Assembly: GCA_036506735.1 (NCBI GenBank)
Contig: DASXRG010000152.1
Span: 3,226-67,225, forward strand
Source: Candidatus Binatia bacterium
GTDB taxonomy: Bacteria > Desulfobacterota > Binatia > UBA9968
DNA: 64,000 nt
Direction: 5' to 3'
Positions 1 to 64,000 of this stretch are shown piece by piece (within the stretch, counting starts at the first letter, position 1; each line of letters starts with the position of its first letter). The notes beneath the pieces are model-generated. The model was not told the origin of the DNA and made no database searches. It saw nothing but the letters and a program-made list of their open reading frames with translations. The position numbers were made by a program, and so were the translations under genes.

Positions 1-1
1 C

Positions 2-283
2 AGCAAAGAGAAGGGCATGTATCTCTGCGCCGCCTGCGACGCCGAGCTGTTCAGCTCCGACACGAAATTCGATTCGGGCACGGGTTGGCCGAGCTTCTGG
101 GAGCCGGTAAAGCCGGAAAATGTGGCGACCGAAGAAGACAATAGTTTTTTCATGCGCAGGACCGAAGCTGTGTGCAGCCGCTGCGGCGCGCATCTGGGCC
201 ACGTGTTCGAGGACGGCCCGGAACCCACGGGCCTCCGATACTGCATCAACTCGGCCGCGCTCAAGCTCGATAAAAAACCGTAA
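2..283 (+). CDS. msrB: peptide-methionine (R)-S-oxide reductase MsrB, 5' end cut by window edge
   Basis: Frame is open from base 2. Motifs [29 protein letters not shown] and RYCINS are typical of MsrB/SelR. Stop TAA at 281-283. Confidence 0.9.
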
Positions 284-285
284 AG

Positions 286-344
286 GTAGGGCGCGATGTC
301 AGCCGCAGGCTGATCAGCCTTAGGCTGAAATCGCCGCGCCCTAC
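286..344. repeat. nested palindromic intergenic element (family 1, TCAGCC-NNN-GGCTGA type)
   Basis: Outer 10-bp inverted repeat GTAGGGCGCG (286-295) / CGCGCCCTAC (335-344). It encloses two tandem palindromes, TCAGCCGCAGGCTGA and TCAGCCTTAGGCTGA (299-328). Lies directly after the msrB stop. Confidence 0.7.
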
Positions 345-362
345 AAGGCTTTTGCGATCGCC

Positions 363-824
363 GTGGCGACAAAAAAAACAGCTTTCCAGGATTTGGGCTC
401 GGTCCGGCACTGTCATGGCTGCGGGGCCGACAACGAAAGAGGCCTGCGCATCAAAAGCTATTGGGATGGAGACGAGGCGGTTTGCGATTGGCGGCCCGAG
501 AGTCACCACTGCGGCGGATCGAAAGAGATCGTCAACGGCGGCATCATCGCGTCGCTGATCGATTGCCACGGCCTGAATCTGGCGATCGCGCGAGCTTACA
601 GGGACGAAGGCCGCGCCATCGGCAGCTCACCCGGGATTTCCTACGTCACCGGCAATTTGAACGTTTCCTATCTCCGGCCGACTCCAATCGATGAGATGCT
701 CCAGCTCCGCGCCAAGATCCTAAGGAGCGAGGGACGAAAGGTTTGGGTGAGCTGCATCCTCAGCGCCGCGGGCCAAGTATGCGCTATGGGCGAAGTCTTA
801 GGCATACGGGTGGAAAGAAGTTAA
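363..824 (+). CDS. PaaI-family hotdog-fold thioesterase
   Basis: 153 aa track ORF with GTG start. Pattern CHGCG..N..GL followed by VNGGIIASLIDCHG resembles the 4HBT/PaaI thioesterase core. Confidence 0.75.
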   Translation: MATKKTAFQDLGSVRHCHGCGADNERGLRIKSYWDGDEAVCDWRPESHHCGGSKEIVNGGIIASLIDCHGLNLAIARAYRDEGRAIGSSPGISYVTGNLNVSYLRPTPIDEMLQLRAKILRSEGRKVWVSCILSAAGQVCAMGEVLGIRVERS

Positions 825-878
825 AAGTAAAAAGTATCCGCCACAAAGATTGGCGGATCAGCCTCAGGCTGAAAAAGG
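812..878 (+). repeat. conserved intergenic module (family 1): A-rich tract, CCGCCA-N8-TGGCGG hairpin and TCAGCCTCAGGCTGA palindrome
   Basis: Sequence gaaagaagttaaaagtaaaaagtatccgccacaaagattggcggatcagcctcaggctgaaaaagg. It is closely similar to 22709-22767. Confidence 0.7.
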
Positions 879-895
879 CAAAACTCAAAACTCCC

Positions 896-1837
896 ATGGA
901 TTACACCACGCTCGGACGAACCGGACTAAAGGTCAGCGTCGCCGGGCTCGGCTGCGGCGGGCCGAGCCGTCTCGGCATGCGCGGCAACAAGTCCGACGGG
1001 GAAGCTATTGCATTAGTCCGACAAGCGTTGGATCTCGGCGTTAATTTTCTCGATACGGCGGAGGTCTACGGCACCGAAGAGGTCGTCGGCAAAGCCATTG
1101 CCGGAATTCCGCGCGATCGAATCGTTATTTCGACCAAGAAAAAATTTCCTCTGACGGACCCGGGCGACCCGGATGGAGAAACGAAAAAAAGTCTGGAGCA
1201 AAGCCTGCGCCGGCTCAAAACCGATTACATCGACGTCTACCACGCCCACGGCGTCGAGCCCGGAGATTATGACTATGCCTCGATCAAGCTGCTTCCAGTC
1301 CTCGTGAAAATGCGCGAAGAGGGGAAGATCCGCTTTATCGCTATCAGCGAGGCGTTCGTCGAGGATTCGAGCCATTCCATGTTGCCGCAGGCGATCAAGG
1401 ACGGTTTTTGGGACGTCGTCATGGTCGGCTTCAACATTTTGAATCAGTCGGCGCGGAATCGCGTGTTTCCAAAAACGTTGCAAAAAAAGGTCGGCACCTT
1501 GGTGATGTTCGCGGTGCGGCGAGCCTTGAGCCGGCCGCAGCGATTGAAAGAGGTTTGTGCCGACCTCACAAAAAAAGGGTTGATCGAGCGGGAGGCCTGT
1601 AATTCCGAGGCGCCCCTGGATTTCTTAATCGAAGACGGCAAGGCATCGAGCGTCGTCGACGCGGCTTATCGCTTCTGCCGCCACGAGCCCGGAGTCCACG
1701 TCGTTCTCACCGGCACCGGCAGCAGCGACCATCTCAAAGCCAACATAGAATCCCTGACCAAGCCGCCGCTGCCGCCGCCGGTCGCGGCCCGGCTCAAGCG
1801 GATTTTCGCGCGAGTGGATTGCGTGACGGGAAACTGA
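896..1837 (+). CDS. aldo/keto reductase
   Basis: Internal ATG at 896 gives MDYTTLGRTGLKVSVAGLGCGG, a typical AKR N-terminus. The upstream part of track ORF 743..1837 is read through the repeat element. Motifs LDLGVNFLDTAEVYG and YIDVYHAH are present. Confidence 0.85.
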   Translation: MDYTTLGRTGLKVSVAGLGCGGPSRLGMRGNKSDGEAIALVRQALDLGVNFLDTAEVYGTEEVVGKAIAGIPRDRIVISTKKKFPLTDPGDPDGETKKSLEQSLRRLKTDYIDVYHAHGVEPGDYDYASIKLLPVLVKMREEGKIRFIAISEAFVEDSSHSMLPQAIKDGFWDVVMVGFNILNQSARNRVFPKTLQKKVGTLVMFAVRRALSRPQRLKEVCADLTKKGLIEREACNSEAPLDFLIEDGKASSVVDAAYRFCRHEPGVHVVLTGTGSSDHLKANIESLTKPPLPPPVAARLKRIFARVDCVTGN

Positions 1838-1909
1838 CAATTGGACTCTTTCCAATTGTCATTCTGAGGCGAAGCCGAAGTGATTCACTCGATAGGAATC
1901 GAGTGAATC
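1838..1909. repeat. composite palindromic element between convergent genes (family 2 core GTCATTCTGAGGCGAAGCCGAAG), likely a bidirectional terminator
   Basis: CAATTGG..CCAATTG hairpin at 1838-1857. Core at 1858-1880. Perfect 12-bp inverted repeat GATTCACTCGAT (1882-1893) / ATCGAGTGAATC (1898-1909) overlaps the stop of the minus-strand gene. Confidence 0.65.
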
Positions 1910-3017
1910 AGCTCTCTTTAAACAGCTTGGCGTACTCCTCCCAAGCCGCGGGCGCGACTTTGGCGGTTCTCAAATTCTCTTCCACGTGGGCGATCTGCTT
2001 CATTCCCACCAGCGCGGTCGTGACGCCGGGCGTGGAGCGGGCAAATTGCAGCGCCCGCTGCGCGTCGGTTTCAAGTCCGGTAAAAATTTCGCCGACGAAC
2101 GGCGGCAGGTTGCGGGCAAGCTGGGCTTGCAGAATGGACGCGCTGCACATCACGGTGATGCCGAGCGCCTGCGCGGCTTCCAGGGTCGACAACTGCTCGC
2201 CCTGCAGGGTTTGATTTCTTAGGGTCAGCGCTTCCGCCATGCCCAGATTGAACGGCAGTTGAATCGCCTTGAAGTGATGGTTCTCGCCGCCGGCCCGGCG
2301 CGCGGTCTCGACGACTTCCGCCAGCGAAAGGTATTCTTTCGTGGCCGCGTCATTCCGGTAGGCGTTCCAGGTCGCGGTTCCATACATGCGGATTTTTCCC
2401 GCGGCGACTGCGCCTTCCAGCGCCTCAAACGCTTTGAACAGACGGCGGGCGAATTCCTCCGGCGGGACGGCGGCGAGCTGCGTCTCGGGATTGTGCACGT
2501 AATAAATGTCGATGCACTCGACGCCTAAATTCGCGCGGCTCGCGTCGAGCTGGTTGAGCAGATAGGCCGGGGTCATGCAGTGGCAGCCGGCGGCCAAATC
2601 CGACACGCCGGCGATTCCCGGAGCGACGAAAGTTTCGGTGAAGTAGCCGCGCACGTCGCGCGGGGGAGTGCCGTCGAAGGGAAGGAATCCTCCCTTGGTG
2701 GCGACGACGATCTCGCCGCGGTCGAATCCTTTGGCGGCCAGCTCTTTCAGCGCCGCGCCGATTGAACGCTCGCTCCTCTGAAAGCGGTAGTTGATCGCGC
2801 TGTCGATGACGTTCGAGCCCAGCTCGACGGCGCGGACCACCGCGCGGCGATAGAGATCGTCCGCGGCGCTGTCGTGGTTGCCGAGATACGTGCCGATGCC
2901 GATCGAGGAAAGCCAAAGTTCCTGGGATTCGCGAAAGTGTTCGCGCGGGATCTTGCCCGCGAACCGTTGGCGGTAAGCGGCCGTTCCTTCCGCGGTGGCG
3001 CAGCCGGATTGTCCCAT
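1908..3017 (-). CDS. aldo/keto reductase
   Basis: 369 aa. SSIGIGTYLG, VIDSAINY and CIDIYYVHNPE motifs are consistent with the AKR fold. Confidence 0.85.
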   Translation of the reverse strand: MGQSGCATAEGTAAYRQRFAGKIPREHFRESQELWLSSIGIGTYLGNHDSAADDLYRRAVVRAVELGSNVIDSAINYRFQRSERSIGAALKELAAKGFDRGEIVVATKGGFLPFDGTPPRDVRGYFTETFVAPGIAGVSDLAAGCHCMTPAYLLNQLDASRANLGVECIDIYYVHNPETQLAAVPPEEFARRLFKAFEALEGAVAAGKIRMYGTATWNAYRNDAATKEYLSLAEVVETARRAGGENHHFKAIQLPFNLGMAEALTLRNQTLQGEQLSTLEAAQALGITVMCSASILQAQLARNLPPFVGEIFTGLETDAQRALQFARSTPGVTTALVGMKQIAHVEENLRTAKVAPAAWEEYAKLFKES

Positions 3018-3034
3018 GGATTAATTCAACCGAG

Positions 3035-3523
3035 TCAAGGGCGTCGCTGGGTTTGCGGCTTGACGAAGTTCCTGCGAAACAGCACTCCGTCCAGACCCAA
3101 AGTTCTGCCCGGACTGCAAAGGATGAACACCAGGAACGCGACGGCGAAGGTTTCCTGCTGCGCCAGCGGGGCGCCGCCTCGCGCCATGCCCGGTCCGAAG
3201 ATGTAATTCAGCATCATGAAAAGCCCCACGATCGAGCTCCAGCGCGCCAGCAATCCCAATACGAGGCAGGCGCCGACCAGTATTTCACCCCACATCACCA
3301 GATTGCCGAAAAGCACGCTATGGGGAACAACCACGTCGGCGAGGAACGACTTGTACCACGGATAGATCTCGATCTTGTCCAGCTCGCCGATTTGTTTGGT
3401 GATCCAATCGCCGTGCGGGAAATCGCGCTGGAATTTTCGAATGCCCTGGTTCGCCATGTAGTAGCCGATCCAAAGGCGCAGCGGGACGACGTACAACAGA
3501 TAGGTGCGCTCCGAGAGATTCAT
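3035..3523 (-). CDS. DoxX-family membrane protein
   Basis: 162 aa with about four hydrophobic segments. Size and pattern are DoxX/DoxD-like. Confidence 0.65.
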   Translation of the reverse strand: MNLSERTYLLYVVPLRLWIGYYMANQGIRKFQRDFPHGDWITKQIGELDKIEIYPWYKSFLADVVVPHSVLFGNLVMWGEILVGACLVLGLLARWSSIVGLFMMLNYIFGPGMARGGAPLAQQETFAVAFLVFILCSPGRTLGLDGVLFRRNFVKPQTQRRP

Positions 3524-3555
3524 GGATGCCTCCTTTTATGGAGGTTACGCCTCCG

Positions 3556-4323
3556 TTAGAATTCATCCTTGAGCTGGCGGACTTTCGCGAAGACCGATAC
3601 CGGGTTCAAGGGCAAATCGGGAAAGCGCTTTTTTAGATTTTCCTGGATCTCCGGGCTGTCCCAGCGAAGAAACGGGTTGGTCTCCTTTTCCTCGGCCATG
3701 GTGGACGGCACCGTCGGCAACCCCCGGGCCCTTAACGAGCGCACTTTTTTCATTCTCTCGGTTAGTTTTTGATTGCCCGGCTCGACGGTCAAAGCGAATT
3801 CAAGATTTTTCTCCGTGTACTCGTGGCCGCAGTAAACCAACGCGCCGCCCGGCAGCCGCATCAGCTTCGCGAGCGACCCGTGCATCTGCTCGGCCGTGCC
3901 CTCGAAGAGGCGGCCGCAGCCGCCGGTAAAGAGCGTATCGCCGCAAAATAAACCGTCGCCGAAAAGATAAGCCACATGTCCGGTGGTATGGCCCGGGATA
4001 AAAAAGACCCGGGCTTTGAGGCGGCCGATCGCGACCTCGTCGCCTTCGTCGAGCGGATGGGTCAAGCCCGGAATTCTATCTTTGTCGTTTTTGTGGCCGT
4101 AAACTTCCAGGCGGCGTCGCGCCAGGATCGCTGAATTTCCGCCGGTGTGGTCGCGGTGGTGATGCGTGTTGAGGATCGCCTTGACCGCGGCTTTTTCCTT
4201 TTCGATCCGCTCGAGGACCGGCTCGGCTTCCGACGGATCGATCACCGCCGCGTCGCCGGTTTCCTCGCCGACGATCAGATAGCCGTAATTATCGCGCAGC
4301 AGCGGGATCTGAACGACTCTCAT
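3556..4323 (-). CDS. gloB: hydroxyacylglutathione hydrolase (glyoxalase II), MBL fold
   Basis: LRDNYGYL, THHHRDHTGGN, PGHTTGH, CGRLFEGT and NPFLR are the classic GloB motifs. Confidence 0.9.
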   Translation of the reverse strand: MRVVQIPLLRDNYGYLIVGEETGDAAVIDPSEAEPVLERIEKEKAAVKAILNTHHHRDHTGGNSAILARRRLEVYGHKNDKDRIPGLTHPLDEGDEVAIGRLKARVFFIPGHTTGHVAYLFGDGLFCGDTLFTGGCGRLFEGTAEQMHGSLAKLMRLPGGALVYCGHEYTEKNLEFALTVEPGNQKLTERMKKVRSLRARGLPTVPSTMAEEKETNPFLRWDSPEIQENLKKRFPDLPLNPVSVFAKVRQLKDEF

Positions 4324-4410
4324 GTCCGCTGTTATAACAAATTATGAGAAAAAGGGAACGACGCTCCCGCCGCCTTGCAGCCATAAAGAAGAACCCATAA
4401 GATCGCTGCC

Positions 4411-5418
4411 GTGAAAAAAGTTTTGGCGCAAGCGGGATTTGCCTTGCCCGCGCTCTTATTCCTCTCGAGCGGTGATGGTCTCGCGGCCGGCTCGCTGGAA
4501 GAGTCGGCCAGGACCGAGGCCCGCGTCGTTTTTTACAGCTCTATCAATACCCCGCAGCTCCAGGCGTTGGCCGATGCGTTCGCCAAAAGATATCCGCAGA
4601 TCAAGCTGTCGCCGTACCGCGCGTCCGGCGATCGGGTGATCCAGCGCATCATGACGGAGGCCTACGCGGGAAATTTCGCGGTAGACGTTTTTTCCGCCTC
4701 GGGATTCAAGATTCAGGTCGGCAAGGAGAAGGGTTTGACGGCCAGGTTCGCGCCCGAGCCGAGCGCCTATTACGACGACGGATTGAAGGACCCCGACGGC
4801 CATTGGACCAATCTCCACTCGCTGCCGAATACGATGGCGTACAACACGAAACTGGTTCCCGCCAGCGAAGCGCCCAGGAACTATCAGGATCTGCTTCAAC
4901 TCAAATGGAAGGGCAAAATCGCCGTTAACCCTCGGGACCCCGAATGGTACGTCAACCTGCAGCGGCGGATGGGAAAGGAGACGGCGAGGGAATTTCTCAA
5001 GAAACTGGCGGCGCAGAATGCCGGCCTGCACGAATCCCATAGCCTTCTGGCACAGCTCCTGGCCGCCGGGGAATATGACGCGGCGGTGAATTCCTATACG
5101 ATCAGGATTGCGCTCGACAAACAAAAGGGAGCGCCGGTCAGATGGGTCTTCGATGAACCGGTGATCACCTATCTCCACCCGATTGCCCTCGCGAAAAACG
5201 CGCCGCACCCGAATGCCGGCAAGCTGTTTATGAATTTTCTGCTGTCCAGAGAAGGTCAAACCGTTCTGCAGGAGCAAGGATTGATTCCGGCTCACCGGGA
5301 AGTGGATGCGTCCGCTTTCCAGCTCAAGGGCGTGAAACTGTTCCCCAGCAACCCTCGATGGGCCGAAGATTATGAAGGCGCAGCGAAAGAAATGCGTGAA
5401 ATCTTGGAAGGGAAGTAA
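4411..5418 (+). CDS. ABC transporter substrate-binding protein (family 1, Fe3+/AfuA-like)
   Basis: GTG start and a signal peptide. Paralogous to 15697..16764. Confidence 0.75.
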   Translation: MKKVLAQAGFALPALLFLSSGDGLAAGSLEESARTEARVVFYSSINTPQLQALADAFAKRYPQIKLSPYRASGDRVIQRIMTEAYAGNFAVDVFSASGFKIQVGKEKGLTARFAPEPSAYYDDGLKDPDGHWTNLHSLPNTMAYNTKLVPASEAPRNYQDLLQLKWKGKIAVNPRDPEWYVNLQRRMGKETAREFLKKLAAQNAGLHESHSLLAQLLAAGEYDAAVNSYTIRIALDKQKGAPVRWVFDEPVITYLHPIALAKNAPHPNAGKLFMNFLLSREGQTVLQEQGLIPAHREVDASAFQLKGVKLFPSNPRWAEDYEGAAKEMREILEGK

Positions 5419-5429
5419 GAAAGCCGCGC

Positions 5430-6326
5430 CTAGTTCCGATAGCGGCTCAAATGCTTGACAAACAACTGGACCGTGGGAGTCTGCTCCCTGCTTTTATGAA
5501 ACACGATGTACATCTTACGCTTCAAATTGAGCGCCGGTACCTTAAGCAACTTCAGCCGGCCGGCCCGAATCTCCCAGGCAGCGTAGCACATGGAGGCAAA
5601 GCCGATTCCAAGCCCGCTTGCCACCGCGCTCCTCAGAGCATCCCGTCCTCCGTATTGGACATCGACTTCGATCACCGGCTCGAACGGCAGCCGCTTTTCA
5701 GCAAATCTTTTCTCGATCATTTGCCGGACCGGTCCACCCTCGGCCGGGACGACCAAGGGTTCCTTGGCGATAAGGTTCAGCGACACAGAGCGCTTTTTAG
5801 CCAGCGGATGGCCCGGCGGCGCGATCGCCACGATGGCCTCTTCCCGGTACGGCTTGCCGATGAGGAGACGGGAGGGAACCGGCCGGCCGAGGACGGCCAC
5901 ATCCAGTTCTCCGGCTAACAGCTTGTTTCCCAGGCTTTCGCTTTTCTGGATTTTTAAAATGACGTCGATCTCGGGATGGCGTTCTTTAAATGCGTGGACG
6001 GCGGCGGGAAGAAAGGTGGCGGCCGCAAGCGGTGAGCCTCCCACCTTGAGCAGGCTTTTCTTCAGCCCCCTGACCTCATCCATCGCCTGGGGAATTCTAT
6101 CAATGCTGGCCAGCGCTCGCTCCGCGAGCGGCAGCAGCCGTCGGCCGGCTTCGGTAAGGTAGGGCTTCATTCCCAACTTCACAAAAAGCTGCGCCCCGAG
6201 ATCTTTCTGTAGATCGCCAATCGCGGCGGAGACCGAAGGCTGGGTAATGCGCAAGACTTTTCCTGCTTGGGTAAAGCTCGTTTCCTTGGCGACGATCGTA
6301 AAAACTTTTAGCTGCCAGAAGGTCAT
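5430..6326 (-). CDS. LysR-family transcriptional regulator
   Basis: Start moved to the ATG at 6326, giving MTFWQLKVFTIVAKETSFTQAGKVLRITQPSVSAAI, a typical LysR HTH. Followed by a LysR substrate-binding domain. Confidence 0.9.
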   Translation of the reverse strand: MTFWQLKVFTIVAKETSFTQAGKVLRITQPSVSAAIGDLQKDLGAQLFVKLGMKPYLTEAGRRLLPLAERALASIDRIPQAMDEVRGLKKSLLKVGGSPLAAATFLPAAVHAFKERHPEIDVILKIQKSESLGNKLLAGELDVAVLGRPVPSRLLIGKPYREEAIVAIAPPGHPLAKKRSVSLNLIAKEPLVVPAEGGPVRQMIEKRFAEKRLPFEPVIEVDVQYGGRDALRSAVASGLGIGFASMCYAAWEIRAGRLKLLKVPALNLKRKMYIVFHKSREQTPTVQLFVKHLSRYRN

Positions 6327-6487
6327 GGCAAATCTCCAGAGTGCGAATTCTCGTCGATCGGCGCTAGGAAAGCAAGGAGATTTTCCAGGTGGCGGGCTGA
6401 CCGTCATCGGCTCGGGAGATCAAGATCCAGCAGGAGACGCGCCGCATCGGCTTGACCCTCGTGCGATCTTTTTACTAGAGTGATTCC

Positions 6488-7672
6488 ATGCTGCGCGCGG
6501 GCGTCGGGCTGTCGTCGAATCCGTCAACCGAGCGGGCCGCCGAAGAGGCGGCGGCGCAAGCGATGGATCGGGCGGGCATCGCGCAAGCGGATCTGGCGCT
6601 GGTTTTTTTTACCGTCGATCATCTTCCATCCTGCCGCAAGCTGACGGCGGCGCTCCGGCGCATCGCCGGCACGAACGAGATCGTCGGCTCCAGCGCCGCC
6701 GGCGTCCTGACCCTCGACGGCGAGATCGAAGGCAGCGCCGGACTCGCCGTCATGGTTCTCGCGGCGGACGACGTGCGCGCCTGCTCGTTTCTGCATCAGC
6801 CGCTGCGCGACCGCGAGGCGGAGATCGGCGCCGCGCTCGCTCGGACCGTAAGCGCTGGCGGCGAAAGCGCGCTTTTGATCGCCTTTCCCGACGCGTACAA
6901 CGCGCAGCCGCGCTCCCTGTTTCGCGCCATCGAAGAGTCGGCCGGTTTCGTCCCTCTGATCGGCGCCGGCGCGTCGGAGGACGGCAGCCAGGGCAAGACC
7001 TTTCAGCTCCGCGGCGAAACGACGACCGCGAATGCCCTATGCGGCTTTTCCCTGTCCGGCGATTTTGCGAGCCGCATCGGAATCACTCAAGGCTGCCAGC
7101 CGATCAGCCGGCCGATGACGATTACCAAGACGCAGGGCAATCTCATTTTCGAAATCGACGACCGTCCCGCTTTCGAGATTTTCGCCGGAATGGTCAAGGG
7201 ACCGCTGCTGGAAAATCTCGGCCGCGCGCTGTCGTATATTTTCGTCGGTCTGCCCGCGGACCCGGGAAAAAACAGCGTCGGGCCGGGAGAATATCTGGTC
7301 CGCAATATCGTCGGCCTCGATCCGCGCGCGGGAGTCCTCGCGGTCGCCGAGGAGATCTTCGCCGGGGAGCGCATGTTGTTTACTTTGCGCGACGCGCAAA
7401 GGGCGCGCGAAGATTTGGGGCAGATGCTCGAGCGGCAGGCCGCAGCGCTCGGCGACAACGCTCCGCAGCTGGGGTTTTATTTCAACTGCTGCGCGCGCGG
7501 GAGATCGCTGTACGGCATGGACGGCATCGACACGGCATATATCCGGCAGTCTTTGGGAGAGTTCCCGCTGATCGGCTTGTTCGGCAGTTTCGAGCTCGGT
7601 CCGCTCGGACAGAAAAATCATCTGCTCGCCTATACGGGCGTCCTCACGCTCATCACCGACAAAGAATTCTAG
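6488..7672 (+). CDS. FIST-domain signal-transduction protein
   Basis: 394 aa with FIST_N/FIST_C-like layout (ALVFFT near the N-terminus, LIGLFGSFELGP near the C-terminus). Confidence 0.7.
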   Translation: MLRAGVGLSSNPSTERAAEEAAAQAMDRAGIAQADLALVFFTVDHLPSCRKLTAALRRIAGTNEIVGSSAAGVLTLDGEIEGSAGLAVMVLAADDVRACSFLHQPLRDREAEIGAALARTVSAGGESALLIAFPDAYNAQPRSLFRAIEESAGFVPLIGAGASEDGSQGKTFQLRGETTTANALCGFSLSGDFASRIGITQGCQPISRPMTITKTQGNLIFEIDDRPAFEIFAGMVKGPLLENLGRALSYIFVGLPADPGKNSVGPGEYLVRNIVGLDPRAGVLAVAEEIFAGERMLFTLRDAQRAREDLGQMLERQAAALGDNAPQLGFYFNCCARGRSLYGMDGIDTAYIRQSLGEFPLIGLFGSFELGPLGQKNHLLAYTGVLTLITDKEF

Positions 7673-7736
7673 ATTTTCGATTTTAGATTTTAGATTGGGA
7701 TCCATCGGAAATCGAAAATCGGCAATCGAAAATCTA
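7670..7736. repeat. AT-rich palindromic intergenic element (GATTTTCGATTT-type)
   Basis: Perfect 13-bp inverted repeat TAGATTTTCGATT (7670-7682) / AATCGAAAATCTA (7724-7736), with further internal copies of GATTTTAGATT and ATCGAAAATC. Confidence 0.7.
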
Positions 7737-7738
7737 AA

Positions 7739-8479
7739 ATGGAGCGGGGCTTGTTGAGCTTGGGCGATGTGCTGCTGTTGGCCGGCGGCGCGTTCGTGGC
7801 CTCTATGATGGCCGCGGTCGCCGGCTTCGGCGGCGCGGCGGTGCTGCTGCCGATGTTGGTCCTGATTTTCGGCGTCCGCGATGCCATCCCGATTCTCACG
7901 GTCGCGCAGTTGATCGGCAATTTAAGCCGGGTCTGGTTCAATCGGCGCGAGCTCGACGTGCGGGTCGTCGGGCGGTTCGCCCTGGGCGGCGTGCCGGCGG
8001 CGCTCGTCGGCGGATTTCTTTTCGCCTCGGCGCCGCTGTCTTTTTTGACGCGGCTTCTGGGCGTGTTTCTCATCGCGGTCGTGCTCTATCGCCACACCGC
8101 CAAGAGCCGGACGCAACGGCTGCCGCTGCGCGCATTTCCGTTTATCGGCGCGGTTTTTAGTTTTCTCTCGGCCCTGCTGGGCAGCGTGGGGCCGATCATG
8201 ATCCCTTTTTTCCTCGCTTACGGTCTCGTCAGAGGCGCGCTCATCGGCACGGAAGCGCTCGCTACCGCCGTGATGCACGTCACCAAGCTGGTCGCTTACG
8301 GCGGCGCCGCCATCCTAACCGCTGCCGGCGCCGCGATCGGGCTTGCCCTCGGATCGATCATGATTCTCGGTTCCTTCGTCGGGAAAAAAGTTCTCGACGT
8401 CCTGCCGGAATGGATCTTTCTGCTCCTCGTAGAGGCGGCGCTCTTGATCGCGGGCGTGGGTTTTTTGCTTCGCGGCTGA
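7739..8479 (+). CDS. TauE/SafE-family sulfite exporter-like membrane protein
   Basis: 246 aa, multi-TM. GFGGAAVLLPML and VAQLIGN motifs are typical of TauE/SafE. Confidence 0.85.
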   Translation: MERGLLSLGDVLLLAGGAFVASMMAAVAGFGGAAVLLPMLVLIFGVRDAIPILTVAQLIGNLSRVWFNRRELDVRVVGRFALGGVPAALVGGFLFASAPLSFLTRLLGVFLIAVVLYRHTAKSRTQRLPLRAFPFIGAVFSFLSALLGSVGPIMIPFFLAYGLVRGALIGTEALATAVMHVTKLVAYGGAAILTAAGAAIGLALGSIMILGSFVGKKVLDVLPEWIFLLLVEAALLIAGVGFLLRG

Positions 8480-8491
8480 AAACGCCGGCGA

Positions 8492-8518
8492 CCGGCGCAG
8501 ACCGCGCCGGATTTTTTT
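8492..8518 (+). terminator. rho-independent terminator
   Basis: CCGGCGC-agacc-GCGCCGG stem-loop followed by ATTTTTTT, 13 nt after the stop of 7739..8479. Confidence 0.6.
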
Positions 8519-8575
8519 ACTTCGGTGGGGTGTTTGCTCGATTGATTTTGTCGGAGAGACTGGCAAGGTGGGGTT

Positions 8576-8932
8576 ATGTCGAGCTCAACCAGGCGAATTG
8601 CCGCTGTTATTATTGCACTCTTTCTCGGCATCGCGGTTTTGTGCGTGGACCGGGGCCGCGCTGCGGGCGCCCGCCGTACCGGACTTTCCACGTCCCGTTC
8701 GGCTGAAAAAAGCAATGCGCCCTTGCCGGAGCGCAAGACGCTCAAACGAGGACTGTGCATCGACGATGAGACTTCGCTCTCGGATCTGGCTCGAATCCCG
8801 TCGCGAAATCTGTCCTACAAAGAGAGACGCGCGGAGATTGCCAACGCCGGCTTTGGCGCGCCGTCTTTTCCCGGGTTTGTGTTTACGTCAAAAGTTTCCA
8901 CCAGCGTGTTTCTGTCCGTCCTGAACCTCTGA
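8576..8932 (+). CDS. hypothetical membrane-anchored protein
   Basis: ATG preceded by aaggtgg. N-terminal TM segment IAAVIIALFLGIAVLCV. No recognisable family. Confidence 0.3.
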   Translation: MSSSTRRIAAVIIALFLGIAVLCVDRGRAAGARRTGLSTSRSAEKSNAPLPERKTLKRGLCIDDETSLSDLARIPSRNLSYKERRAEIANAGFGAPSFPGFVFTSKVSTSVFLSVLNL

Positions 8933-9127
8933 TCACCGCGGAGTTTCTTCGATCCTGATTGAGCCGCTCAGCGTGCAGTCTGCCGTCGTCGGGGCCCTGC
9001 GACGCTGAATCCGGGGTTTCGCCTGAAACATGGGAGGCGCTCCGGCTAGGGGAGGCGGTATCGCGTTACGCGACTTCGCCGCCTGTTGATTTACCCATCT
9101 CAAGAAGACGAAGCAAGGAGAATCGAG

Positions 9128-9466
9128 ATGCTTTGCAGAAACAAGATCGAACGGTGTTTTTCTACTTTGGTTTTGACCGGCGCCCTCGCGCTCACCGCAA
9201 TGCCGGCGCGCGCCCAAGACGTTCCCGAAGACGTCCCTCCGGGGGTCCAGGGGATTCCTGGCGTGCCGGTCGCTTATTGCCACCTCAAGTTCCCCGCGAT
9301 CGATGAGAAGAGTTTAGGCACCTCACAGCCGATGCTTAAGGAACCCGACCCCGGGAACGTGGTCGATTTCTACGGGCCGTGCGATCACGACCCGCTGGGA
9401 GCCGACGAGGTGAAGAAACAAATACAAGAGCGTTCGGGGGAGACGGACAGCCAATTCTCCGACTAG
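9128..9466 (+). CDS. hypothetical secreted protein
   Basis: ATG at 9128 lies 7 nt after AAGGAG. Signal peptide LVLTGALALTAMPARAQD. No recognisable family. Confidence 0.45.
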   Translation: MLCRNKIERCFSTLVLTGALALTAMPARAQDVPEDVPPGVQGIPGVPVAYCHLKFPAIDEKSLGTSQPMLKEPDPGNVVDFYGPCDHDPLGADEVKKQIQERSGETDSQFSD

Positions 9467-9522
9467 GTTGCCAGCGCGCAGCACCGGGGAGGGGATAAGC
9501 TCTCCGGTGCCCGGCGCCTTGG

Positions 9523-11346
9523 TTATCTTCCGATGCGCTTGCGCTTGTTGGCGATGTAATCGACGACGATGTAGTTGCCGATCTGGTCCGGTGACGTGTA
9601 GAAAACGCGGCCGGTGTTCAGACGGGAAAGCTGGTCGATGAAGCCGCGGCGATAAAAGTCGGTGCCGAGCATGAAGGTATTGATCTTGATGCCGCTCTGC
9701 GTGCAGCGCCGGACCTCCTTGAGCGTTTCCTGCACGATTCTCTCGTGCAGAAGCGCCGAGCCCCAGCCGCTATGGAGCCGGCCGCCGCGGTCGAGCGTCA
9801 CCGCCGTGGGCTCGCCGTCGGTGATGAGGATGATCTGACGGTTGGCCGCTTTCTGCGCGCCCAAAACCTGACGCGAAAAGCGCAGCGCCTCCTTGATGTC
9901 GGTGCCGTGCTCCATGAAGTAAGTGATGGCGACGATCGACGGCAGATCCTGCGCGCGAATGACCTTGGCGTTGGAGCGAAAAGCCACCAGGTGAAGCACG
10001 TCCTGCGGATACTTGGTCTCGATCAGGCGGTGCAGCGCCAGCGCGACTTTCTTTCCCGCGTGCAGCGCGTCGTTCATGAGCATCGAGTAGCTCACGTCGA
10101 TGAGCAGCACGGTTTCGCAATCGGTCGAGAATTCCTGGCGATGCACGGCAAAATCTTCGGGACCGACCCTTAAGGGCACGCCGCGGCCGCCCCGTTCCAG
10201 AGAGTTCATCAAGGTCTCGCTGATCTTCACGTTCAGCGGGTCGCCGTACTCGTACTTCTTCGTCTCCTCCAGCGTCTCGCCCTGCAGTCCCCTGAGCGCC
10301 GTGTTGTGGTCGCCCCAGCGGTTCCGGTTGAGCATCTGAAAGATTTCCCGAAGCGCCTTGTCGCCGATTTTTCTCATGCCCTTCGGGCTGAGCTTCAGGC
10401 CCTGTCCCGTGCGCACGAGATAGCCGTCTTCCTCGAGCATGCGCTCGATGCCCTTCAAATACTTGAGCTGCTCGTAAGCTTCTTCTCCCAACAGCTCGCG
10501 GATCTCTTCCAGATCGAGGTCGGCGATGTCCGCCATTCCCCTCTGTCCCCAGCGGAGAAATTGTTCGAGCTTTTTGAGCTGGCCCAGAATCTGGCCCGCC
10601 TCGCCCATGCCCATCCGCTGCGACCCCTGGAAAGGGTACTGGTTGAGCAGGTCTTGCAACTGTTCCATCTGGCTCAGCGCGTCGCTCAACTGGCCGAGCT
10701 GCTCCTGGGTGAGCGAGTTCAGGTTCTCCAGGAGATTGTCCAGATCCTCCACCGCGGCGTCGAGCATGTTGGGGAGATTCTTGAGAAAGTTTTCGTCCTC
10801 CAGGAGCCGGTTCATTCGATCGAGCATCTCCATGAGATTTTGCTGGCCCTGGCCCGGCAGGTCCTGCGGCCGCTTCATCTTGCGCTGGGCGATCTGGTCC
10901 TTTAGACGGTCGCGCAATTCCTGATAGCGCTGAAATCCCTCCTGCATCTTGCGCGCCAGCTCGTCCATGTTCTGCGCGTACTTGCCGGAAAGCCGCTCCA
11001 TGAAGTTGCGCATCTTCTCATGATAGGCCTCGAGCTTTTCCGCCAAGCTGTTGAGCTTGTCGCTGAGCGCCTTGGCCTCCCCGGGCGTGAGCTTGAAGGA
11101 TTCGGGCGAGTATTTTTCCAGCAGGTCCTTTTTCTTCTCCTCGGCTTCGCGGAGAAAATCCCGCAGGCCCTTGACCGAGCGGAGGCCGTCGTCGGACGCC
11201 ACGCCGCGGCGCATCAAATCCCGTAGCGCCCGGCGCACGCCTTCCTCCTCGAGAAAATTGTCGGACAGATGCTTGAGAAGGTCCTCGGAAGTCGGAAAGC
11301 GAATTTCCTGCGTGCCGTCCCACTGCGTATAACGGTGGACTCTCAT
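9523..11346 (-). CDS. VWA-domain protein with long central coiled-coil-like region
   Basis: 607 aa. The N-terminus RYTQWDGTQ..DLL resembles MoxR-associated VWA proteins. The C-terminal VLLIDVSYSM and ILITDGEPT motifs indicate a VWA MIDAS site. Confidence 0.8.
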   Translation of the reverse strand: MRVHRYTQWDGTQEIRFPTSEDLLKHLSDNFLEEEGVRRALRDLMRRGVASDDGLRSVKGLRDFLREAEEKKKDLLEKYSPESFKLTPGEAKALSDKLNSLAEKLEAYHEKMRNFMERLSGKYAQNMDELARKMQEGFQRYQELRDRLKDQIAQRKMKRPQDLPGQGQQNLMEMLDRMNRLLEDENFLKNLPNMLDAAVEDLDNLLENLNSLTQEQLGQLSDALSQMEQLQDLLNQYPFQGSQRMGMGEAGQILGQLKKLEQFLRWGQRGMADIADLDLEEIRELLGEEAYEQLKYLKGIERMLEEDGYLVRTGQGLKLSPKGMRKIGDKALREIFQMLNRNRWGDHNTALRGLQGETLEETKKYEYGDPLNVKISETLMNSLERGGRGVPLRVGPEDFAVHRQEFSTDCETVLLIDVSYSMLMNDALHAGKKVALALHRLIETKYPQDVLHLVAFRSNAKVIRAQDLPSIVAITYFMEHGTDIKEALRFSRQVLGAQKAANRQIILITDGEPTAVTLDRGGRLHSGWGSALLHERIVQETLKEVRRCTQSGIKINTFMLGTDFYRRGFIDQLSRLNTGRVFYTSPDQIGNYIVVDYIANKRKRIGR

Positions 11347-11459
11347 CGCGACTCACTATAGCGCAGAAGAAAATGGAAGGAAATAGGGATAAAAATCGGC
11401 TGATCCGGGGTCGGTGATGAGACTCTTGGAATTTTCTCCGTTACGACGACTTCCAAAGG

Positions 11460-12473
11460 CTATCGTGGTATTTGAGGTCTCCAGCTCCTTAGCTCTTGCT
11501 CGACCTGTTTGACAAAACGGTTATCAAAAACCCGCTCCGGCGGAATCTGCCCGGTCATATTGGCGGCCTGCTGCATAATCAAAATGGCGGCGCGTTGATC
11601 CTCCTCCGTTAAATAACCCGAAGGCACATACACCTCGTCTCTCAGAGTCTCGTAGTTCTGAATCGCCTCGTCTCTGGTTAGACGAAACATCTGCATCATC
11701 TTTGAAAGGACGTACTCCTTCTGGGTCAGAACAAATTGAAGTCCTTTAAACGAAGCCCGCACCATTTTGCTTGTTTCTGAAGGTTCTCGTGATATTTTTT
11801 CGTCTCTCGTTGCTATCCCGGCCGCCGGCCACCTGACATAATCGGTGGCTTTAGCCAGTACTTTGTACCCCATCTGAACAGCCTTAAAATCAAAGGGGGT
11901 GGTAAGGACTGCGGCTTGCACCGCCCCTGATGTGAGAGCGGCAAATCGATCTTGGGAGGCGCCTACGCCGATCAAGCCAACATCTCTGAAGGGATCCAGG
12001 CCATTCCTTTTGAAAATCTCTCTTATCGTGACCTCGGTAATACTGCCGAGCCCGCCGGTACTGACCGTCCTTCCTTTCAGGTCCGCGATTGAATGGATGT
12101 CTGGTTTAGCAATCAGCCAATAATTCAGCTTTGCGGCAGTAAAGACTATTTTAAGAGGCTGCTGGCTGCGAACGATGGTATCCATGACCGCCCCGGTGGT
12201 ATGAGCGTAATCGAAATTACCGGTTATGAGACCTTTGGCCACTAAACCTCCGCCCCGAACTAAAATAAACTCCGGCGCCAAGCCCTCCTCACCGAAAAAC
12301 CGTAAATCCTTCTCAAGCAAAAACCACAACATGTAAGCGGAGAATGCAGGATAAGCTACCGTTACCTTCTTCAATGGAACTTCAGCAGGGTAAATTTTAA
12401 TGGATGAGAAGGCGATTATTAGGGGAACGAGCAAGCTCACGAGTGTATAGGTAATGACCGCAATGGGCTTCAT
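11460..12473 (-). CDS. ABC transporter substrate-binding protein (NMT1/THI5-like, NitT/TauT type)
   Basis: 337 aa with an N-terminal TM/signal segment and a DLKGRTV..G.GS pattern. The gene lies in a low-GC island (about 45-53% GC in sampled lines). Confidence 0.8.
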   Translation of the reverse strand: MKPIAVITYTLVSLLVPLIIAFSSIKIYPAEVPLKKVTVAYPAFSAYMLWFLLEKDLRFFGEEGLAPEFILVRGGGLVAKGLITGNFDYAHTTGAVMDTIVRSQQPLKIVFTAAKLNYWLIAKPDIHSIADLKGRTVSTGGLGSITEVTIREIFKRNGLDPFRDVGLIGVGASQDRFAALTSGAVQAAVLTTPFDFKAVQMGYKVLAKATDYVRWPAAGIATRDEKISREPSETSKMVRASFKGLQFVLTQKEYVLSKMMQMFRLTRDEAIQNYETLRDEVYVPSGYLTEEDQRAAILIMQQAANMTGQIPPERVFDNRFVKQVEQELRSWRPQIPR

Positions 12474-13372
12474 GGTCGTTGATTCCGTGTTTTTAAAAAG
12501 TCCTTAAATACGCGAACGGGATGGGAGTCCAGTCGTTTCTTATGAACCGCGATGTAGGTTGTTCGCTTCACCTTGAACTCCGGTACCTTCAATACTTTGA
12601 TCCTTCCCGCCTTGATATCCCCCGTCACGTGACACTTAGCAATGAATCCAATGCCCAGACCGCTCGCCACCGCATTCCTGATCGCATCCCTTACAGCAAA
12701 CTGATTGCCGATTTCTATCGAAGGCGTTAACGGCACCTCTTTATCGGCAAAGGCTTGTTCCAGGATCTCGCGGATGCGCATGCCTTCTCTTGGCACGATC
12801 AGCGGTTCACTCGAGAGCTGTTCCAAAGAAACGGAACGTTTCTTGGTTAACGGATGCTTAGGCGGAGCAATAACCACGATCTCTTCCTGGTGGTAAGGTT
12901 CCGTAGATATATTGGGCGCATGGGCAGCCCAGCCCAATAAAGCAAGATCGATATTACCTTCCGAAAGCTCCTTTTCCAAAAGATCGCTGGTATAAACATC
13001 CAAGTTGATCTCGATCTCGGGATGTTTTTTTTTGAATTTTTGGATAGCTGCCGGAAGAAAAGAGGCCGCGGCCAGGACCGACCCTCCAATTCTTAGTCGA
13101 TGTTTTCCTTCTGCTTCAGCCATCGCTTCCGGAATCTTATCGACAGTGGCGATTGTATGCTCTGCCAGCCGCAGCAACCGTCTGCCGGCTTCAGTGAGGC
13201 GAGGTTTCACCCCCAATTTTTCAAACAGCTTTACCCCCAAGCTCTTCTGTAGGCCGATAATCAACGAAGAAACTGAAGGTTGGCTGATATTCAAAACTTT
13301 CCCGGCCTCGGTGAAGCTGCTTTCCCGGGCCACCGTAGCGAACACCTTCAACTGCCACAGCGTCATTAGCAA
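12470..13372 (-). CDS. LysR-family transcriptional regulator
   Basis: LWQLKVFATVARESSFTEAGKVLNISQPSVSS forms the HTH. A 4-nt ATGA overlap couples it to the downstream SBP gene. Low-GC paralogue of 5430..6326. Confidence 0.9.
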   Translation of the reverse strand: MLMTLWQLKVFATVARESSFTEAGKVLNISQPSVSSLIIGLQKSLGVKLFEKLGVKPRLTEAGRRLLRLAEHTIATVDKIPEAMAEAEGKHRLRIGGSVLAAASFLPAAIQKFKKKHPEIEINLDVYTSDLLEKELSEGNIDLALLGWAAHAPNISTEPYHQEEIVVIAPPKHPLTKKRSVSLEQLSSEPLIVPREGMRIREILEQAFADKEVPLTPSIEIGNQFAVRDAIRNAVASGLGIGFIAKCHVTGDIKAGRIKVLKVPEFKVKRTTYIAVHKKRLDSHPVRVFKDFLKTRNQRP

Positions 13373-13386
13373 TCTCCTAAGTTATA

Positions 13387-13407
13387 GATCGAGATTTTCT
13401 CGCGATC
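13387..13407. promoter_or_regulatory. candidate LysR box (GATCG-N11-CGATC dyad)
   Basis: Dyad gatcgagattttctcgcgatc lies in the divergent region between the LysR gene (12470..13372) and the ferredoxin gene (13534). It fits the T-N11-A pattern. Confidence 0.35.
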
Positions 13408-13533
13408 TGATGGAGAAAGCAAGAATTATTCTCGCTATTCCCCCCTTTGAGTTCCTGCTCCGCCTGTTTCAATGGGTGGCCGAATCGGCGAGAATGAGCT
13501 AAATAACAAACATCACGGCCGAAGGAGGCGGAC

Positions 13534-13749
13534 ATGAAAATCACCGTCGATCGGACGAAGTGCGAGGGCTACGGCAAATGCGTCGAAGCGGTGCCGAAGG
13601 TTTTCAAGCTGGACGAAAAATTCATCGCCACGGTCGCCGATCCCAAGGGAGACACAGACGAAAAGATTCTGCTGGCGGCGAAGATTTGTCCCACCAAGGC
13701 GATCATACTCGAGGACGAGGGCGGAAAACAAATCTTTCCGCCGGCGTAA
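13534..13749 (+). CDS. small single-cluster ferredoxin
   Basis: 71 aa. CEGYGKC...CP spacing is typical of Fer4_13/15-type ferredoxins. GGAGG Shine-Dalgarno upstream. Confidence 0.8.
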   Translation: MKITVDRTKCEGYGKCVEAVPKVFKLDEKFIATVADPKGDTDEKILLAAKICPTKAIILEDEGGKQIFPPA

Positions 13750-13752
13750 ACC

Positions 13753-14886
13753 GTGACTTCCTCGGAGTACGTCATCATCGGCGCCGGTTTTGCCGGCGCC
13801 GCGACCGCCTATCATTTGGCGCTCACCGGCGCGCGGGAAATTCTCATTCTGGAACAAGAGGAAGTGCCCGGCGTCCATTCTTCGGGCCGCAACGCGGCGA
13901 TGGTGCGCCAGGTGGTTTCCGACCCGGCGCTCGCCGAGCTTACCGCGGAAGGCGCCGCCTTTTTGCAGTCCTTGCCGCCGGACTGGCCGGTCCCGGTGGA
14001 CTTCGAGCGGAACGGCTCGCTGCTTCTCGGCAGCGGCGCCGGCTGGCCGAAGCTTGCGGCCGATGCCGATGCGGCGCGGCGGATGGGCATGGCGGTGGAA
14101 TGCTGGTCACGTGAGCGCGCGTGTGATTTTGTCCCGGCGCTCGAGGACGCGGACTTCGAAGGCGCCGTGTGGTGCGCGACGGATGGAGTGGTGGATATTC
14201 ACGCGCTGCTCACCGGCTATCTCAAGGCCGCGCAATCTTTGGGCGCGCGCGTCCGTTATCGCGCCGCGGTCAAGAAGATCGAGGTGGTCGGCGGCCGGGT
14301 GACGGCCGTGGTTACCGATGGCGAAACGATAAAGACCGACGCCGTCATCGACGCCGCCGGCCCGTGGGCGGCGACGGTCGCGAAGCTGGCCGGCGCCGTA
14401 GAGGCGCCGCTCAGCCCGTGCCGCCGCCACCTGTTCGTCACCGCTCCCATCGCGTCGGTCAGTCGCAAGTGGCCGTTCGTTTGGGACACCACGCACGAAT
14501 TTTATTTTCGTCCGGAAGGCGGCGGGCTGCTGCTTTGCCCGTGCGATCAGGAGGAGATGGCGCCGTGCGATACGCCCACCGACGAGTCGGCGACCGAACT
14601 CCTGTACGAGAAGATCCGGCGCTATCTTCCGGGGCTGTCCGACGTGGCGATCAAAAAACACTGGGCGGGATTCAGAACGCTTTCGTCCGACGGCCGCTTT
14701 GTGATCGGTTGGGATCCGAAGGTGAAAGGCTTCTTCTGGGTCGCCGGCTTGGGCGGCCACGGCGTGACGACCAGCTCCGCGGTCGGCGCGCTGGCGGCGA
14801 AGCTGATCCTCAACCCTGATTCGCCGGAAGGGCGCGAGTTTTCACCCGGCCGATTTTCGCAGCGATTTCGCGGCGCAAAAATTTAA
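13753..14886 (+). CDS. FAD-dependent oxidoreductase (DAO family)
   Basis: GTG start 4 nt after the ferredoxin stop. VIIGAGFAGAATAYHLA is a dinucleotide-binding motif. Confidence 0.85.
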   Translation: MTSSEYVIIGAGFAGAATAYHLALTGAREILILEQEEVPGVHSSGRNAAMVRQVVSDPALAELTAEGAAFLQSLPPDWPVPVDFERNGSLLLGSGAGWPKLAADADAARRMGMAVECWSRERACDFVPALEDADFEGAVWCATDGVVDIHALLTGYLKAAQSLGARVRYRAAVKKIEVVGGRVTAVVTDGETIKTDAVIDAAGPWAATVAKLAGAVEAPLSPCRRHLFVTAPIASVSRKWPFVWDTTHEFYFRPEGGGLLLCPCDQEEMAPCDTPTDESATELLYEKIRRYLPGLSDVAIKKHWAGFRTLSSDGRFVIGWDPKVKGFFWVAGLGGHGVTTSSAVGALAAKLILNPDSPEGREFSPGRFSQRFRGAKI

Positions 14887-14941
14887 TTTCCGGATTCTTG
14901 GATTTCATTCGACATTCAAAGTTCACGATTCGGAATTGTTT

Positions 14942-15673
14942 TTATTTCGGCGTGCGCAGGAAAAAAGTCTGGCCGGTGATGTGCTGCGCCGGCTCCGAGA
15001 GCAGATAGCGCACCAGGCCGACGATCTCTTCCTTGGTCGTGAGACCGCCCATAAGCGGCGGCACTGTCGCGCGCTTTTGCCATTCTTCTTCGGTCGAGCC
15101 CGAGCGCGACATCGCGGTATCGGTCGCGCCCGGCGCGATCGCGTTGACGAGAACGTTGTCGGGCGCCAGCTCCACCGCGAGCGATTTAACGAACGCGATC
15201 ACGCCGGCCTTCGACGCGGCGTAGTGCGCCGCGCGCGGCTGGCCGACGACGCCGCGGCCCGAAGCGAGGCAGATGATGCGTCCGGATTTTCTCCCGGCCA
15301 TGTGGCGCGCGGCCGCCTGCGAGCAAAGGAAAGTGCCTTTCAAGTTGACGCGTAGCACCCGGTCCCAATCTTCTTCGGCCATCTCCCGGACCGAGGCGCG
15401 CGAGATCACGCCGGCGCCGTTGATCAGAAAATCGATCCTCGAGTAATGTTCGAGGGTTTTCTCCACCATGCGCGCGACGCTCGCCTTATCCCCGACGTCG
15501 ACTTTTTGAAACAGCGCCGCGCCGCCTTGGCCGGCGATTTCTTCCGCGAGGGAATTTCCAGCGCCTTCGGCGAAGTCGGCGACGATCACCTTCATTCCAT
15601 CCTGCGCCAGGGCGCGGCAGATCGGCGCGCCGATGCCGCCGGCGCCGCCGGTCACGATGACTACTTGCGACAT
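14942..15673 (-). CDS. SDR-family oxidoreductase (FabG-like)
   Basis: TGGAGGIG, NGAG and YAASKAG catalytic motifs. Confidence 0.9.
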   Translation of the reverse strand: MSQVVIVTGGAGGIGAPICRALAQDGMKVIVADFAEGAGNSLAEEIAGQGGAALFQKVDVGDKASVARMVEKTLEHYSRIDFLINGAGVISRASVREMAEEDWDRVLRVNLKGTFLCSQAAARHMAGRKSGRIICLASGRGVVGQPRAAHYAASKAGVIAFVKSLAVELAPDNVLVNAIAPGATDTAMSRSGSTEEEWQKRATVPPLMGGLTTKEEIVGLVRYLLSEPAQHITGQTFFLRTPK

Positions 15674-15696
15674 ATATTAATTACTTCAAACGGAAT

Positions 15697-16764
15697 TTAC
15701 CGGCCGAGAAGAAACTCTTCTCTCAGTTGCTGGTACTGTTTGCCGAATTGATCCGTGTCCTCGGGTTTCAGCAGGAGGATGCGGACGCGATTGGCTTCCA
15801 TATCGAGCTCGGAATATCTGGGCCGGACGTCGCGGCGGGGGGAAAGCCGGCCGAAGTCGGAAAAAATTTTCTGTCCGGCCTGAGACAACAGATAATCCAT
15901 CAACAACGCGGCGCCGTACGGGTGGGGCGCGTCCCGGGTGACCGCCACCGGGCTCGCCGTCGCTGGAGTCGGATCGGGGTAGACGATCTCTACCGGACAA
16001 CCTTTCTTGTGCTTCACGTCCGCGAGCCGGTAGGCGTATAGCTCCACCGCCGCCTTGAACTCACCGGCGCAGAGCAGCTCCGCGATCAACGTGTGGCCTT
16101 TGCGCACGACGATTTCGTTCTTGCTCAGCGCCTGGAGCAACTTCTTGGTCTTTTCCGGTCCCCAGGTCTTCAGCCATGCCATGATCGTCTTGTCCGAATC
16201 CATGTCGATGGCGAAATTTCCCTTCCATTTGGGGTCGAGAAAGTCCTCGTATTTTTTCGGCGCCTGCGCCGCGGGCACGAGCTTGGTATTGTAAGCCATC
16301 ACGGCGACGTTGTAATCGTAACCGGTCCAATAACCCGCGCGGTCCTTTTGCGAGTCGGGATAAGCCGCGCGCTCGGGCGAGTTGTAGCGGCCCAGCAAAT
16401 TGACTCGAATCAGGGCCGACACGTGCTCGTTGCTCGGGCCGACGAGGTCGGCGAAAGATTTGCCCGCTTTTGCCTCGGTGAGCGCCCGGTTGGCGATCTT
16501 CTCTCCGCTCGCGCGCCAAACCTCGAGCTTCACCGGATAAACTTTTTCGAACTCGACCCTGATCTTCTCGAAATTTTCCGCGTTCAAGTTGCCGTAAAGG
16601 ACGACCCGTCCCTCCGCCTTCGCGCCCTCGACGACGCGCTTCTGCCGCTCCGCCGCCGGCAATTTTTCCAGCTCCTTCCAGATCTCTTCCGGCTCTTTGG
16701 CTTGAGCGGACGGGAAGCAGAGCGCGAGCAGCAGAAAGACACCGGCGAATTTGAGCATCGGCAT
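15697..16764 (-). CDS. ABC transporter substrate-binding protein (family 1, Fe3+-type)
   Basis: Signal peptide FLLLALCFPSAQA. Paralogous to 4411..5418. Confidence 0.8.
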   Translation of the reverse strand: MPMLKFAGVFLLLALCFPSAQAKEPEEIWKELEKLPAAERQKRVVEGAKAEGRVVLYGNLNAENFEKIRVEFEKVYPVKLEVWRASGEKIANRALTEAKAGKSFADLVGPSNEHVSALIRVNLLGRYNSPERAAYPDSQKDRAGYWTGYDYNVAVMAYNTKLVPAAQAPKKYEDFLDPKWKGNFAIDMDSDKTIMAWLKTWGPEKTKKLLQALSKNEIVVRKGHTLIAELLCAGEFKAAVELYAYRLADVKHKKGCPVEIVYPDPTPATASPVAVTRDAPHPYGAALLMDYLLSQAGQKIFSDFGRLSPRRDVRPRYSELDMEANRVRILLLKPEDTDQFGKQYQQLREEFLLGR

Positions 16765-16817
16765 GGGCGGCTCCTTTGCCTATTCTTACCACAGAGCGGC
16801 GGAACGAAGTCAACGGC

Positions 16818-18173
16818 CTAACCTGGAAACGCCGCGGTCCAACGCCTGCTGAAAAATCGGCACAGGTTCGTCGCCAGGCGCCAGGCCATCAAAAGGCTGA
16901 GACCGATCCAGACGCCCAAGAGGCCCCATTCAAAATGGAGCGAGAGCCAGGCGATCGGCACGAAAATTCCAAGCGCGCCGGCGAGCATCGCCCACATGAG
17001 ATAGCGGGTGTCGTGCGTGCCGAGGAGGAATCCGTCCGAGGCGAACACGACTCCGTTGACCGGTTGAAAAAGGGCGAGCAGCGCGAAGATCGCGACGCCC
17101 AGAAGCGCGGCGATTTCAGGGCTTCCCGTGAACAGGGCGATCAACGACGGCTTCAGCAGGATGTAAGCGGCGCCGAACGCGAGGCCGGCGACCGAGCCGC
17201 ACAGGATCAAGACCTTTCCCATTCGATAAGCTTCGCCGGGCCGATGGGCGCCCATGTGCTTCGCGGCGAGCGTCTGCCCGGCCACCGCGATGCCGTCGAT
17301 CGTGTCCGACGAGAGGAGAAATAATTGCAGAGCGATTTCATGGCTCGACAAGACCGCCGTGCCCATGCGCGCCACCGTGCCGGTGGCGAAGACGAGCGAA
17401 AAGCGCAGCGCGCCGGTGCGCACCGCGAGGTCGCGGCCGATGCGGGAAAGCGAGAGCAGCCGGCGCGCGTCGAGCCGCCAGCGCGTGAGCTTGTATTGCG
17501 ACGTGTACGAAGAAAAAAAGAGCATGCCGAGGCAAAGGGTGCCGGCAAGAGTCTGCGAAACGAGGATCGCGACGGCGGCGCCCCTGAGGCCGAGCGCCGG
17601 GAGACCGAGGCCGCCGTAAATCAAAAGGTAATCGAGAACCGTGTTGAGACCGTTGGCGGCGAAAGCGATGATCATCGGCGTGCGCGTGTCCTGGATGCCG
17701 CGCAGAAAGCCGACGCAGGCGAAAACAAAAAAAGTGAAAGGCGTTCCCGCGATGCGGATGCGAAAATAGGCCGCGCCTTGTTCGAGCACGTCGGGACCCG
17801 CGCCCATCCATAGATAGAGCTGCGGCGCGAACAGTATTCCGAGAACGGCGACCGCGAGCCCGCCGATCGCGGCAAGAAAGAGCGCATGGAGACATATCTC
17901 GCCGCAGACCTCCGGTTCGTCCGTGCCGCGGTGGTAGCCGACCAAGGTGGTCGTGCCAAAAATGAGAAAAGCAAAAATCCAGTAGATGCCGCCGATGAGA
18001 GAGGAGGCGATGGCGCGCGCCGCGAGCGGCACGACGCCAAGGCGGCCGATCATCGCGGTGTCAGCGACCAGGAACACCGGCTCGCTGGCGATCGCCAGCA
18101 TGGCGGGAATCGCGAGGCGGAAGATATCTTTCAGGTGAGACGAAGGCTCGGCTTCAGGTTCCACTGTTGCCAC
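16818..18173 (-). CDS. MATE-family efflux transporter
   Basis: 451 aa with about 12 TM segments. The N-terminal LAIPAML...EPVFLVADTAMIGRLG is typical of MATE proteins. Confidence 0.85.
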   Translation of the reverse strand: MATVEPEAEPSSHLKDIFRLAIPAMLAIASEPVFLVADTAMIGRLGVVPLAARAIASSLIGGIYWIFAFLIFGTTTLVGYHRGTDEPEVCGEICLHALFLAAIGGLAVAVLGILFAPQLYLWMGAGPDVLEQGAAYFRIRIAGTPFTFFVFACVGFLRGIQDTRTPMIIAFAANGLNTVLDYLLIYGGLGLPALGLRGAAVAILVSQTLAGTLCLGMLFFSSYTSQYKLTRWRLDARRLLSLSRIGRDLAVRTGALRFSLVFATGTVARMGTAVLSSHEIALQLFLLSSDTIDGIAVAGQTLAAKHMGAHRPGEAYRMGKVLILCGSVAGLAFGAAYILLKPSLIALFTGSPEIAALLGVAIFALLALFQPVNGVVFASDGFLLGTHDTRYLMWAMLAGALGIFVPIAWLSLHFEWGLLGVWIGLSLLMAWRLATNLCRFFSRRWTAAFPG

Positions 18174-18243
18174 AGGCTGTCGGAAGCGTGCTCACCACGG
18201 AGACACAGTGTTTGCAGAGTTAATTTCAACTCATCCCTCCGCG

Positions 18244-18285
18244 TCAGCCTGATCCGCCTGAGGCGGATCTCTTTTTGGCCGATCC
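18244..18285 (-). repeat. family 1 palindromic element (inverted orientation)
   Basis: The reverse complement, ggatcggccaaaaagagatccgcctcaggcggatcaggctga, shares its first 18 nt exactly with the copy at 23588-23625, followed by an analogous palindrome. Confidence 0.65.
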
Positions 18286-18313
18286 TCCGCGCCTCGGCGG
18301 TGAATGACCCGAT

Positions 18314-19231
18314 CTACAATTTCAGCGCCGCTTCGGGAGACGCGCGCCACGGAAATATTTCCGGATGGATGATCGCCGCAAGAATCTCGAGACCGTCGAC
18401 CAACCGCGGACCCGGGCGATTGAAATAAGCCGAGCCGTTGACGGCGTAAACGCGTCCGTCTTTCACCGCGGGCAGCTCGTTCCAGCCGTCGAGCCCGGAG
18501 AGGAGAGAAACTTCCTTCAGGCTGCGCGCCACGTCGAAGCCGCACGGCATCAGCACGACGACTTCCGGCGCGAAGCCGCGCACGGCGCTCCACTCGATCC
18601 GCCGCGAAACTTCGCCTTTTTTCCCGAGCCCGTCCAACCCGCCGGCCAGCTCCACCATCTCGGGCACCCAGTGGCCCGCGTTGTAAATCGGCTCGAACCA
18701 CTCGATGCAGGCGACGCGCGGCCTGAGATCGGCGCGCGCGGCGCGCTCGCGCACGCGACCGATGCGCCGCTGCAACTCATCCACGAGAGCTTCCGCTTCC
18801 GCCGGTTTACCGACGGCCGCGCCGACCGCCGCGATGTCGCGCAGGACATCGTAGAGAGTCGAAGGCGCGAGAGGAATGATCTTCGGCGCGCGCGCGAGCG
18901 AGCGCGCCGCCGCGATCACCTCGTTGTAATCGAGCGCGCAGACGTCGCAGAGGTCCTGGGTGAGGATGAAATCCGGCGCGGCTTCTTGAAAGCGCGGCAG
19001 GTCGATCGTGTAAATGCTTTTCTTCGTTCGCAGGTGATCGCGAACCAGCCGGTCGATCTCGCCGCTCCCATTCCGCTCCGGATCGATGGAACTCCGCACC
19101 ACGACGCGGCGCCGCTTCGCCTCCGGCGGATAGTCGCACTCGTGCGTGACGCCGACGACGCTGTCGCCGAGCCCGAGCGCGAAAGCGATCTCGGTCGCGC
19201 CGGGAAGGAGAGAGCAGATGCGCATGCGCAA
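18314..19231 (-). CDS. periplasmic-binding-protein fold (BtuF / Fe-siderophore-like) protein, no obvious signal peptide
   Basis: 305 aa. The pattern ICSLLPGATEIAFALGLGDSVVGVTHECDYP is typical of the PBP type 2 family. Confidence 0.7.
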   Translation of the reverse strand: MRMRICSLLPGATEIAFALGLGDSVVGVTHECDYPPEAKRRRVVVRSSIDPERNGSGEIDRLVRDHLRTKKSIYTIDLPRFQEAAPDFILTQDLCDVCALDYNEVIAAARSLARAPKIIPLAPSTLYDVLRDIAAVGAAVGKPAEAEALVDELQRRIGRVRERAARADLRPRVACIEWFEPIYNAGHWVPEMVELAGGLDGLGKKGEVSRRIEWSAVRGFAPEVVVLMPCGFDVARSLKEVSLLSGLDGWNELPAVKDGRVYAVNGSAYFNRPGPRLVDGLEILAAIIHPEIFPWRASPEAALKL

Positions 19232-19275
19232 ATCATTAGCCTAAAATATTTAATTATGCTACTCGAAAGTTTCCC

Positions 19276-20484
19276 ATGAAAAATCGTGTCATGCCGTGGA
19301 ACGTTCTCGCCGCGCGCGACTTCGGTCTTTTCTGGTCGAGCCTGCTCATTTCTGCCGTCGGCAGCCAGCTCACCTCGGTCGCGCTGGCCTGGCAAATTTA
19401 TGAGATGACCAACTCGCCGCTGCAGCTCGGCATCACGGGCCTGTTCCGGGCCGTTCCGGTAATTGTGTTCGCTCTGACCGGCGGCTGGCTGGCCGACCGG
19501 ATCGACCGCCGGCGATTGTTGATCGTCACACAAATCGTCGCGATGGTGCTTTCGCTGCTCCTGGCCGTCCTCACCGACACCGGCCGCATCAGGGTGTGGC
19601 ACATTTACGCGGTTACGTTTCTTTCCACCGCGGTGATGACGTTCGATCAGCCGGCGCGCAGCGCGATGATCCCGAGTCTCGTGCCGCGCGAGCACTTGGC
19701 CACGGCGTTCGCGCTGAACATCACCTTGCGCCAGACGGCCATGCTCGCCGGTCCTTTCATCGGCGGATTGATCATCGCGTGGGCGGGCCTTAGCTGGTCG
19801 TATTATATCGACGCGGCGAGTTTTCTCGGCGTGATCGTCTGTCTGTTGTGCATGCGCGTCCGGCAGACCGAGCGGCCGGCGATTCGTGAGCCCGCGCTCA
19901 AGAGTATGCACGAGGGATTCGCCTTCGTGTGGAAGAACTCCGCGATCCTCGCGCTGCTCGTTATGGACACCTGCGTCTCGTTTTTCGGCGCCTATCGGGC
20001 GATGATGCCGGTCTTCGCGCGCGACATTCTCGGCGTCGGGCCCAAGGGACTCGGCGTGCTGCTGGGCGCGCCCGCGCTCGGCGCTTTGATCGGCTCTTCC
20101 GCCGTCATGGGCTGGAGCGGCCTCAGCCGCAAGCCCCGTCTCATCATTCCAATCACACTGCTATACACGTTCGGCCTCGTACTCTTCGGTCTCTCGCACT
20201 GGTTCGCGCTGTCTTTTCTGATTGCTTTGGTTCTCGGCGCGGTCGATTCCGTCGGCGAGACTCTGAGAATGACGATCATTCAGCTCCTCACTCCCGACCA
20301 GTTGAGAGGAAGAGTTCAAGGGCTGGTGCACGTCTTCGTCATCGGCGGCCCGTTCATGGGCCACGGTCAGATCGGTTTGATGGCGTCCGCATTCGGCGCG
20401 CCGGGCGCCGTCATCGCGGGCGGCATCATCGGCTCGATGGTCGTCGGGCTGATGGCGAAGAAGATCACCCAGGCGCAATTGTAG
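19276..20484 (+). CDS. MFS transporter (EntS/MFS_3-like)
   Basis: 402 aa with about 12 TM segments. Contains a GGWLADRIDRRR loop motif. Confidence 0.85.
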   Translation: MKNRVMPWNVLAARDFGLFWSSLLISAVGSQLTSVALAWQIYEMTNSPLQLGITGLFRAVPVIVFALTGGWLADRIDRRRLLIVTQIVAMVLSLLLAVLTDTGRIRVWHIYAVTFLSTAVMTFDQPARSAMIPSLVPREHLATAFALNITLRQTAMLAGPFIGGLIIAWAGLSWSYYIDAASFLGVIVCLLCMRVRQTERPAIREPALKSMHEGFAFVWKNSAILALLVMDTCVSFFGAYRAMMPVFARDILGVGPKGLGVLLGAPALGALIGSSAVMGWSGLSRKPRLIIPITLLYTFGLVLFGLSHWFALSFLIALVLGAVDSVGETLRMTIIQLLTPDQLRGRVQGLVHVFVIGGPFMGHGQIGLMASAFGAPGAVIAGGIIGSMVVGLMAKKITQAQL

Positions 20485-20589
20485 GGGAACTCGCAGTGTC
20501 CGCTCTTTGCGCATAGTCGTTGCCGATGAAAGTTGACTTCGCCGGCGCCGGCGTCGTAGAAAAGGCGAGGCGGCAGCGAGAACGAAGAC

Positions 20590-21579
20590 ATGCAAAAACG
20601 GAGGAAAACGGCCGCAGGCCGAATCCGGTGGTTGTCCGCGGCGGCGGCTATCGCCGCTTTCGTTTGGGTGGGAGCTGCGGCGGCGGAGAAAGTGCGCGTC
20701 GCCATGCCGTCGAAGAGCATGACGTTTCTCAACTTCTACGTCGGCGACAAATTCGGCGCCTACCGCGCCGAAGGGCTCGAAGTGTCGCTCGAAGTCATGA
20801 AGTCCGACGTGGGCGTGGCCGCGGTAATCAGCGGCGAGATGGATTACATCTCGGCGATCGGCACCACGCTCCGGGCCGCGGCGGCCGGCGTGCCGCTCAA
20901 GGCGACGATGTTCACGATGGACCGCGTGATTTTCTTTCTGACGACGAAGCCGGAGACCAAGGCGATTCAGGATTTGAAAGGCGGCAAGAGCGTGGCGGTC
21001 TCGGGCGTGGTCGCGACCGACGCGGTCGGCGCGCGCCTGATGGCGAAAGCCGCCGGTCTCAATCCCGATAAGGATTTGATCCTGGTCGCCATCCCCGACG
21101 CCGGCGACCGCCTGGCCGCTTTGCAGAGCGGCGCGGTGGCGGCGGCGATGCTGTCGCTGCCGTTCAACTTCAAGGCGGAAGAGTTGGGCTACCGGAATCT
21201 GGGCGGCACGGCCGACATCATGCGCAGCCCGTTCGCCGGCGTCGGCGCGTCGGAGGCAAAACTCCGCGCTAATCCGAGCCAGGCGAAGCGGATGATCCGC
21301 GCCACCTTGCGGTCGATGGAACTCACCCGGGACCCGGCCAATCTCGAGCGTGTGACGGCGCTCATTTCAGATGACTTCAAAGTTGAGCGTAAGACCGCCG
21401 AGCTGGCGCACCGGGAAATCGTCAAGGCCTTCACCAAGGACGGGACCACGCCGGATGAAACCGTGCTGGCCGAGATGGAAGCCGTCGCCGCGCAGGCGAA
21501 GCTCAAAGGGCAGGTGCCGATCGGCCGGCTAGTGGATTATACGATTCTGAAAGAAGTGTTGGCGGAAGGAAGGCGTTAG
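20590..21579 (+). CDS. ABC transporter substrate-binding protein (NMT1-like)
   Basis: Signal peptide, then DLKGGKSVAVSG and ALQSGAVAAAML. Distant paralogue of 11460..12473. Confidence 0.8.
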   Translation: MQKRRKTAAGRIRWLSAAAAIAAFVWVGAAAAEKVRVAMPSKSMTFLNFYVGDKFGAYRAEGLEVSLEVMKSDVGVAAVISGEMDYISAIGTTLRAAAAGVPLKATMFTMDRVIFFLTTKPETKAIQDLKGGKSVAVSGVVATDAVGARLMAKAAGLNPDKDLILVAIPDAGDRLAALQSGAVAAAMLSLPFNFKAEELGYRNLGGTADIMRSPFAGVGASEAKLRANPSQAKRMIRATLRSMELTRDPANLERVTALISDDFKVERKTAELAHREIVKAFTKDGTTPDETVLAEMEAVAAQAKLKGQVPIGRLVDYTILKEVLAEGRR

Positions 21580-21706
21580 TGGGAGTTCTCGGAGAGGGGG
21601 ACAAGAAATGCGCCGGGCTCTTCGTGGTGAGACGAATTTTAACCGAAAGTCTCGAAGGAAGACACACGATCACGCAAAGACGCAAAGTGCGCAAAGGGAG
21701 AGCGAC

Positions 21707-22711
21707 ATGAGCAAGATCGAAGATTTCAATCGCAAGCTGGAAAAGATGAACCTGGTCGGGTACTGGGGCATTGCGCGCAGCGAGTCGTTCGAGCCCAAGC
21801 CGTCGATCGAGCCGTGCATCTGGCGCTGGGACGACGTCTACGGCGCGCTCAACGAGGCCGGCGAGATTCTCGGCATGGACGATTCGCTGAGACGCTTCAT
21901 CGCGTTTCGCTCGCCGGGAAAAGTCCGCACCACGCACACGCTCGCGCTCGGCGTGCAGCTCGTCAAGCCGGGCGAGATCGCGCGCGCCCACCGGCACACG
22001 ATGGGCGCGATTCGTTTCGTGCTTCGGGGCGGTACCGCGCAAACGACCGTGGAAGGCGAAGCTTTCCCGATGGAGCCGGGCGATTTCATCACGACGCCGA
22101 GCCGGACGTGGCACGATCACTATAACGGCTCGAACGAGCCGATCATCTGGCTCGACGGCATCGAAGCGCCGCTGATGGGTCTTTTGGAGATCGGCTTCGC
22201 CGAGATTTTCGGCGCGGATCAGCAGCCGATTTCGCGTCCCGCGAATTTTTCCCAGTATGAGTTCGGCCTCGCGCGGCCGAGCTGGGTTCAGCCGGGCGCA
22301 AAGCAGCCGCCGGCTTACCGCTACCGCTGGGAAGATACCGAAAAAACGCTCCGGGCGCTGGGAGAAAGTCCCGGCGATCCGTTCGACGGTCTATTGCTGC
22401 GCTACGTCAATCCCCTGACCGGCGGCCCGACGTTGCCGACATTTTCCTGCGAGATCCAGATGCTCCGCGCCGGCGAGACGACAAAATCCCACCGCCATAC
22501 GAGCACGACGATCTACCACGCGTTCAGAGGCAAGGGCTTCACGGTTGTCGGCGACAAGCGCTTCGACTGGTCGAAAGGCGATTCGTTTACCGTGCCGCTC
22601 TGGACGCCGCACCACCACGGCAGCAACTCTCCGAATGAAGCGATTCTCTTTTCGATGAACGACCGGCCGCTGATGGAAGCGCTGGGTTTCTACCGGGAAG
22701 AAGCGACCTAA
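21707..22711 (+). CDS. bicupin dioxygenase (gentisate 1,2-dioxygenase-like)
   Basis: Start moved to the ATG at 21707 (MSKIEDFN). Two cupin motifs are present: HRHTMGAIRFVLRG and KSHRHTSTTIYHAFRGKG. Confidence 0.8.
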   Translation: MSKIEDFNRKLEKMNLVGYWGIARSESFEPKPSIEPCIWRWDDVYGALNEAGEILGMDDSLRRFIAFRSPGKVRTTHTLALGVQLVKPGEIARAHRHTMGAIRFVLRGGTAQTTVEGEAFPMEPGDFITTPSRTWHDHYNGSNEPIIWLDGIEAPLMGLLEIGFAEIFGADQQPISRPANFSQYEFGLARPSWVQPGAKQPPAYRYRWEDTEKTLRALGESPGDPFDGLLLRYVNPLTGGPTLPTFSCEIQMLRAGETTKSHRHTSTTIYHAFRGKGFTVVGDKRFDWSKGDSFTVPLWTPHHHGSNSPNEAILFSMNDRPLMEALGFYREEAT

Positions 22712-22767
22712 GAAAGGTAAAAAGGCTCCGCCAGAAACATCGGCGGATCAGCCTCTGGCTGAAAAAG
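22709..22767 (+). repeat. family 1 intergenic module (second full copy)
   Basis: Sequence taagaaaggtaaaaaggctccgccagaaacatcggcggatcagcctctggctgaaaaag. Same architecture as 812-878 and same position, directly after a stop codon. Confidence 0.7.
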
Positions 22768-23528
22768 TGACGGAGAGGACGAGCAGCGCGGAGGCGAGCG
22801 CCTTCGTCGAGGCGCATTATCGAAAAGTCGCGCGCAGGTGGCACGAGCGCGTCACCGACGCGCCGTTCATGCAAAAGTTGAGAGCCGGCACGCTCTCGCG
22901 CGACGCACTGCGGCTCTTTTTCCAAAATTGGGGCGGCTTCACGATCGAGATCAATACGCTGGAGTGCGCGTCGTATCACAAGCACATCGCGTTTTTTCGG
23001 AAACACCGCGACTTGATGGCTTTGATGGCGCAAAAGCTCGCCGACGAGCTGATCCATCCCCGGCCGCCGGGCCACGTGCACGTCGTGCTGGAAACCGCCA
23101 AGGCGTTAGGCGTTAGTGAAGACGAAATTTTTCTCGCGCCGATGCTCGCCGAGTTCCGCGCTCATTTAGACTACAAGCGGGCGCTCGTCTTCGAAGGGAC
23201 CGTGGCGGAATTTTACGCCGCGGGCGCCACCGAGCAGCAGTTCGGCTACTGGTCGCGGGATTTTTTCCAAGCTTTGACGGCGCATTACGACCTCACGCCC
23301 GCTCAAGCCATATATTTTTCCACCCATGAAGAAGCGGATTTGAGAGAGCACGGGGACGGCGTCATGGGCCACGGGAGCTTCCGGCGCATGGTCTTGCAGC
23401 GAATCTTGGAAGACGGGCCAGCGGTGGTGAGGCCCGGCTACAGCCTGGAATATTGCGGGCTGACCTCGGTGGATTTATACGGCGCGATTTTTCAGTCGGT
23501 CCTCGAAGCGGAGGACCGTGGGAAGTGA
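22767..23528 (+). CDS. heme-oxygenase-fold (TenA/PqqC-like) protein
   Basis: 253 aa, predicted all-helical, GTG start. The pattern PFMQKLRAGTLSRDALRLFFQNW resembles the TenA/PqqC/iron-containing redox enzyme family. Assignment is tentative. Confidence 0.5.
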   Translation: MTERTSSAEASAFVEAHYRKVARRWHERVTDAPFMQKLRAGTLSRDALRLFFQNWGGFTIEINTLECASYHKHIAFFRKHRDLMALMAQKLADELIHPRPPGHVHVVLETAKALGVSEDEIFLAPMLAEFRAHLDYKRALVFEGTVAEFYAAGATEQQFGYWSRDFFQALTAHYDLTPAQAIYFSTHEEADLREHGDGVMGHGSFRRMVLQRILEDGPAVVRPGYSLEYCGLTSVDLYGAIFQSVLEAEDRGK

Positions 23529-23587
23529 TCGACTAAAACTTCGTGTTCTTCGTGGTAAAAAAGTTGATCACCACGAAGATCACGAAG

Positions 23588-23625
23588 GATCGGCCAAAAA
23601 GAGAGGCTGATCAGCCTCAGGCTGA
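23588..23625 (+). repeat. family 1 palindromic element
   Basis: Sequence ggatcggccaaaaagagaggctgatcagcctcaggctga. Preceded by a CTTCGTGGT..ACCACGAAG hairpin at 23549-23577. Confidence 0.65.
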
Positions 23626-23644
23626 CACGAAGGAAGAAAAACCA

Positions 23645-23965
23645 TCACATCTTTTGCCAGAGCTTGCCCAGGAAACTCGTCTCTTCTTTTCCAGCCACTT
23701 GTTCCAACTCGCCCGAGTCGAGCCAGATGCCGCCGCAGCCGGTGCATTGATCGATCTGGATTTTTTGGAAGCTGCGTTCCTTCAAAGGCTCGCCGCATTT
23801 CGGGCAGCGCATGCGGCAAAGCTCCTTGAGCTGCGCTTTCTGCTCCGCGGCGTTTTTCGTCTTGAGCTTCTCGAGCAGCTCTTTTTCCTTCTTGACGAAG
23901 TACTCATCTTCCATCGCCTTCTTTCTCTCATCCCATTTATTGGCCAATGTAATGTCTCCTTCCAA
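23645..23965 (-). CDS. zinc-ribbon protein (zf-TFIIB-like, CPxCG...CxxCGGxWLD)
   Basis: 106 aa. Contains CPKCGEPL...CTGCGGIWLDSGEL. The N-terminal half is lysine/glutamate-rich. Confidence 0.7.
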   Translation of the reverse strand: MEGDITLANKWDERKKAMEDEYFVKKEKELLEKLKTKNAAEQKAQLKELCRMRCPKCGEPLKERSFQKIQIDQCTGCGGIWLDSGELEQVAGKEETSFLGKLWQKM

Positions 23966-23992
23966 TTGTCAGCGGTACTTGTGCTTATCGAT

Positions 23993-25414
23993 TCAATTCT
24001 CCGTCGTCAAGACTTTCAGCTCGCGCTGGCCCAGCCGCGCGAAGCCGCTTTCGGTGACGACGACGTGCTCGCCGATTTGAACCACGCGGTTTTCTTTCTG
24101 GACATCCTGAACGGCGCCGCGCTTCAAGCGAATCGCGGGCTTAAAGTCGAAGGTCATCCCCGGCGCGAGAACGATGTCGGAATCTCCGCGCGAGTTCTCG
24201 GGGCCGAGGCGCGGGCGCGACAGATTGCCGATGCCGCTCGAATGAAGCACGACGCCGGAGCGGTCCTCCGCGCCCAGTTTTTCCACCAGTTTCGCATAGG
24301 TGTCCGCGAGCTGGCCGCAGGTCGTCTTGCCCGGCGCGATCGAAGCGAGACACTCGTGAAGAATTTTCAGCGCCGTCTCCATCGCGGCGCGGTAATAATC
24401 GTAGCCCGGAGTCTTCGGCCCGCCGACGAAGATCGAATGATTCACCTGCGCGCGGTAGCCCTGCGTCGTGGCGTCGATCTCCTGGCTGATGATCTGTCCT
24501 TCTTTCAGAAGGTCGTCGGTGGGAGCGCCGAGGGTCGAATTGGCTTCGCTGTCGAGCGCGATCGATAGGCGCGTCGGATCCTCACCCGTCTCGGTGAGCA
24601 TCGCGGTGAAGGTTTGCAGCCAAATATCGCCTTGATGCCGCGACGGCGGCCGCGCCGCGCGCCGGATCACCTCGATCGCTTTTTCTCCCGCGGCGACGCT
24701 CGCGCGGATCGCCTCGCGCTCCTCGGCGCTTCGCATCATCGCGGCCTCGTCGATCGGCCCGGGATCGGCGCCCCACTTCTCTATGGATAAGAACTGAACT
24801 CCCGGCAGCGCCGCCTTTAAGTTTTCGAGAAAGGTGACCGGAACCAGTCCCTCGGGATCGAAGCGGCTGCCGGTGAGCTTGGCCACGCCGACGCGCGTCC
24901 CGGGACGATTCAAGCCGAGGCTCTTGATCTTTTCCACGACCGATTTGGCGCCCTCGCCCTCGGCGATCGAGAGCTTGCCGTCCGAATGCCAGGCGTCGAT
25001 TCTTTTTTCCCAGAAGCGGCGGTTGCGCGTGTTGCCGACGAGCGCCTGCACCGGCTTGGAATCGTCGCGCGGAAAGATCACGTCCGCGCTGCCGCCCCGG
25101 CCGCCGATCTGCGTGAGGTATTGAGCATAGGCCTTCTCGCCGCTCGCCGGCGTTATGATCGCGTCGAAGTTCCACTGCGGCCTGGCCATGCCGCGGCGGA
25201 TCGCCGCCCAGCGCCGGTCGCGCTCGGCGCGCGAAAAGACGGGATACGAAACTTTGATCCGGCCCGGCGGGTCAGCTTGCGCTCGCGCCTCATCGCCGGC
25301 GGAAAATAATCCCGGCAGCAATGGAAGCGCGATGCCCGTCGATGCGATGCCGCGGAGGAAAGCCCGCCGTGAAGTCGTGAAAGAAGATCGGCTCGGCACA
25401 AACCCGTCTGTCAT
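23993..25414 (-). CDS. M24-family (creatinase/prolidase-fold) protein with twin-arginine signal
   Basis: TSRRAFLRGIASTG is a Tat motif. The C-terminal half has the pita-bread fold pattern, but some metal-ligand positions look substituted (DFKPAI where EPG is usual). Confidence 0.7.
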   Translation of the reverse strand: MTDGFVPSRSSFTTSRRAFLRGIASTGIALPLLPGLFSAGDEARAQADPPGRIKVSYPVFSRAERDRRWAAIRRGMARPQWNFDAIITPASGEKAYAQYLTQIGGRGGSADVIFPRDDSKPVQALVGNTRNRRFWEKRIDAWHSDGKLSIAEGEGAKSVVEKIKSLGLNRPGTRVGVAKLTGSRFDPEGLVPVTFLENLKAALPGVQFLSIEKWGADPGPIDEAAMMRSAEEREAIRASVAAGEKAIEVIRRAARPPSRHQGDIWLQTFTAMLTETGEDPTRLSIALDSEANSTLGAPTDDLLKEGQIISQEIDATTQGYRAQVNHSIFVGGPKTPGYDYYRAAMETALKILHECLASIAPGKTTCGQLADTYAKLVEKLGAEDRSGVVLHSSGIGNLSRPRLGPENSRGDSDIVLAPGMTFDFKPAIRLKRGAVQDVQKENRVVQIGEHVVVTESGFARLGQRELKVLTTEN

Positions 25415-25469
25415 GGATAGCCCCTCCTATTTTAAGCGGCGCGTGAGCCGTCCGGGAAGACGCGCCGGT

Positions 25470-25880
25470 TCATTTTTCTCCGGCTGCCGAGGGTCTCTCG
25501 GTTCTGGTTAATTTTAGCGGCAGAGCCTCGCCGTTTTCCGGGATGTATTTGCCGACCAGCGAATTATTTCCTTCGCGCGTCAACTCGACCCTGCTGTGTC
25601 CGGCCGTCGCGATCGTCACCTCCGCGCCTTCCACGAGAATCAGCGCCAGGTATGGCTTCTGACCGGTGACGTACCACAAGCCCTTGGCGATCCCATCCGC
25701 GGCAACTTCGGTTACGCGCAGAGTCCGGGATGCGGAGCCTCTGCCGATGTATCCGCTGATATCTCCGTCCCAACGTCCGATCAGCCAGTGCTCCTGCGTC
25801 TCCTGCGCGCGCGCGGGCTGCGAACATAAAAGCGCGATCATCATAACAAAGGCCGCGGCGGTTTCGACGGCAAGCTTCAT
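25470..25880 (-). CDS. hypothetical secreted protein
   Basis: 136 aa. Signal peptide ending QPARAQE. Tightly packed in the minus-strand cluster. Confidence 0.5.
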   Translation of the reverse strand: MKLAVETAAAFVMMIALLCSQPARAQETQEHWLIGRWDGDISGYIGRGSASRTLRVTEVAADGIAKGLWYVTGQKPYLALILVEGAEVTIATAGHSRVELTREGNNSLVGKYIPENGEALPLKLTRTERPSAAGEK

Positions 25881-25892
25881 GTTGGCTCCGGC

Positions 25893-27770
25893 TCAATTCT
25901 GGCGCCCAGCTGGCGAAGTTTGCAGCGCAGATAAATTCGCGCGCGCGGCCGCGAAGTCGGGCTTAAGACGAAGCGCAGCCTCATATTCTCTTTTCGCCTC
26001 GGACATTCTTCCCATCCTGAACAGAGCGACCCCTAGATTGTTATGCGCTTCGACGGAGTCAGGCCCCAATTTCAGCGCGCGCCGGTAATATTCTACGGCC
26101 TCGGACGCGAGTCCGGTTTGCAGCAACGTATTACCCAATTGGTTATAAATGTCGACAAGATTCTCGCGCGCCGCCGTGAAGTCGGGGTTGAGGCGCAGCG
26201 CCGCCTCGAATTCTTTCTGCGCTTCGGCGGTCATTCCCATATGGGAGAGGACCGCGCCCAGATTGTTGTGCGCTTCGAAGTAATTCGGCTTCAGCCGCAA
26301 GGCTTCTTGGTAATGGCCCAGAGCTTCCGGCGCGCGGGCTGTTTGAAACAAGGCGTTGCCCAGATTGTTGTGCGCTTGCGGCAGGTCCGGTCTAATCCGG
26401 AGCGTCTGCTCATAGTACGGAATCGCTTCGCGCTGCCGGCCTGAGTCGGCGAGGACCATGCCGATGTTATTGCTGCACATCCAACAGCCGGGATTTTTCA
26501 CCAGGGTCGCTTGATAGAGCGCGATCGGGTCCCGATACATCCGGCTCTGGCGCCAGGTCAAGAACGCCAGGAGCGCCAATACGATCGCGCATGCCGCCTG
26601 GCCCGCCCGCGGCGGCGCGCGCTCCAGAGTGGCCGCGGTCGCGGCGGCGACCACGACGATGATACCCACGCTCGCCAAATACTGGAAGTGGTCGGCCACG
26701 AACGAGAAAATGAACGGGTAAACGTTGAAGAAGCCGAGAACGGGAAAAAGCGAGCCGATGAAAAACAAAAATCCGGCGAGCGGCGCGCGTACGCGCTCTC
26801 GCACGACCCACAGCGTCCCCGTCAACGCGACCGCGGCCAGCGGAAACAGGTACTGCCACCATGCGGCAGGGTCTACCTCCCAGCGCGGATAGATGAACAA
26901 GAGATCGGCCGGCCAGATGAGCTTTCCCAGGTAAAACCAGATCACTCTGCCCGCGAGCAAGAATCGTTGCGCGAGGGTAAACTCGAACGGCGCGCCTTGC
27001 GCGCCGATGAGCGCGCGCTCCACCCACGCGGTAAAAAGTCCGGCGACCGCGCCCAGCGCGAACCACGGCAGCAGCGGCGTGACGTCGCGCCGCCACGAGA
27101 GCCGGCCGCGCTGCCACCAGAAAACGACCAGCAAGGCGCCCGGCAAAGTCGCGGTCACGGTCTTGGTCAACAAGCCGAGAACGAACAAAGCCAGCGCTAT
27201 GCCGTAGAGCGCGGCGCGGCGCTCTACGTCGAAGCGCAGGTACACGAGCGCCGCGCTGAAGTAAAAAAGCGCCGAAAGCGTATTCTTCTGTTCCGTGATC
27301 CAGGCCACCGACTCGACATAGACCGGATGGAGCGCGAAGAGCGCCGCCGCCAGGGCGGCGCCGGGAATTTTCAGCCGGCGGAGAATCAGCAGCAGCAGGC
27401 AGGCGTCGGCCGCGTGGAGCAAGATATTGATCAGATGATATCCCGCGCTCGCGTCGCCCCAGAGCTTGTGCTCGAACCAGAAAGCGCTGTGCAAGAGCGG
27501 ATAGTATTGCTGCGTCGCTCCGAGGTCGAACCAGATGCGCCACAAGCCGTAGAGAGAACGGAGATTCGCGCGGGTCACGTGCGCGGCGTCGTCCCAGAGA
27601 AACTTTCCGGAGAGCGCGGGGAAATAGACGATCAGGACCGCGCCGACGAGTAACGCCGCCGTCCACAGAAGTTCGGGTTGGAAGGCCGTTTGGGCAGGCG
27701 GCGCCGGACGCGGGCGCCCTCGGTCCGGACCTTTTGTTTTCACCTTTGCGGTTTTCTGAGTCGCAGCCAT
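25893..27770 (-). CDS. TMTC-like membrane protein: N-terminal multi-TM GT-C-like domain plus C-terminal TPR repeats
   Basis: 625 aa. FLWDDAAHV...YYPLLHSAFWFEHKLWG..AGYHLINILLH resembles the TMTC/DUF1736 region. About 7 TPR units follow (AHNNLG repeats). Confidence 0.8.
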   Translation of the reverse strand: MAATQKTAKVKTKGPDRGRPRPAPPAQTAFQPELLWTAALLVGAVLIVYFPALSGKFLWDDAAHVTRANLRSLYGLWRIWFDLGATQQYYPLLHSAFWFEHKLWGDASAGYHLINILLHAADACLLLLILRRLKIPGAALAAALFALHPVYVESVAWITEQKNTLSALFYFSAALVYLRFDVERRAALYGIALALFVLGLLTKTVTATLPGALLVVFWWQRGRLSWRRDVTPLLPWFALGAVAGLFTAWVERALIGAQGAPFEFTLAQRFLLAGRVIWFYLGKLIWPADLLFIYPRWEVDPAAWWQYLFPLAAVALTGTLWVVRERVRAPLAGFLFFIGSLFPVLGFFNVYPFIFSFVADHFQYLASVGIIVVVAAATAATLERAPPRAGQAACAIVLALLAFLTWRQSRMYRDPIALYQATLVKNPGCWMCSNNIGMVLADSGRQREAIPYYEQTLRIRPDLPQAHNNLGNALFQTARAPEALGHYQEALRLKPNYFEAHNNLGAVLSHMGMTAEAQKEFEAALRLNPDFTAARENLVDIYNQLGNTLLQTGLASEAVEYYRRALKLGPDSVEAHNNLGVALFRMGRMSEAKREYEAALRLKPDFAAARANLSALQTSPAGRQN

Positions 27771-27791
27771 GGCACGGGCTTATTGCGCGCC

Positions 27792-29720
27792 TTAGCGAGT
27801 GTTTGGCCGAGACGCCGAACCGCTGTGCTCGCGAGCGGCACTCACCGTGCCGTTCGCGCCGCGCCGAGCACTGATGACCAGGCCGCGCTGGTTGGAATCC
27901 AGGGGGTCGCCGCCGATCCGATAGACCGGTTGATAATTGTTTTCGACGAATTCGAGGATCTCACGGCCGCTCTCGGGACTCTCGCCGAAGCGGCGCACGC
28001 CGAACTCCTGCAAATCGCGCGTGATGAAGACCACTCGGTCGGGCGGATCGGCGTGCAATTGTTCCATCAAGATTTTTCGTTCTGCGGGCGTCAAGAAGGC
28101 CGGCTGGAAAACGTAAATGGACGCAGGGCTCGGCAGGCGCGTCAGGTAATTCAACATGATGCCTTCCGGCAATACGAGCAACGTTTGCGCCGACCGGTCG
28201 GCCGTCAGGTACCTCCTCGCCGCCTCGACCAGCGCGCCGGACGGCTCGACGTCCGAGGCGTAGGCGTAAAATCGGTCCGGCCCGGTTCCCACGGGTTGCT
28301 CCTGAAGCGCGAACCGGTCGGCGGAATCCCACGCGACGGCGCCGCCGCCGTAAAGTATCACGACGATCAGCAGAGCTTGATAACATATTCGCGCCGTTCC
28401 AACCAGGGCGAAGCGATCCGGCACGACGGAAAGCAAAGTTGCAATGGCGACAATCGCCGCCAGGGCCGCTTGGTAAAAGCCGTAATGGTACACTCTGGGA
28501 TTCAAAGCCATGCGTACGAGCAGAACGGCGGCCGCAAGCCACAGCAGAATCCGGGTGGCCGTCGCAGCGTCGACGCGGGCGTCGGACCGGGCGCGCCCCA
28601 TGCGCGATAGCTCCAGAAGCCCGGCCAGGATCAGCAGTGCGGGAATGGTTCGCCCCACTTCATTCCAGGGAACCCACGAAAAAATCCAAATGCCGGAGAT
28701 CGCCGCGAGCGCGGCAAAGAGGTACAGCAGGTCGGGAGAACGGCTCCAGCGTCGGCACGCCCAGCCGATGCTTCCGGGGATCGCGACGGCGACGCCGCCC
28801 CAAAGAACCTCTCGCAGCAGATTCGCGGAGATGTTGTCGGTGCCCCGAAAGTATTGCTGTTCCAGCCCTCGTAAGTGAGCCGGAAACCGCAGTGGAGTGA
28901 TCCACGCATTGTTCGCGTATTGCAGCGCGTCCGAAAGCGGAACCCCGGTCCACAGCCGGAACAGCGCCGTCGCCGCGAGCGGCGGCACGATACCGCCCAG
29001 TACGAAACAGAGCGCGGGCACGGCCCAGCGCCGGTTCCACGGCTCGCCGCGTAGTTTTTGCATCAGCAGCGCGACCGCTCCCGTCGTCACCGCCGCCGCG
29101 GCGAGGATGAATTCCGGCTTGAGCAGGACGCAGAGGCCCGCCAGAATCCCCGCGCCAAAAAATTTCCAAGGGCGAAAATGCTCGACGATGCTGCGCCACA
29201 TCAAAACCAACAGCAGGGTCAGCGCTATTCCATGCGTGGCCTCATGCGCGTAGGGAGCGGCGTACGTGTAGTTCCCGATGCCGGCCAGGTGGGAAAAAGA
29301 GAACACCGCCACGAAGACGGCGCACGAGACGCACGCTGCCGCGCGCCCCCAGCCTTCGCGCATCAAATAATACAACAGGACAAGGATCGTCGCGTAAACA
29401 GTCAAGTTGGCGGCGATCAGCGTGGTCAATCCCACTCCAGCCGTTTTGAAGAGCAGGCTGTGGAAATATTGCGACAGCGGCCCGTAGATATGGTACACGT
29501 CCCGATAGAGCACGGCGCCTTGACTGAGGCGCCAGGGCAGGTAAAGTTCGCGGCCGAAATCCACCACCGGGTCCGGCCACTTGCGCCAGGATAAATAAAG
29601 AAAAAAAATCGCCAGCAACACCAGGGCTGCCAGGAGCGCCGTATCGATCAACGTCCACGGGCGCGCGGGAAGAACCGGCGCCGCACGGTTACTCGGTGTG
29701 GCTTTTTTCGCCTTGGCCAT
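27792..29720 (-). CDS. putative GT-C-fold (ArnT/PMT-like) membrane glycosyltransferase
   Basis: Start set at the ATG at 29720 (MAKAKK), 9 nt downstream of the upstream gene stop. More than 10 TM segments and a C-terminal soluble domain of about 200 aa. DFGRELY sits in the first loop. Confidence 0.55.
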   Translation of the reverse strand: MAKAKKATPSNRAAPVLPARPWTLIDTALLAALVLLAIFFLYLSWRKWPDPVVDFGRELYLPWRLSQGAVLYRDVYHIYGPLSQYFHSLLFKTAGVGLTTLIAANLTVYATILVLLYYLMREGWGRAAACVSCAVFVAVFSFSHLAGIGNYTYAAPYAHEATHGIALTLLLVLMWRSIVEHFRPWKFFGAGILAGLCVLLKPEFILAAAAVTTGAVALLMQKLRGEPWNRRWAVPALCFVLGGIVPPLAATALFRLWTGVPLSDALQYANNAWITPLRFPAHLRGLEQQYFRGTDNISANLLREVLWGGVAVAIPGSIGWACRRWSRSPDLLYLFAALAAISGIWIFSWVPWNEVGRTIPALLILAGLLELSRMGRARSDARVDAATATRILLWLAAAVLLVRMALNPRVYHYGFYQAALAAIVAIATLLSVVPDRFALVGTARICYQALLIVVILYGGGAVAWDSADRFALQEQPVGTGPDRFYAYASDVEPSGALVEAARRYLTADRSAQTLLVLPEGIMLNYLTRLPSPASIYVFQPAFLTPAERKILMEQLHADPPDRVVFITRDLQEFGVRRFGESPESGREILEFVENNYQPVYRIGGDPLDSNQRGLVISARRGANGTVSAAREHSGSASRPNTR

Positions 29721-29728
29721 GCCGGCGA

Positions 29729-30514
29729 TCAAATCCCCGCATACCACTCATAACCGCGGTCTTCCCAATAGCCGCCTTTGCCCTGGGCGATTTCTTCGAA
29801 GCTCGCGACGAACTCGATGCGCCGGATGTACTTCGCCATTTTGTATCCCAACTGGGTTTCCACGCGCAGCCGCAGCGGCGCGCCGTGCTCGACGGGCAGC
29901 GGCCGGTCGTTCATCTCGTAAGCGAGGATCGTCTGCGGGTGGCCCGCGTCGCGGAGATCGATGCTTTCATAGAACGCGTTGCCGTCGTCGTCGGTATCCA
30001 TGCAGTAGAAAACTGCGTAGCGCGCGCGGGGGTCCGGCTCGACGTTGATCATGAGCTCCTTTACCGGCACGCCTTTCCACTTGGCGATCGCGCTCCAGCC
30101 CTCGACGCAATCGTGGCGCGTAACCTGCGTCCGCGCCGGCATCGCCTTCAATTGCTCCAGAGTAAAGCGCGCGCGCTTTTTCACCAGGCCGCCGACTTCC
30201 AATCGCCAGTTCGGCCAACCCTGGGCGCTGTCTGTTTGGTACTCGATCGTGAACGGCGGCGGGTTGCCGTTGGGCTTGAAGTGCTTCGAAATGTCTTTTT
30301 CCTCGAATTCCTGGGCCAGGCGTCTTTTCCCGGTCAGCAAGCGGAGCAGGCCGCGATTGGCCGACTCGGCCCATTCGAGAACCGAAACCACCTTCCGGTT
30401 CTGCTGCAGGCCGTTGAACAACTTTTCGCAGCCGGAAAGAAGGACGATGCCGCCGAGTTGAAGCGCGCCCATAAGAATCCGCCTGCGCGAGACGGCCGGA
30501 CTATTTTTCTGCAT
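29729..30514 (-). CDS. molybdopterin-dependent oxidoreductase (YedY/MsrP-like) with Tat signal
   Basis: Start at 30514 (MQKNSPAVSRRRILMG). Contains VTRHDCVEGWSAIAKWKGVP and GAPLRLRVETQLGYKMAKY, typical of the sulfite-oxidase-fold YedY family. Confidence 0.85.
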   Translation of the reverse strand: MQKNSPAVSRRRILMGALQLGGIVLLSGCEKLFNGLQQNRKVVSVLEWAESANRGLLRLLTGKRRLAQEFEEKDISKHFKPNGNPPPFTIEYQTDSAQGWPNWRLEVGGLVKKRARFTLEQLKAMPARTQVTRHDCVEGWSAIAKWKGVPVKELMINVEPDPRARYAVFYCMDTDDDGNAFYESIDLRDAGHPQTILAYEMNDRPLPVEHGAPLRLRVETQLGYKMAKYIRRIEFVASFEEIAQGKGGYWEDRGYEWYAGI

Positions 30515-31523
30515 CGGTTTTTTCCTTTCTCTCCGTCTGCTCAGCGGCGGGCTTAACCGTTTCAGGCTTGAATGGTTTCCGGGGTTCGGGGTCAACGACT
30601 TCGGAAGCTTCCGGGCTGAAGTGTTTCAGGGTTGAAGGTTTGAGACCTTCGGCAGGCTCAGGATTCAAGGGCCGTGGCGCTTCAGCGCCGGCGTCAGTTT
30701 GTGCTTCTTCCTTTTGAACTCTTGGCGCTTCAATTTTTAAACTCTTCTGCCGATACCAGCCCGTGATCATCGACCGCATGTTGTTGATGACGCCCGTGGT
30801 CGCGACCATGAAGACGTGGCCGAAGGTAAAGAAGGCGAAAAGAAAAGTCGTAATGAAATGAAAGCTGCGCGCCGATTGTCTGCCGCCGAACATCGCCGGC
30901 AGCCAGTTGAACGCCGCGTCCATTTGCGGCGACATGGCGAATCCCGAGGCGATGATGAGCGGCGTGAGGATGAAAAACACGCTCGTGTAGGCGAATTTCT
31001 GCAGTGGATTGTATTCACCCTCCTGCGGCGAAGTTTTCCTCAGCCGCAGGTAGTAAAGCACCATGGGAAAAAGCTTGCGCACGTCGCGCGGCGTCCAAAT
31101 GAATTTTCTCAAATGGCCGTTGGCGAGATTGTAGATCAGATAGAGCAGCCCGTTCAGCGCGAAGATCCAGGCGAAGAAAAAATGCCATCTCCTGCCGCCG
31201 GCCAGCCAGTAGAAGCCGGGAATCGTGATCCAGCTGGGAAAGGCGCGCGGCATCGGGCCCATCTCGGTATTCTGCAATCCCAGAAAGCCGGTCGTTTCGA
31301 TCCTCCGGCCGTAAAGCTCCGTGTAGGCGCGCAGCGCGCCGTCCTCGCGCGCCGTGTAGATCGAAAAAAAGGCGTCTTCCGGCTCCGCCTTGCTGCCCCA
31401 GTGAAGATGCGGGTAGGCGTTGAAGATCATGAGACCGCTCATGAATAGGATCACGAGCGCGAGCGCATTGATCCAGTGGGTCGCGCGCGTGATCGGGTTG
31501 TGGCGGTAGGCGAGAGCGCTCAT
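30501..31523 (-). CDS. cytochrome b (Ni/Fe-hydrogenase b-type / PhsC-like) membrane subunit with P/E/K-rich tail
   Basis: Start at 31523 (MSALAYRHNPITRATHWINAL). Four to five TM segments with conserved His. Overlaps the downstream Mo-enzyme gene by 14 nt. Confidence 0.8.
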   Translation of the reverse strand: MSALAYRHNPITRATHWINALALVILFMSGLMIFNAYPHLHWGSKAEPEDAFFSIYTAREDGALRAYTELYGRRIETTGFLGLQNTEMGPMPRAFPSWITIPGFYWLAGGRRWHFFFAWIFALNGLLYLIYNLANGHLRKFIWTPRDVRKLFPMVLYYLRLRKTSPQEGEYNPLQKFAYTSVFFILTPLIIASGFAMSPQMDAAFNWLPAMFGGRQSARSFHFITTFLFAFFTFGHVFMVATTGVINNMRSMITGWYRQKSLKIEAPRVQKEEAQTDAGAEAPRPLNPEPAEGLKPSTLKHFSPEASEVVDPEPRKPFKPETVKPAAEQTERKEKTDAEK

Positions 31524-31624
31524 GTTTTTTCCGGGTCGGCGTGAGGAGTCGAAAACTCCCTCGTTCGCCAACATTTATATCACGGCGGTACGGCGCACCC
31601 AACTCGGACGCGCTGCGACGGTTC

Positions 31625-32404
31625 TTAAAACGAATTCTCTTGCGCGGGATAAGGTTCTTCGTGCTCCGGCGACTCTTCTCCTTTATAAAACAACGGCCGG
31701 CGCTTTTCGCGCTCCGCCTCATCCGCGCTGATGTAGCCGATGCTCGCCATGCGCGACAAGATGAGATTTCTCCGGTACAGCAAACTCTTTTCGCCGGGAT
31801 TGCGCGGGCTGGGCAGCAAGCCGGCGAGAGTCGCGGCGTCGGCCGGAGTCAACGCGGCGGCGGACTTCGCGAGATAGTAGCGCGCCGCCGCCTCGGCGCC
31901 GTAGATTCCGTGGCCCCATTCGACGACGTTCAGATAGAGCTCGAAGATTCTTTTTTTCGACAGCGCGCGTTCGAGCTGTAAAGCGATCACAACCTCGCGC
32001 AGCTTTCTGAGCGGATCTTTGGACGGGCTCAAGTAGAGATTGCGGGCGAGCTGCATCGTGATCGTGCTGCCGCCGCGTTTCAACTGGCGCGTCTCAAGAT
32101 CTTTCCAGAACGCTTCCTTCAGCTCGTATAAATCCACGCCCTTGTGGCTGAAAAACGACGCGTCCTCGCTGACGACGATGGCTTTCTTCAGGTGTTCCGA
32201 TACCGCCTCGTAAGGCACCCAGATCTGCTGCCGGACGGGACGAAGTTTCCGGGCGCGGTATTCTTCGTCGCGTAATTCCATCAACGCCGTAGTGCGCGGA
32301 TTTCTTCGCTTCAGCAGCGCGACGTCCGGCAGGCTCACATACTCGTAAGCCGCCACCCCGAGAATGAGCGACAGCAGAAGGCTCTTAAAGAGAAGGCGCT
32401 TCAC
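31625..32404 (-). CDS. mtgA: monofunctional peptidoglycan glycosyltransferase
   Basis: SEDASFFSHKGVD, GGSTITMQLARN and LLPSPRN are GT51 motifs. N-terminal TM anchor. Confidence 0.9.
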   Translation of the reverse strand: MKRLLFKSLLLSLILGVAAYEYVSLPDVALLKRRNPRTTALMELRDEEYRARKLRPVRQQIWVPYEAVSEHLKKAIVVSEDASFFSHKGVDLYELKEAFWKDLETRQLKRGGSTITMQLARNLYLSPSKDPLRKLREVVIALQLERALSKKRIFELYLNVVEWGHGIYGAEAAARYYLAKSAAALTPADAATLAGLLPSPRNPGEKSLLYRRNLILSRMASIGYISADEAEREKRRPLFYKGEESPEHEEPYPAQENSF

Positions 32405-33435
32405 GGTCGCGCCAGGAGTCTGGCGGCCTTCAGGCTCAGCGACGAAAGCGGATGCCGCCCGAGCGAGGAAACGCGAACCCAGCGCCAGCGCGGGCCGCGC
32501 GGACGCGCGGTGCCGGTGCAGAGATAGACCGGCGCGCGAATTTTTCGGTTGGTTATCGTGTGGCGGATCACGGCCATCAACGATTGCGGTTTAATCAGTT
32601 TACCCGCGCCGTTCAAATGGCGGCGGAGGGCCGCGCGCAGCGTCTCGTTCTTTTTTCTTTCGCCGCCGGGAATTTCCCAGAGGCCCGGCAAGATGCCGCC
32701 CGCGGGCCGGCGGCGCAACAGGATCTTACCCGTATTTTCGACGAGGGCTAAGGGCCAGTCGATGTTTCGCGTCACCGGCTTGGCGCGGCGGCCGCGCAGC
32801 CGGGTGCGTCCGGATTTTCGCGCGCCGCAGCATGAGGCGACGGGACACTTCGAGCAACGCGGCTCGCGCGGCAGGCAAACCGTCGCGCCCAAATCCATCA
32901 AAGCCTGATTAAAATCTCCCGGGCGCGGCGCCGCCGCCAGCCGCGCGGCGTTTTGCCGCAGATTGTTTTCCGTCCTGGCGTTGAACAGCCGCGCCAGCAC
33001 GCGGCGGGCGTTGCCGTCGAGCGCGGGATAGGGCGCGTCGAAAGCGATGCTCATCAAGGCGCCGGCGGTGTAGTCGCCGATTCCCGGCAGGGCGCGGAGC
33101 GCGCGGAAGTCGCGCGGCATGTGGCCTTGGTATTCGCGCACAATCGTTCTTGCCGCCGCTTTCAAATTTATCGCGCGGCGATAGTAGCCGAGGCCGGACC
33201 AAAGCGCCAACACGTCTTCGCGGCGCGCGCGATCGAGCGCGGCGACCGATGGGAAAGCTCGCAAGAATCGTCGGTAGTAGGGAAGAACGGTTTTGACTTG
33301 CGTCTGCTGCAGCATCGTCTCGGCGATCCAGATCGCGTACGGATCGCGCGTGCGGCGCCACGGCAAATCGCGCCGCGTCCGGCCGTACCAAGCGAGCAGC
33401 GCGCGGCGCACGCGCTTGTGCTTGTCGCTGTCCAC
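32401..33435 (-). CDS. mutY: A/G-specific adenine DNA glycosylase
   Basis: LPWRRTRDPYAIWIAETMLQQTQV, PGIGDYTAGA, the C..C..C Fe-S loop CLPREPRCSKCPVASCC, and a C-terminal NUDIX-like domain. Confidence 0.9.
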   Translation of the reverse strand: MDSDKHKRVRRALLAWYGRTRRDLPWRRTRDPYAIWIAETMLQQTQVKTVLPYYRRFLRAFPSVAALDRARREDVLALWSGLGYYRRAINLKAAARTIVREYQGHMPRDFRALRALPGIGDYTAGALMSIAFDAPYPALDGNARRVLARLFNARTENNLRQNAARLAAAPRPGDFNQALMDLGATVCLPREPRCSKCPVASCCGARKSGRTRLRGRRAKPVTRNIDWPLALVENTGKILLRRRPAGGILPGLWEIPGGERKKNETLRAALRRHLNGAGKLIKPQSLMAVIRHTITNRKIRAPVYLCTGTARPRGPRWRWVRVSSLGRHPLSSLSLKAARLLARP

Positions 33436-33520
33436 GACGGCAAGCTACTGAGTAAAAGCGCGCAAATCAAGCGCGCCTCGTCGCAGCACCCACGAATTTC
33501 GGGGATTTACGGCGCTTTCC

Positions 33521-33549
33521 TTGCGAAGAATCCTCTCGTGGCGTATAAA
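33521..33549 (+). promoter_or_regulatory. sigma70-like promoter (TTGCGA-N17-TATAAA) giving a near-leaderless ABC exporter transcript
   Basis: -35 at 33521-33526 and -10 at 33544-33549. The ATG of the ABC gene is at 33558 and has no Shine-Dalgarno. Confidence 0.4.
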
Positions 33550-33557
33550 TTTCTCCT

Positions 33558-35306
33558 ATGGGCGGAATGGGACGGCTCAAGGGCTACCTGCTGCGTTACT
33601 GGCGGCGCTATCTTTTCGGCTCCGTCTGTTTATTGGCCACGGTGACCCTGGTGATGTGGATTCCGTGGTGGATGCGGGAGGCCGTCCGGATCATGGAGCA
33701 CGGCGGCTCGCTCGCCGACGTGCGCTATTACGCGCTGCTGATCGGCATCGCCGGCACGGCGCAGGGATTCATCCGCACTTTTTCGCGCGCGCTTATCTTC
33801 AACGCCGGCCGCGACATCGAGTACGATCTGCGCAACGATCTGTTTGCGCACCTGCAGAAGCTGCCGATCAGCTTCTACCACTCGCAGCGGACCGGCGACT
33901 TGATGTCGCGCGTAATCAACGACATCTCCGCGGTGCGCTCGCTGCTCGGTCCCGGCATTCTCAATTTCTTCAACGCGCCGGTCTATTTCGTCTACGCCAC
34001 CGTCCTGATGTTGTCGATCGACGTGCGGCTGACTCTCGTCGCGCTCCTGCCGTGCCCGCTGTTGATCTACGCGGTGCGCAAATTTCGCGGCCGGATCATG
34101 AGGGCGTCGCTCCGGGTGCAGCAGCAGATGGCGGAGCTGAGCAGCCATATCCAGGAGAACTTGAGCGGCATGCACGTCGTCAAGGCGTACACGCAGGAGG
34201 AAAATCAGATTCGCGACTTCGTCCGCCTCAATCAGGATTTCCAGGCAAAAAGCATGGAGCTGGCCAAGCTCCGTGGTCTGGTGAGCCCGGTGATGCAGGG
34301 ACTCAGCGGCCTCACCGTTCTGTTCGTGATCGGCTACGGCGGCTTCCGCGTCATCCGCGGCGATCTACTCATCGCGGACATCGTCGCGTTTATCGCCTAT
34401 CTCAGCGTGCTCGCCTGGCCGACCGCCGCGTTCGGCTGGATGATCTCGCTCATAGAACGCGGTCGGGCGGCGATGGAGCGGCTGGAAGAGATTTTCAAAG
34501 TCGAGCCGGCGATCACGAGCCCGGCGCAGCCGCTGGCGCTGGCGGACTCACGGGAAGGCATCGAGTTCCGCAAGGTCTCTTTCGGTTACGACGCGAAGGG
34601 GAACGGCGACGCGATTCTGCAAGAGATCGACGTCGTGGTGCCGCGCGGCCGCACGCTCGCGATCGTGGGCCGCACCGGCGCGGGCAAGAGCACCTTGGCG
34701 CAGCTCATCCCGCGGCTTTACGACGTGTCCTCGGGCGAGATTCGGCTGGGCGGAAAAGATCTCCGCTCGCTGTCGCTCGCCGAGCTGCGCCGGACGCTGG
34801 GCTACGTGCCGCAGGATCCTTTTCTCTTTTCCACCTCGCTCAACCGCAACCTGGCGTTCGGCCGGGACTCGATCTCGGACGAGGAGATCGAAGAGGCGGT
34901 GCGCGTGACGCGCCTGGACCGTGACGTGGCGATTTTTCCCGACGGCTTGCACACGGTCGTGGGCGAGCGGGGGATCACACTGTCGGGCGGACAAAAACAG
35001 CGCGCGACTCTGGCGCGCGCGCTGCTCCTCGATCCGCCGTTTCTCGTCCTGGACGATTGCCTCTCCAGCGTGGACACCGAGACCGAGGACAAAATCCTGC
35101 GCGGCCTCAAGTCCGCGCTCAAGGAAAAAACCTGCGTGATTATTTCGCACCGGATCTCCGCGGTCAGAGAGGCGGACGAAATACTGGTGCTCGACGAGGG
35201 CAGGATTATCGAGCGCGGCACGCACCAGGAGCTGGTGCTCAAAGACGGCCTCTACGCCGATCTTTATCGCCAGCAGCAGTTGTCGGAGGAGCTCGAGCAG
35301 ATCTGA
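33558..35306 (+). CDS. ABC exporter, fused permease/ATPase (MsbA/MdlA-like half transporter)
   Basis: 582 aa. Six TM segments, then GRTGAGKST (Walker A), LSGGQKQR and LVLDD. Confidence 0.9.
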   Translation: MGGMGRLKGYLLRYWRRYLFGSVCLLATVTLVMWIPWWMREAVRIMEHGGSLADVRYYALLIGIAGTAQGFIRTFSRALIFNAGRDIEYDLRNDLFAHLQKLPISFYHSQRTGDLMSRVINDISAVRSLLGPGILNFFNAPVYFVYATVLMLSIDVRLTLVALLPCPLLIYAVRKFRGRIMRASLRVQQQMAELSSHIQENLSGMHVVKAYTQEENQIRDFVRLNQDFQAKSMELAKLRGLVSPVMQGLSGLTVLFVIGYGGFRVIRGDLLIADIVAFIAYLSVLAWPTAAFGWMISLIERGRAAMERLEEIFKVEPAITSPAQPLALADSREGIEFRKVSFGYDAKGNGDAILQEIDVVVPRGRTLAIVGRTGAGKSTLAQLIPRLYDVSSGEIRLGGKDLRSLSLAELRRTLGYVPQDPFLFSTSLNRNLAFGRDSISDEEIEEAVRVTRLDRDVAIFPDGLHTVVGERGITLSGGQKQRATLARALLLDPPFLVLDDCLSSVDTETEDKILRGLKSALKEKTCVIISHRISAVREADEILVLDEGRIIERGTHQELVLKDGLYADLYRQQQLSEELEQI

Positions 35307-35309
35307 AGC

Positions 35310-37178
35310 ATGGATAATCGCCCAGCGACAAACAATAACAGGCCGGGCAACAGACCGCCGGCCGGCCCATCGACTTCCCCTTACCAGGAAGAAATTTTCG
35401 GCAAGGCCTACGATCTCCGGTTGATCCGGAGATTGTGGCGCTTTCTCATTCCCTACAAAAAACTTTTCTGGCTGGCGGCGCTGCTGCTGCCGCTGCTGCA
35501 ACTCTTCGGCCTCGCCCAACCCTATCTCATGAAGGTCGCCATCGATAACTACATGGCGTCGAAAGATGTCTGGGGACTCCAGGGAATCGCCGCGCTGCTG
35601 CTCGTGGCGATCGTCGGGGAGGCGGTGACCACCTACCTCCACTATTACCTGACGATGCTGGTGGCGCAGCGGTCGCTCGCCGACATGCGCGTGGCGATCT
35701 TTTCGCACGTGCAAAAACTGCCGATGAGCTACTTCGACCGCAATCCGGTGGGCCGCCTGGTGACGCGCATGACCACCGACGTGGACGTTCTGCAGGAAAT
35801 GTTCGCGGCGGGCGCGATGACCGTGCTATCGGATTTCATCATGCTGGTGTGGATCGTCGCGATCATGTTCTACCTGCACGTGAAGCTCGCGCTGGTCTCG
35901 CTCGCGCTGATTCCGCCGATGTTTTTCGCGATCAATTTCTTCCGCCACCGAGCGCGGCGGGCCTACCGGCTCATCCGCGAGCGCATCGCCCGCATCAACG
36001 CCTATCTCGGCGAGGCGATCTCGGGAATGGCCGTGATCCAATTATTCGTCCGCGAGGGCAAGAGTTACCGGGACTTCGACGAGCTCAACGCCGCGCACCG
36101 CGACGCGAACCAGCTGTCCAACATTTACGAGGCGTCGCTTTATTCGATGGTCGAGGCGGCGGGCTCGATCAGCATCGGTCTGCTCCTCTGGTACGGCAGC
36201 GGCGAGGTGCTGGCCGGAGTCATCGGGATCGGAACTCTGGTGGCGTTCAAAGAATACATCAGCCGCTTCTTCGTGCCGCTGCGCGACTTCAGCCAGAAGT
36301 ACACCGTCATGCAGTCGGCGATGTCGTCCGCCGAGCGCATCTTTCATCTGCTCGATACGCCGGTCGCGATCGCCAGCCCGACGAATCCGATAGTCCCGAA
36401 GCCCTTCCGCGGCGAGGTCAGCTTCGAGGACGTCTGGTTCAGCTATAAAGAAGACACGCCGGTGTTGAAGGGGGTCTCGTTCCGCATCGAGCCCGGCGAG
36501 AGAGTGGCGGTGGTCGGAGCGACCGGCTCGGGGAAAACCACGACGATCAAGCTGCTGAGCCGCTTCTACGATATCCAGCGCGGCTCGATCAAAGTCGGCG
36601 GCGTGGACGTTCGCGAGTGGGATTTACAGGCGCTCCGAAGGCACATCGGCGTTGTGCTACAAGACGTATTTCTCTTCTCCGGCGACATCCGGACCAACCT
36701 GTCGCTCGGCGACGTGGACATTCCGACCGAGCGTATCGAGCAGGCGACGAAATACGCCAACGTCGAGCGCGTCATTTATCGCCTGCCGGCCGGGCTCGGC
36801 GCGCAGGTGCGCGAGCGCGGCAGCAATTTCTCCACCGGCCAGCGGCAGCTTTTGTCGCTGGCGCGCGTGCTCGTGTTCCAGCCGGAAATTCTAGTCTTGG
36901 ACGAGGCGACATCGAGCGTGGACACGGAAACCGAATTGTTGATTCAAGACGCGCTGGAGAAAGTCATGGAAGGCCGGACATGTTTGGTCATCGCCCACCG
37001 CCTCTCCACGATCCGCAACGCCGACCGGATCATCGTCTTTCACCACGGCGAGATCCGCGAAGTCGGCACGCACGCCGAGCTGATGCAAAAGCGGGGAATT
37101 TATTACCGGCTCTACGAGCTGCAATACGCCACGGAAGAGCCGAAAGTTGCGGCGGAGGATACGGGGGCGAAGATGTGA
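35310..37178 (+). CDS. ABC exporter, fused permease/ATPase (MdlB-like partner half transporter)
   Basis: 622 aa, 3 nt after the previous stop. Contains GATGSGKTT, FSTGQRQL and LVLDEATS. Confidence 0.9.
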   Translation: MDNRPATNNNRPGNRPPAGPSTSPYQEEIFGKAYDLRLIRRLWRFLIPYKKLFWLAALLLPLLQLFGLAQPYLMKVAIDNYMASKDVWGLQGIAALLLVAIVGEAVTTYLHYYLTMLVAQRSLADMRVAIFSHVQKLPMSYFDRNPVGRLVTRMTTDVDVLQEMFAAGAMTVLSDFIMLVWIVAIMFYLHVKLALVSLALIPPMFFAINFFRHRARRAYRLIRERIARINAYLGEAISGMAVIQLFVREGKSYRDFDELNAAHRDANQLSNIYEASLYSMVEAAGSISIGLLLWYGSGEVLAGVIGIGTLVAFKEYISRFFVPLRDFSQKYTVMQSAMSSAERIFHLLDTPVAIASPTNPIVPKPFRGEVSFEDVWFSYKEDTPVLKGVSFRIEPGERVAVVGATGSGKTTTIKLLSRFYDIQRGSIKVGGVDVREWDLQALRRHIGVVLQDVFLFSGDIRTNLSLGDVDIPTERIEQATKYANVERVIYRLPAGLGAQVRERGSNFSTGQRQLLSLARVLVFQPEILVLDEATSSVDTETELLIQDALEKVMEGRTCLVIAHRLSTIRNADRIIVFHHGEIREVGTHAELMQKRGIYYRLYELQYATEEPKVAAEDTGAKM

Positions 37179-37181
37179 GGT

Positions 37182-37598
37182 TCACGGCTTCGGATTCTTG
37201 ATCCAGTTCGCAATGATGTCCACGGCCTCTTTCTCCATGCCGATAAAACCGTGCCAGTGGAGAGACTCGCACGGATCGCCGGAAGGATTGGTGCCGCCGT
37301 TCACTATGATCAATTTTTTCACCGACGCGTTTTTGAGGCCGTCGATGATCCAACGCGCTCCCCGCGGGAAGGTCACCGAGCAGGCGTCTTTTTCGTGATG
37401 CAAAACGAGCACCGGAATCCTTATCGTCTCCAGTTTTTGTTCGGGCACGGCGCCGGTTCGCTTCGAGCTCGTCACGCTCGACGTGAGCGCGAGACCGGCC
37501 AGCTTCTCGTTGCCGAACGCTATCGCCGCGGCCGCGGCCGAAACGGTGCCGCGGCTGGTGCCCGGGCGGCACTCATTTCGTTTTTTACGGGGGTTCTT
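37182..37598 (-). pseudogene. alpha/beta-hydrolase gene remnant lacking its N-terminal third
   Basis: The frame is open only from the in-frame stop at 37599-37601. It reads GTSRGTVSAAAAAI (G-x-S-x-G nucleophile elbow) ... IPVLVLHHEKDACS ... HGF. The only start codon (GTG at 37475) lies after the nucleophile. Confidence 0.5.
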
Positions 37599-37637
37599 TT
37601 ATTTGGTCGCCGTTTTGTGATAGAAAGAAAATATCTG

Positions 37638-38780
37638 GTGAGAAGTTTCATACCGTTCAAGCTAAAATTTCTGCTGGTTGTTTTACCCCTCTTGGCCTTG
37701 TCCTGCTCGGGCTGCTCGCCGACGTATGTCTTCCAGGCCGCCTATGAGGAGGGCAAGATTCTGTGGCGGCGGGAGCCGATCGAGGAGGCGCTCCAAAAAC
37801 CCGACCTCGATCCGAAGACCCGGGACCAGTTCAAGCTGGTTCTCGACGTGCGCGAGTACGCGCGCGAGCAACTGAAGTTCAACGTCAAGGGAAGCTATGC
37901 GTCGTACTCGTTCGTCGATCGGGCGAATCTTTCGTACGTCCTCATGGCGACGCCGAAAAACGACCTGCGCCCCTATACCTGGTGGTTCCTCGTCGTCGGC
38001 AGCGTGCCGTACAAGGGGTTCTTCTCGCAGCAGGACGCGCTCGCCGAAGCGCAGGCGTTCGAGAAAAACGGCTACGACACCCACATCCGGACCTCGCCCG
38101 CCTTCAGCACGCTCGGCTGGTTCGACGATCCGCTGCTCGCGCACTTGTTGCGCTACGACAAGGTGACGCTTGCGGAGATCATTTTTCACGAGCTGTTTCA
38201 TAATACGCTCTACGTCGGCGGCGCCGGCGACTTCAACGAAAGCCTCGCCAATTTCGTCGGCCACCGCGCGGCGAGTCTTTTCTTTCGCGACCGCTACGGT
38301 GAGAAGAGCGCCGAATACCTCCGGTCGATCGACGCGTGGAAGGAAGCGCTGGAGTTTTCCGGCGCGGTCGGAGACATGGCGACATCTTTGAAAAACCTCT
38401 ACGCCAAAAAATTGCCGGAAGAAGAAACGCTGCGGCTGAGAGAGGAGATCTTTGCGACCGGGCAGAAAGACTGGGCGCAACGGGTCAAGGGCCGTCCCAA
38501 TCACCGTTACCGCGGTTTCGGCAAGGAGAAAATCAACAACGCCGTGGTCGCCAATTACCTTCTTTATTTGAAGGACCTCGAGTTGTTCGAGGCGGTCTAC
38601 GAGGCGAAGGGAAAAGATCTGGCGCAGTCGGTCGCGGCGATCAAGGAGTCCGTGCGCGGGGGAAATCCGTTCGAAGACGTGCGGACATTGGCGAAAAAGT
38701 TGAACGGCCAGGGATCACAGATCGGCAACAGTCTCCTTAAACCGGCGGATAGCGGCGACGTGGGCGGCGGCGCCGAATAG
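37638..38780 (+). CDS. putative lipoprotein zinc aminopeptidase (Pfam Aminopep-like)
   Basis: GTG at 37638 gives VRSFIPFKLKFLLVVLPLLALSCSGC, with a lipobox. HELFHNT provides the HExxH motif. The upstream part of the track ORF is discarded. Confidence 0.7.
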   Translation: MRSFIPFKLKFLLVVLPLLALSCSGCSPTYVFQAAYEEGKILWRREPIEEALQKPDLDPKTRDQFKLVLDVREYAREQLKFNVKGSYASYSFVDRANLSYVLMATPKNDLRPYTWWFLVVGSVPYKGFFSQQDALAEAQAFEKNGYDTHIRTSPAFSTLGWFDDPLLAHLLRYDKVTLAEIIFHELFHNTLYVGGAGDFNESLANFVGHRAASLFFRDRYGEKSAEYLRSIDAWKEALEFSGAVGDMATSLKNLYAKKLPEEETLRLREEIFATGQKDWAQRVKGRPNHRYRGFGKEKINNAVVANYLLYLKDLELFEAVYEAKGKDLAQSVAAIKESVRGGNPFEDVRTLAKKLNGQGSQIGNSLLKPADSGDVGGGAE

Positions 38781-39584
38781 ACCGGCCTTCATCGTGTTCA
38801 CCGAGAGGTGCGTCGCGCCGAGCTCTTTCCATTGAGAAATCGTTTCCAGCCACTTCTCGGGCGTTGCGTTGGCGACCGTCACGCGGCCTTCGAGGCCGAT
38901 CGCTGACGGATCGCGTCCCGCTTCTTTGGCATAAGCCTTTACTTTCTCGATCATCGCCCGCAGTTTCTCGCGCGGCTCGGCCAGAGGAAACCAGCCGTCG
39001 GCGAGGCGCCCGACTCTGCGGAGCACGGGCTCGGCGCTGCCGCCGAACCAAATCGGTATCGGCCGTTGAACGGGCAGCGGATTGATACCGGCGTCGGTGA
39101 TGGTGTGCCACCGGCCCTTGAAAGTAACCAGCTCTTTCGTCCACAGCGCGCGCAAGACCTCGACCTGCTCCTCCGAGCGCCTGCCTCTGTCGTTAAAATT
39201 CATCCCGAGCGCTTCGTACTCGACCGGGTTCCAGCCGATACCGATCCCCAGGCGAAGCCGGCCGCCGCTCAGCACGTCCGCCGCCGCGGCCTGCTTGGCG
39301 ACCAGCACGGTTTGCCGCTGCGGTAGAATGATCACGCCGCTCGCGAGTCCGATCTTTTTCGTCACGGCCGCCAGATAGCCGAACAGCACGAACGGCTCGT
39401 GAAACATATCCTGATGAGTGTATGGCGGGCTCCAGCCGGGCCGGCTCGCGGGATTCGCGCCGACGACGTGATCGTAGGGCACGATGTGGTCGTAGCCCAA
39501 CTCTTCGGCGGCCTGCGCGAAGTCGCGAACGCCGGCCGGATCGGCGCCGATTTCGGTTTGCGGAAAAATCACGCCGAGCTTCAT
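38715..39584 (-). CDS. LLM-class F420-dependent oxidoreductase
   Basis: ATG at 39584 preceded by GGAGGA. MKLGVIFPQTEIG..., ILPQRQ and LGIGIGW are typical of luciferase-like monooxygenases. The R-rich N-terminal extension in the track ORF is rejected. Confidence 0.85.
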   Translation of the reverse strand: MKLGVIFPQTEIGADPAGVRDFAQAAEELGYDHIVPYDHVVGANPASRPGWSPPYTHQDMFHEPFVLFGYLAAVTKKIGLASGVIILPQRQTVLVAKQAAAADVLSGGRLRLGIGIGWNPVEYEALGMNFNDRGRRSEEQVEVLRALWTKELVTFKGRWHTITDAGINPLPVQRPIPIWFGGSAEPVLRRVGRLADGWFPLAEPREKLRAMIEKVKAYAKEAGRDPSAIGLEGRVTVANATPEKWLETISQWKELGATHLSVNTMKAGLFGAAAHVAAIRRFKETVADL

Positions 39585-39595
39585 ACGATCCTCCG

Positions 39596-40264
39596 TTACG
39601 GCGCTATGATTCTGGGCGCGAGGATTTTCACTTCGAGCCAGGCCGAAAGCTCGGCGAGGCTTTGACCGTTGATCTCGTGGCCCATCTCGTATTCGCGGTA
39701 GGTGACCTCGACGCTGAGACCGCGGAGTATCTCGATCGATTCCCGCGCGCGCTGCACCTCGATCATCTCGTCGAGCGTGCCGTGTTGGACCATGGCGGGC
39801 GGAAGACCGGTTTTTTCTTTCTTCGAGAACAGACCGACCAGCTCTTTGGGCAGCCAGGAGCTCAGCACCGCGAGCGCGGCGAAGCGCTCCGGCTCGCCCA
39901 GCGCGAGGCCGTACGACATGACGCCGCCCTGGCTGAAGCCCAGCGCGACGATTTTTTTTCGGTCGATCGGATAGCGCTCGACCGCCGCGTCGAGAAACGC
40001 GCGGAGCTGGTCCCTGGCGGAAACGATCGCGGGAAGATCGGGCGGATTTCCCATGGTCAGCGGAAACCAGCCGGAGCCGACCGCGCGGCCGCCGAGCGGC
40101 ACTTCCAAAGGTCCTTGCGGACAAATCACGAGGAAGCGGCCGCCGCAGAGGTAAGGCGCGAGTCCAAGCAGGTCAAGGGCATTGGCGCCCCAGCCGTGCA
40201 GCGCCAGGATCGTCGGGTGCGGCCCGTCGCCGGCCGGCTCAAAGAGGGCGTGTGCGAGTTGCAT
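39596..40264 (-). CDS. alpha/beta hydrolase (phospholipase/carboxylesterase family)
   Basis: ILALHGWGAN and GFSQGGVMS (nucleophile elbow). Start is taken at the ATG at 40264, because the longer ORF begins inside the TTGAAC palindrome. Start position is uncertain. Confidence 0.75.
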   Translation of the reverse strand: MQLAHALFEPAGDGPHPTILALHGWGANALDLLGLAPYLCGGRFLVICPQGPLEVPLGGRAVGSGWFPLTMGNPPDLPAIVSARDQLRAFLDAAVERYPIDRKKIVALGFSQGGVMSYGLALGEPERFAALAVLSSWLPKELVGLFSKKEKTGLPPAMVQHGTLDEMIEVQRARESIEILRGLSVEVTYREYEMGHEINGQSLAELSAWLEVKILAPRIIAP

Positions 40265-40307
40265 ATCTCCGCGTGCAGTCTCCGGATATATTGAGGAGGA
40301 TTTGCTA

Positions 40308-40372
40308 TTGAACGACTTGAACATTTGAACGACTTGAACTGTTCAATGGTTCAAAACGTTCAAGCCGTTCAA
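40308..40372. repeat. 65-bp imperfect palindrome built from four TTGAAC and four GTTCAA hexamers
   Basis: The 15-mer ttgaacgacttgaac occurs twice (40308-40322 and 40325-40339). It is followed by gttcaatggttcaaaacgttcaagccgttcaa, which is close to the reverse complement. Confidence 0.7.
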
Positions 40373-40413
40373 GATTTTTGTCAAGCCGAGTCATATTGGC
40401 CAAGGTGTTCGAT

Positions 40414-42189
40414 TTACTCTCGCATACTCTCCAGGCTTTTTAAACCCAATTTGATCGGCACGGCGACCGCGGCGGCGGTGAGCGCGGCGACGAGCGCGAC
40501 GGAAAGCGCGAGGAGCCACAGGCTCGGCTCGGCTGCGTCCGGCTTCAGGGCGCGCGCGGCGATGAGATAGACCGGCCACGCCTCGATCATCACGCACAGC
40601 CCCACGAACGCCACGCTGAAAATCATCGACGTGACGCCGCCGAAGCTGGTCGGGATTTGCGCCGCGTGATCGTAGTCGAATTTCGGATGCATCGCCCCGA
40701 CGCCGACGCCGATCGCCGTGATGCCGAACGTCATCAGAAAAACGGTCACGAGAGAAAGCGCCATCATCCATCCCGGAACGTGCAGCAGCCGGTTGGTGAG
40801 GAAAGTCAGCAGCTCGCCGAGCACGAGCAGCGGGACCAGATTCATCCAGAATTTGCTCCTCAGGATGGACCTCAGGGCGATAGGCGAGGTCTGGAGAATC
40901 CACAGCGCCTTTCCTTCCAGGCTGACGGCCGGGAAGGCGAAGCGGACCGCGACGGCGCTCAAGACGAAACCGGCCAGAGCCAGGTTGGCGAACGACACCG
41001 CGGCGCGCAGGGTGGCCGCTGGAATCGGCGAGCGGTCAAGCGGCAGGGCGTTGAAGTTGTAAACGTAAACCACCATGAGCGCGATCAGGAGAAAAAGCTG
41101 GGACCACTGCGTCGTGTCGCGCAGGAAACTCTTGATGTCTTTGACCGCTATCGCCCGGGTCGGCTCGGGAAACGGCCGCGTCACGGCTTCGAGCATGGCG
41201 TCGAGCAGGCGATTGTCGCGCCGGCCTTGCCGCGATTCCTGCGCCTTCGACCATGCGGCGAGATGGACGAGCGACGAAATCCAGCATGCCACCCAGGGAA
41301 GAAACAAAGCGTAGCTCGCGAGCAACGGATAAAAGAACCATAAATCGGCGGGCCGCTTGAACAGCGTCACACCGAGAATCTCGGCCGACCAACTGCTCGG
41401 CGCGTAGGGCGACGAAGGGGTCTCCATGGCGGCCAGATATTGGAGAAAAAATCCGAAGTTTTCCGGGTGAACCAGTTGCTCCGGCCGGGAGAAGCGAAAA
41501 AGAAAATACAGGATGATGAAGGCGAAGAGCCCGATGAAAAACAACACGTCGCGGATCCGGCGCGCCGGCAAAAAATAGACCAAAAGATGAGTGACGAGCA
41601 CGCCGATGGCCGCCGGAATGACGAGAAAAAGCGGCAACACCAAACCGATCCAAAAATAGAAAAGCGCGCCGCCGTGGAACACGGAGTCGTACGCGGCGAG
41701 TATCGGCAGGGTGAAGAACAGCACCATCCAGGAAGAATTGATCGTCGTGGTCGTGAGCCGGGCGGCGAAAAAATCGCGCGCCGCGGTCGGCGCCGAGCGC
41801 AACAGGTCGAGGTCGCGAGCGAGAAAAAAAGCCGACAGAGCGGTGATGAGATTGCTGAAGAGGAGCATGGAGAAAAAACTCAGCAGGATGATCAAGAGGA
41901 GCTGGAATGCGAGCGGCGGGCCCAGCCCATGCACGCTTTGGAAGTACGTCAAGACGCGCTTCACCGTCCAGTAAGTCGCGAACCAGAAGCCGACGGCGAG
42001 ACCGGCGAGAAAGAGCCGGCGCAGCCAAGCGCCTTTGCCGCTCCGGAAAAGCTCGTTTTTCCAGGAAAGAACGGTGGGGGAAAGCAAAACCAAAAATTTT
42101 GAGTTTTGAGTTTTGACCCGTTCGACGACGCTCAGGGTCAACCCTGAGGTTCTCGAAGGGTTGAGTTTTGAATTAAATTCATCATTCAT
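40414..42189 (-). CDS. multi-TM permease of a putative ABC exporter (ABC-2 / ABC_export-like)
   Basis: 591 aa with more than 12 hydrophobic segments, 6 nt downstream of the ABC ATPase gene. The first 35 or so codons are read through a palindromic repeat, so the true start may be further in. Confidence 0.7.
   Translation of the reverse strand: MNDEFNSKLNPSRTSGLTLSVVERVKTQNSKFLVLLSPTVLSWKNELFRSGKGAWLRRLFLAGLAVGFWFATYWTVKRVLTYFQSVHGLGPPLAFQLLLIILLSFFSMLLFSNLITALSAFFLARDLDLLRSAPTAARDFFAARLTTTTINSSWMVLFFTLPILAAYDSVFHGGALFYFWIGLVLPLFLVIPAAIGVLVTHLLVYFLPARRIRDVLFFIGLFAFIILYFLFRFSRPEQLVHPENFGFFLQYLAAMETPSSPYAPSSWSAEILGVTLFKRPADLWFFYPLLASYALFLPWVACWISSLVHLAAWSKAQESRQGRRDNRLLDAMLEAVTRPFPEPTRAIAVKDIKSFLRDTTQWSQLFLLIALMVVYVYNFNALPLDRSPIPAATLRAAVSFANLALAGFVLSAVAVRFAFPAVSLEGKALWILQTSPIALRSILRSKFWMNLVPLLVLGELLTFLTNRLLHVPGWMMALSLVTVFLMTFGITAIGVGVGAMHPKFDYDHAAQIPTSFGGVTSMIFSVAFVGLCVMIEAWPVYLIAARALKPDAAEPSLWLLALSVALVAALTAAAVAVPIKLGLKSLESMRE
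42106..42171. repeat. 44-bp palindromic MITE-like element (family 3) flanked by 11-bp direct repeats
   Basis: Core cccgttcgacgacgctcagggtcaaccctgaggttctcgaaggg at 42117-42160, containing the CTCAGGGT-ca-ACCCTGAG palindrome. TTGAGTTTTGA is present at both 42106-42116 and 42161-42171. Confidence 0.6.
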
Positions 42190-42195
42190 AATTCA

Positions 42196-42930
<735 letters not shown>

Positions 42931-43029
42931 TTTAATTAATGGGCGAGAGGCGCGAGGCAACAGGCGCTCGTAAAGGCGGTTCGCGAACCGTCCCTACCTC
43001 ATGCCTCACGCCTTTCGCCTCGCGCCTGC

Positions 43030-44496
43030 TCACGATGCTTCCATCACCCGGATCTTCAGGTTGCCGATGAGTTGGAGAATATCGACCTGCCGGTCGATCT
43101 CGCCTTCGAGGAATTTGACGTGGGTCGCGTCGGCCGGAAATTGATTCAAGACCGGATCCAGCGAAACCCACTCGCCCAGCCAAACCTCGGACCAGGCGTG
43201 ATAGTAAAATGCGCCGCGGAGATAGACCACGCCGACGGCGGTTTTCGCCGGGATGCCCGCGGCGCGCGCGAGGGCGTTGAACAGGACGGCGTGCTCGTTG
43301 CAATCGCCTTTTTTGGTGCGCAAAACCTCCAGCGCGTTGGGAATGCTGACGGTCGGCTCCTTGGCCAGTTCGCGGTAAACCCAGTCTTTGATCCGCGCCG
43401 CGGCTTTGACGGCGTCGCTTTCTGCCCCGACGATGCTCCGCGCCACGGCGCGAATTCGCGGATGGTCGCTTTGGAGAAACGGCGTGGGTTGCAGGTATGA
43501 GGCGAATCTCTGGCCCCTTGCCGGGAGCGCATAAGAATGAACGTTGTCGAGCGCCTCGCGCTTGATTTGCAATTCGTCTTGATCGAGCCGCTGGCGGTCG
43601 CCGTCGAGGGCGAACCGGGTGAGGTCGAAGCCGGAGAGCTTCAAACGGAGAAATTCTTTGCGCCGCGGATCCGCAATCGGAGTTTGCACCGGGACGGCGG
43701 TTTGCGCCAGGAGATCGAGAGACAACGATCTCGTTCCGGGAATGCTCACCGCCTGCTCGGCGTTCTCCTTGACGAGGGACATTCCGGTAGGGCTTTCTTC
43801 CTTCAGCGTTCTGCCGGCGCCGTCAACCCAGGAGATGACCGAGATCCCTTTGAATTGCTGGCGCAGGCGAATCGCCGGCTCCATCTTTCCGCCGATTTGT
43901 ATACGCTCGCGGCCTTCTATGGTGACCGCGGTGAGCTGCTGCGAGAGCGTCGCCGGATCGAAGGTCGGAAAAATATGCTCCTTTCCGGGCTCGAGGTTTT
44001 GCGTGACGACGTATGGCTTCAACGCGGCGAGCAGGTACGGCGGCTGGCGCAGCGCGAGTTCCGTCGCGCTCTGCTCGGCGCCGGAATTCAATTCCAGGCG
44101 CAGCTTGCCGGCGGCGAATGATCCGCGAGCGTTGAAGCGCACGTTATTGGAATCGAGTTGGAAAGCGAACTGTTTCAAAGCCCATTCCGGATCGGCGCTC
44201 ATCTCGAGCCGCGTGGTGACCGTTTGCGTCGTCTCCATGAGATTGAGGCGCAGCACCGAAGAGCTGTGTACGTCGTAGCCGCCGGAGGACCGCGGAGTTA
44301 TTTTCTGGCTCGAGTAGCCGATCTTTTCGCCGTGGAAGTAAACGCCCCACCATTCATCGAGCGGCTCGGTGATGGCGCTCACGGTGGCGAGCGCGATCGG
44401 GGCGGGCGGCGCGGCGATCTGGCGCTTCACGAGCAGGACATTCATGAAGCACCAGAAGAGAACGATGGCGACGCCCACGGTGCGGTTTAAATTCAT
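43030..44496 (-). CDS. transglutaminase-like domain protein, N-terminally membrane-anchored
   Basis: 488 aa. KGDCNEHAVLFNALARAAGIPA...YHAWSEVW is the transglutaminase core Cys-His pattern. Confidence 0.8.
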   Translation of the reverse strand: MNLNRTVGVAIVLFWCFMNVLLVKRQIAAPPAPIALATVSAITEPLDEWWGVYFHGEKIGYSSQKITPRSSGGYDVHSSSVLRLNLMETTQTVTTRLEMSADPEWALKQFAFQLDSNNVRFNARGSFAAGKLRLELNSGAEQSATELALRQPPYLLAALKPYVVTQNLEPGKEHIFPTFDPATLSQQLTAVTIEGRERIQIGGKMEPAIRLRQQFKGISVISWVDGAGRTLKEESPTGMSLVKENAEQAVSIPGTRSLSLDLLAQTAVPVQTPIADPRRKEFLRLKLSGFDLTRFALDGDRQRLDQDELQIKREALDNVHSYALPARGQRFASYLQPTPFLQSDHPRIRAVARSIVGAESDAVKAAARIKDWVYRELAKEPTVSIPNALEVLRTKKGDCNEHAVLFNALARAAGIPAKTAVGVVYLRGAFYYHAWSEVWLGEWVSLDPVLNQFPADATHVKFLEGEIDRQVDILQLIGNLKIRVMEAS

Positions 44497-44599
44497 GCCG
44501 CGCCGATTATATACTACCGGCGGTGAAAAAAGTATCTTACGGAGCCGTCAGCCGGATGTGTTTCATATGAGCTGAGAGCCGATCGCTGAAAACTTTCTC

Positions 44600-45064
44600 A
44601 TGAAATTCGTGGCCGACAAAATGCTCGGGCGCCTTGCCCGCTGGCTCAGGATCATCGGGCAGGACGTGGCGTACGGCCCGGAGCTGTCGGGCGCGGGATT
44701 GATGCGCGCCGCGCGGCGCGAAGAGCGGCTGATTCTCACGCGCGATCTCGGCCTCGGGAAAAAAAGTCCTCCGCCCTATCTTTTTATCCGCAGCGACCAT
44801 TTTCGCGAGCAGTTGAGACAGGTGATCGAAGAGTGCGGTATCGACCCGCTGAAAGATGCGTTCACGCGTTGCGTGGAATGCAACGCGCCGCTCGAGGCGA
44901 TAGCGAAAGCGGAAGTGGAGGACAAGGTGCCGCCCTACGTCTTCGCCACGCAGGAGAAATTCTCTTTCTGCCGCACATGCCGCCGCATCTACTGGCCGGC
45001 GACGCACCAGGAGAAAATGGCGCAGGAGTTGAAATCGTTGGCAGGGAAATCACCTGGAATTTGA
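44600..45064 (+). CDS. Mut7-C (DUF82) PIN-like RNase-domain protein with C-terminal zinc ribbon
   Basis: MKFVADKMLGRLARWLRIIGQD and C..CN...C..C are typical of the Mut7-C family. Confidence 0.8.
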   Translation: MKFVADKMLGRLARWLRIIGQDVAYGPELSGAGLMRAARREERLILTRDLGLGKKSPPPYLFIRSDHFREQLRQVIEECGIDPLKDAFTRCVECNAPLEAIAKAEVEDKVPPYVFATQEKFSFCRTCRRIYWPATHQEKMAQELKSLAGKSPGI

Positions 45065-45118
45065 GCGTCCCGTGTGTTAATTATTACGGATTCACTGGTT
45101 ATTTCTCCTGTTGAGCAT

Positions 45119-45194
45119 TCCCCGGTAGCTCAGTCGGTAGAGCGGGTGACTGTTAATCACTAGGTCGGGGGTTCGAGTCCCTCCCGGGGAGCCA
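45119..45194 (+). tRNA. tRNA-Asn (anticodon GUU), CCA encoded
   Basis: Manual cloverleaf. Acceptor UCCCCGG/CCGGGGA, D arm GCUC-AGUCGGUA-GAGC, anticodon arm GGUGA-CUGUUAA-UCACU, T arm GGGGG-UUCGAGU-CCCUC, discriminator G and CCA. Confidence 0.9.
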
Positions 45195-45203
45195 AATTTT
45201 AAG

Positions 45204-45237
45204 AAGGCCGCTTTTCGCCGGAGCGGCCTTTTCTTGG
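45204..45237 (+). terminator. rho-independent terminator after tRNA-Asn
   Basis: AAGGCCGC-loop-GCGGCCTT stem followed by TTCTT. Confidence 0.6.
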
Positions 45238-45306
45238 ATGGTCATATTAACGCCGCTCAAGTGTTTTCCGAATTGACGACCTTTCCCCCGCTCCGCAAGA
45301 TAAAAC

Positions 45307-45636
45307 ATGGCATCGACAAAGCGAAGGCCGGCGGCCAAGAAAAAAGGCGGACGCCGGGGAGCGACGCGTCGCTATTGGTCCGCCGCTGTCACGCGACGGA
45401 GCGACGCGCTCGATCTCGATTCCAAGATTTTCACGTCAGGCAGCTCCCGACGCATCGCGCAATCTCTCAAGCGGTCGGCCGAACGGAGCAGGAGACGCAA
45501 AGCGACGCCCTATCAATCAGCCATGTCGATGCTGAACTTCTACATCAACCGCGCCGGCAAAGGTTTGTCGAAGCGACAGAGAGGCGTCTTGGAACGAGCC
45601 AAAGGCGAACTGCGGAAAACTTTCCGCCGGGTGTGA
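45307..45636 (+). CDS. DUF3175-domain protein
   Basis: 109 aa. IAQSLKRSAERSRRRKATPYQSAMSMLNFYINRAGKGL matches my recollection of the DUF3175 signature. Confidence 0.7.
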   Translation: MASTKRRPAAKKKGGRRGATRRYWSAAVTRRSDALDLDSKIFTSGSSRRIAQSLKRSAERSRRRKATPYQSAMSMLNFYINRAGKGLSKRQRGVLERAKGELRKTFRRV

Positions 45637-45667
45637 TCGTCAAAAACGGAAGGTTGAAGCTCGACTG

Positions 45668-46348
45668 CTAAATTTCTCTTATGGACTTGCCGTGAACCGG
45701 CCGGCGAGTCCCGGCCCGTTGGAGCAATGCGCGCACCTCTTCGTCGGTCGTCTGGGAAAAATCTTCATACCACTCGCCAACGGCCATAAAGGGATCCGGG
45801 GTTGCATCGCAGACGACTTCGTCCACTTCGCTGCGAAACTCTTCGCACGTTTCGGGGGCCGCGACCGGCACGGCGACGACAACCCTCGACGGTTCCATCT
45901 TCCGGAGCGCCATGGCGGCCGCGCGCATGGTCGAACCGGTTGCCAGCCCATCATCGACCAGGATCACCGTGCGCCCTCGTAGCTCGGGCAAGGGACGATC
46001 GCCGCGGTACAACCGCTCGCGCCGCATGAGCTCCCGTTGTTCCCGGCTTGCGACCGCGTCGATAACCGCGTCGGGGAGATCGATGTAGCGCGTCACCTCC
46101 TCGTTCATCACCCGCACGCCGCCCGTGGCGATCGCGCCCATCGCCAGCTCTTCATATCCCGGCAGGCCGAGTTTGCGCACCAGAAAAACGTCCAGCGGCG
46201 CGTGGAGCGCGAGCGCCACTTCATAACCGACCGGCACGCCGCCGCGCGGCAACGCCAGCACGACCACATCCGGCCGGTTGGCATACCTCATCAATCTCCG
46301 AGCCAGTTCCTTACCGGCGTCCGATCGATTGGCAAAAAGTTTGGCCAT
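45668..46348 (-). CDS. phosphoribosyltransferase-family protein
   Basis: Start at the ATG at 46348 ([12 protein letters not shown]). [13 protein letters not shown] and [14 protein letters not shown] form the PRPP-binding loop. Confidence 0.8.
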
Positions 46349-46442
46349 GGTCTGCGCCCTGACCACTGAGCACGTCGTCAATTGGAGAACGTCAAGCGCG
46401 CCGGTATTGGCGATGCGCGCGAGAAAGAAGCCGTCGGACTCA

Positions 46443-46865
46443 TCACGCGCGCCGAGCACGGGTGCGCGCGGCTTTGCGCGCCGCAACGGTGCGTCCGCGC
46501 CGGCCCTTGGTGCGCGCCGCCGGGCGGGCGGACGCCGAGCGCTCGCGCTTCAGGGCGGCTTCGGTGGCTCGTGCACGGCGGCGAGACGTTGTCGATTTTC
46601 TCGGCCGGCCGGATTTATAGGCGCGCACGGCGCTCCGGCGGGTTTTTTCGGAAACACCGCCTTTCTCAGGCGGCCGAAGCGGAACGCCCGCGCGGCGCGC
46701 TTTCGATAGCCCGATAGCGATCGCTTGCTTGGTCGACCGCGCGCCGTGTTTGCCTTCCCGGATATGATGCATCTCCTCGCGCACGAATTCGCCGGCTTGC
46801 GTGGTCGGCGATTTTCCTTTGCGCCGGGCTCTCTGGGCTTTTTCCAAGGTTTCTTTCTCCGGCAT
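46443..46865 (-). CDS. small basic protein (DUF6496-like N-terminus, Arg/Lys-rich tail)
   Basis: ATG at 46865 preceded by [43 protein letters not shown] is a conserved small-protein signature, recalled as DUF6496. Confidence 0.6.
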
Positions 46866-47171
46866 AGAAACCTCCAACGAAATAAATTCCGCCGTTCCGC
46901 GTGAGGCAGACCACGGATGGGCGGGGTTGCCGTGCCGGCGAACAGAGAGCAGCGCGGCACCCGACAAGCAAAGGGCCTCTTCAATCCTAGCTTAACCGGC
47001 TTCATGCGATCGCCAAATCCGGTGATTCCTTCAGGGAAGTTACGCCCGGCGGCCGTTCAGAGGTTGGGCGTTGAGGCGGGGCCCGATAAACTCATCACTG
47101 GATCCATTTGAATCCGATTCTGTGATCAAATACGATGCTGATCAGCGCTGAGCGAAAGATGAGGTGATCAC

Positions 47172-48344
47172 ATGCTGACAGCCGAGGAAAATGAGATGCT
47201 CACCCGCGTCGGCCCCGGCACGCCCGTGGGAGAACTGCTGCGCCGCTATTGGCATCCGGTCGCGATCGTCAAGGAGCTTACCGAGGAGCAGCCGATCAAG
47301 TTTGTCAGAATTTTCGGCGAAGATCTCGTGCTGTTTCGAAATAAGAGTGGAGAAGTCGGTTTGTTGGAAGACCGCTGCTCGCACCGCGGCGCGTCGCTTT
47401 CTTACGGCCGGGTCGACGAGCGCGGCATCGCCTGCGGTTATCACGGCTGGCTCTACGACACGAAAGGCAATTGTTTGGAGACGCCGGCCGAGCCGCCCGG
47501 AAGCAAGTTCGCGCTGACCATAAAACACAAAGCCTACCCGACGCAAAAGTTCGCCGGTTTCTATTGGGGCTATCTCGGGCCGCTTCCCGCTCCCGTGATT
47601 CCGAAATACGACGTATGGGCGCGCACGGACGGCTGGCATTGGATTCGCGCGCTGCCGCGTCTGGACTGCAACTGGCTCCAGGCGATGGAAAATTCCGTCG
47701 ACACCACCCACCTGCACATTCTCCATCAGGAGCTCGTCACGCGCGGCTTCACCGTGCGCGGCACCACGCGCGGAACGATCGACGATCTGGAGAAATACGC
47801 TTTTTACGAGGTGCCTTACGGGATCATGAAGCGGCGCGAGTTCACCGACGGCACGATGGAAGAGCATCCGATTATTTTCCCGAACATCCTGCGGCAGGCG
47901 AATCGAACGCAGATTCGGGTGCCGATCGACGACACGCATACCTGGGTCGTCTATCTTCATTTTGTCCCCCGCAGCGAAGGAGAGCCGATCGACGGCGACG
48001 AAGTTCCGGTCGATTATAGGAAAGACTTCAAGAATCCCGCGGACGCGCTCCATCCGTTGGCCAGGTTCAGTATGGACGAAGTAGACGGCCAGGATTTCAT
48101 GGCCTGGGAGACGCAGGGGCCGATCGCCGATCGCACGCGCGAGCGGCTGGCGACCTCCGACCACGGCGTCGTGATGTTCAGGGAGATGCTCAAGGCCGAA
48201 ATCGAGAAAGTCCGGCGCAACCTCGATCCGATGAACGTAATCCGCGATCCGCACCATCCGATCATCGATACGCAGCTCGAGGCGTCGCTGCGCGCCGAAA
48301 AGGCCGGCTCCGTCACTTATCATCTGCCCACCGGACGGCAATGA
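47172..48344 (+). CDS. Rieske [2Fe-2S] aromatic-ring-hydroxylating oxygenase, alpha subunit
   Basis: CSHRGASL...CGYHGW is the Rieske motif. The downstream ENSVDTTHLHILH region suggests the mononuclear iron site. Confidence 0.85.
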   Translation: MLTAEENEMLTRVGPGTPVGELLRRYWHPVAIVKELTEEQPIKFVRIFGEDLVLFRNKSGEVGLLEDRCSHRGASLSYGRVDERGIACGYHGWLYDTKGNCLETPAEPPGSKFALTIKHKAYPTQKFAGFYWGYLGPLPAPVIPKYDVWARTDGWHWIRALPRLDCNWLQAMENSVDTTHLHILHQELVTRGFTVRGTTRGTIDDLEKYAFYEVPYGIMKRREFTDGTMEEHPIIFPNILRQANRTQIRVPIDDTHTWVVYLHFVPRSEGEPIDGDEVPVDYRKDFKNPADALHPLARFSMDEVDGQDFMAWETQGPIADRTRERLATSDHGVVMFREMLKAEIEKVRRNLDPMNVIRDPHHPIIDTQLEASLRAEKAGSVTYHLPTGRQ

Positions 48345-48386
48345 AAATCGCCAAGGCGATCGCCGCGCGCCTGCTTTCGTAGCGAG

Positions 48387-48516
48387 ACTGTTGAAAAAGC
48401 TCCCGTTCGCCCTTCGAAACGCTCAGGACGAACGGGGGGGTGGTGCTTTGAGGAGGTTGATTTATTTTCGTTCATGCTGAGCCCCGTCGAAGCGTGAGAA
48501 GCGCTTTTTCAACAGT
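48387..48516. repeat. 130-bp composite MITE-like element with 14-bp terminal inverted repeats
   Basis: ACTGTTGAAAAAGC (48387-48400) and GCTTTTTCAACAGT (48503-48516) flank two family 3 modules: cccgttcgcccttcgaaacgctcaggacgaacggg (a CCCGTTCG/CGAACGGG hairpin) and cgttcatgctgagccccgtcgaagcgtgag. Confidence 0.65.
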
Positions 48517-48579
48517 GCTTTTACCTCGGGCGCCGGTGTGCTAGATAAAGTCGAAAGGATATTCTGAAGAGGGGGCGAG

Positions 48580-50796
48580 ATGGCGAAAAAAGTTGTCGGC
48601 AATCCGACGCCGAGAGTGGAAGGCGAATATAAAGTAACCGGCAAGGCGATGTATGCGGCCGATGTAACGCTTCCGGGAATGCTGTGGGGCAAGACTTTGC
48701 GCAGCCCGATTTCTTACGGGCGCATCAAAAAAATCGATCCTAGCCGCGCGCTACAGCTGCCGGGCGTCCACGCGGTCGTCACCGGAGAAGACGTGACCGG
48801 ACTCAAGATCGGCAGGAAGCTTTACGATATGCCGATCCTCGCCGACGGCGTCGTACGCTTCATCGGCGAAAAAGTCGCCGCGGTCACGGCGGACGACGAG
48901 CATACCGCCGAAGAGGCGGTGAATTTGATCGACGTGGAATACGAAGAACTGGCGCCGGTGCTGGATCCCCTCAAAGCGATGGAGCCCTCCGCGCCGATCT
49001 TGCACCCCGACGTGCCGAATTATAAAGGCCTGCCCAACAAGCTGGCGGCGGCCACCAACGACTTCATCTATGTCACCTGGAAAAAAGGCGACCTCGAAGC
49101 GGGTTTTCGCGAGGCGGACATCGTCGTCGAGAATATGTTCTATACCAACCCGGTCCATCAAGCTTACATCGAGCCGCACTCGTGCATGGTCAGCGCGGCG
49201 CCGGACGGCTCGGCGGAAATCTGGGCGTGCAGCAAGGTGCCGTACGGGCTGCGCGAGCAGGTGGCCAACGCCGTGCGCACCACGCCCGATAAGCTCGTCG
49301 TCCATCCGTGCTACATCGGCGGCGACTTCGGCGGCAAGGGCGACTTCATGGACGTCGCGCTGGTTTACGTCATGTCGAAAAAAAGCCGCCGGCCGGTCAA
49401 GATGGTGATGGATTACGACGAGGAGTTCGTGGCCGGCAATCCGCGCCACGCGTCGGTGATTCGAGTGAAAACCGGCGTCAAGAAAGACGGCGCGATCGTC
49501 GCGCATCACATGGAATTCGTCTTCGACAGCGGCGCTTACGGCGCGTTCAAGCCCAACGCGTTTCTCGGCGGCCCGCACGCCTCCGCCGGGCCGTACAAGA
49601 TTCCCCACGTGTTCATCGAGGAGCACATGGTCTACACGAATAAAATTCCGTGCGGCCACATGCGCGCCCCGGGCGACCCGCAGGGCTTTTTCGCCAACGA
49701 AAGCCAGCTCGACCTGGTCGCCAAGAAGCTCGGGATGGACCGGATCAAATTTCGACAAAAAAATCTGATGCACGACGGCGACCAGGACCCGACCGGCGAG
49801 ACCGTCCACTACATCAAGACCGAAGAGACGCTCGAGCGCGCTCTGAAAGACGCGGATTTTTACCGGCCCAAGCCCAAGAACGTCGGGCGCGGCGTGGCGC
49901 TGGTCCAGTGGATGCCGAACGGCGGCTCGGGCACGGTGCGAATCGAGATCGACGCAGAAGGCACGGCAACCATTTCTTCCGCGATGCTCGATCAAGGCGC
50001 CGGAACATATACGCTCCTATGCGAGATCATCGGACAGGAACTGGAAATCCCGCTCAATCAAATCAAAGTCGAAATTCTGGATACCAAGACCGGCAAGCAG
50101 GACACCGGCGTCGGCGCGAGCCGCGCGACGCGGGTCTACGGCAACGCGGCTTACCAGGCGGCGATCAAGGCGGTCGAGGAGATCAAGCGCGTGGCCGCGG
50201 AACAGATGAAGACCTCGCCGGATCAACTCACGCTCGCGAAAGGCGGCGTGCAGCCCAAGCGCGGCGGCAAGCGCGTGAGTTACGCCGATCTTGTCAAAGC
50301 GAAGGGCTCTCCGATCGCCGTCGAAGCGACTTACAGCGACACTTCTAAAGTTCACGAGGCTTCGATGTGCGCTCAGGTCGCGGAAGTGGAAGTCGATCCC
50401 GAGACCGGGCAGGTAAAGCTCAGAAAATTTACCTCGACGCACAACACGGGAACCGTCATCAATCCGCTTATGCATCAGGGGCAGATCGAAGGCGGCGCCA
50501 TGATGGGAATCGGTTACGCTCTCATGGAGCATCTCATGATCTCCGACGGCAAAGTGACGACGACGCACTTCGGCGACTACAAAATTCCCACGATTCAAGA
50601 CGTCCCGGTATTCAAGACTTCGGTTACTCAGAGACTGAAGGGTGCCGGGCCGTATCACAGCATGCCGATCGGTGAGACTACCAATATTCCGGCGGCGGCC
50701 GCGATCGCCAACGCCGTCGAGGACGCCGTGGGAGTGAGGATCAACTCGCTGCCGATTACGGCGGAAAAAGTGCTGGCGGCGCTCCGCGGCGCGTGA
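48580..50796 (+). CDS. xanthine dehydrogenase / aldehyde oxidase family molybdopterin-binding large subunit
   Basis: 738 aa. GEYKVTGKAMYAADV, QAYIEPH, GGDFGGKG and GQIEGGAMMGIGYAL are typical of the Mo-hydroxylase large subunit. Confidence 0.9.
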   Translation: MAKKVVGNPTPRVEGEYKVTGKAMYAADVTLPGMLWGKTLRSPISYGRIKKIDPSRALQLPGVHAVVTGEDVTGLKIGRKLYDMPILADGVVRFIGEKVAAVTADDEHTAEEAVNLIDVEYEELAPVLDPLKAMEPSAPILHPDVPNYKGLPNKLAAATNDFIYVTWKKGDLEAGFREADIVVENMFYTNPVHQAYIEPHSCMVSAAPDGSAEIWACSKVPYGLREQVANAVRTTPDKLVVHPCYIGGDFGGKGDFMDVALVYVMSKKSRRPVKMVMDYDEEFVAGNPRHASVIRVKTGVKKDGAIVAHHMEFVFDSGAYGAFKPNAFLGGPHASAGPYKIPHVFIEEHMVYTNKIPCGHMRAPGDPQGFFANESQLDLVAKKLGMDRIKFRQKNLMHDGDQDPTGETVHYIKTEETLERALKDADFYRPKPKNVGRGVALVQWMPNGGSGTVRIEIDAEGTATISSAMLDQGAGTYTLLCEIIGQELEIPLNQIKVEILDTKTGKQDTGVGASRATRVYGNAAYQAAIKAVEEIKRVAAEQMKTSPDQLTLAKGGVQPKRGGKRVSYADLVKAKGSPIAVEATYSDTSKVHEASMCAQVAEVEVDPETGQVKLRKFTSTHNTGTVINPLMHQGQIEGGAMMGIGYALMEHLMISDGKVTTTHFGDYKIPTIQDVPVFKTSVTQRLKGAGPYHSMPIGETTNIPAAAAIANAVEDAVGVRINSLPITAEKVLAALRGA

Positions 50797-50799
50797 CGT

Positions 50800-51087
50800 G
50801 TGAACAATCTTTCGTCACCCTTCGACAGGCTCAGGGTGACCGACCCTTATCCACTGCGTCTTCTCTCGGATCCGAAAGCCGATCTGATTCGAGCGGCCGG
50901 GGTGGCGAACGAGGGCCATTGGGCCGGTTTGATTTCGCATCCGGTCACGTTCGTCGTCGATCGGCAGAGAATCGTCCGATGGATTTACACCGGCGACAGC
51001 GCGTCCGATCGCCCGAGTCCGGTCGCCCTGGCGAAGACGGCCGTGATGGTTGCGAGAGGAGAACCGCTGCCGGAGGAACATGGCTAG
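50800..51087 (+). pseudogene. C-terminal fragment of a peroxiredoxin-like (AhpC/TSA) gene fused to a repeat element
   Basis: YPLRLLSDPKADLIRAAGV...HPVTFVVDRQRIVRWIY..DRPSP resembles only the C-terminal half of Bcp-like redoxins. The catalytic-Cys half is absent. The first 14 codons are the GTCACCC..GGGTGAC hairpin element (50814-50840). Confidence 0.45.
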
Positions 51088-51100
51088 GTCCTCTCGGATT

Positions 51101-51160
51101 GTCATTCTGAGGCGCAGCCGAAGAATCTCGGAGAGATCCTTCGCTTCGCTCAGGATGACA
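51101..51160. repeat. family 2 hairpin element (GTCATTCTGAGGCGCAGCCGAAG / inverted partner)
   Basis: Left arm at 51101-51123. The reverse complement of the right arm (51139-51160) reads GTCATCCTGAGCGAAGCGAAGG. The left arm matches 1858-1880 at 22 of 23 nt. Confidence 0.65.
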
Positions 51161-51197
51161 TGCCAACTGTGACTTCCGCATCTGGAAGGAGTCAGTC

Positions 51198-52031
51198 ATG
51201 TCTGACCACGCCAAGCCGCTTGAAACCGTTCCCGGCGTAGGATCATCGGTTCCCGAATGGCCGAAAAGTTCCGCGTCGGATCACTGGATACACATCGAGG
51301 AAAGTCCACGGCGCGTGCGCGTAACTTTCGGCGGCGCGACGATCGCCGACAGTAAGCGCGTTCTGCTTCTCCGCGAATCTAAATGCTTACCGGTCTACTA
51401 TTTTCCGAGCCAAGACGTGCGCCTGGACCTCATGCAGCCTACGACTAAGCGGACTCAGTGCCCCTATAAGGGCGACGCTTCCTACTGGACGATTGTCGTC
51501 GGCTCAAAGACCGCGGAAAATGCAGTGTGGAGTTACCTCGATCCACCGGCCTCGGCGGCGGCGATCAGAGGATGTTTCGCTTTTCAATGGACTTCGATGG
51601 ACGCCTGGCGCGAAGAAGAGGAAGAGATCTTCGTCCATCCGCGCGATCCCTACAAGCGGGTGGATGCGCTGCAAAGCTCCCGGCACGTTCGGATCGTGGT
51701 CGCCGGCGAGACCGTCGCCGATACGCGCCGGCCGCGTCTCCTCTTCGAGACCGGCCATCCATCGAGATATTATATCCCGCTGGACGATATCAGGCAGGAT
51801 TTGTTGCTGCGGTCCGAGACGACTTCCCGCTGTCCTTACAAAGGGCCCGCCTCTTACTGGTCGGTCAAAATAGGCGACAAAATTTTTCCGGACCTGGCGT
51901 GGAGCTATCTCGATCCGATTGCCGAGTGTCCGAAAATCAAGGGGCTGCTCTGCTTTTTTCAAGAACGGGAGGCGACGATCCACGTCGATGGGGAGGAATT
52001 GCCCAAGCTCTGGACGAAATGGTCCAGGTGA
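51198..52031 (+). CDS. tandem DUF427-domain protein
   Basis: Two copies of the pattern VRV.FGG..IADS...LL.E...P.YYFP..DV...L.....T.CPYKG.ASYW. Confidence 0.75.
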   Translation: MSDHAKPLETVPGVGSSVPEWPKSSASDHWIHIEESPRRVRVTFGGATIADSKRVLLLRESKCLPVYYFPSQDVRLDLMQPTTKRTQCPYKGDASYWTIVVGSKTAENAVWSYLDPPASAAAIRGCFAFQWTSMDAWREEEEEIFVHPRDPYKRVDALQSSRHVRIVVAGETVADTRRPRLLFETGHPSRYYIPLDDIRQDLLLRSETTSRCPYKGPASYWSVKIGDKIFPDLAWSYLDPIAECPKIKGLLCFFQEREATIHVDGEELPKLWTKWSR

Positions 52032-52062
52032 AAGAAAGTGAGCAGTGAGCAAAGAGAAAACC

Positions 52063-53012
52063 ATGAAAGCGCTTTACTGGGATGGAAACGATTTAACGCT
52101 TAAAGCCGCACATCCGACGCCCGCGCAAAGCCGCGACCAAGCTCTCGTCCGCGTCCGTCTCGCCGGTATCTGTTCTACGGACCTTCAGATCTTCCAAGGC
52201 TACATGGGATTTCGCGGCGTGCCCGGGCATGAGTTCGTCGGCGAGGTGATGGAAGGCCCGCCCGCCCTGGCGCGCAAGCGCGTCGTCGGCGAGATCAACT
52301 TCGGTTGCGGCCGGTGCGAATTTTGCCGGCGCGGGCTAAGCCGTCACTGTCCGAAGCGGCAAGTGATGGGCATTCTCGGCGCGGACGGCTGCTTCGCCGA
52401 AGTCGTCGCCGTGCCCGCGCGCAATCTTCATCCGGTTCCGGAGAGCGTGTCGGATGAAGAGGCGGTTTTCACCGAGCCGCTGGCGGCGGCGTTCGAAATT
52501 CTCGAACAGGTCGAGATCGATTTTACGCGTGAAGTCCTGGTCTTCGGCGACGGCAAGCTCGGGCTTCTCTGCGCTCAGGTTCTGGCGCTCACCGGCGCGC
52601 GCGTGACGCTCGTCGGAAAGCATCCCAACAAGCTCGCGATGGCCAAGAAGGCCGGCGTGCGCTCTGTTCTGCTGTCCGATTGGCAGTCGCGTCCGGCGGA
52701 CATCGTCGTCGAAGCGACCGGTTCGGCGTCCGGCCTCGAGACGGCTCTCGGCGCGGTGCGCCCGCGCGGCACGCTGGTTCTGAAGAGCACGGTGGCCGAG
52801 GAGCACAAACTTTCGCTCGCGCCCGTGGTGATCAACGAGATCAACGTCGTCGGCTCGCGCTGCGGCCTTTTCCCTCCGGCGCTCGATGCGCTGGCGCAAA
52901 AAAAACTCGCCGTCACCCGATGATCGAGAAAATCTACCCATTAAGTGAAGGTCTTGATGCTGTCGCGCACGCCCGCCGGACCGGAGCGCTTAAAGTACTG
53001 CTGAAGAGCTAG
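52063..53012 (+). pseudogene. zinc-type MDR alcohol dehydrogenase with a 1-nt frameshift about 30 codons before the end
   Basis: GICSTDLQIFQGY..PGHEFVG and GKLGLL motifs. The frame ends at TGA 52921-52923, but the expected C-terminus PMIEKIYPLSEGLDAVAHARRTGALKVLLKS continues in the +2 frame to 53012. Confidence 0.65.
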
Positions 53013-53059
53013 AATAATCTCATCCGCGGCCCGCCTCACCTCAGAAATCTTTTAAATAG

Positions 53060-53100
53060 TTGACAAATACCTCGCCAGATTGGTATATAGCGCCAATTTG
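53060..53100 (+). promoter_or_regulatory. sigma70-like promoter with conserved downstream box (TTGACA-N17-GTATATAGCGCCAATTTG)
   Basis: TTGACA at 53060-53065 and TATATA at 53084-89. The 18-mer at 53083-53100 recurs at 61777-61794 with one mismatch. Confidence 0.5.
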
Positions 53101-53143
53101 CCGTCGGATATGCCTGACTAGCGGGCCGCAAGAAAGGAGTCCC

Positions 53144-54892
53144 ATGAATTATTTTCACCCGTACGCGCCTTCACTGGACGAGACGATAATCACTGCGTGG
53201 GATTCTCAGGTCGCCGAGACTCCGTGGCTGGCGCCATCGCTGGCGGCGCAGACTGCTGATTTATTCCCCCGCTTCGCCGTCGCTTACGCCCAGTTGCGCG
53301 CCTTGCCGCGCGGCGCGCGCCGCGCGCTGCAGCGTCAACTCGCGCACTCGCAAGAGCTGGCGACGATTCCGTCTGAGTGGCAACAGAAGCTGGCCCGCTC
53401 GCTGGCCGGCGCGGCGCTGCTGTTGGCGCTTAGCCACGGAGTAGCACAGGCGAACACGATCACGGTTAACACAAACGTTCCGAAGATCATCACAGACGGC
53501 AAGTGTTCGCTGGTCGAGGCGATCATCAATGCCAACAACGACGCCGCGACACACGTCGACTGCGCGGCAGGCAGCGGCGCGGACACGATCGTGCTGCCGG
53601 CGGCCAGTGTTCATACGGTTTTAACCGACTACGATTTTACCTATGGCGCGACACGTCTGCCGGCGATCACGAGCCAAATCACGATTCAAGGAAACGGCAG
53701 CACGATAAACCGAAAGAAGAGCAAGTTACTGTCGCGTCTCATCGCTGTTGCGGCGAGTGGCGATCTCACGCTGGATCGGGTCACCTTAAGCGGCGGGGGG
53801 CAATACAATGGCGGTGCCATTATTAACTTAGGGAGTCTAACGGCCACGAATAGTACGATCTCAGGCAATACGGCTGTCAAAGGCGGCGGCATATACAATG
53901 CCGGCGGCGCTCTCTCTGTCGAAGAAGCTCTCTTTACCAAGAATGCAGGGGTCTATGGCGCCGGGATATTCGACTACAGCGGCACGACCGATATCGAGCA
54001 GAGCACTTTCACGGGTAACAGGACGGTGTATGGCGGGGCCGCTGTATATGGTCGCTTTGGTACGGTAACCATCCAAAACAGTACCATCACCGGTAATAGA
54101 GCCAGCCGTGCCGCGATCTATAATCAAGGCGGCATCCTCGAAATTCACAATACTATTATCACCAAGAACAGCGCTTCAGAGCATGGCGGCGGAGTGATGT
54201 CCAATAATAACCGGAGCTTTTCGCCGCCACCGTGTTCGGTGACGATCGAAAACAGCACGATTAGCGCCAACGCGGCTCATTATGATGGCGGCGGGATCGA
54301 GAACGAAAGCTGCACACTGGTCGTTAGCAACAGCACAATATCGGCCAACAAGTCCGGAACGGGTGCTGGCGGAATATCTACGGGTTTTGCACCGAGTCTG
54401 ATTGAGAACAGCACGATTTCCGCAAACAGTGGGAGATATACAGGCGGGGTGTACGGAGCTACCATCACGGTCACAAACAGCACCATCACGGGTAACAGGG
54501 CGAAATTAGTCGGCGGGGTTTACAATCGAGGCGACATGACTGTAAAGCGGACTATTGTGTCGGGAAACAAAGGGCCGGTGGGTGAGGCCTTAAGCAATCC
54601 CTCCGGGACGATGACCGTCGATAATTTCAACCTCTTCGGCACCAACGGCAATGCCGGGGTCAGCGGATTTACCGCTGGCGCCAGTGATATCATCCCGGGT
54701 GCCGGCGTCCTCACCGGCAATATCCTCGCGCCGCTGGCGAACAACGGCGGGCCGACTCAGACGCATGCCCTCGTCGCCGGTAGTCCGGCGATCGACGCAT
54801 CACCGGTCGACGCGGATTGTCCGTCCAGCGACCAACGTGGAACCTTGCGACCACAGGGTCCGCTGTGCGACATAGGTGCTTTCGAAAAGTAG
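53144..54892 (+). CDS. beta-helix paralogue A: conserved N-extension, signal-like segment, CSLREA-type domain, Pmp-like parallel beta-helix repeats, choice-of-anchor-Q-type C-terminus
   Basis: ATG at 53144 lies 5 nt after AAAGGAG. Order of elements: MNYFHPYAP..., LAGAALLLALSHGVAQA, ITVNT...DGKCSLVEAIINAN, a dozen or more coils of about 23 aa (NSTISGN..GGGIxN), then NNGGPTQTHALVAGSPAIDA...DQRGTLRPQGPLCDIGAFEK. Confidence 0.85.
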   Translation: MNYFHPYAPSLDETIITAWDSQVAETPWLAPSLAAQTADLFPRFAVAYAQLRALPRGARRALQRQLAHSQELATIPSEWQQKLARSLAGAALLLALSHGVAQANTITVNTNVPKIITDGKCSLVEAIINANNDAATHVDCAAGSGADTIVLPAASVHTVLTDYDFTYGATRLPAITSQITIQGNGSTINRKKSKLLSRLIAVAASGDLTLDRVTLSGGGQYNGGAIINLGSLTATNSTISGNTAVKGGGIYNAGGALSVEEALFTKNAGVYGAGIFDYSGTTDIEQSTFTGNRTVYGGAAVYGRFGTVTIQNSTITGNRASRAAIYNQGGILEIHNTIITKNSASEHGGGVMSNNNRSFSPPPCSVTIENSTISANAAHYDGGGIENESCTLVVSNSTISANKSGTGAGGISTGFAPSLIENSTISANSGRYTGGVYGATITVTNSTITGNRAKLVGGVYNRGDMTVKRTIVSGNKGPVGEALSNPSGTMTVDNFNLFGTNGNAGVSGFTAGASDIIPGAGVLTGNILAPLANNGGPTQTHALVAGSPAIDASPVDADCPSSDQRGTLRPQGPLCDIGAFEK

Positions 54893-54896
54893 GCCT

Positions 54897-56660
54897 ATGA
54901 ATTATTTTCAGCATGTTTCTCTAGCGGCGGATCAGACGATTATCGCCGCGTGGGACTCGCAAGTTGCAGAAGCGATCGGAACGCCCGAGGTTGAGGAGCT
55001 CTTAGTGCAGCGGGGAGGCGAGTTGTTTGCGCGCTTCGCTGTGTGCTACGCGCAGTTGCGCGCATTGCCGCGGGGCGCCCGCCGCGCTCTGCTGCGTCAA
55101 CTCACGCGGTCGCAAGTCCTGACGGGCATTTCACCTGAGTCGCAACGCAATCTCGCGCGCACGTTGGCCGGGGCGGCGTTGGTGCTTGCGCTGGGACAAG
55201 GAGTGGCTCAATCGGCCACGATTACCGTCAACACAAACATTCCAACGATTCTTGCGGACGGAAAGTGTTCGCTCGTCGAGGCGATCATCAACGCCAACAA
55301 CGACGCTTTAACCCATCCGGACTGCGCAGCGGGCAGCGGCGCCGACACGATCGCGCTGCCTGCGGCCAGCGTGCACACGATTTTAACCGATTACGACTCC
55401 ACGTATGGCGCCACGCGGTTACCGGCGATCACGAGCCAAATCACCATTCAAGGAAACGGCGGCAAGATCACGCGGAAGAAAAGTAAGCTCCTCTCGCGCT
55501 TAATTGCCGTGGCCAGCTCAGGAGACCTTACACTGGACAATGTAAGCGTAAGCGGCGGGGCGCAATATTTCGGCGGCGCCATAGTTAATTTTGGCATGCT
55601 CACGATTACGGACAGCACACTCTCCGGCAATACGGCCGTCCGCGGCGGCGCCATATATAACTACACGGACGGCGCGGTCACAATTTCTAATAGCGTCATA
55701 ACCGGCAATAAAGCCGCCTATGGCGGCGCGGGTATATTTACGTACCGCGGCGCAGTCACTGTAGAGAGCAGCGCCTTAACAAAAAATGTCGCTCCTTATG
55801 GCGGGGGCGTCTATAGCTACAATGGGACGGTGAGTATCGAGAATAGCACCATATCAAGCAATACGGGCTATCGCGGGGGTGGAATTCGTTATCATGGGGG
55901 AGAGTTCACCATCGAGCGCAGCCTCGTTGCAAACAATAAGGCTGCCGCCAGTGGAGGCGGTATCTCAGGCGAAGACAACGGAACTCTCACCATAAGCAAC
56001 AGCGTCATTTCGGGCAATAGCACCCCTTCGTTTGGCGCCGGCATATCGCTGGCTTCCGCCTACGTGACAATCGAAAACAGCACGATCTCCGGCAACAAGG
56101 CAGGTTACGCGGGTGGCGGCATTGCGAATTTCGGGGCATTTCTAATCATCGAGAACAGCACGATTTCCGGCAACAGTGCCAAGAGGATCGGCGGCGGCCT
56201 ATGGAACCAAGGGCCCGCCGCTCTTAGCCAGACGACCATTTCAAGCAATAGCGTAAAAAATATCGGCGGGGGCATTTACAACTCGTTCAATCAACTGACT
56301 TTGAACCGTAGTCTTGTTTCCGGTAACAAGGCCGGAGTCGGACCTGAAATAAACAATCGCAGCTCGAATTCGGCGACGGTCGTCGCCGATAACTTCAACC
56401 TCTTCGGCGTCAACGGCAATTCCGGGGTCACGGGCTTTGCCCCCGGTGTGTCCGACATCGTACCTCCCGCCGGCGTTCTTATCAGCAACATCCTCGCGCC
56501 GCTCGCGAACAACGGCGGGCCGACTCAGACGCATGCGCTCGTCGCCGGTAGTCCGGCGATCGATGCATCACCGGCCGACGCGGATTGTCCGTCCACCGAT
56601 CAGCGCGGCACTTTGCGACCCCAGGGCCCGCTCTGCGACATCGGCGCTTTCGAAAAATAA
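54897..56660 (+). CDS. beta-helix paralogue B
   Basis: ATG 4 nt after the stop of A. Same architecture as A. The segment after AAWDSQVAE in the N-extension is more divergent. Confidence 0.85.
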   Translation: MNYFQHVSLAADQTIIAAWDSQVAEAIGTPEVEELLVQRGGELFARFAVCYAQLRALPRGARRALLRQLTRSQVLTGISPESQRNLARTLAGAALVLALGQGVAQSATITVNTNIPTILADGKCSLVEAIINANNDALTHPDCAAGSGADTIALPAASVHTILTDYDSTYGATRLPAITSQITIQGNGGKITRKKSKLLSRLIAVASSGDLTLDNVSVSGGAQYFGGAIVNFGMLTITDSTLSGNTAVRGGAIYNYTDGAVTISNSVITGNKAAYGGAGIFTYRGAVTVESSALTKNVAPYGGGVYSYNGTVSIENSTISSNTGYRGGGIRYHGGEFTIERSLVANNKAAASGGGISGEDNGTLTISNSVISGNSTPSFGAGISLASAYVTIENSTISGNKAGYAGGGIANFGAFLIIENSTISGNSAKRIGGGLWNQGPAALSQTTISSNSVKNIGGGIYNSFNQLTLNRSLVSGNKAGVGPEINNRSSNSATVVADNFNLFGVNGNSGVTGFAPGVSDIVPPAGVLISNILAPLANNGGPTQTHALVAGSPAIDASPADADCPSTDQRGTLRPQGPLCDIGAFEK

Positions 56661-56666
56661 GAGCGT

Positions 56667-58160
56667 ATGAATTATTTTCAGCCATACGCGCTGGACGAAA
56701 CGATAGTCGCTGCGTGGGATTCTCAGATCGCCGAGACACCGTGGCTGGCGCAATCGGCGGCGGCGCAGAGTGCTGATTTATTTCCGCGCTTCGCAACCTG
56801 CTACGCGAAGTTGCGCGCATTGCCGCGGGGCTCGCGCCGGGCGTTGCAGCGGCAGCTCGCCCGCTCCCAAGGACCGGCGGCGATTCCGCTGGAGTGGCAG
56901 CCAAAACTCGCGCGCGCGTTGGCCGGAGCCGCGTTGTTGCTGGCGCTGCGACAAGGTTCAGTGCAGGCGGCCACGATAACGGTCAACACAAACATTCCGA
57001 AGATTCTTGCAGACGGCAAGTGTTCGCTGGTCGAGGCCATGGTAAACGCCAATGATACGGCTACAGGTCAGCCCTACGCGGACTGCGCGGCGGGCGATCC
57101 TACCGGAGCCGATACGATCATCCTGCGCAAAGGGACTCAAACGCTCGTAGATTTCTACTACTATGGGCTTGGTTTGCCGCCGGTTACCAGCCAGATCACG
57201 ATTCAAGGCAACGGCGCCAAGATTGTCCGCGCAAAGAATGCACCGGACTTCGGTCTGTTCTTGGTGCGTTCGTATGGTGGCGACCTCACACTCAATAATC
57301 TGACACTCAGCGGGGGTACTCAGTATGTCGGCGCTGTATCTAATCACGGAACTCTCAGAATCACCAACTGTGTCATCACAGGAAACCGAGCCGTAAGCGG
57401 CGGCGGAATATATAATCGCGGCCTTGGCTATATAAGCGACAGCACAATCTCGACAAATAGGGCGACATTCGGCGGCGGCGTGTTCAACATCGGCTCTCTA
57501 CGAATCATTAACTCTGTCATTACCGGTAACACGGCCAGCGGTTTCGGCGGCGGCGTTGATAACGCCTACAGTATCAGCCTTTCTATCGAGAACAGCACTA
57601 TCACGAAAAATTCGTCGGATAACGGCGGCGGGGTAAGCAACTATGGAGGTACCTTTAAAATCTCCAACAGCACCATTTCGAAGAACACAGCTATCCACGA
57701 TGGAGGCGGCGTTTACAACAATCCCGCATATGATGGCAGCTCTTCGTCTATTATCGGCAGCACCATCACGGGAAATAGCTCGGTTAGAGGTGGCGGAGTG
57801 TTTAACTCACGCAACAACTATAGTTACGGCTTCAAAACCACTCTTTCGATCAGCAACAGCACGATCTCAAAGAATTCGGCGACAAATGGCGGCGGTATAT
57901 TCAGCGAGTACCCCGGCGCCGGTCTTGCGACGATGCTCTACGTGAACCAAAACAGCACGATCCAAGGAAACAAAGCTGGCAATGACGGCGGCGGCGTTTA
58001 TAACGGGAGCTACTTTTACCTCGATAACAGCGCAATCTCAAAGAATTCGGCAGGGGCCCGCGGCGGCGGCGTGTTCAATGCGACCCCGTATGTTTTCTCC
58101 CCGACTAACAGCACGATCAGCGGCAACAAGGCGGCTGTTGGACCGAACGTTTTTCTGTGA
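56667..58160 (+). CDS. beta-helix paralogue C, lacking the C-terminal choice-of-anchor-Q-type domain
   Basis: ATG 6 nt after the stop of B. Same N-extension, signal-like segment and CSLVEAM motif. Ends ...SGNKAAVGPNVFL where the other paralogues continue for about 100 aa. Confidence 0.8.
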   Translation: MNYFQPYALDETIVAAWDSQIAETPWLAQSAAAQSADLFPRFATCYAKLRALPRGSRRALQRQLARSQGPAAIPLEWQPKLARALAGAALLLALRQGSVQAATITVNTNIPKILADGKCSLVEAMVNANDTATGQPYADCAAGDPTGADTIILRKGTQTLVDFYYYGLGLPPVTSQITIQGNGAKIVRAKNAPDFGLFLVRSYGGDLTLNNLTLSGGTQYVGAVSNHGTLRITNCVITGNRAVSGGGIYNRGLGYISDSTISTNRATFGGGVFNIGSLRIINSVITGNTASGFGGGVDNAYSISLSIENSTITKNSSDNGGGVSNYGGTFKISNSTISKNTAIHDGGGVYNNPAYDGSSSSIIGSTITGNSSVRGGGVFNSRNNYSYGFKTTLSISNSTISKNSATNGGGIFSEYPGAGLATMLYVNQNSTIQGNKAGNDGGGVYNGSYFYLDNSAISKNSAGARGGGVFNATPYVFSPTNSTISGNKAAVGPNVFL

Positions 58161-58201
58161 GCGTCGCCGGGTTTAGTTTGGCGCTTTAGTCAAAAAACAC
58201 C

Positions 58202-59962
58202 ATGAACTACTTGCGGCCTTACGCGCCTCCACTGGACGTGACGATAGTCGCTGCGTGGGATTTTCAGATCGCCGAGACACCGTGGCTGGCGCAATCGGCG
58301 GCGGCGCAGAGTGCTGATTTATTTCCGCGCTTCGCAACCTGCTACGCGCAGTTGCGCGCATTGCCGCGGGGCGCCCGCCGCGCGCTCCAACGTCGACTCG
58401 CGAGCTCGCAAGACCTGGCGGCGATTCCGCCTGAGTGGCGACAGAAACTGGCGCGCTCCGTGGCCGGCGCAGCGTTGCTGTTGGCGCTGGGGCAAGGAGT
58501 AGCTCAGGCGGCCACGATAACGGTCAACACAAACATTCCGAAGATTCTTGCTGACGGAAAGTGTTCGCTCGTCGAGGCGATCATCAACGCCAACAACGAC
58601 GCTTTAACCCATCCGGACTGCGCAGCGGGCAGCGGCGCCGACACGATCGTGCTGCCAGCAGCCAGTGTCCATACGGTATTAAACGATTACGATTTCACCT
58701 ATGGCGCCACCCGTCTGCCGGCGATCACGAGCCAAATCACGATCGAAGGAAACGGCAGCAAGATTACGCGAAAGAAAAGTAAAGTCCAGTCTCGATTAAT
58801 GGCTGTAACGACTACCGGCGATCTGACCCTCAAGAACGTGACGCTCAGTGGGGGGCAACATTCCTATGGAGGTGCGCTGTTCAATTATGGCGGTCTCATG
58901 ATCAACGAGAGCACCATTACAGGAAACAGTGCCGTTACAGGTGGAGCGGTAGCTAACGGTGCCGGTGCCGGCCTCGTTATCGAAGATAGCCTCTTTTCGA
59001 AAAACACGGCTGTTACCGGTGGCGGGATTTTTAATTATAAAGGCGATGTCACGGTTCGTAACAGTAGTCTCACCGGACACAAGACGATCTTCAGCGGCGG
59101 CGGTTTGTATGATGTTTCCGGGACCGTAACGATCGAGAGCGTGATCATTGATGGAAATAAGGCCGGCGCCGGCGGCGCCATCTATGCCAAAGGTAGCCTG
59201 CTCGACGTTAACAGCAGCATGATCTCGGGGAACAGCGCCGGTAGTCACGGCGGCGGCATTTGGATCGCTTCTACTCTTGGCGGCAGCGCCACAGTAACGA
59301 TTGCAAATAGCACGGTCGCGGGTAACAAGGCTCACTACAGTTCTGCCGGAATCCTACACCAAAACTTCGGCGGCACGCTTACGATTCAGAACAGCGCCGT
59401 TTTAGGCAATACTGCAAGTGCAGGCGGCGGAGGGATCGAGCAGACGTCCGGGACCATGACGATTGAGAATAGCACTATTTCCGGTAACCGCGGCGGTTCT
59501 GAAGGTGCCGGTATATGGAATCAGAACACTGCAACAATTCGTAATAGCACTATCTCGGGTAATACATCTAAACGGAGCGGGGGAGTTCGCAATTCGGGAC
59601 AACTTACACTCGATCGGAACCTTATTTCCGGTAATAAAGCCGCAGTCGGGCGTGAAATCTACAGTTACACGAGCGGCACGGTCGTCGCCGACAACTTCAA
59701 CTTATTTGGTAATAACGGCAGTGCGGGCGTGGTAGGTTTCTTACCCGGCGCCACCGACATCGTGCCGGGCGCCGGCGTCCTCATCAGCAACATCCTCGCG
59801 CCGCTCGCGAACAACGGCGGGCCGACTCAGACGCATGCGCTCGTCGCCGGTAGTCCGGCGATCGATGCATCACCGGCCGACGCGGATTGTCCGTCCACCG
59901 ACCAACGTGGAACCTTGCGGCCACAGGGTCCGCTCTGCGACATCGGCGCTTTCGAAAAATAA
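58202..59962 (+). CDS. beta-helix paralogue D
   Basis: Same architecture. The 5' end is nearly identical to C, an internal block is identical to B, and the 3' end is a B-like then A-like chimera. Confidence 0.85.
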   Translation: MNYLRPYAPPLDVTIVAAWDFQIAETPWLAQSAAAQSADLFPRFATCYAQLRALPRGARRALQRRLASSQDLAAIPPEWRQKLARSVAGAALLLALGQGVAQAATITVNTNIPKILADGKCSLVEAIINANNDALTHPDCAAGSGADTIVLPAASVHTVLNDYDFTYGATRLPAITSQITIEGNGSKITRKKSKVQSRLMAVTTTGDLTLKNVTLSGGQHSYGGALFNYGGLMINESTITGNSAVTGGAVANGAGAGLVIEDSLFSKNTAVTGGGIFNYKGDVTVRNSSLTGHKTIFSGGGLYDVSGTVTIESVIIDGNKAGAGGAIYAKGSLLDVNSSMISGNSAGSHGGGIWIASTLGGSATVTIANSTVAGNKAHYSSAGILHQNFGGTLTIQNSAVLGNTASAGGGGIEQTSGTMTIENSTISGNRGGSEGAGIWNQNTATIRNSTISGNTSKRSGGVRNSGQLTLDRNLISGNKAAVGREIYSYTSGTVVADNFNLFGNNGSAGVVGFLPGATDIVPGAGVLISNILAPLANNGGPTQTHALVAGSPAIDASPADADCPSTDQRGTLRPQGPLCDIGAFEK

Positions 59963-60137
59963 TCGTTGTCGGCCTCGTTTTTTCTCGCCAGCCTCCAGTT
60001 TACTGTAGGGAAAATCCGTCAGTTTAGCCTCCAGTAAACTTTTTTTCCAAACCCACGTCTAAGTAAGTGCCAGTTTACTTACATGGGGTTTCTACCTGCA
60101 TGTTCGCGCTCAGGATACAGAAAGTTGAGGAACCAGC

Positions 60138-61721
60138 ATGAATTATTTTAGTCCGTTCTCGCTTTCCGCAGACGAAACGGTACTCGCCGCGTGGGATTCG
60201 CAAGTTGCTCAAGCGTCGGAGGATCCCTTTCTTGCCGAGGCGTTGGCGCAGGCTGGAAGCGAGATGTTGCCGCGCTTTGCCGCCCGTTACGCGCAGTTGC
60301 GCGCGTTGCCCCGCGGCGCCCGCCGCACTCTCCAGCGCCAATTGGCGCGTTCGCGCGAGCTGGCCACGATTTCGCCGGAGTGGCAGCCAAAACTCGCGCG
60401 CACGTTGGCCGGCACCGCGTTGTTGCTAGCCCTCGCGCACGGCGTCAGCCAGGCCGCGACGATAACGGTCAACACCAACATTCCGAAGATCAATCCGGAC
60501 GGACTATGCTCGCTGATCGAGGCGATCGTCAATGCCAACGACGACGCTGCAACCCATGCCGATTGCGCCGCGGGCAGCGGCGCGGACGTAATCGATCTGG
60601 CGCCGGCCAGCATCCATACGGTCACGAACAAGTTCGTCCAATATCATGGCGCCACCGGCCTGCCGACGATTACGAGCCAAATCACGATCGACGGCAACGG
60701 CGGCAAGATCGTCGCTAAAAGAGGCGCGTCGTTTCGCTTGTTGGCGGTGGAAAGCTCAGGGGATCTTACCCTATCGAACGTGACCGTGAGCGGCGGGTCG
60801 CAAAATCATGGCGGCGCGATATTTAGCTATGGCACGCTCACGATCAACGACAGCACGATCACCGCGAGCAAGGCCAACTTGGGCGGCGGCGTATTCAACG
60901 GCGCAGCCGCCGTTCTCAACATCGACGGCAGCACCATTTCGAAGAACACGGCGGCATACGGCGGCGGCTTGTACGATTACAGCGGCGCCGTCACCATCGC
61001 CAACAGCACGATCACCGGCAACAAGGCGTTCATCGACGGCGGCGGCATTTACGAACGCTCCGGTACTCTCACGGTCACGTACAGCACGATTTCGAAAAAC
61101 ACCTCGATTCGCGACGGCGCCGGCCTGCACGGCCGCGACAGCTACGCTACGATCGGCTACAGCACGATCTCCGGCAACACCGCCGGCTTCTTCGGTTACG
61201 GCGGCGGCGTTTACGACCGCTCGAGCACGACCACGATCGAAAACAGCACGATCTCAGGCAACAAGGCGAGAGCCGGCGCCGGCATATTCACGCGCGCGAC
61301 GCTCACCGTTTCCAACAGCACGATCGCGAAAAATACCGCCGACGACGGCGGCGGGATATTGAACCTGCGCGATCTGACTCTCAAGCGCACCCTGATATCG
61401 GGCAACTCCGCGTTCATCGGGCGGGAGATCGACGATTTCGACACGGTCACGCGGAATAATTACAACTTGTTCGGTAACAACGGCTACGACGGCGTTATCG
61501 GTTTTTCGCCAGGGGGAACGGACATCGTGCCCGGCGTCGGTCTTGCCGGCATCATCGGTCCGCTCGCCAACAACGGCGGCCCGACGCAGACGCATGCGCT
61601 GGTTACCGGGAGTCCGGCCATAGATGCGGCTCCTGCGGATGCCGACTGTCCCGCGGCCGATCAGCGCGGCACCGCGCGGCCGCAAGGAGCGAGCTGCGAC
61701 ATCGGTTCTTTCGAAAAGTAG
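60138..61721 (+). CDS. beta-helix paralogue E (higher-GC, most divergent copy)
   Basis: Preceded by a 175-nt spacer and GAGGAA. Same architecture: MNYFSPFS..., LAGTALLLALAHGVSQA, DGLCSLIEAIVNAN, NSTITGN coils, and DQRGTARPQGASCDIGSFEK. Confidence 0.85.
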   Translation: MNYFSPFSLSADETVLAAWDSQVAQASEDPFLAEALAQAGSEMLPRFAARYAQLRALPRGARRTLQRQLARSRELATISPEWQPKLARTLAGTALLLALAHGVSQAATITVNTNIPKINPDGLCSLIEAIVNANDDAATHADCAAGSGADVIDLAPASIHTVTNKFVQYHGATGLPTITSQITIDGNGGKIVAKRGASFRLLAVESSGDLTLSNVTVSGGSQNHGGAIFSYGTLTINDSTITASKANLGGGVFNGAAAVLNIDGSTISKNTAAYGGGLYDYSGAVTIANSTITGNKAFIDGGGIYERSGTLTVTYSTISKNTSIRDGAGLHGRDSYATIGYSTISGNTAGFFGYGGGVYDRSSTTTIENSTISGNKARAGAGIFTRATLTVSNSTIAKNTADDGGGILNLRDLTLKRTLISGNSAFIGREIDDFDTVTRNNYNLFGNNGYDGVIGFSPGGTDIVPGVGLAGIIGPLANNGGPTQTHALVTGSPAIDAAPADADCPAADQRGTARPQGASCDIGSFEK

Positions 61722-61753
61722 CGGCTCGCATCGCTGCAGCTTTCTATTCTTTA

Positions 61754-61805
61754 TTGACAGGGCGCGGTTAAATTTAGTATATAGCGCCAGTTTGTAGCGC
61801 TATAT
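61754..61805 (+). promoter_or_regulatory. sigma70-like promoter with the same conserved box, plus a 9-bp inverted repeat reaching the start codon
   Basis: TTGACA at 61754-61759 and TATATA at 61778-83. GTATATAGCGCCAGTTTG at 61777-61794. ATATAGCGC (61779-87) / GCGCTATAT (61797-61805). Confidence 0.5.
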
Positions 61806-64000
61806 GGCCGAAGTTCCTCCCTCGCCGCAGGACGCTGCCTTGCGCAGCGTTCACACCGCAAACCTGCCGGCAATCTTCGATCAGCTCCAAATCAGTGTCG
61901 TCGTTTCCACCTATCAGGCGGGCAAAACGATCCTCGTCCGCAACGACAACGGCACGCTCAACACCCACTTCCGCACATTTGCCAAGCCGATGGGGATCGC
62001 CGCGGATCACGCGCGGCTCACGATCGGCGGCTCGAACACGGTTTGGGAATACCGCAACATGCCGGCCGTGGCGGAGAAACTGGAGCCCGCCGGGAAACAC
62101 GACGGCTGCTATCTCCCGCGCCGCATCCATGTGACCGGCGACATCGACATCCACGAGCTCGCGTGGGACCGCGACAACGAGCTGTGGATCGTGAACACGC
62201 GTTTTTGCTGTCTCTGCACGCTCGACGCCGACCACAGCTTTCATCCGCGCTGGCGCCCGAAGTTCGTCACGGCCTTGGCGCCCGAGGATCGGTGCCATTT
62301 GAACGGCCTCGCGATGGTCGATGGCCGGCCGAAATACGTCACGGCGCTGGGTGAGACCGACACGGCCGGCGGCTGGCGCGCGAACAAGGCCAAGGGCGGT
62401 ATTCTGATGGACGTCGAGACCGACGAAATCCTGCTGCGCGGTCTCTCGATGCCGCACTCGCCGCGCTGGTATCAGGGGAAGCTCTGGGTGCTCGAATCAG
62501 GCGAAGGGAGCTTGGCGCTGGTCGATCTCGACAAGCGCACGTGGCGCACCATCGCGCAAGTGCCCGGCTTCACGCGCGGGATCGATTTTCTCGGCCCGCT
62601 CGCATTCATCGGGCTCTCGCAGGTGCGCGAGAGCGCGGTGTTCAGCGGCATTCCACTGGTCCAGCGGCTCAGCGAGCGCACCTGCGGTGTGTGGGTGGTG
62701 AATATAGAAACCGGCCAGACCGTCGGCTTTCTCCGCTTCGAGGCGGGTGTGCAAGAGATCTTCGCGGTGCAGCTCCTGCAAGGCATCCGTTTTCCCGAGA
62801 TGCTGGAATGGAACGACCCGCGGGTCTCTCAGTCATATGTCCTTCCCGACGAGGCGCTCGCCGATGTGGTTCTTCCCACCGCGGAAGAGCTGGCGCGCAG
62901 TCCGGCGTTCCACTTCCAACGCGGCAATGAATTTTATGACCAGGGCAAGCTCGGCGAAGCCATCGCCGCGTATCGCCAGTGCGTCGCCGTCCAGCCGGAT
63001 TTTCCCAATGCGCGCTACAATCTCGGCGTGGCGCTCGGCGACGCCGGGCGATATCAGGAGGCGACGAGCTGGTTGCAGCAGGTCGTCGAGGCCGAGCACG
63101 AAAAAGCCGAAGCGCACAACAGCCTGGGATTCGTTCTCGCCCGGCAGCGTCAGCCGCGTAAAGCGATCGCGTGCTACGAGCGCGCGATCGAGCTGCAACC
63201 GAATTATATTCAAGCGCATGTCAATCTCGGCATGAGCCTGCTGCAAATCGGCGACTACGCGCGCGGCTTCGCCGAATACGATTGGCGCTCAAAGCTGACG
63301 CCGATGCCGTTTCAATCGTCCCATCCCAAATGGGACGGCAGTCCGATAGCGGAGAAGACGCTTCTCGTCCCTGCCGAGCAGGGCGCCGGCGACGCGATTC
63401 AATTCGCGCGCTATCTGCCGCTGGCGGCAAAGCTTTGCCGGAAATTGGTCGTCATGTGCCGCGCGGATCTGATTCCGCTATTTTCCACTCTGCCCGGAAT
63501 AGCCGAGCTGCGGCAACCCGGCCAGATCGGGATGGCGGAGTTCGATACCTACCTGCCGCTGCTCAGCCTGCCGCGCGTGTTCGGCACAACCGTCGATGCG
63601 ATTCCCGCGGACGTGCCGTATATCGATAGCGCCGCGCTCCGCCGGCGCAGAGACGATCCGTCCCTGCTCTTGCCGGCCGCGTCGTGTCCGCGCGTCGGCA
63701 TCGTTTGGGCGGGGAGCCCGGACAACCGCACCGACAGCCAGCGCTCGTGCGCATTGGCGGAGTTTCTGCCGCTTCTGCGCATTCCAACCTTGGCGTTCTA
63801 CAGCTTGCAAAAAGGAGAGCGCGCGAAAGATCTCGCCGATGTGCCTGCCGCGGTGACCGATCTGCAGCCGCTGCTCGGCGACTTCGGCGATACCGCCGTG
63901 ATCGTCGATCAACTCGATCTGCTCATCACCGTCGATACGGCGGCGGCCCACCTGGCCGGAGCGCTCGGCAAGCCGGTGTGGAATCTGCTGACCGACGTCG
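61804..64000 (+). CDS. TIGR03032/DUF4915-like domain + TPR repeats + GT9 (heptosyltransferase-like) glycosyltransferase fusion; 3' end beyond window
   Basis: Not in the supplied ORF track. My own translation from the ATG at 61804 is open for 732 codons to base 64000: MAEVPPSPQD...VVVSTYQAGKTILVRN...ELAWDRDNELWIVNTRFCCLCTL...HPRWRPKFVTALAPEDRCHLNGLAMVDGRPKYVT... then TPR units (AIAAYRQCVAVQPDFPNARYNLG, AHNSLG, AHVNLG), then EQGAGDAIQFARYLP...VGIVWAGSP...ITVDTAAAHLAGALGKPVW. Confidence 0.85.
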   Translation, partial: MAEVPPSPQDAALRSVHTANLPAIFDQLQISVVVSTYQAGKTILVRNDNGTLNTHFRTFAKPMGIAADHARLTIGGSNTVWEYRNMPAVAEKLEPAGKHDGCYLPRRIHVTGDIDIHELAWDRDNELWIVNTRFCCLCTLDADHSFHPRWRPKFVTALAPEDRCHLNGLAMVDGRPKYVTALGETDTAGGWRANKAKGGILMDVETDEILLRGLSMPHSPRWYQGKLWVLESGEGSLALVDLDKRTWRTIAQVPGFTRGIDFLGPLAFIGLSQVRESAVFSGIPLVQRLSERTCGVWVVNIETGQTVGFLRFEAGVQEIFAVQLLQGIRFPEMLEWNDPRVSQSYVLPDEALADVVLPTAEELARSPAFHFQRGNEFYDQGKLGEAIAAYRQCVAVQPDFPNARYNLGVALGDAGRYQEATSWLQQVVEAEHEKAEAHNSLGFVLARQRQPRKAIACYERAIELQPNYIQAHVNLGMSLLQIGDYARGFAEYDWRSKLTPMPFQSSHPKWDGSPIAEKTLLVPAEQGAGDAIQFARYLPLAAKLCRKLVVMCRADLIPLFSTLPGIAELRQPGQIGMAEFDTYLPLLSLPRVFGTTVDAIPADVPYIDSAALRRRRDDPSLLLPAASCPRVGIVWAGSPDNRTDSQRSCALAEFLPLLRIPTLAFYSLQKGERAKDLADVPAAVTDLQPLLGDFGDTAVIVDQLDLLITVDTAAAHLAGALGKPVWNLLTDV

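Follow-up and report, generated by a model that had tools for sequence, protein, structure and literature searches.

A fusion gene preceded by five β-helix paralogs

The window, by which we mean the whole 64-kb stretch of DNA that was analysed, ends within a fusion gene that is directly preceded by five β-helix paralogs. These paralogs, absent from the earlier note on this DNA, are the most informative feature of the locus, whose genes, control elements and encoded domains are as follows, with the basis of each call in brackets:

53144–54892, plus strand: β-helix paralog 1, candidate client (Pfam Beta_helix; NF041518 choice_anch_Q, 82 bits)
54897–56660, plus strand: β-helix paralog 2, laid out as paralog 1 (Pfam/NCBIfam, paralog alignment)
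56667–58160, plus strand: β-helix paralog 3, with leader, N-cap and helix and without the choice-of-anchor Q module (Pfam/NCBIfam, paralog alignment)
58202–59962, plus strand: β-helix paralog 4, laid out as paralogs 1 and 2 (Pfam/NCBIfam, paralog alignment)
60138–61721, plus strand: β-helix paralog 5, which stops 82 nt before the fusion gene (Pfam/NCBIfam, paralog alignment)
61718–61737, plus strand: terminator-like hairpin across the stop codon of paralog 5 (consensus match only)
61754–61805, plus strand: upstream control region of the fusion gene (sequence and conservation in orthologs)
61804–64000, plus strand: 3′-truncated DUF4915-TPR-GT9-like fusion gene (open frame, orthologs, GC3 of 0.79)
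61861–62805, plus strand: DUF4915/TIGR03032 domain, residues 20–334 (Pfam and NCBIfam HMMs, AlphaFold model)
62902–63273, plus strand: three TPR units, residues ~367–490, between propeller and transferase (Pfam, PDB sequence matches, model)
63310–64000, plus strand: GT-B domain, GT9-related, residues ~503–732 (hhalign, model)

An uninterrupted frame of 732 codons from the ATG at 61804 to the window end had been claimed for the fusion gene, and retranslation of 61804–64000(+) reproduces it, with one base left over. Since the stop-to-stop frame opens at 61798, this ATG is the earliest possible start, and the N-terminus that it gives, MAEVPPSPQDAALRSVHT, aligns with ortholog N-termini such as that of P0001 (MNQATPPPADAADLHSVHT). 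The base composition of the frame (GC1/2/3 of 0.67/0.45/0.79) is as expected for coding sequence in GC-rich DNA, and from composition alone the chance of a 732-codon open frame is estimated at ~1e-8 to 1e-9; that the frame is a genuine gene is settled by whole-length homology, with orthologs 67–82% identical over 98–100% of the length. The orthologs measure 780–805 aa, and the window copy, cut by the window end, is short of ~55–75 C-terminal residues. The earlier note had guessed that the frame was skipped by the ORF track for want of a stop; the ORF lister indeed omits frames that run off the window end, and the ORFs that it does list here are shorter and lie in other frames or on the opposite strand, e.g. 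61774–62457(−). A sequence scan of the fusion protein found no hydrophobic segment, signal peptide or transmembrane segment, and the protein is therefore predicted to be cytoplasmic.

Ahead of the fusion gene, TTGACA (61754–61759) is followed after an 18-nt spacer by TATATA (61778–61783), and a perfect palindrome, ATATAGCGC-N9-GCGCTATAT, at 61779–61805 extends over the A and T of the ATG, which has no Shine-Dalgarno sequence before it. The palindrome is unique within the window (one match vs. 0.03 expected), and the same upstream design is kept before orthologs at L002/L086, L008–L011, L013/L063, L014, L054 and L064. A consensus promoter scan did not call TTGACA-N18-TATATA because its −10 hexamer lacks the final T, and terminator-like sites in the region are no commoner than in shuffles, so that conservation is the sole basis of the regulatory statements made here.

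Paralog 1 is built from a leader, a signal-peptide-like segment, a CSLVEAI N-cap, a β-helix of the PMP/PbH1 type and a C-terminal choice-of-anchor Q module, and its likely start is the ATG at 53144, which has an aaaggag Shine-Dalgarno sequence, rather than the mechanically chosen TTG at 53060. The paralogs share a conserved, unannotated and basic N-terminal leader of ~85 aa that precedes the signal-peptide-like segment, and, unlike the fusion enzyme, their sequences include an h-region bearing an AxA-like site. Their Pfam and NCBIfam matches are to Beta_helix, Chlam_PMP and choice_anch_Q only, with no Pfam match to an autotransporter β-barrel domain in any of the five; they resemble PMP/choice-of-anchor surface proteins with a varying number of repeats, and no particular lyase family. 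When a profile of the leader was searched against a set of 5.8 billion proteins, 322 unannotated matches were obtained, mostly fragments of 100–205 aa. HMW1C-style N-glycosylation of sequons was considered for the five paralogs and rejected, N-X-S/T being no more frequent in them than in composition-matched shuffles (z = 0–1.3).

Domain architecture of the fusion protein

All motifs quoted in the earlier note are present in the window protein (STYQAGK, WIVNTRFCCLCT, FHPRWRPKFVTALAPEDRCHLNGLAMVDGRPKYVT, GWR, EQGAGDAIQFARYLP, VGIVWAGSP and DTAAAHLAGALGKPVW), and HMM searches bear out its assignment of a TIGR03032/DUF4915 domain: DUF4915 (PF16261) reaches 441 bits (cutoff 35), with profile positions 2–316 of 316 matched, and TIGR03032 reaches 420 bits (cutoff 251.5). 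The domain, which had been thought probably propeller-like, is modeled by AlphaFold as a six-bladed β-propeller (pLDDT 93.4, pTM 0.92). With this model, Foldseek returned Kelch-type and designed six-blade propellers, the top matches being the Kelch adaptors Keap1 and KLHL3, which have the same six-bladed fold and capture short peptide motifs of their clients; at a TM of just 0.5–0.6 and 11–13% identity the likeness is one of fold only, and no Kelch Pfam match is found in the fusion protein. The repeat signature of DUF4915 appears nearer to NHL, SGL or sGDH-type blades than to Kelch, on the basis of one weak match: searched against the PDB, the DUF4915 profile matched a single blade of the propeller enzyme PQQ glucose dehydrogenase (sGDH, E = 0.04) and nothing else. 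Significant matches of DUF4915 to any catalytic propeller family were not found.

The family motifs TYQ, NT, DRCHLNG, GWR, PHSPR and RG, invariant or near-invariant in DUF4915 alignments of 33–150 diverse members, all occur in the window protein. Near-invariant positions include H117, D162-R-C-H165-L-N-G, P-H218-S-P-R221, R258-G and C294-G, which map, by the strand pattern of the model, to the inner-strand starts of successive blades. Approximately 28 invariant columns, among them H119, D164, H167, N169, R194, H220, S221, R223, S234, R260 and R277 (P0121 numbering), are kept across fusions only 30–50% identical to one another. As far as clustering can be read off strand-pattern position in the model, the resulting His/Cys/Asp/Arg cluster at the central face of the propeller resembles a catalytic or metal site more than it does a surface for docking proteins.

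The three TPR units, earlier placed at residues ~365–480, are located by Pfam at ~367–490 (TPR_1 82 bits, TPR_2 72 bits, TPR_11 90 bits; E 1e-20 to 1e-26) and correspond to helical hairpins at residues 361–497 of the model; TPRs, of OGT and SPINDLY, were also the only matches in a PDB sequence search with the whole protein.

The model further shows a Rossmann α/β pattern at residues 514–775, and the window copy of this GT-B domain ends before a conserved C-terminal W-R-W...PWYPTMRLFRQ segment. The GT9 call made in the earlier note holds by profile-profile comparison but not by Pfam on the window copy: Glyco_transf_9 (PF01075) gives 16 bits on the truncated protein, below the cutoff of 22, and 22.6–25.5 bits on four full-length orthologs, where only profile positions ~152–219 of 247 are matched, whereas hhalign of the family’s GT domain against Escherichia coli WaaC/WaaF/WaaU/WaaQ returns 95.2% (E 2.7e-8, 218 columns), catalytic motifs included. 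In the same comparison, the controls score 0.4% (GT41 domains of P0172, P0216 and P0206) and 0.2% (WaaG, GT4). EQGAGD is aligned with SSMGD (WaaC G12-D13) and VDTAVAH with VDTGLSH (WaaC D261/H266), K192 of WaaC having no assigned equivalent, and the Asp and His of these GT9-type motifs are invariant or near-invariant across the fusion family. Judged by sequence, the GT-B domain is homologous to the GT9 heptosyltransferases across both lobes. Classical GT9 enzymes have LPS rather than protein substrates, which counts against taking this one for a protein glycosyltransferase.

No PDB sequence was matched by the GT-domain profile at E ≤ 1, and the PDB sequence matches of the whole protein and of the DUF4915 profile are of no use for assigning a function. 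Foldseek with the full model gave the protein glycosyltransferases SPY, OGT (bacterial or human) and XcOGT as top matches to the TPR+GT-B half over >500 aligned columns (E 5e-15 to 1e-10), at a TM of only about 0.2 that reflects differing domain orientations. GT41 membership of the catalytic domain was nevertheless rejected, given the hhalign value of 0.4% and no match to PF13844, despite these OGT/SPY-like overall structural matches.

Neighborhood conservation and the wider DUF4915 family

As a sequence, the window protein is an ordinary member of a catalogued orthologous group: the novelty implied for the fusion gives way to >120 database clusters at 67–80% identity, labelled “TIGR03032 family protein”. 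A survey of its frequency and neighbors, as the earlier note had proposed, finds the fusion to be common and β-helix genes to be its conserved neighbors. DUF4915 as a whole is rare (~2,600 of 1.84 billion representative proteins, clustered at 50% identity), and in the literature searched no paper was found that mentions the family as DUF4915, TIGR03032, PF16261 or IPR017481, or that brings together TPR, GT9 and protein glycosylation.

Leader-β-helix neighbors occur in ~22 of 27 DUF4915-anchored loci with informative flanks. Genes of the leader-β-helix-choice-of-anchor Q type are the immediate same-strand neighbors in the window (five copies) and in L002, L005, L008–L011, L013, L014, L016, L018 and L033, and leader-β-helix genes also come after stand-alone DUF4915 genes in L017, L021, L028 (twice), L029 and L030. 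In the reverse direction, 24 of the 51 loci from a leader-anchored metagenome scan have a DUF4915/GT gene right next to the leader gene. Adjacency is frequent, not obligatory: the fusion is without β-helix neighbors in L019 and L027, and leader-β-helix clusters without a DUF4915 gene within 5–10 kb are seen in L067, L071, L074, L075 and L080. Nor is the leader a universal recognition element, since the β-helix/choice-of-anchor Q neighbor in L048 is leaderless and in L036 and L044 the neighboring position is taken by FG-GAP proteins, which are not β-helices. Many of the loci come from related soil or sediment MAGs, mostly labelled Binatia or “delta proteobacterium”, and a few are redundant copies, so part of the adjacency may stem from shared ancestry. 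When ten further long ORFs of the 64-kb window were scanned with Pfam, no LPS, ADP-heptose or secretion-system genes came up, and no LPS or polysaccharide biosynthesis genes lie near the fusion gene in the scanned window genes or in the related loci. The flanking of DUF4915 genes by leader-bearing β-helix/choice-of-anchor Q genes appears new.

Elsewhere, the fusion partners of DUF4915 include TPR-GT41, GT2, GNAT, sulfotransferase and Asp/Asn hydroxylase domains, and the same partner enzymes are encoded separately beside stand-alone DUF4915 in L034 and L047. A hydroxylase-sulfotransferase-DUF4915 fusion adjoins the β-helix/choice-of-anchor Q protein of L048; another such fusion, P0127 (L043), lies on a short contig with no informative neighbors. 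This fusion to, or adjacency with, varied modifying enzymes also appears new. As the partners use different donors, the element that they share should be the acceptor.

Discussion

DUF4915/TIGR03032 is a sizeable family to which no function has been assigned, and the locus described here places it in a concrete and testable context, in which a candidate enzyme is accompanied by as many as five candidate substrates and by a conserved leader as a possible recognition tag. In our estimate the chances are about even that the fusion is a cytoplasmic, client-dedicated protein glycosyltransferase for the adjoining β-helix proteins, an analogue of TibC/AAH that is built differently. Its GT9-related GT-B domain would move a nucleotide-activated sugar, with ADP-heptose perhaps the donor by family analogy, onto the neighboring Ser/Thr-rich β-helix proteins either ahead of export or in the course of it. 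The client-handling platform would consist of the TPR superhelix together with the DUF4915 β-propeller at the N-terminus; in it, the propeller could be the module that ties the enzyme to the exported repeat-protein class and, in the lineage of the window, the ~85-residue basic leader a plausible docking tag. We infer the neighbors to be the acceptors, and likewise the residues modified in these β-helix clients, the donor sugar and the role of the propeller, be it client docking or also catalysis. A protein-directed glycosyltransferase with a recognition module had been suggested in the earlier note; the SPINDLY/OGT matches, the conserved candidate clients and the fusions of DUF4915 to modifying enzymes strengthen what we continue to infer. 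Folds, GT9 motifs, reciprocal adjacency and an enzyme without export signal vs. clients with a signal-peptide-like segment argue for such a glycosyltransferase; the nonobligatory adjacency, the lack of sequon enrichment and the active-site-like face of the propeller argue against it. If correct, it would represent a third architecture of dedicated β-helix surface-protein glycosyltransferases, besides BAHT and HMW1C, and provide an uncharacterised propeller domain with a role. It would further hint that soil bacteria not yet cultured, which are probably Binatia-like, decorate families of surface proteins with sugars, sulfate, hydroxyl and acetyl groups.

The proposed enzyme shares its overall layout, a TPR superhelix leading into a GT-B domain, with the GT41 proteins OGT, plant SPINDLY, Xanthomonas XcOGT and Thermobaculum OGT, and genuine TPR-GT41 enzymes are fused or adjacent to other DUF4915 proteins; its catalytic domain, however, is not GT41, and it has only three TPRs together with a propeller lacking in OGT and SPY. 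With WaaC, WaaF and WaaQ it has in common homologous Rossmann halves and the GD and D-T/S-x-x-x-H-(L/I)-A motifs, from which it departs in its fused protein-interaction domains, the absence of an LPS gene context and a probable protein acceptor. HMW1C, an N-glycosyltransferase of GT41, modifies N-X-S/T sequons in the secreted β-helix adhesin HMW1 before export. The concept of a cytoplasmic, dedicated glycosyltransferase encoded beside a secreted β-helix adhesin is alike, whereas GT41 chemistry on sequons contrasts with a GT9-like domain whose neighbors are not enriched in them. The BAHT enzymes TibC and AAH are WaaC-like GT-B proteins that use ADP-heptose and an Asp base to hyperglycosylate Ser residues in the β-helix autotransporter passengers TibA and AIDA-I, with TibC structures deposited as 4RAP and 4RB4 (PMC4358343). 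As in BAHT systems, the fusion gene lies beside genes for exported right-handed β-helix surface proteins, and an equivalent of the catalytic Asp is conserved in its GT9-homologous domain, as aligned with WaaC by hhalign. They differ in that the GT-domain profile gave no sequence match to TibC (PDB search at E ≤ 1, in which 4RAP and 4RB4 should be included), that nothing points to iron-finger or dodecamer features in the fusion protein, the iron-finger Cys4 and a β-hairpin thumb being marks of TibC, that the fusion protein has an added β-propeller and TPR array, and that BAHT substrates are autotransporters with a β-barrel, whereas the window clients carry the ~85-aa leader and choice-of-anchor Q module and no Pfam barrel.

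The face of the propeller also permits a different division of labor, in which DUF4915 is itself an enzyme, e.g. a lyase, hydrolase or isomerase that depends on a metal and has the client protein or its modification as substrate, and the fusion is bifunctional. The client would be the same as for the dedicated glycosyltransferase, with a changed role for the domain that defines the family. We hold this to be the lesser likelihood, and the strongest of the alternatives. The persistence of ~28 invariant columns across such divergent fusions, the position of the conserved residues in the model on what is the canonical active-site face of six-bladed propeller enzymes, and the sGDH blade as the lone PDB sequence hint all point toward catalysis, as do stand-alone DUF4915 proteins beside clients without a fused enzyme, where the domain must act by itself; yet the nearest solved folds are the peptide-binding, nonenzymatic Kelch propellers Keap1 and KLHL3, no significant match links the domain to a catalytic propeller family, and the stand-alone copies of L034 and L047 do have separate transferase genes alongside.

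Beyond the client-dedicated glycosyltransferase of this locus, we tentatively suggest, as a possibility that we would not rate as the probable one, that DUF4915 is the signature module of widespread, undescribed cytoplasmic systems that modify exported β-helix and other repeat surface proteins, the propeller handling the client and the tailoring enzymes being interchangeable. Either the propeller would dock a tag on the client, for instance the ~85-aa leader, or it would represent a new metal-dependent enzyme, and its partners, by fusion or adjacency, would be GT9-like, GT41, GT2, sulfotransferase, Asp/Asn hydroxylase/2OG oxygenase and GNAT proteins, in a modular logic of “leader plus tailoring enzymes” reminiscent of RiPPs and extended to entire secreted proteins.

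Two further readings appear improbable to a similar degree. The acceptor might not be a protein at all, and instead LPS core, lipid A or another glycolipid or polysaccharide, so that the β-helix neighbors would be no substrates: the homologous GT9 members WaaC, WaaF and WaaQ are LPS heptosyltransferases, and in some bacteria relatives of the Asp/Asn hydroxylase, sulfotransferase, GT2 and GNAT partners have lipid A, LPS or glycans as their targets. However, TPR arrays and GT41 partners typically go with enzymes that act on proteins, the fusion protein has no segment for membrane association, LPS and polysaccharide genes are missing from its vicinity in the window and in related loci, and this reading offers no account of why the linkage to exported proteins is so strong and reciprocal. 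Alternatively, the neighbors could be partners of the fusion protein, either with the DUF4915 protein as their cytoplasmic chaperone, targeting factor or regulator, or as carbohydrate-active enzymes that act on an extracellular glycan which the transferase helps to build. That the signal-peptide-like segment is preceded by a long conserved leader does suggest a cytoplasmic binding partner, stand-alone DUF4915 adjoins the candidate clients, and many polysaccharide lyases and hydrolases are right-handed β-helices; against this, the GT catalytic motifs are strongly conserved, DUF4915 is repeatedly fused to catalytic modifiers and not to chaperone or secretion components, and the paralogs, with their variable repeats, look like PMP/choice-of-anchor surface proteins rather than any specific lyase family. 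That the adjacency is functionally meaningless synteny inherited in one lineage is very unlikely: most loci do come from related soil and sediment MAGs, some of them near-duplicates, but the wider context varies (toxin-antitoxin, MoCoBD/ADH, ABC substrate-binding proteins, MMPL, Kdp), paralog number and side differ between loci, and the link holds under another DUF4915 architecture and another promoter type.

Architecture of the fusion protein

Translation of window positions 61804-64000(+) confirms a stop-free frame of 732 codons from the ATG at 61804, and its product carries all the motifs quoted in the earlier note. The frame is indeed absent from the ORF track because it runs past the end of the window; the ORFs listed there are shorter and use other frames or the opposite strand. 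GC contents of 0.67/0.45/0.79 at codon positions 1/2/3 of frame 1 fit a genuine gene in GC-rich DNA, and ATG 61804, the earliest start downstream of the preceding stop, agrees with the N-termini of orthologs, whose lengths of 780-805 aa indicate that ~55-75 residues of the fusion protein are absent from the window. Neither a signal peptide nor a transmembrane segment is present in the protein.

The three-domain reading proposed previously is correct as a whole: residues 20-334 match Pfam DUF4915 at 441 bits, the NCBIfam TIGR03032 score is 420 bits (cutoff 251.5), and Pfam places three TPR units at approximately residues 367-490. The GT9 assignment stands on profile-profile homology. The Pfam Glyco_transf_9 model gives borderline scores, 16 bits on the truncated window copy (cutoff 22) and 22.6-25.5 bits on four full-length orthologs, in all cases with matches confined to the profile's nucleotide-sugar-binding segment. 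When A5, a profile built for the C-terminal domain of the family, was compared by hhalign with WaaC, WaaF, WaaU and WaaQ of E. coli K-12, it matched them at 95.2% probability (E 2.7e-8); the 218 aligned columns cover both Rossmann lobes, and in them the family's EQGAGD aligns with the WaaC G12-D13 catalytic motif and VDTAVAH with WaaC D261/H266. Membership of GT41 was rejected, the probability for A5 being 0.4% with the GT41 domains of DUF4915-GT41 fusions; with WaaG, a GT4 enzyme, it was 0.2%. Since A5 matches the Waa enzymes and both controls stay below 1%, the transferase domain is, as judged by sequence profiles, a divergent GT9 relative and not a GT41 enzyme. A PDB sequence search with the GT-domain profile gave no match at E<=1, and one with the DUF4915 profile matched only a single blade of PQQ glucose dehydrogenase (E = 0.04).

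The AlphaFold model of P0001, a full-length ortholog with 80% identity (mean pLDDT 90), comprises an all-β domain (residues 15-334), TPR hairpins (361-497) and an α/β GT-B domain (514-775). In the PDB it best matches the TPR- and GT-B-containing protein glycosyltransferases Arabidopsis SPINDLY, Thermobaculum OGT, human OGT and Xanthomonas XcOGT (E 5e-15 to 1e-10, >500 aligned columns), with TM values of only ~0.2 because the domain orientations differ. The suggestion that the N-terminal domain is propeller-like is borne out by a separate model of residues 1-345 of the window copy, a predicted six-bladed β-propeller (pLDDT 93.4, pTM 0.92) whose nearest solved folds are designed propellers and the Kelch-type peptide-binding propellers Keap1 and KLHL3-WNK4 (TM 0.5-0.6, 11-13% identity), a likeness of fold only. 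In the model, the near-invariant DUF4915 motifs (PMG62-64, H117, D162-R-C-H165-L-N-G, P-H218-S-P-R221, R258-G and C294-G) each mark the start of the innermost strand in successive blades and would thus face the center of the propeller. This central face is the site used by propeller enzymes and by many binders.

Linkage to leader-bearing β-helix proteins

Directly upstream of the fusion gene lie five tandem genes for exported β-helix paralogs, its candidate clients, separated from one another and from the fusion gene by successive gaps of 4, 6, 41, 175 and 82 nt.

β-helix paralogs upstream of the fusion gene (window coordinates, strand)
53144-54892, +, paralog 1
54897-56660, +, paralog 2
56667-58160, +, paralog 3, lacking the choice-of-anchor Q module
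58202-59962, +, paralog 4
60138-61721, +, paralog 5

All five begin with a conserved, net-basic leader of ~85 residues (MNYF..AAWDSQ..RFA.CYA.LRALPRGARRALQR.LA), followed in each by a signal-peptide-like segment (LAGAALLLALGQGVAQA/ATITV), a CSLVEAI N-cap and a body of PMP/PbH1-type β-helix rungs with ~20% Ser+Thr; four of the five end in a C-terminal choice-of-anchor Q (caQ) module (NF041518, 82-86 bits). No Pfam or NCBIfam model exists for the leader, and sequences related to it in the databases are named only 'hypothetical protein'. Paralog 3 stops early, its last residues being GNKAAVGPNVFL, and could be either a naturally shorter form or a copy in decay. The conserved MNYF N-terminus places the starts of paralogs 1 and 2 at ATG 53144, which has aaaggag ahead of it, and ATG 54897; the mechanical starts TTG 53060 and GTG 54876 are probably wrong, and with the ATG starts the apparent 17-nt overlap of the two genes vanishes.

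HMMs of the paralog modules were built and run over every fetched locus. Same-strand leader-β-helix genes adjoin the fusion gene in L002, L005/6, L008, L009, L010, L011, L013, L014, L016, L018 and L033, and remnants of such genes occur in L001, L003, L007 and L031/32. Overall, a β-helix family member is found near the fusion gene in ~22 of the 27 loci with informative flanks; the wider gene context varies from locus to locus. By comparison with the orthologs, the fusion gene should reach its stop codon ~170-220 nt past the window end, where more leader-β-helix genes would often follow. Stand-alone DUF4915 genes are directly followed by leader-β-helix genes in L017, L021, L028 (two copies), L029 and L030. 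Reciprocally, a scan of the metagenome collection with a leader-only alignment (A7) yielded 51 loci, in 24 of which a DUF4915/GT gene directly adjoins the leader gene, many of the other contigs being too short to judge; five leader loci flanked on either side by at least 4.7 kb have no such gene. With 24 of 51 loci adjoining and these five without, the linkage is strong and reciprocal but not obligatory.

Individual loci show further detail. In L001, immediately 3' of the closest JGI ortholog, only a 132-aa fragment (4520-4915, +) matches the client β-helix and caQ end, apparently what is left of the usual neighbor after decay. L028 (9830-17188, +) carries two consecutive pairs of stand-alone DUF4915 and leader-β-helix genes in broken reading frames, probably assembly frameshifts. 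The block upstream of the β-helix cluster in the window (47172-52923; MoCoBD-type molybdoenzyme, DUF427, zinc alcohol dehydrogenase) is syntenic in the ENA contig L002 (3670-8262), the nearest relative sharing the wider context; a Rieske/LigXa-type oxygenase (47172-48344) is present in the window and absent from the L002 block. Elsewhere in the window (25893-29747, -), a 625-aa TPR/BTAD-like protein and then a 651-aa ORF without a Pfam family are apparently unrelated.

Distribution and fusion partners of DUF4915

A whole-protein search recovers over 120 clusters that share 67-80% identity at ~100% coverage, many already named 'TIGR03032 family protein', in MAGs labeled Binatia, Deltaproteobacteria or Gammaproteobacteria; the fusion protein is thus an ordinary member of a catalogued but unstudied orthologous group. 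A scan of GTDB representatives finds copies with 70-82% identity in MAGs of widely varied labels, which among L008-L033 include Binatia, Syntrophobacteraceae, Verrucomicrobiia, Blastocatellia, Enterobacteriaceae, Actinomycetota and Gammaproteobacteria; such phylum-spanning labels suggest binning or labeling errors or horizontal transfer.

An exhaustive HMMER scan of 1.84 billion representatives with the DUF4915 domain alone recovered 2,594 of them at E<=1e-10. In the best 150 of these the domain sits at the N-terminus, at the C-terminus or by itself, and 18 of the 150 carry the same GT9-like domain. By Pfam, N-terminal DUF4915 (n=33) is fused to TPR (27), GT41 (8), GT9 (6), GT2 (4) and GNAT (2), and C-terminal DUF4915 (n=54) to Sulfotransfer_3 (38), Asp/Asn β-hydroxylase (20) and a few GT41 and GNAT domains. 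The donors of these enzymes differ (nucleotide sugars, PAPS, 2-oxoglutarate/O2, acetyl-CoA), and the element shared across the fusions is therefore most simply the acceptor.

Beyond this lineage, P0132, a hydroxylase-sulfotransferase-DUF4915 fusion, adjoins a 2OG oxygenase and an 809-aa β-helix/caQ protein with an ordinary signal peptide. Stand-alone DUF4915 proteins adjoin a separate TPR-GT41 gene (P0138; L047 794-4325) or separate 2OG-Fe(II) oxygenase and sulfotransferase genes (Porticoccaceae, L034/L035, 295-3540), neighbors that mirror the domains to which DUF4915 is fused elsewhere; in Porticoccaceae the protein is also extended at its N-terminus by a long stretch of low complexity. In Bacteroidales, one copy is surrounded by T9SS cargo genes, and the gene immediately 3' of it encodes an FG-GAP protein; a DUF4915-TPR-GT41 fusion adjoins a Big_5/FG-GAP protein. 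The pattern that recurs is DUF4915 in the company of tailoring enzymes and exported repeat proteins.

A candidate client-dedicated glycosyltransferase

We propose, at roughly even odds, that the fusion protein is a cytoplasmic protein glycosyltransferase dedicated to the adjacent β-helix proteins, which would be modified before export, with the TPR array and propeller handling the client and the GT9-like domain transferring the sugar; the donor, acceptor residues and recognized feature of this model are ones we infer. N-X-S/T sequons are not enriched in the paralogs, and the leader is missing from some DUF4915 neighbors elsewhere and is therefore not the universal tag. The fusion pattern and Kelch-like fold of the predicted domain point to client recognition by the propeller; its invariant His/Cys/Asp/Arg cluster and stand-alone occurrence point to a catalytic role, which we consider somewhat less likely.

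The closest precedent for this client-dedicated enzyme is provided by the bacterial autotransporter heptosyltransferases TibC/AAH, WaaC-like GT-B enzymes with an Asp as catalytic base, for which ADP-heptose is the donor in the glycosylation of Ser residues in the passengers of β-helix autotransporters (PMC4358343). Membership of that family is rejected because the fusion protein has no sequence match to TibC in the PDB profile search and carries extra domains, and because its candidate clients, unlike the TibC/AAH substrates, lack an autotransporter domain. Our literature search found no description of the β-helix partnership or of the modular DUF4915 fusion pattern, both of which are, as far as we could find, previously undescribed; together they lead to a testable hypothesis of a variant protein-glycosylation system.

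Two putative upstream control arrangements

A terminator-like hairpin at 61718-61737(+) overlaps the paralog 5 stop codon, on which account the fusion gene may be transcribed separately from the paralogs. Terminator-like sites in the region are no commoner than in shuffled sequence. Between it and the fusion gene (61754-61805, +) lies TTGACA-N18-TATATA, then a perfect palindrome (9+9; ATATAGCGC-N9-GCGCTATAT) extending into the start codon; no Shine-Dalgarno sequence precedes the ATG. The palindrome occurs once in the window and is kept, as TATAGCGC-N8-9-GCGCTATA, upstream of orthologs in one clade (L002/L086, L008-L011, L013/L063, L014, L054, L064), where it may act as an operator or as a hairpin sequestering the start codon of a near-leaderless mRNA. 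Another DUF4915 clade (L016, L017, L022, L028, L029, L061, L066, L077, L081, L085, L090) carries cTGGCAttgcgGTTGCT ~20 nt upstream of its start codons, a putative σ54-type element (TGGCAT-N5-TTGCT) that fits the -24/-12 consensus with correct spacing and takes the place of the σ70-like element and palindrome.
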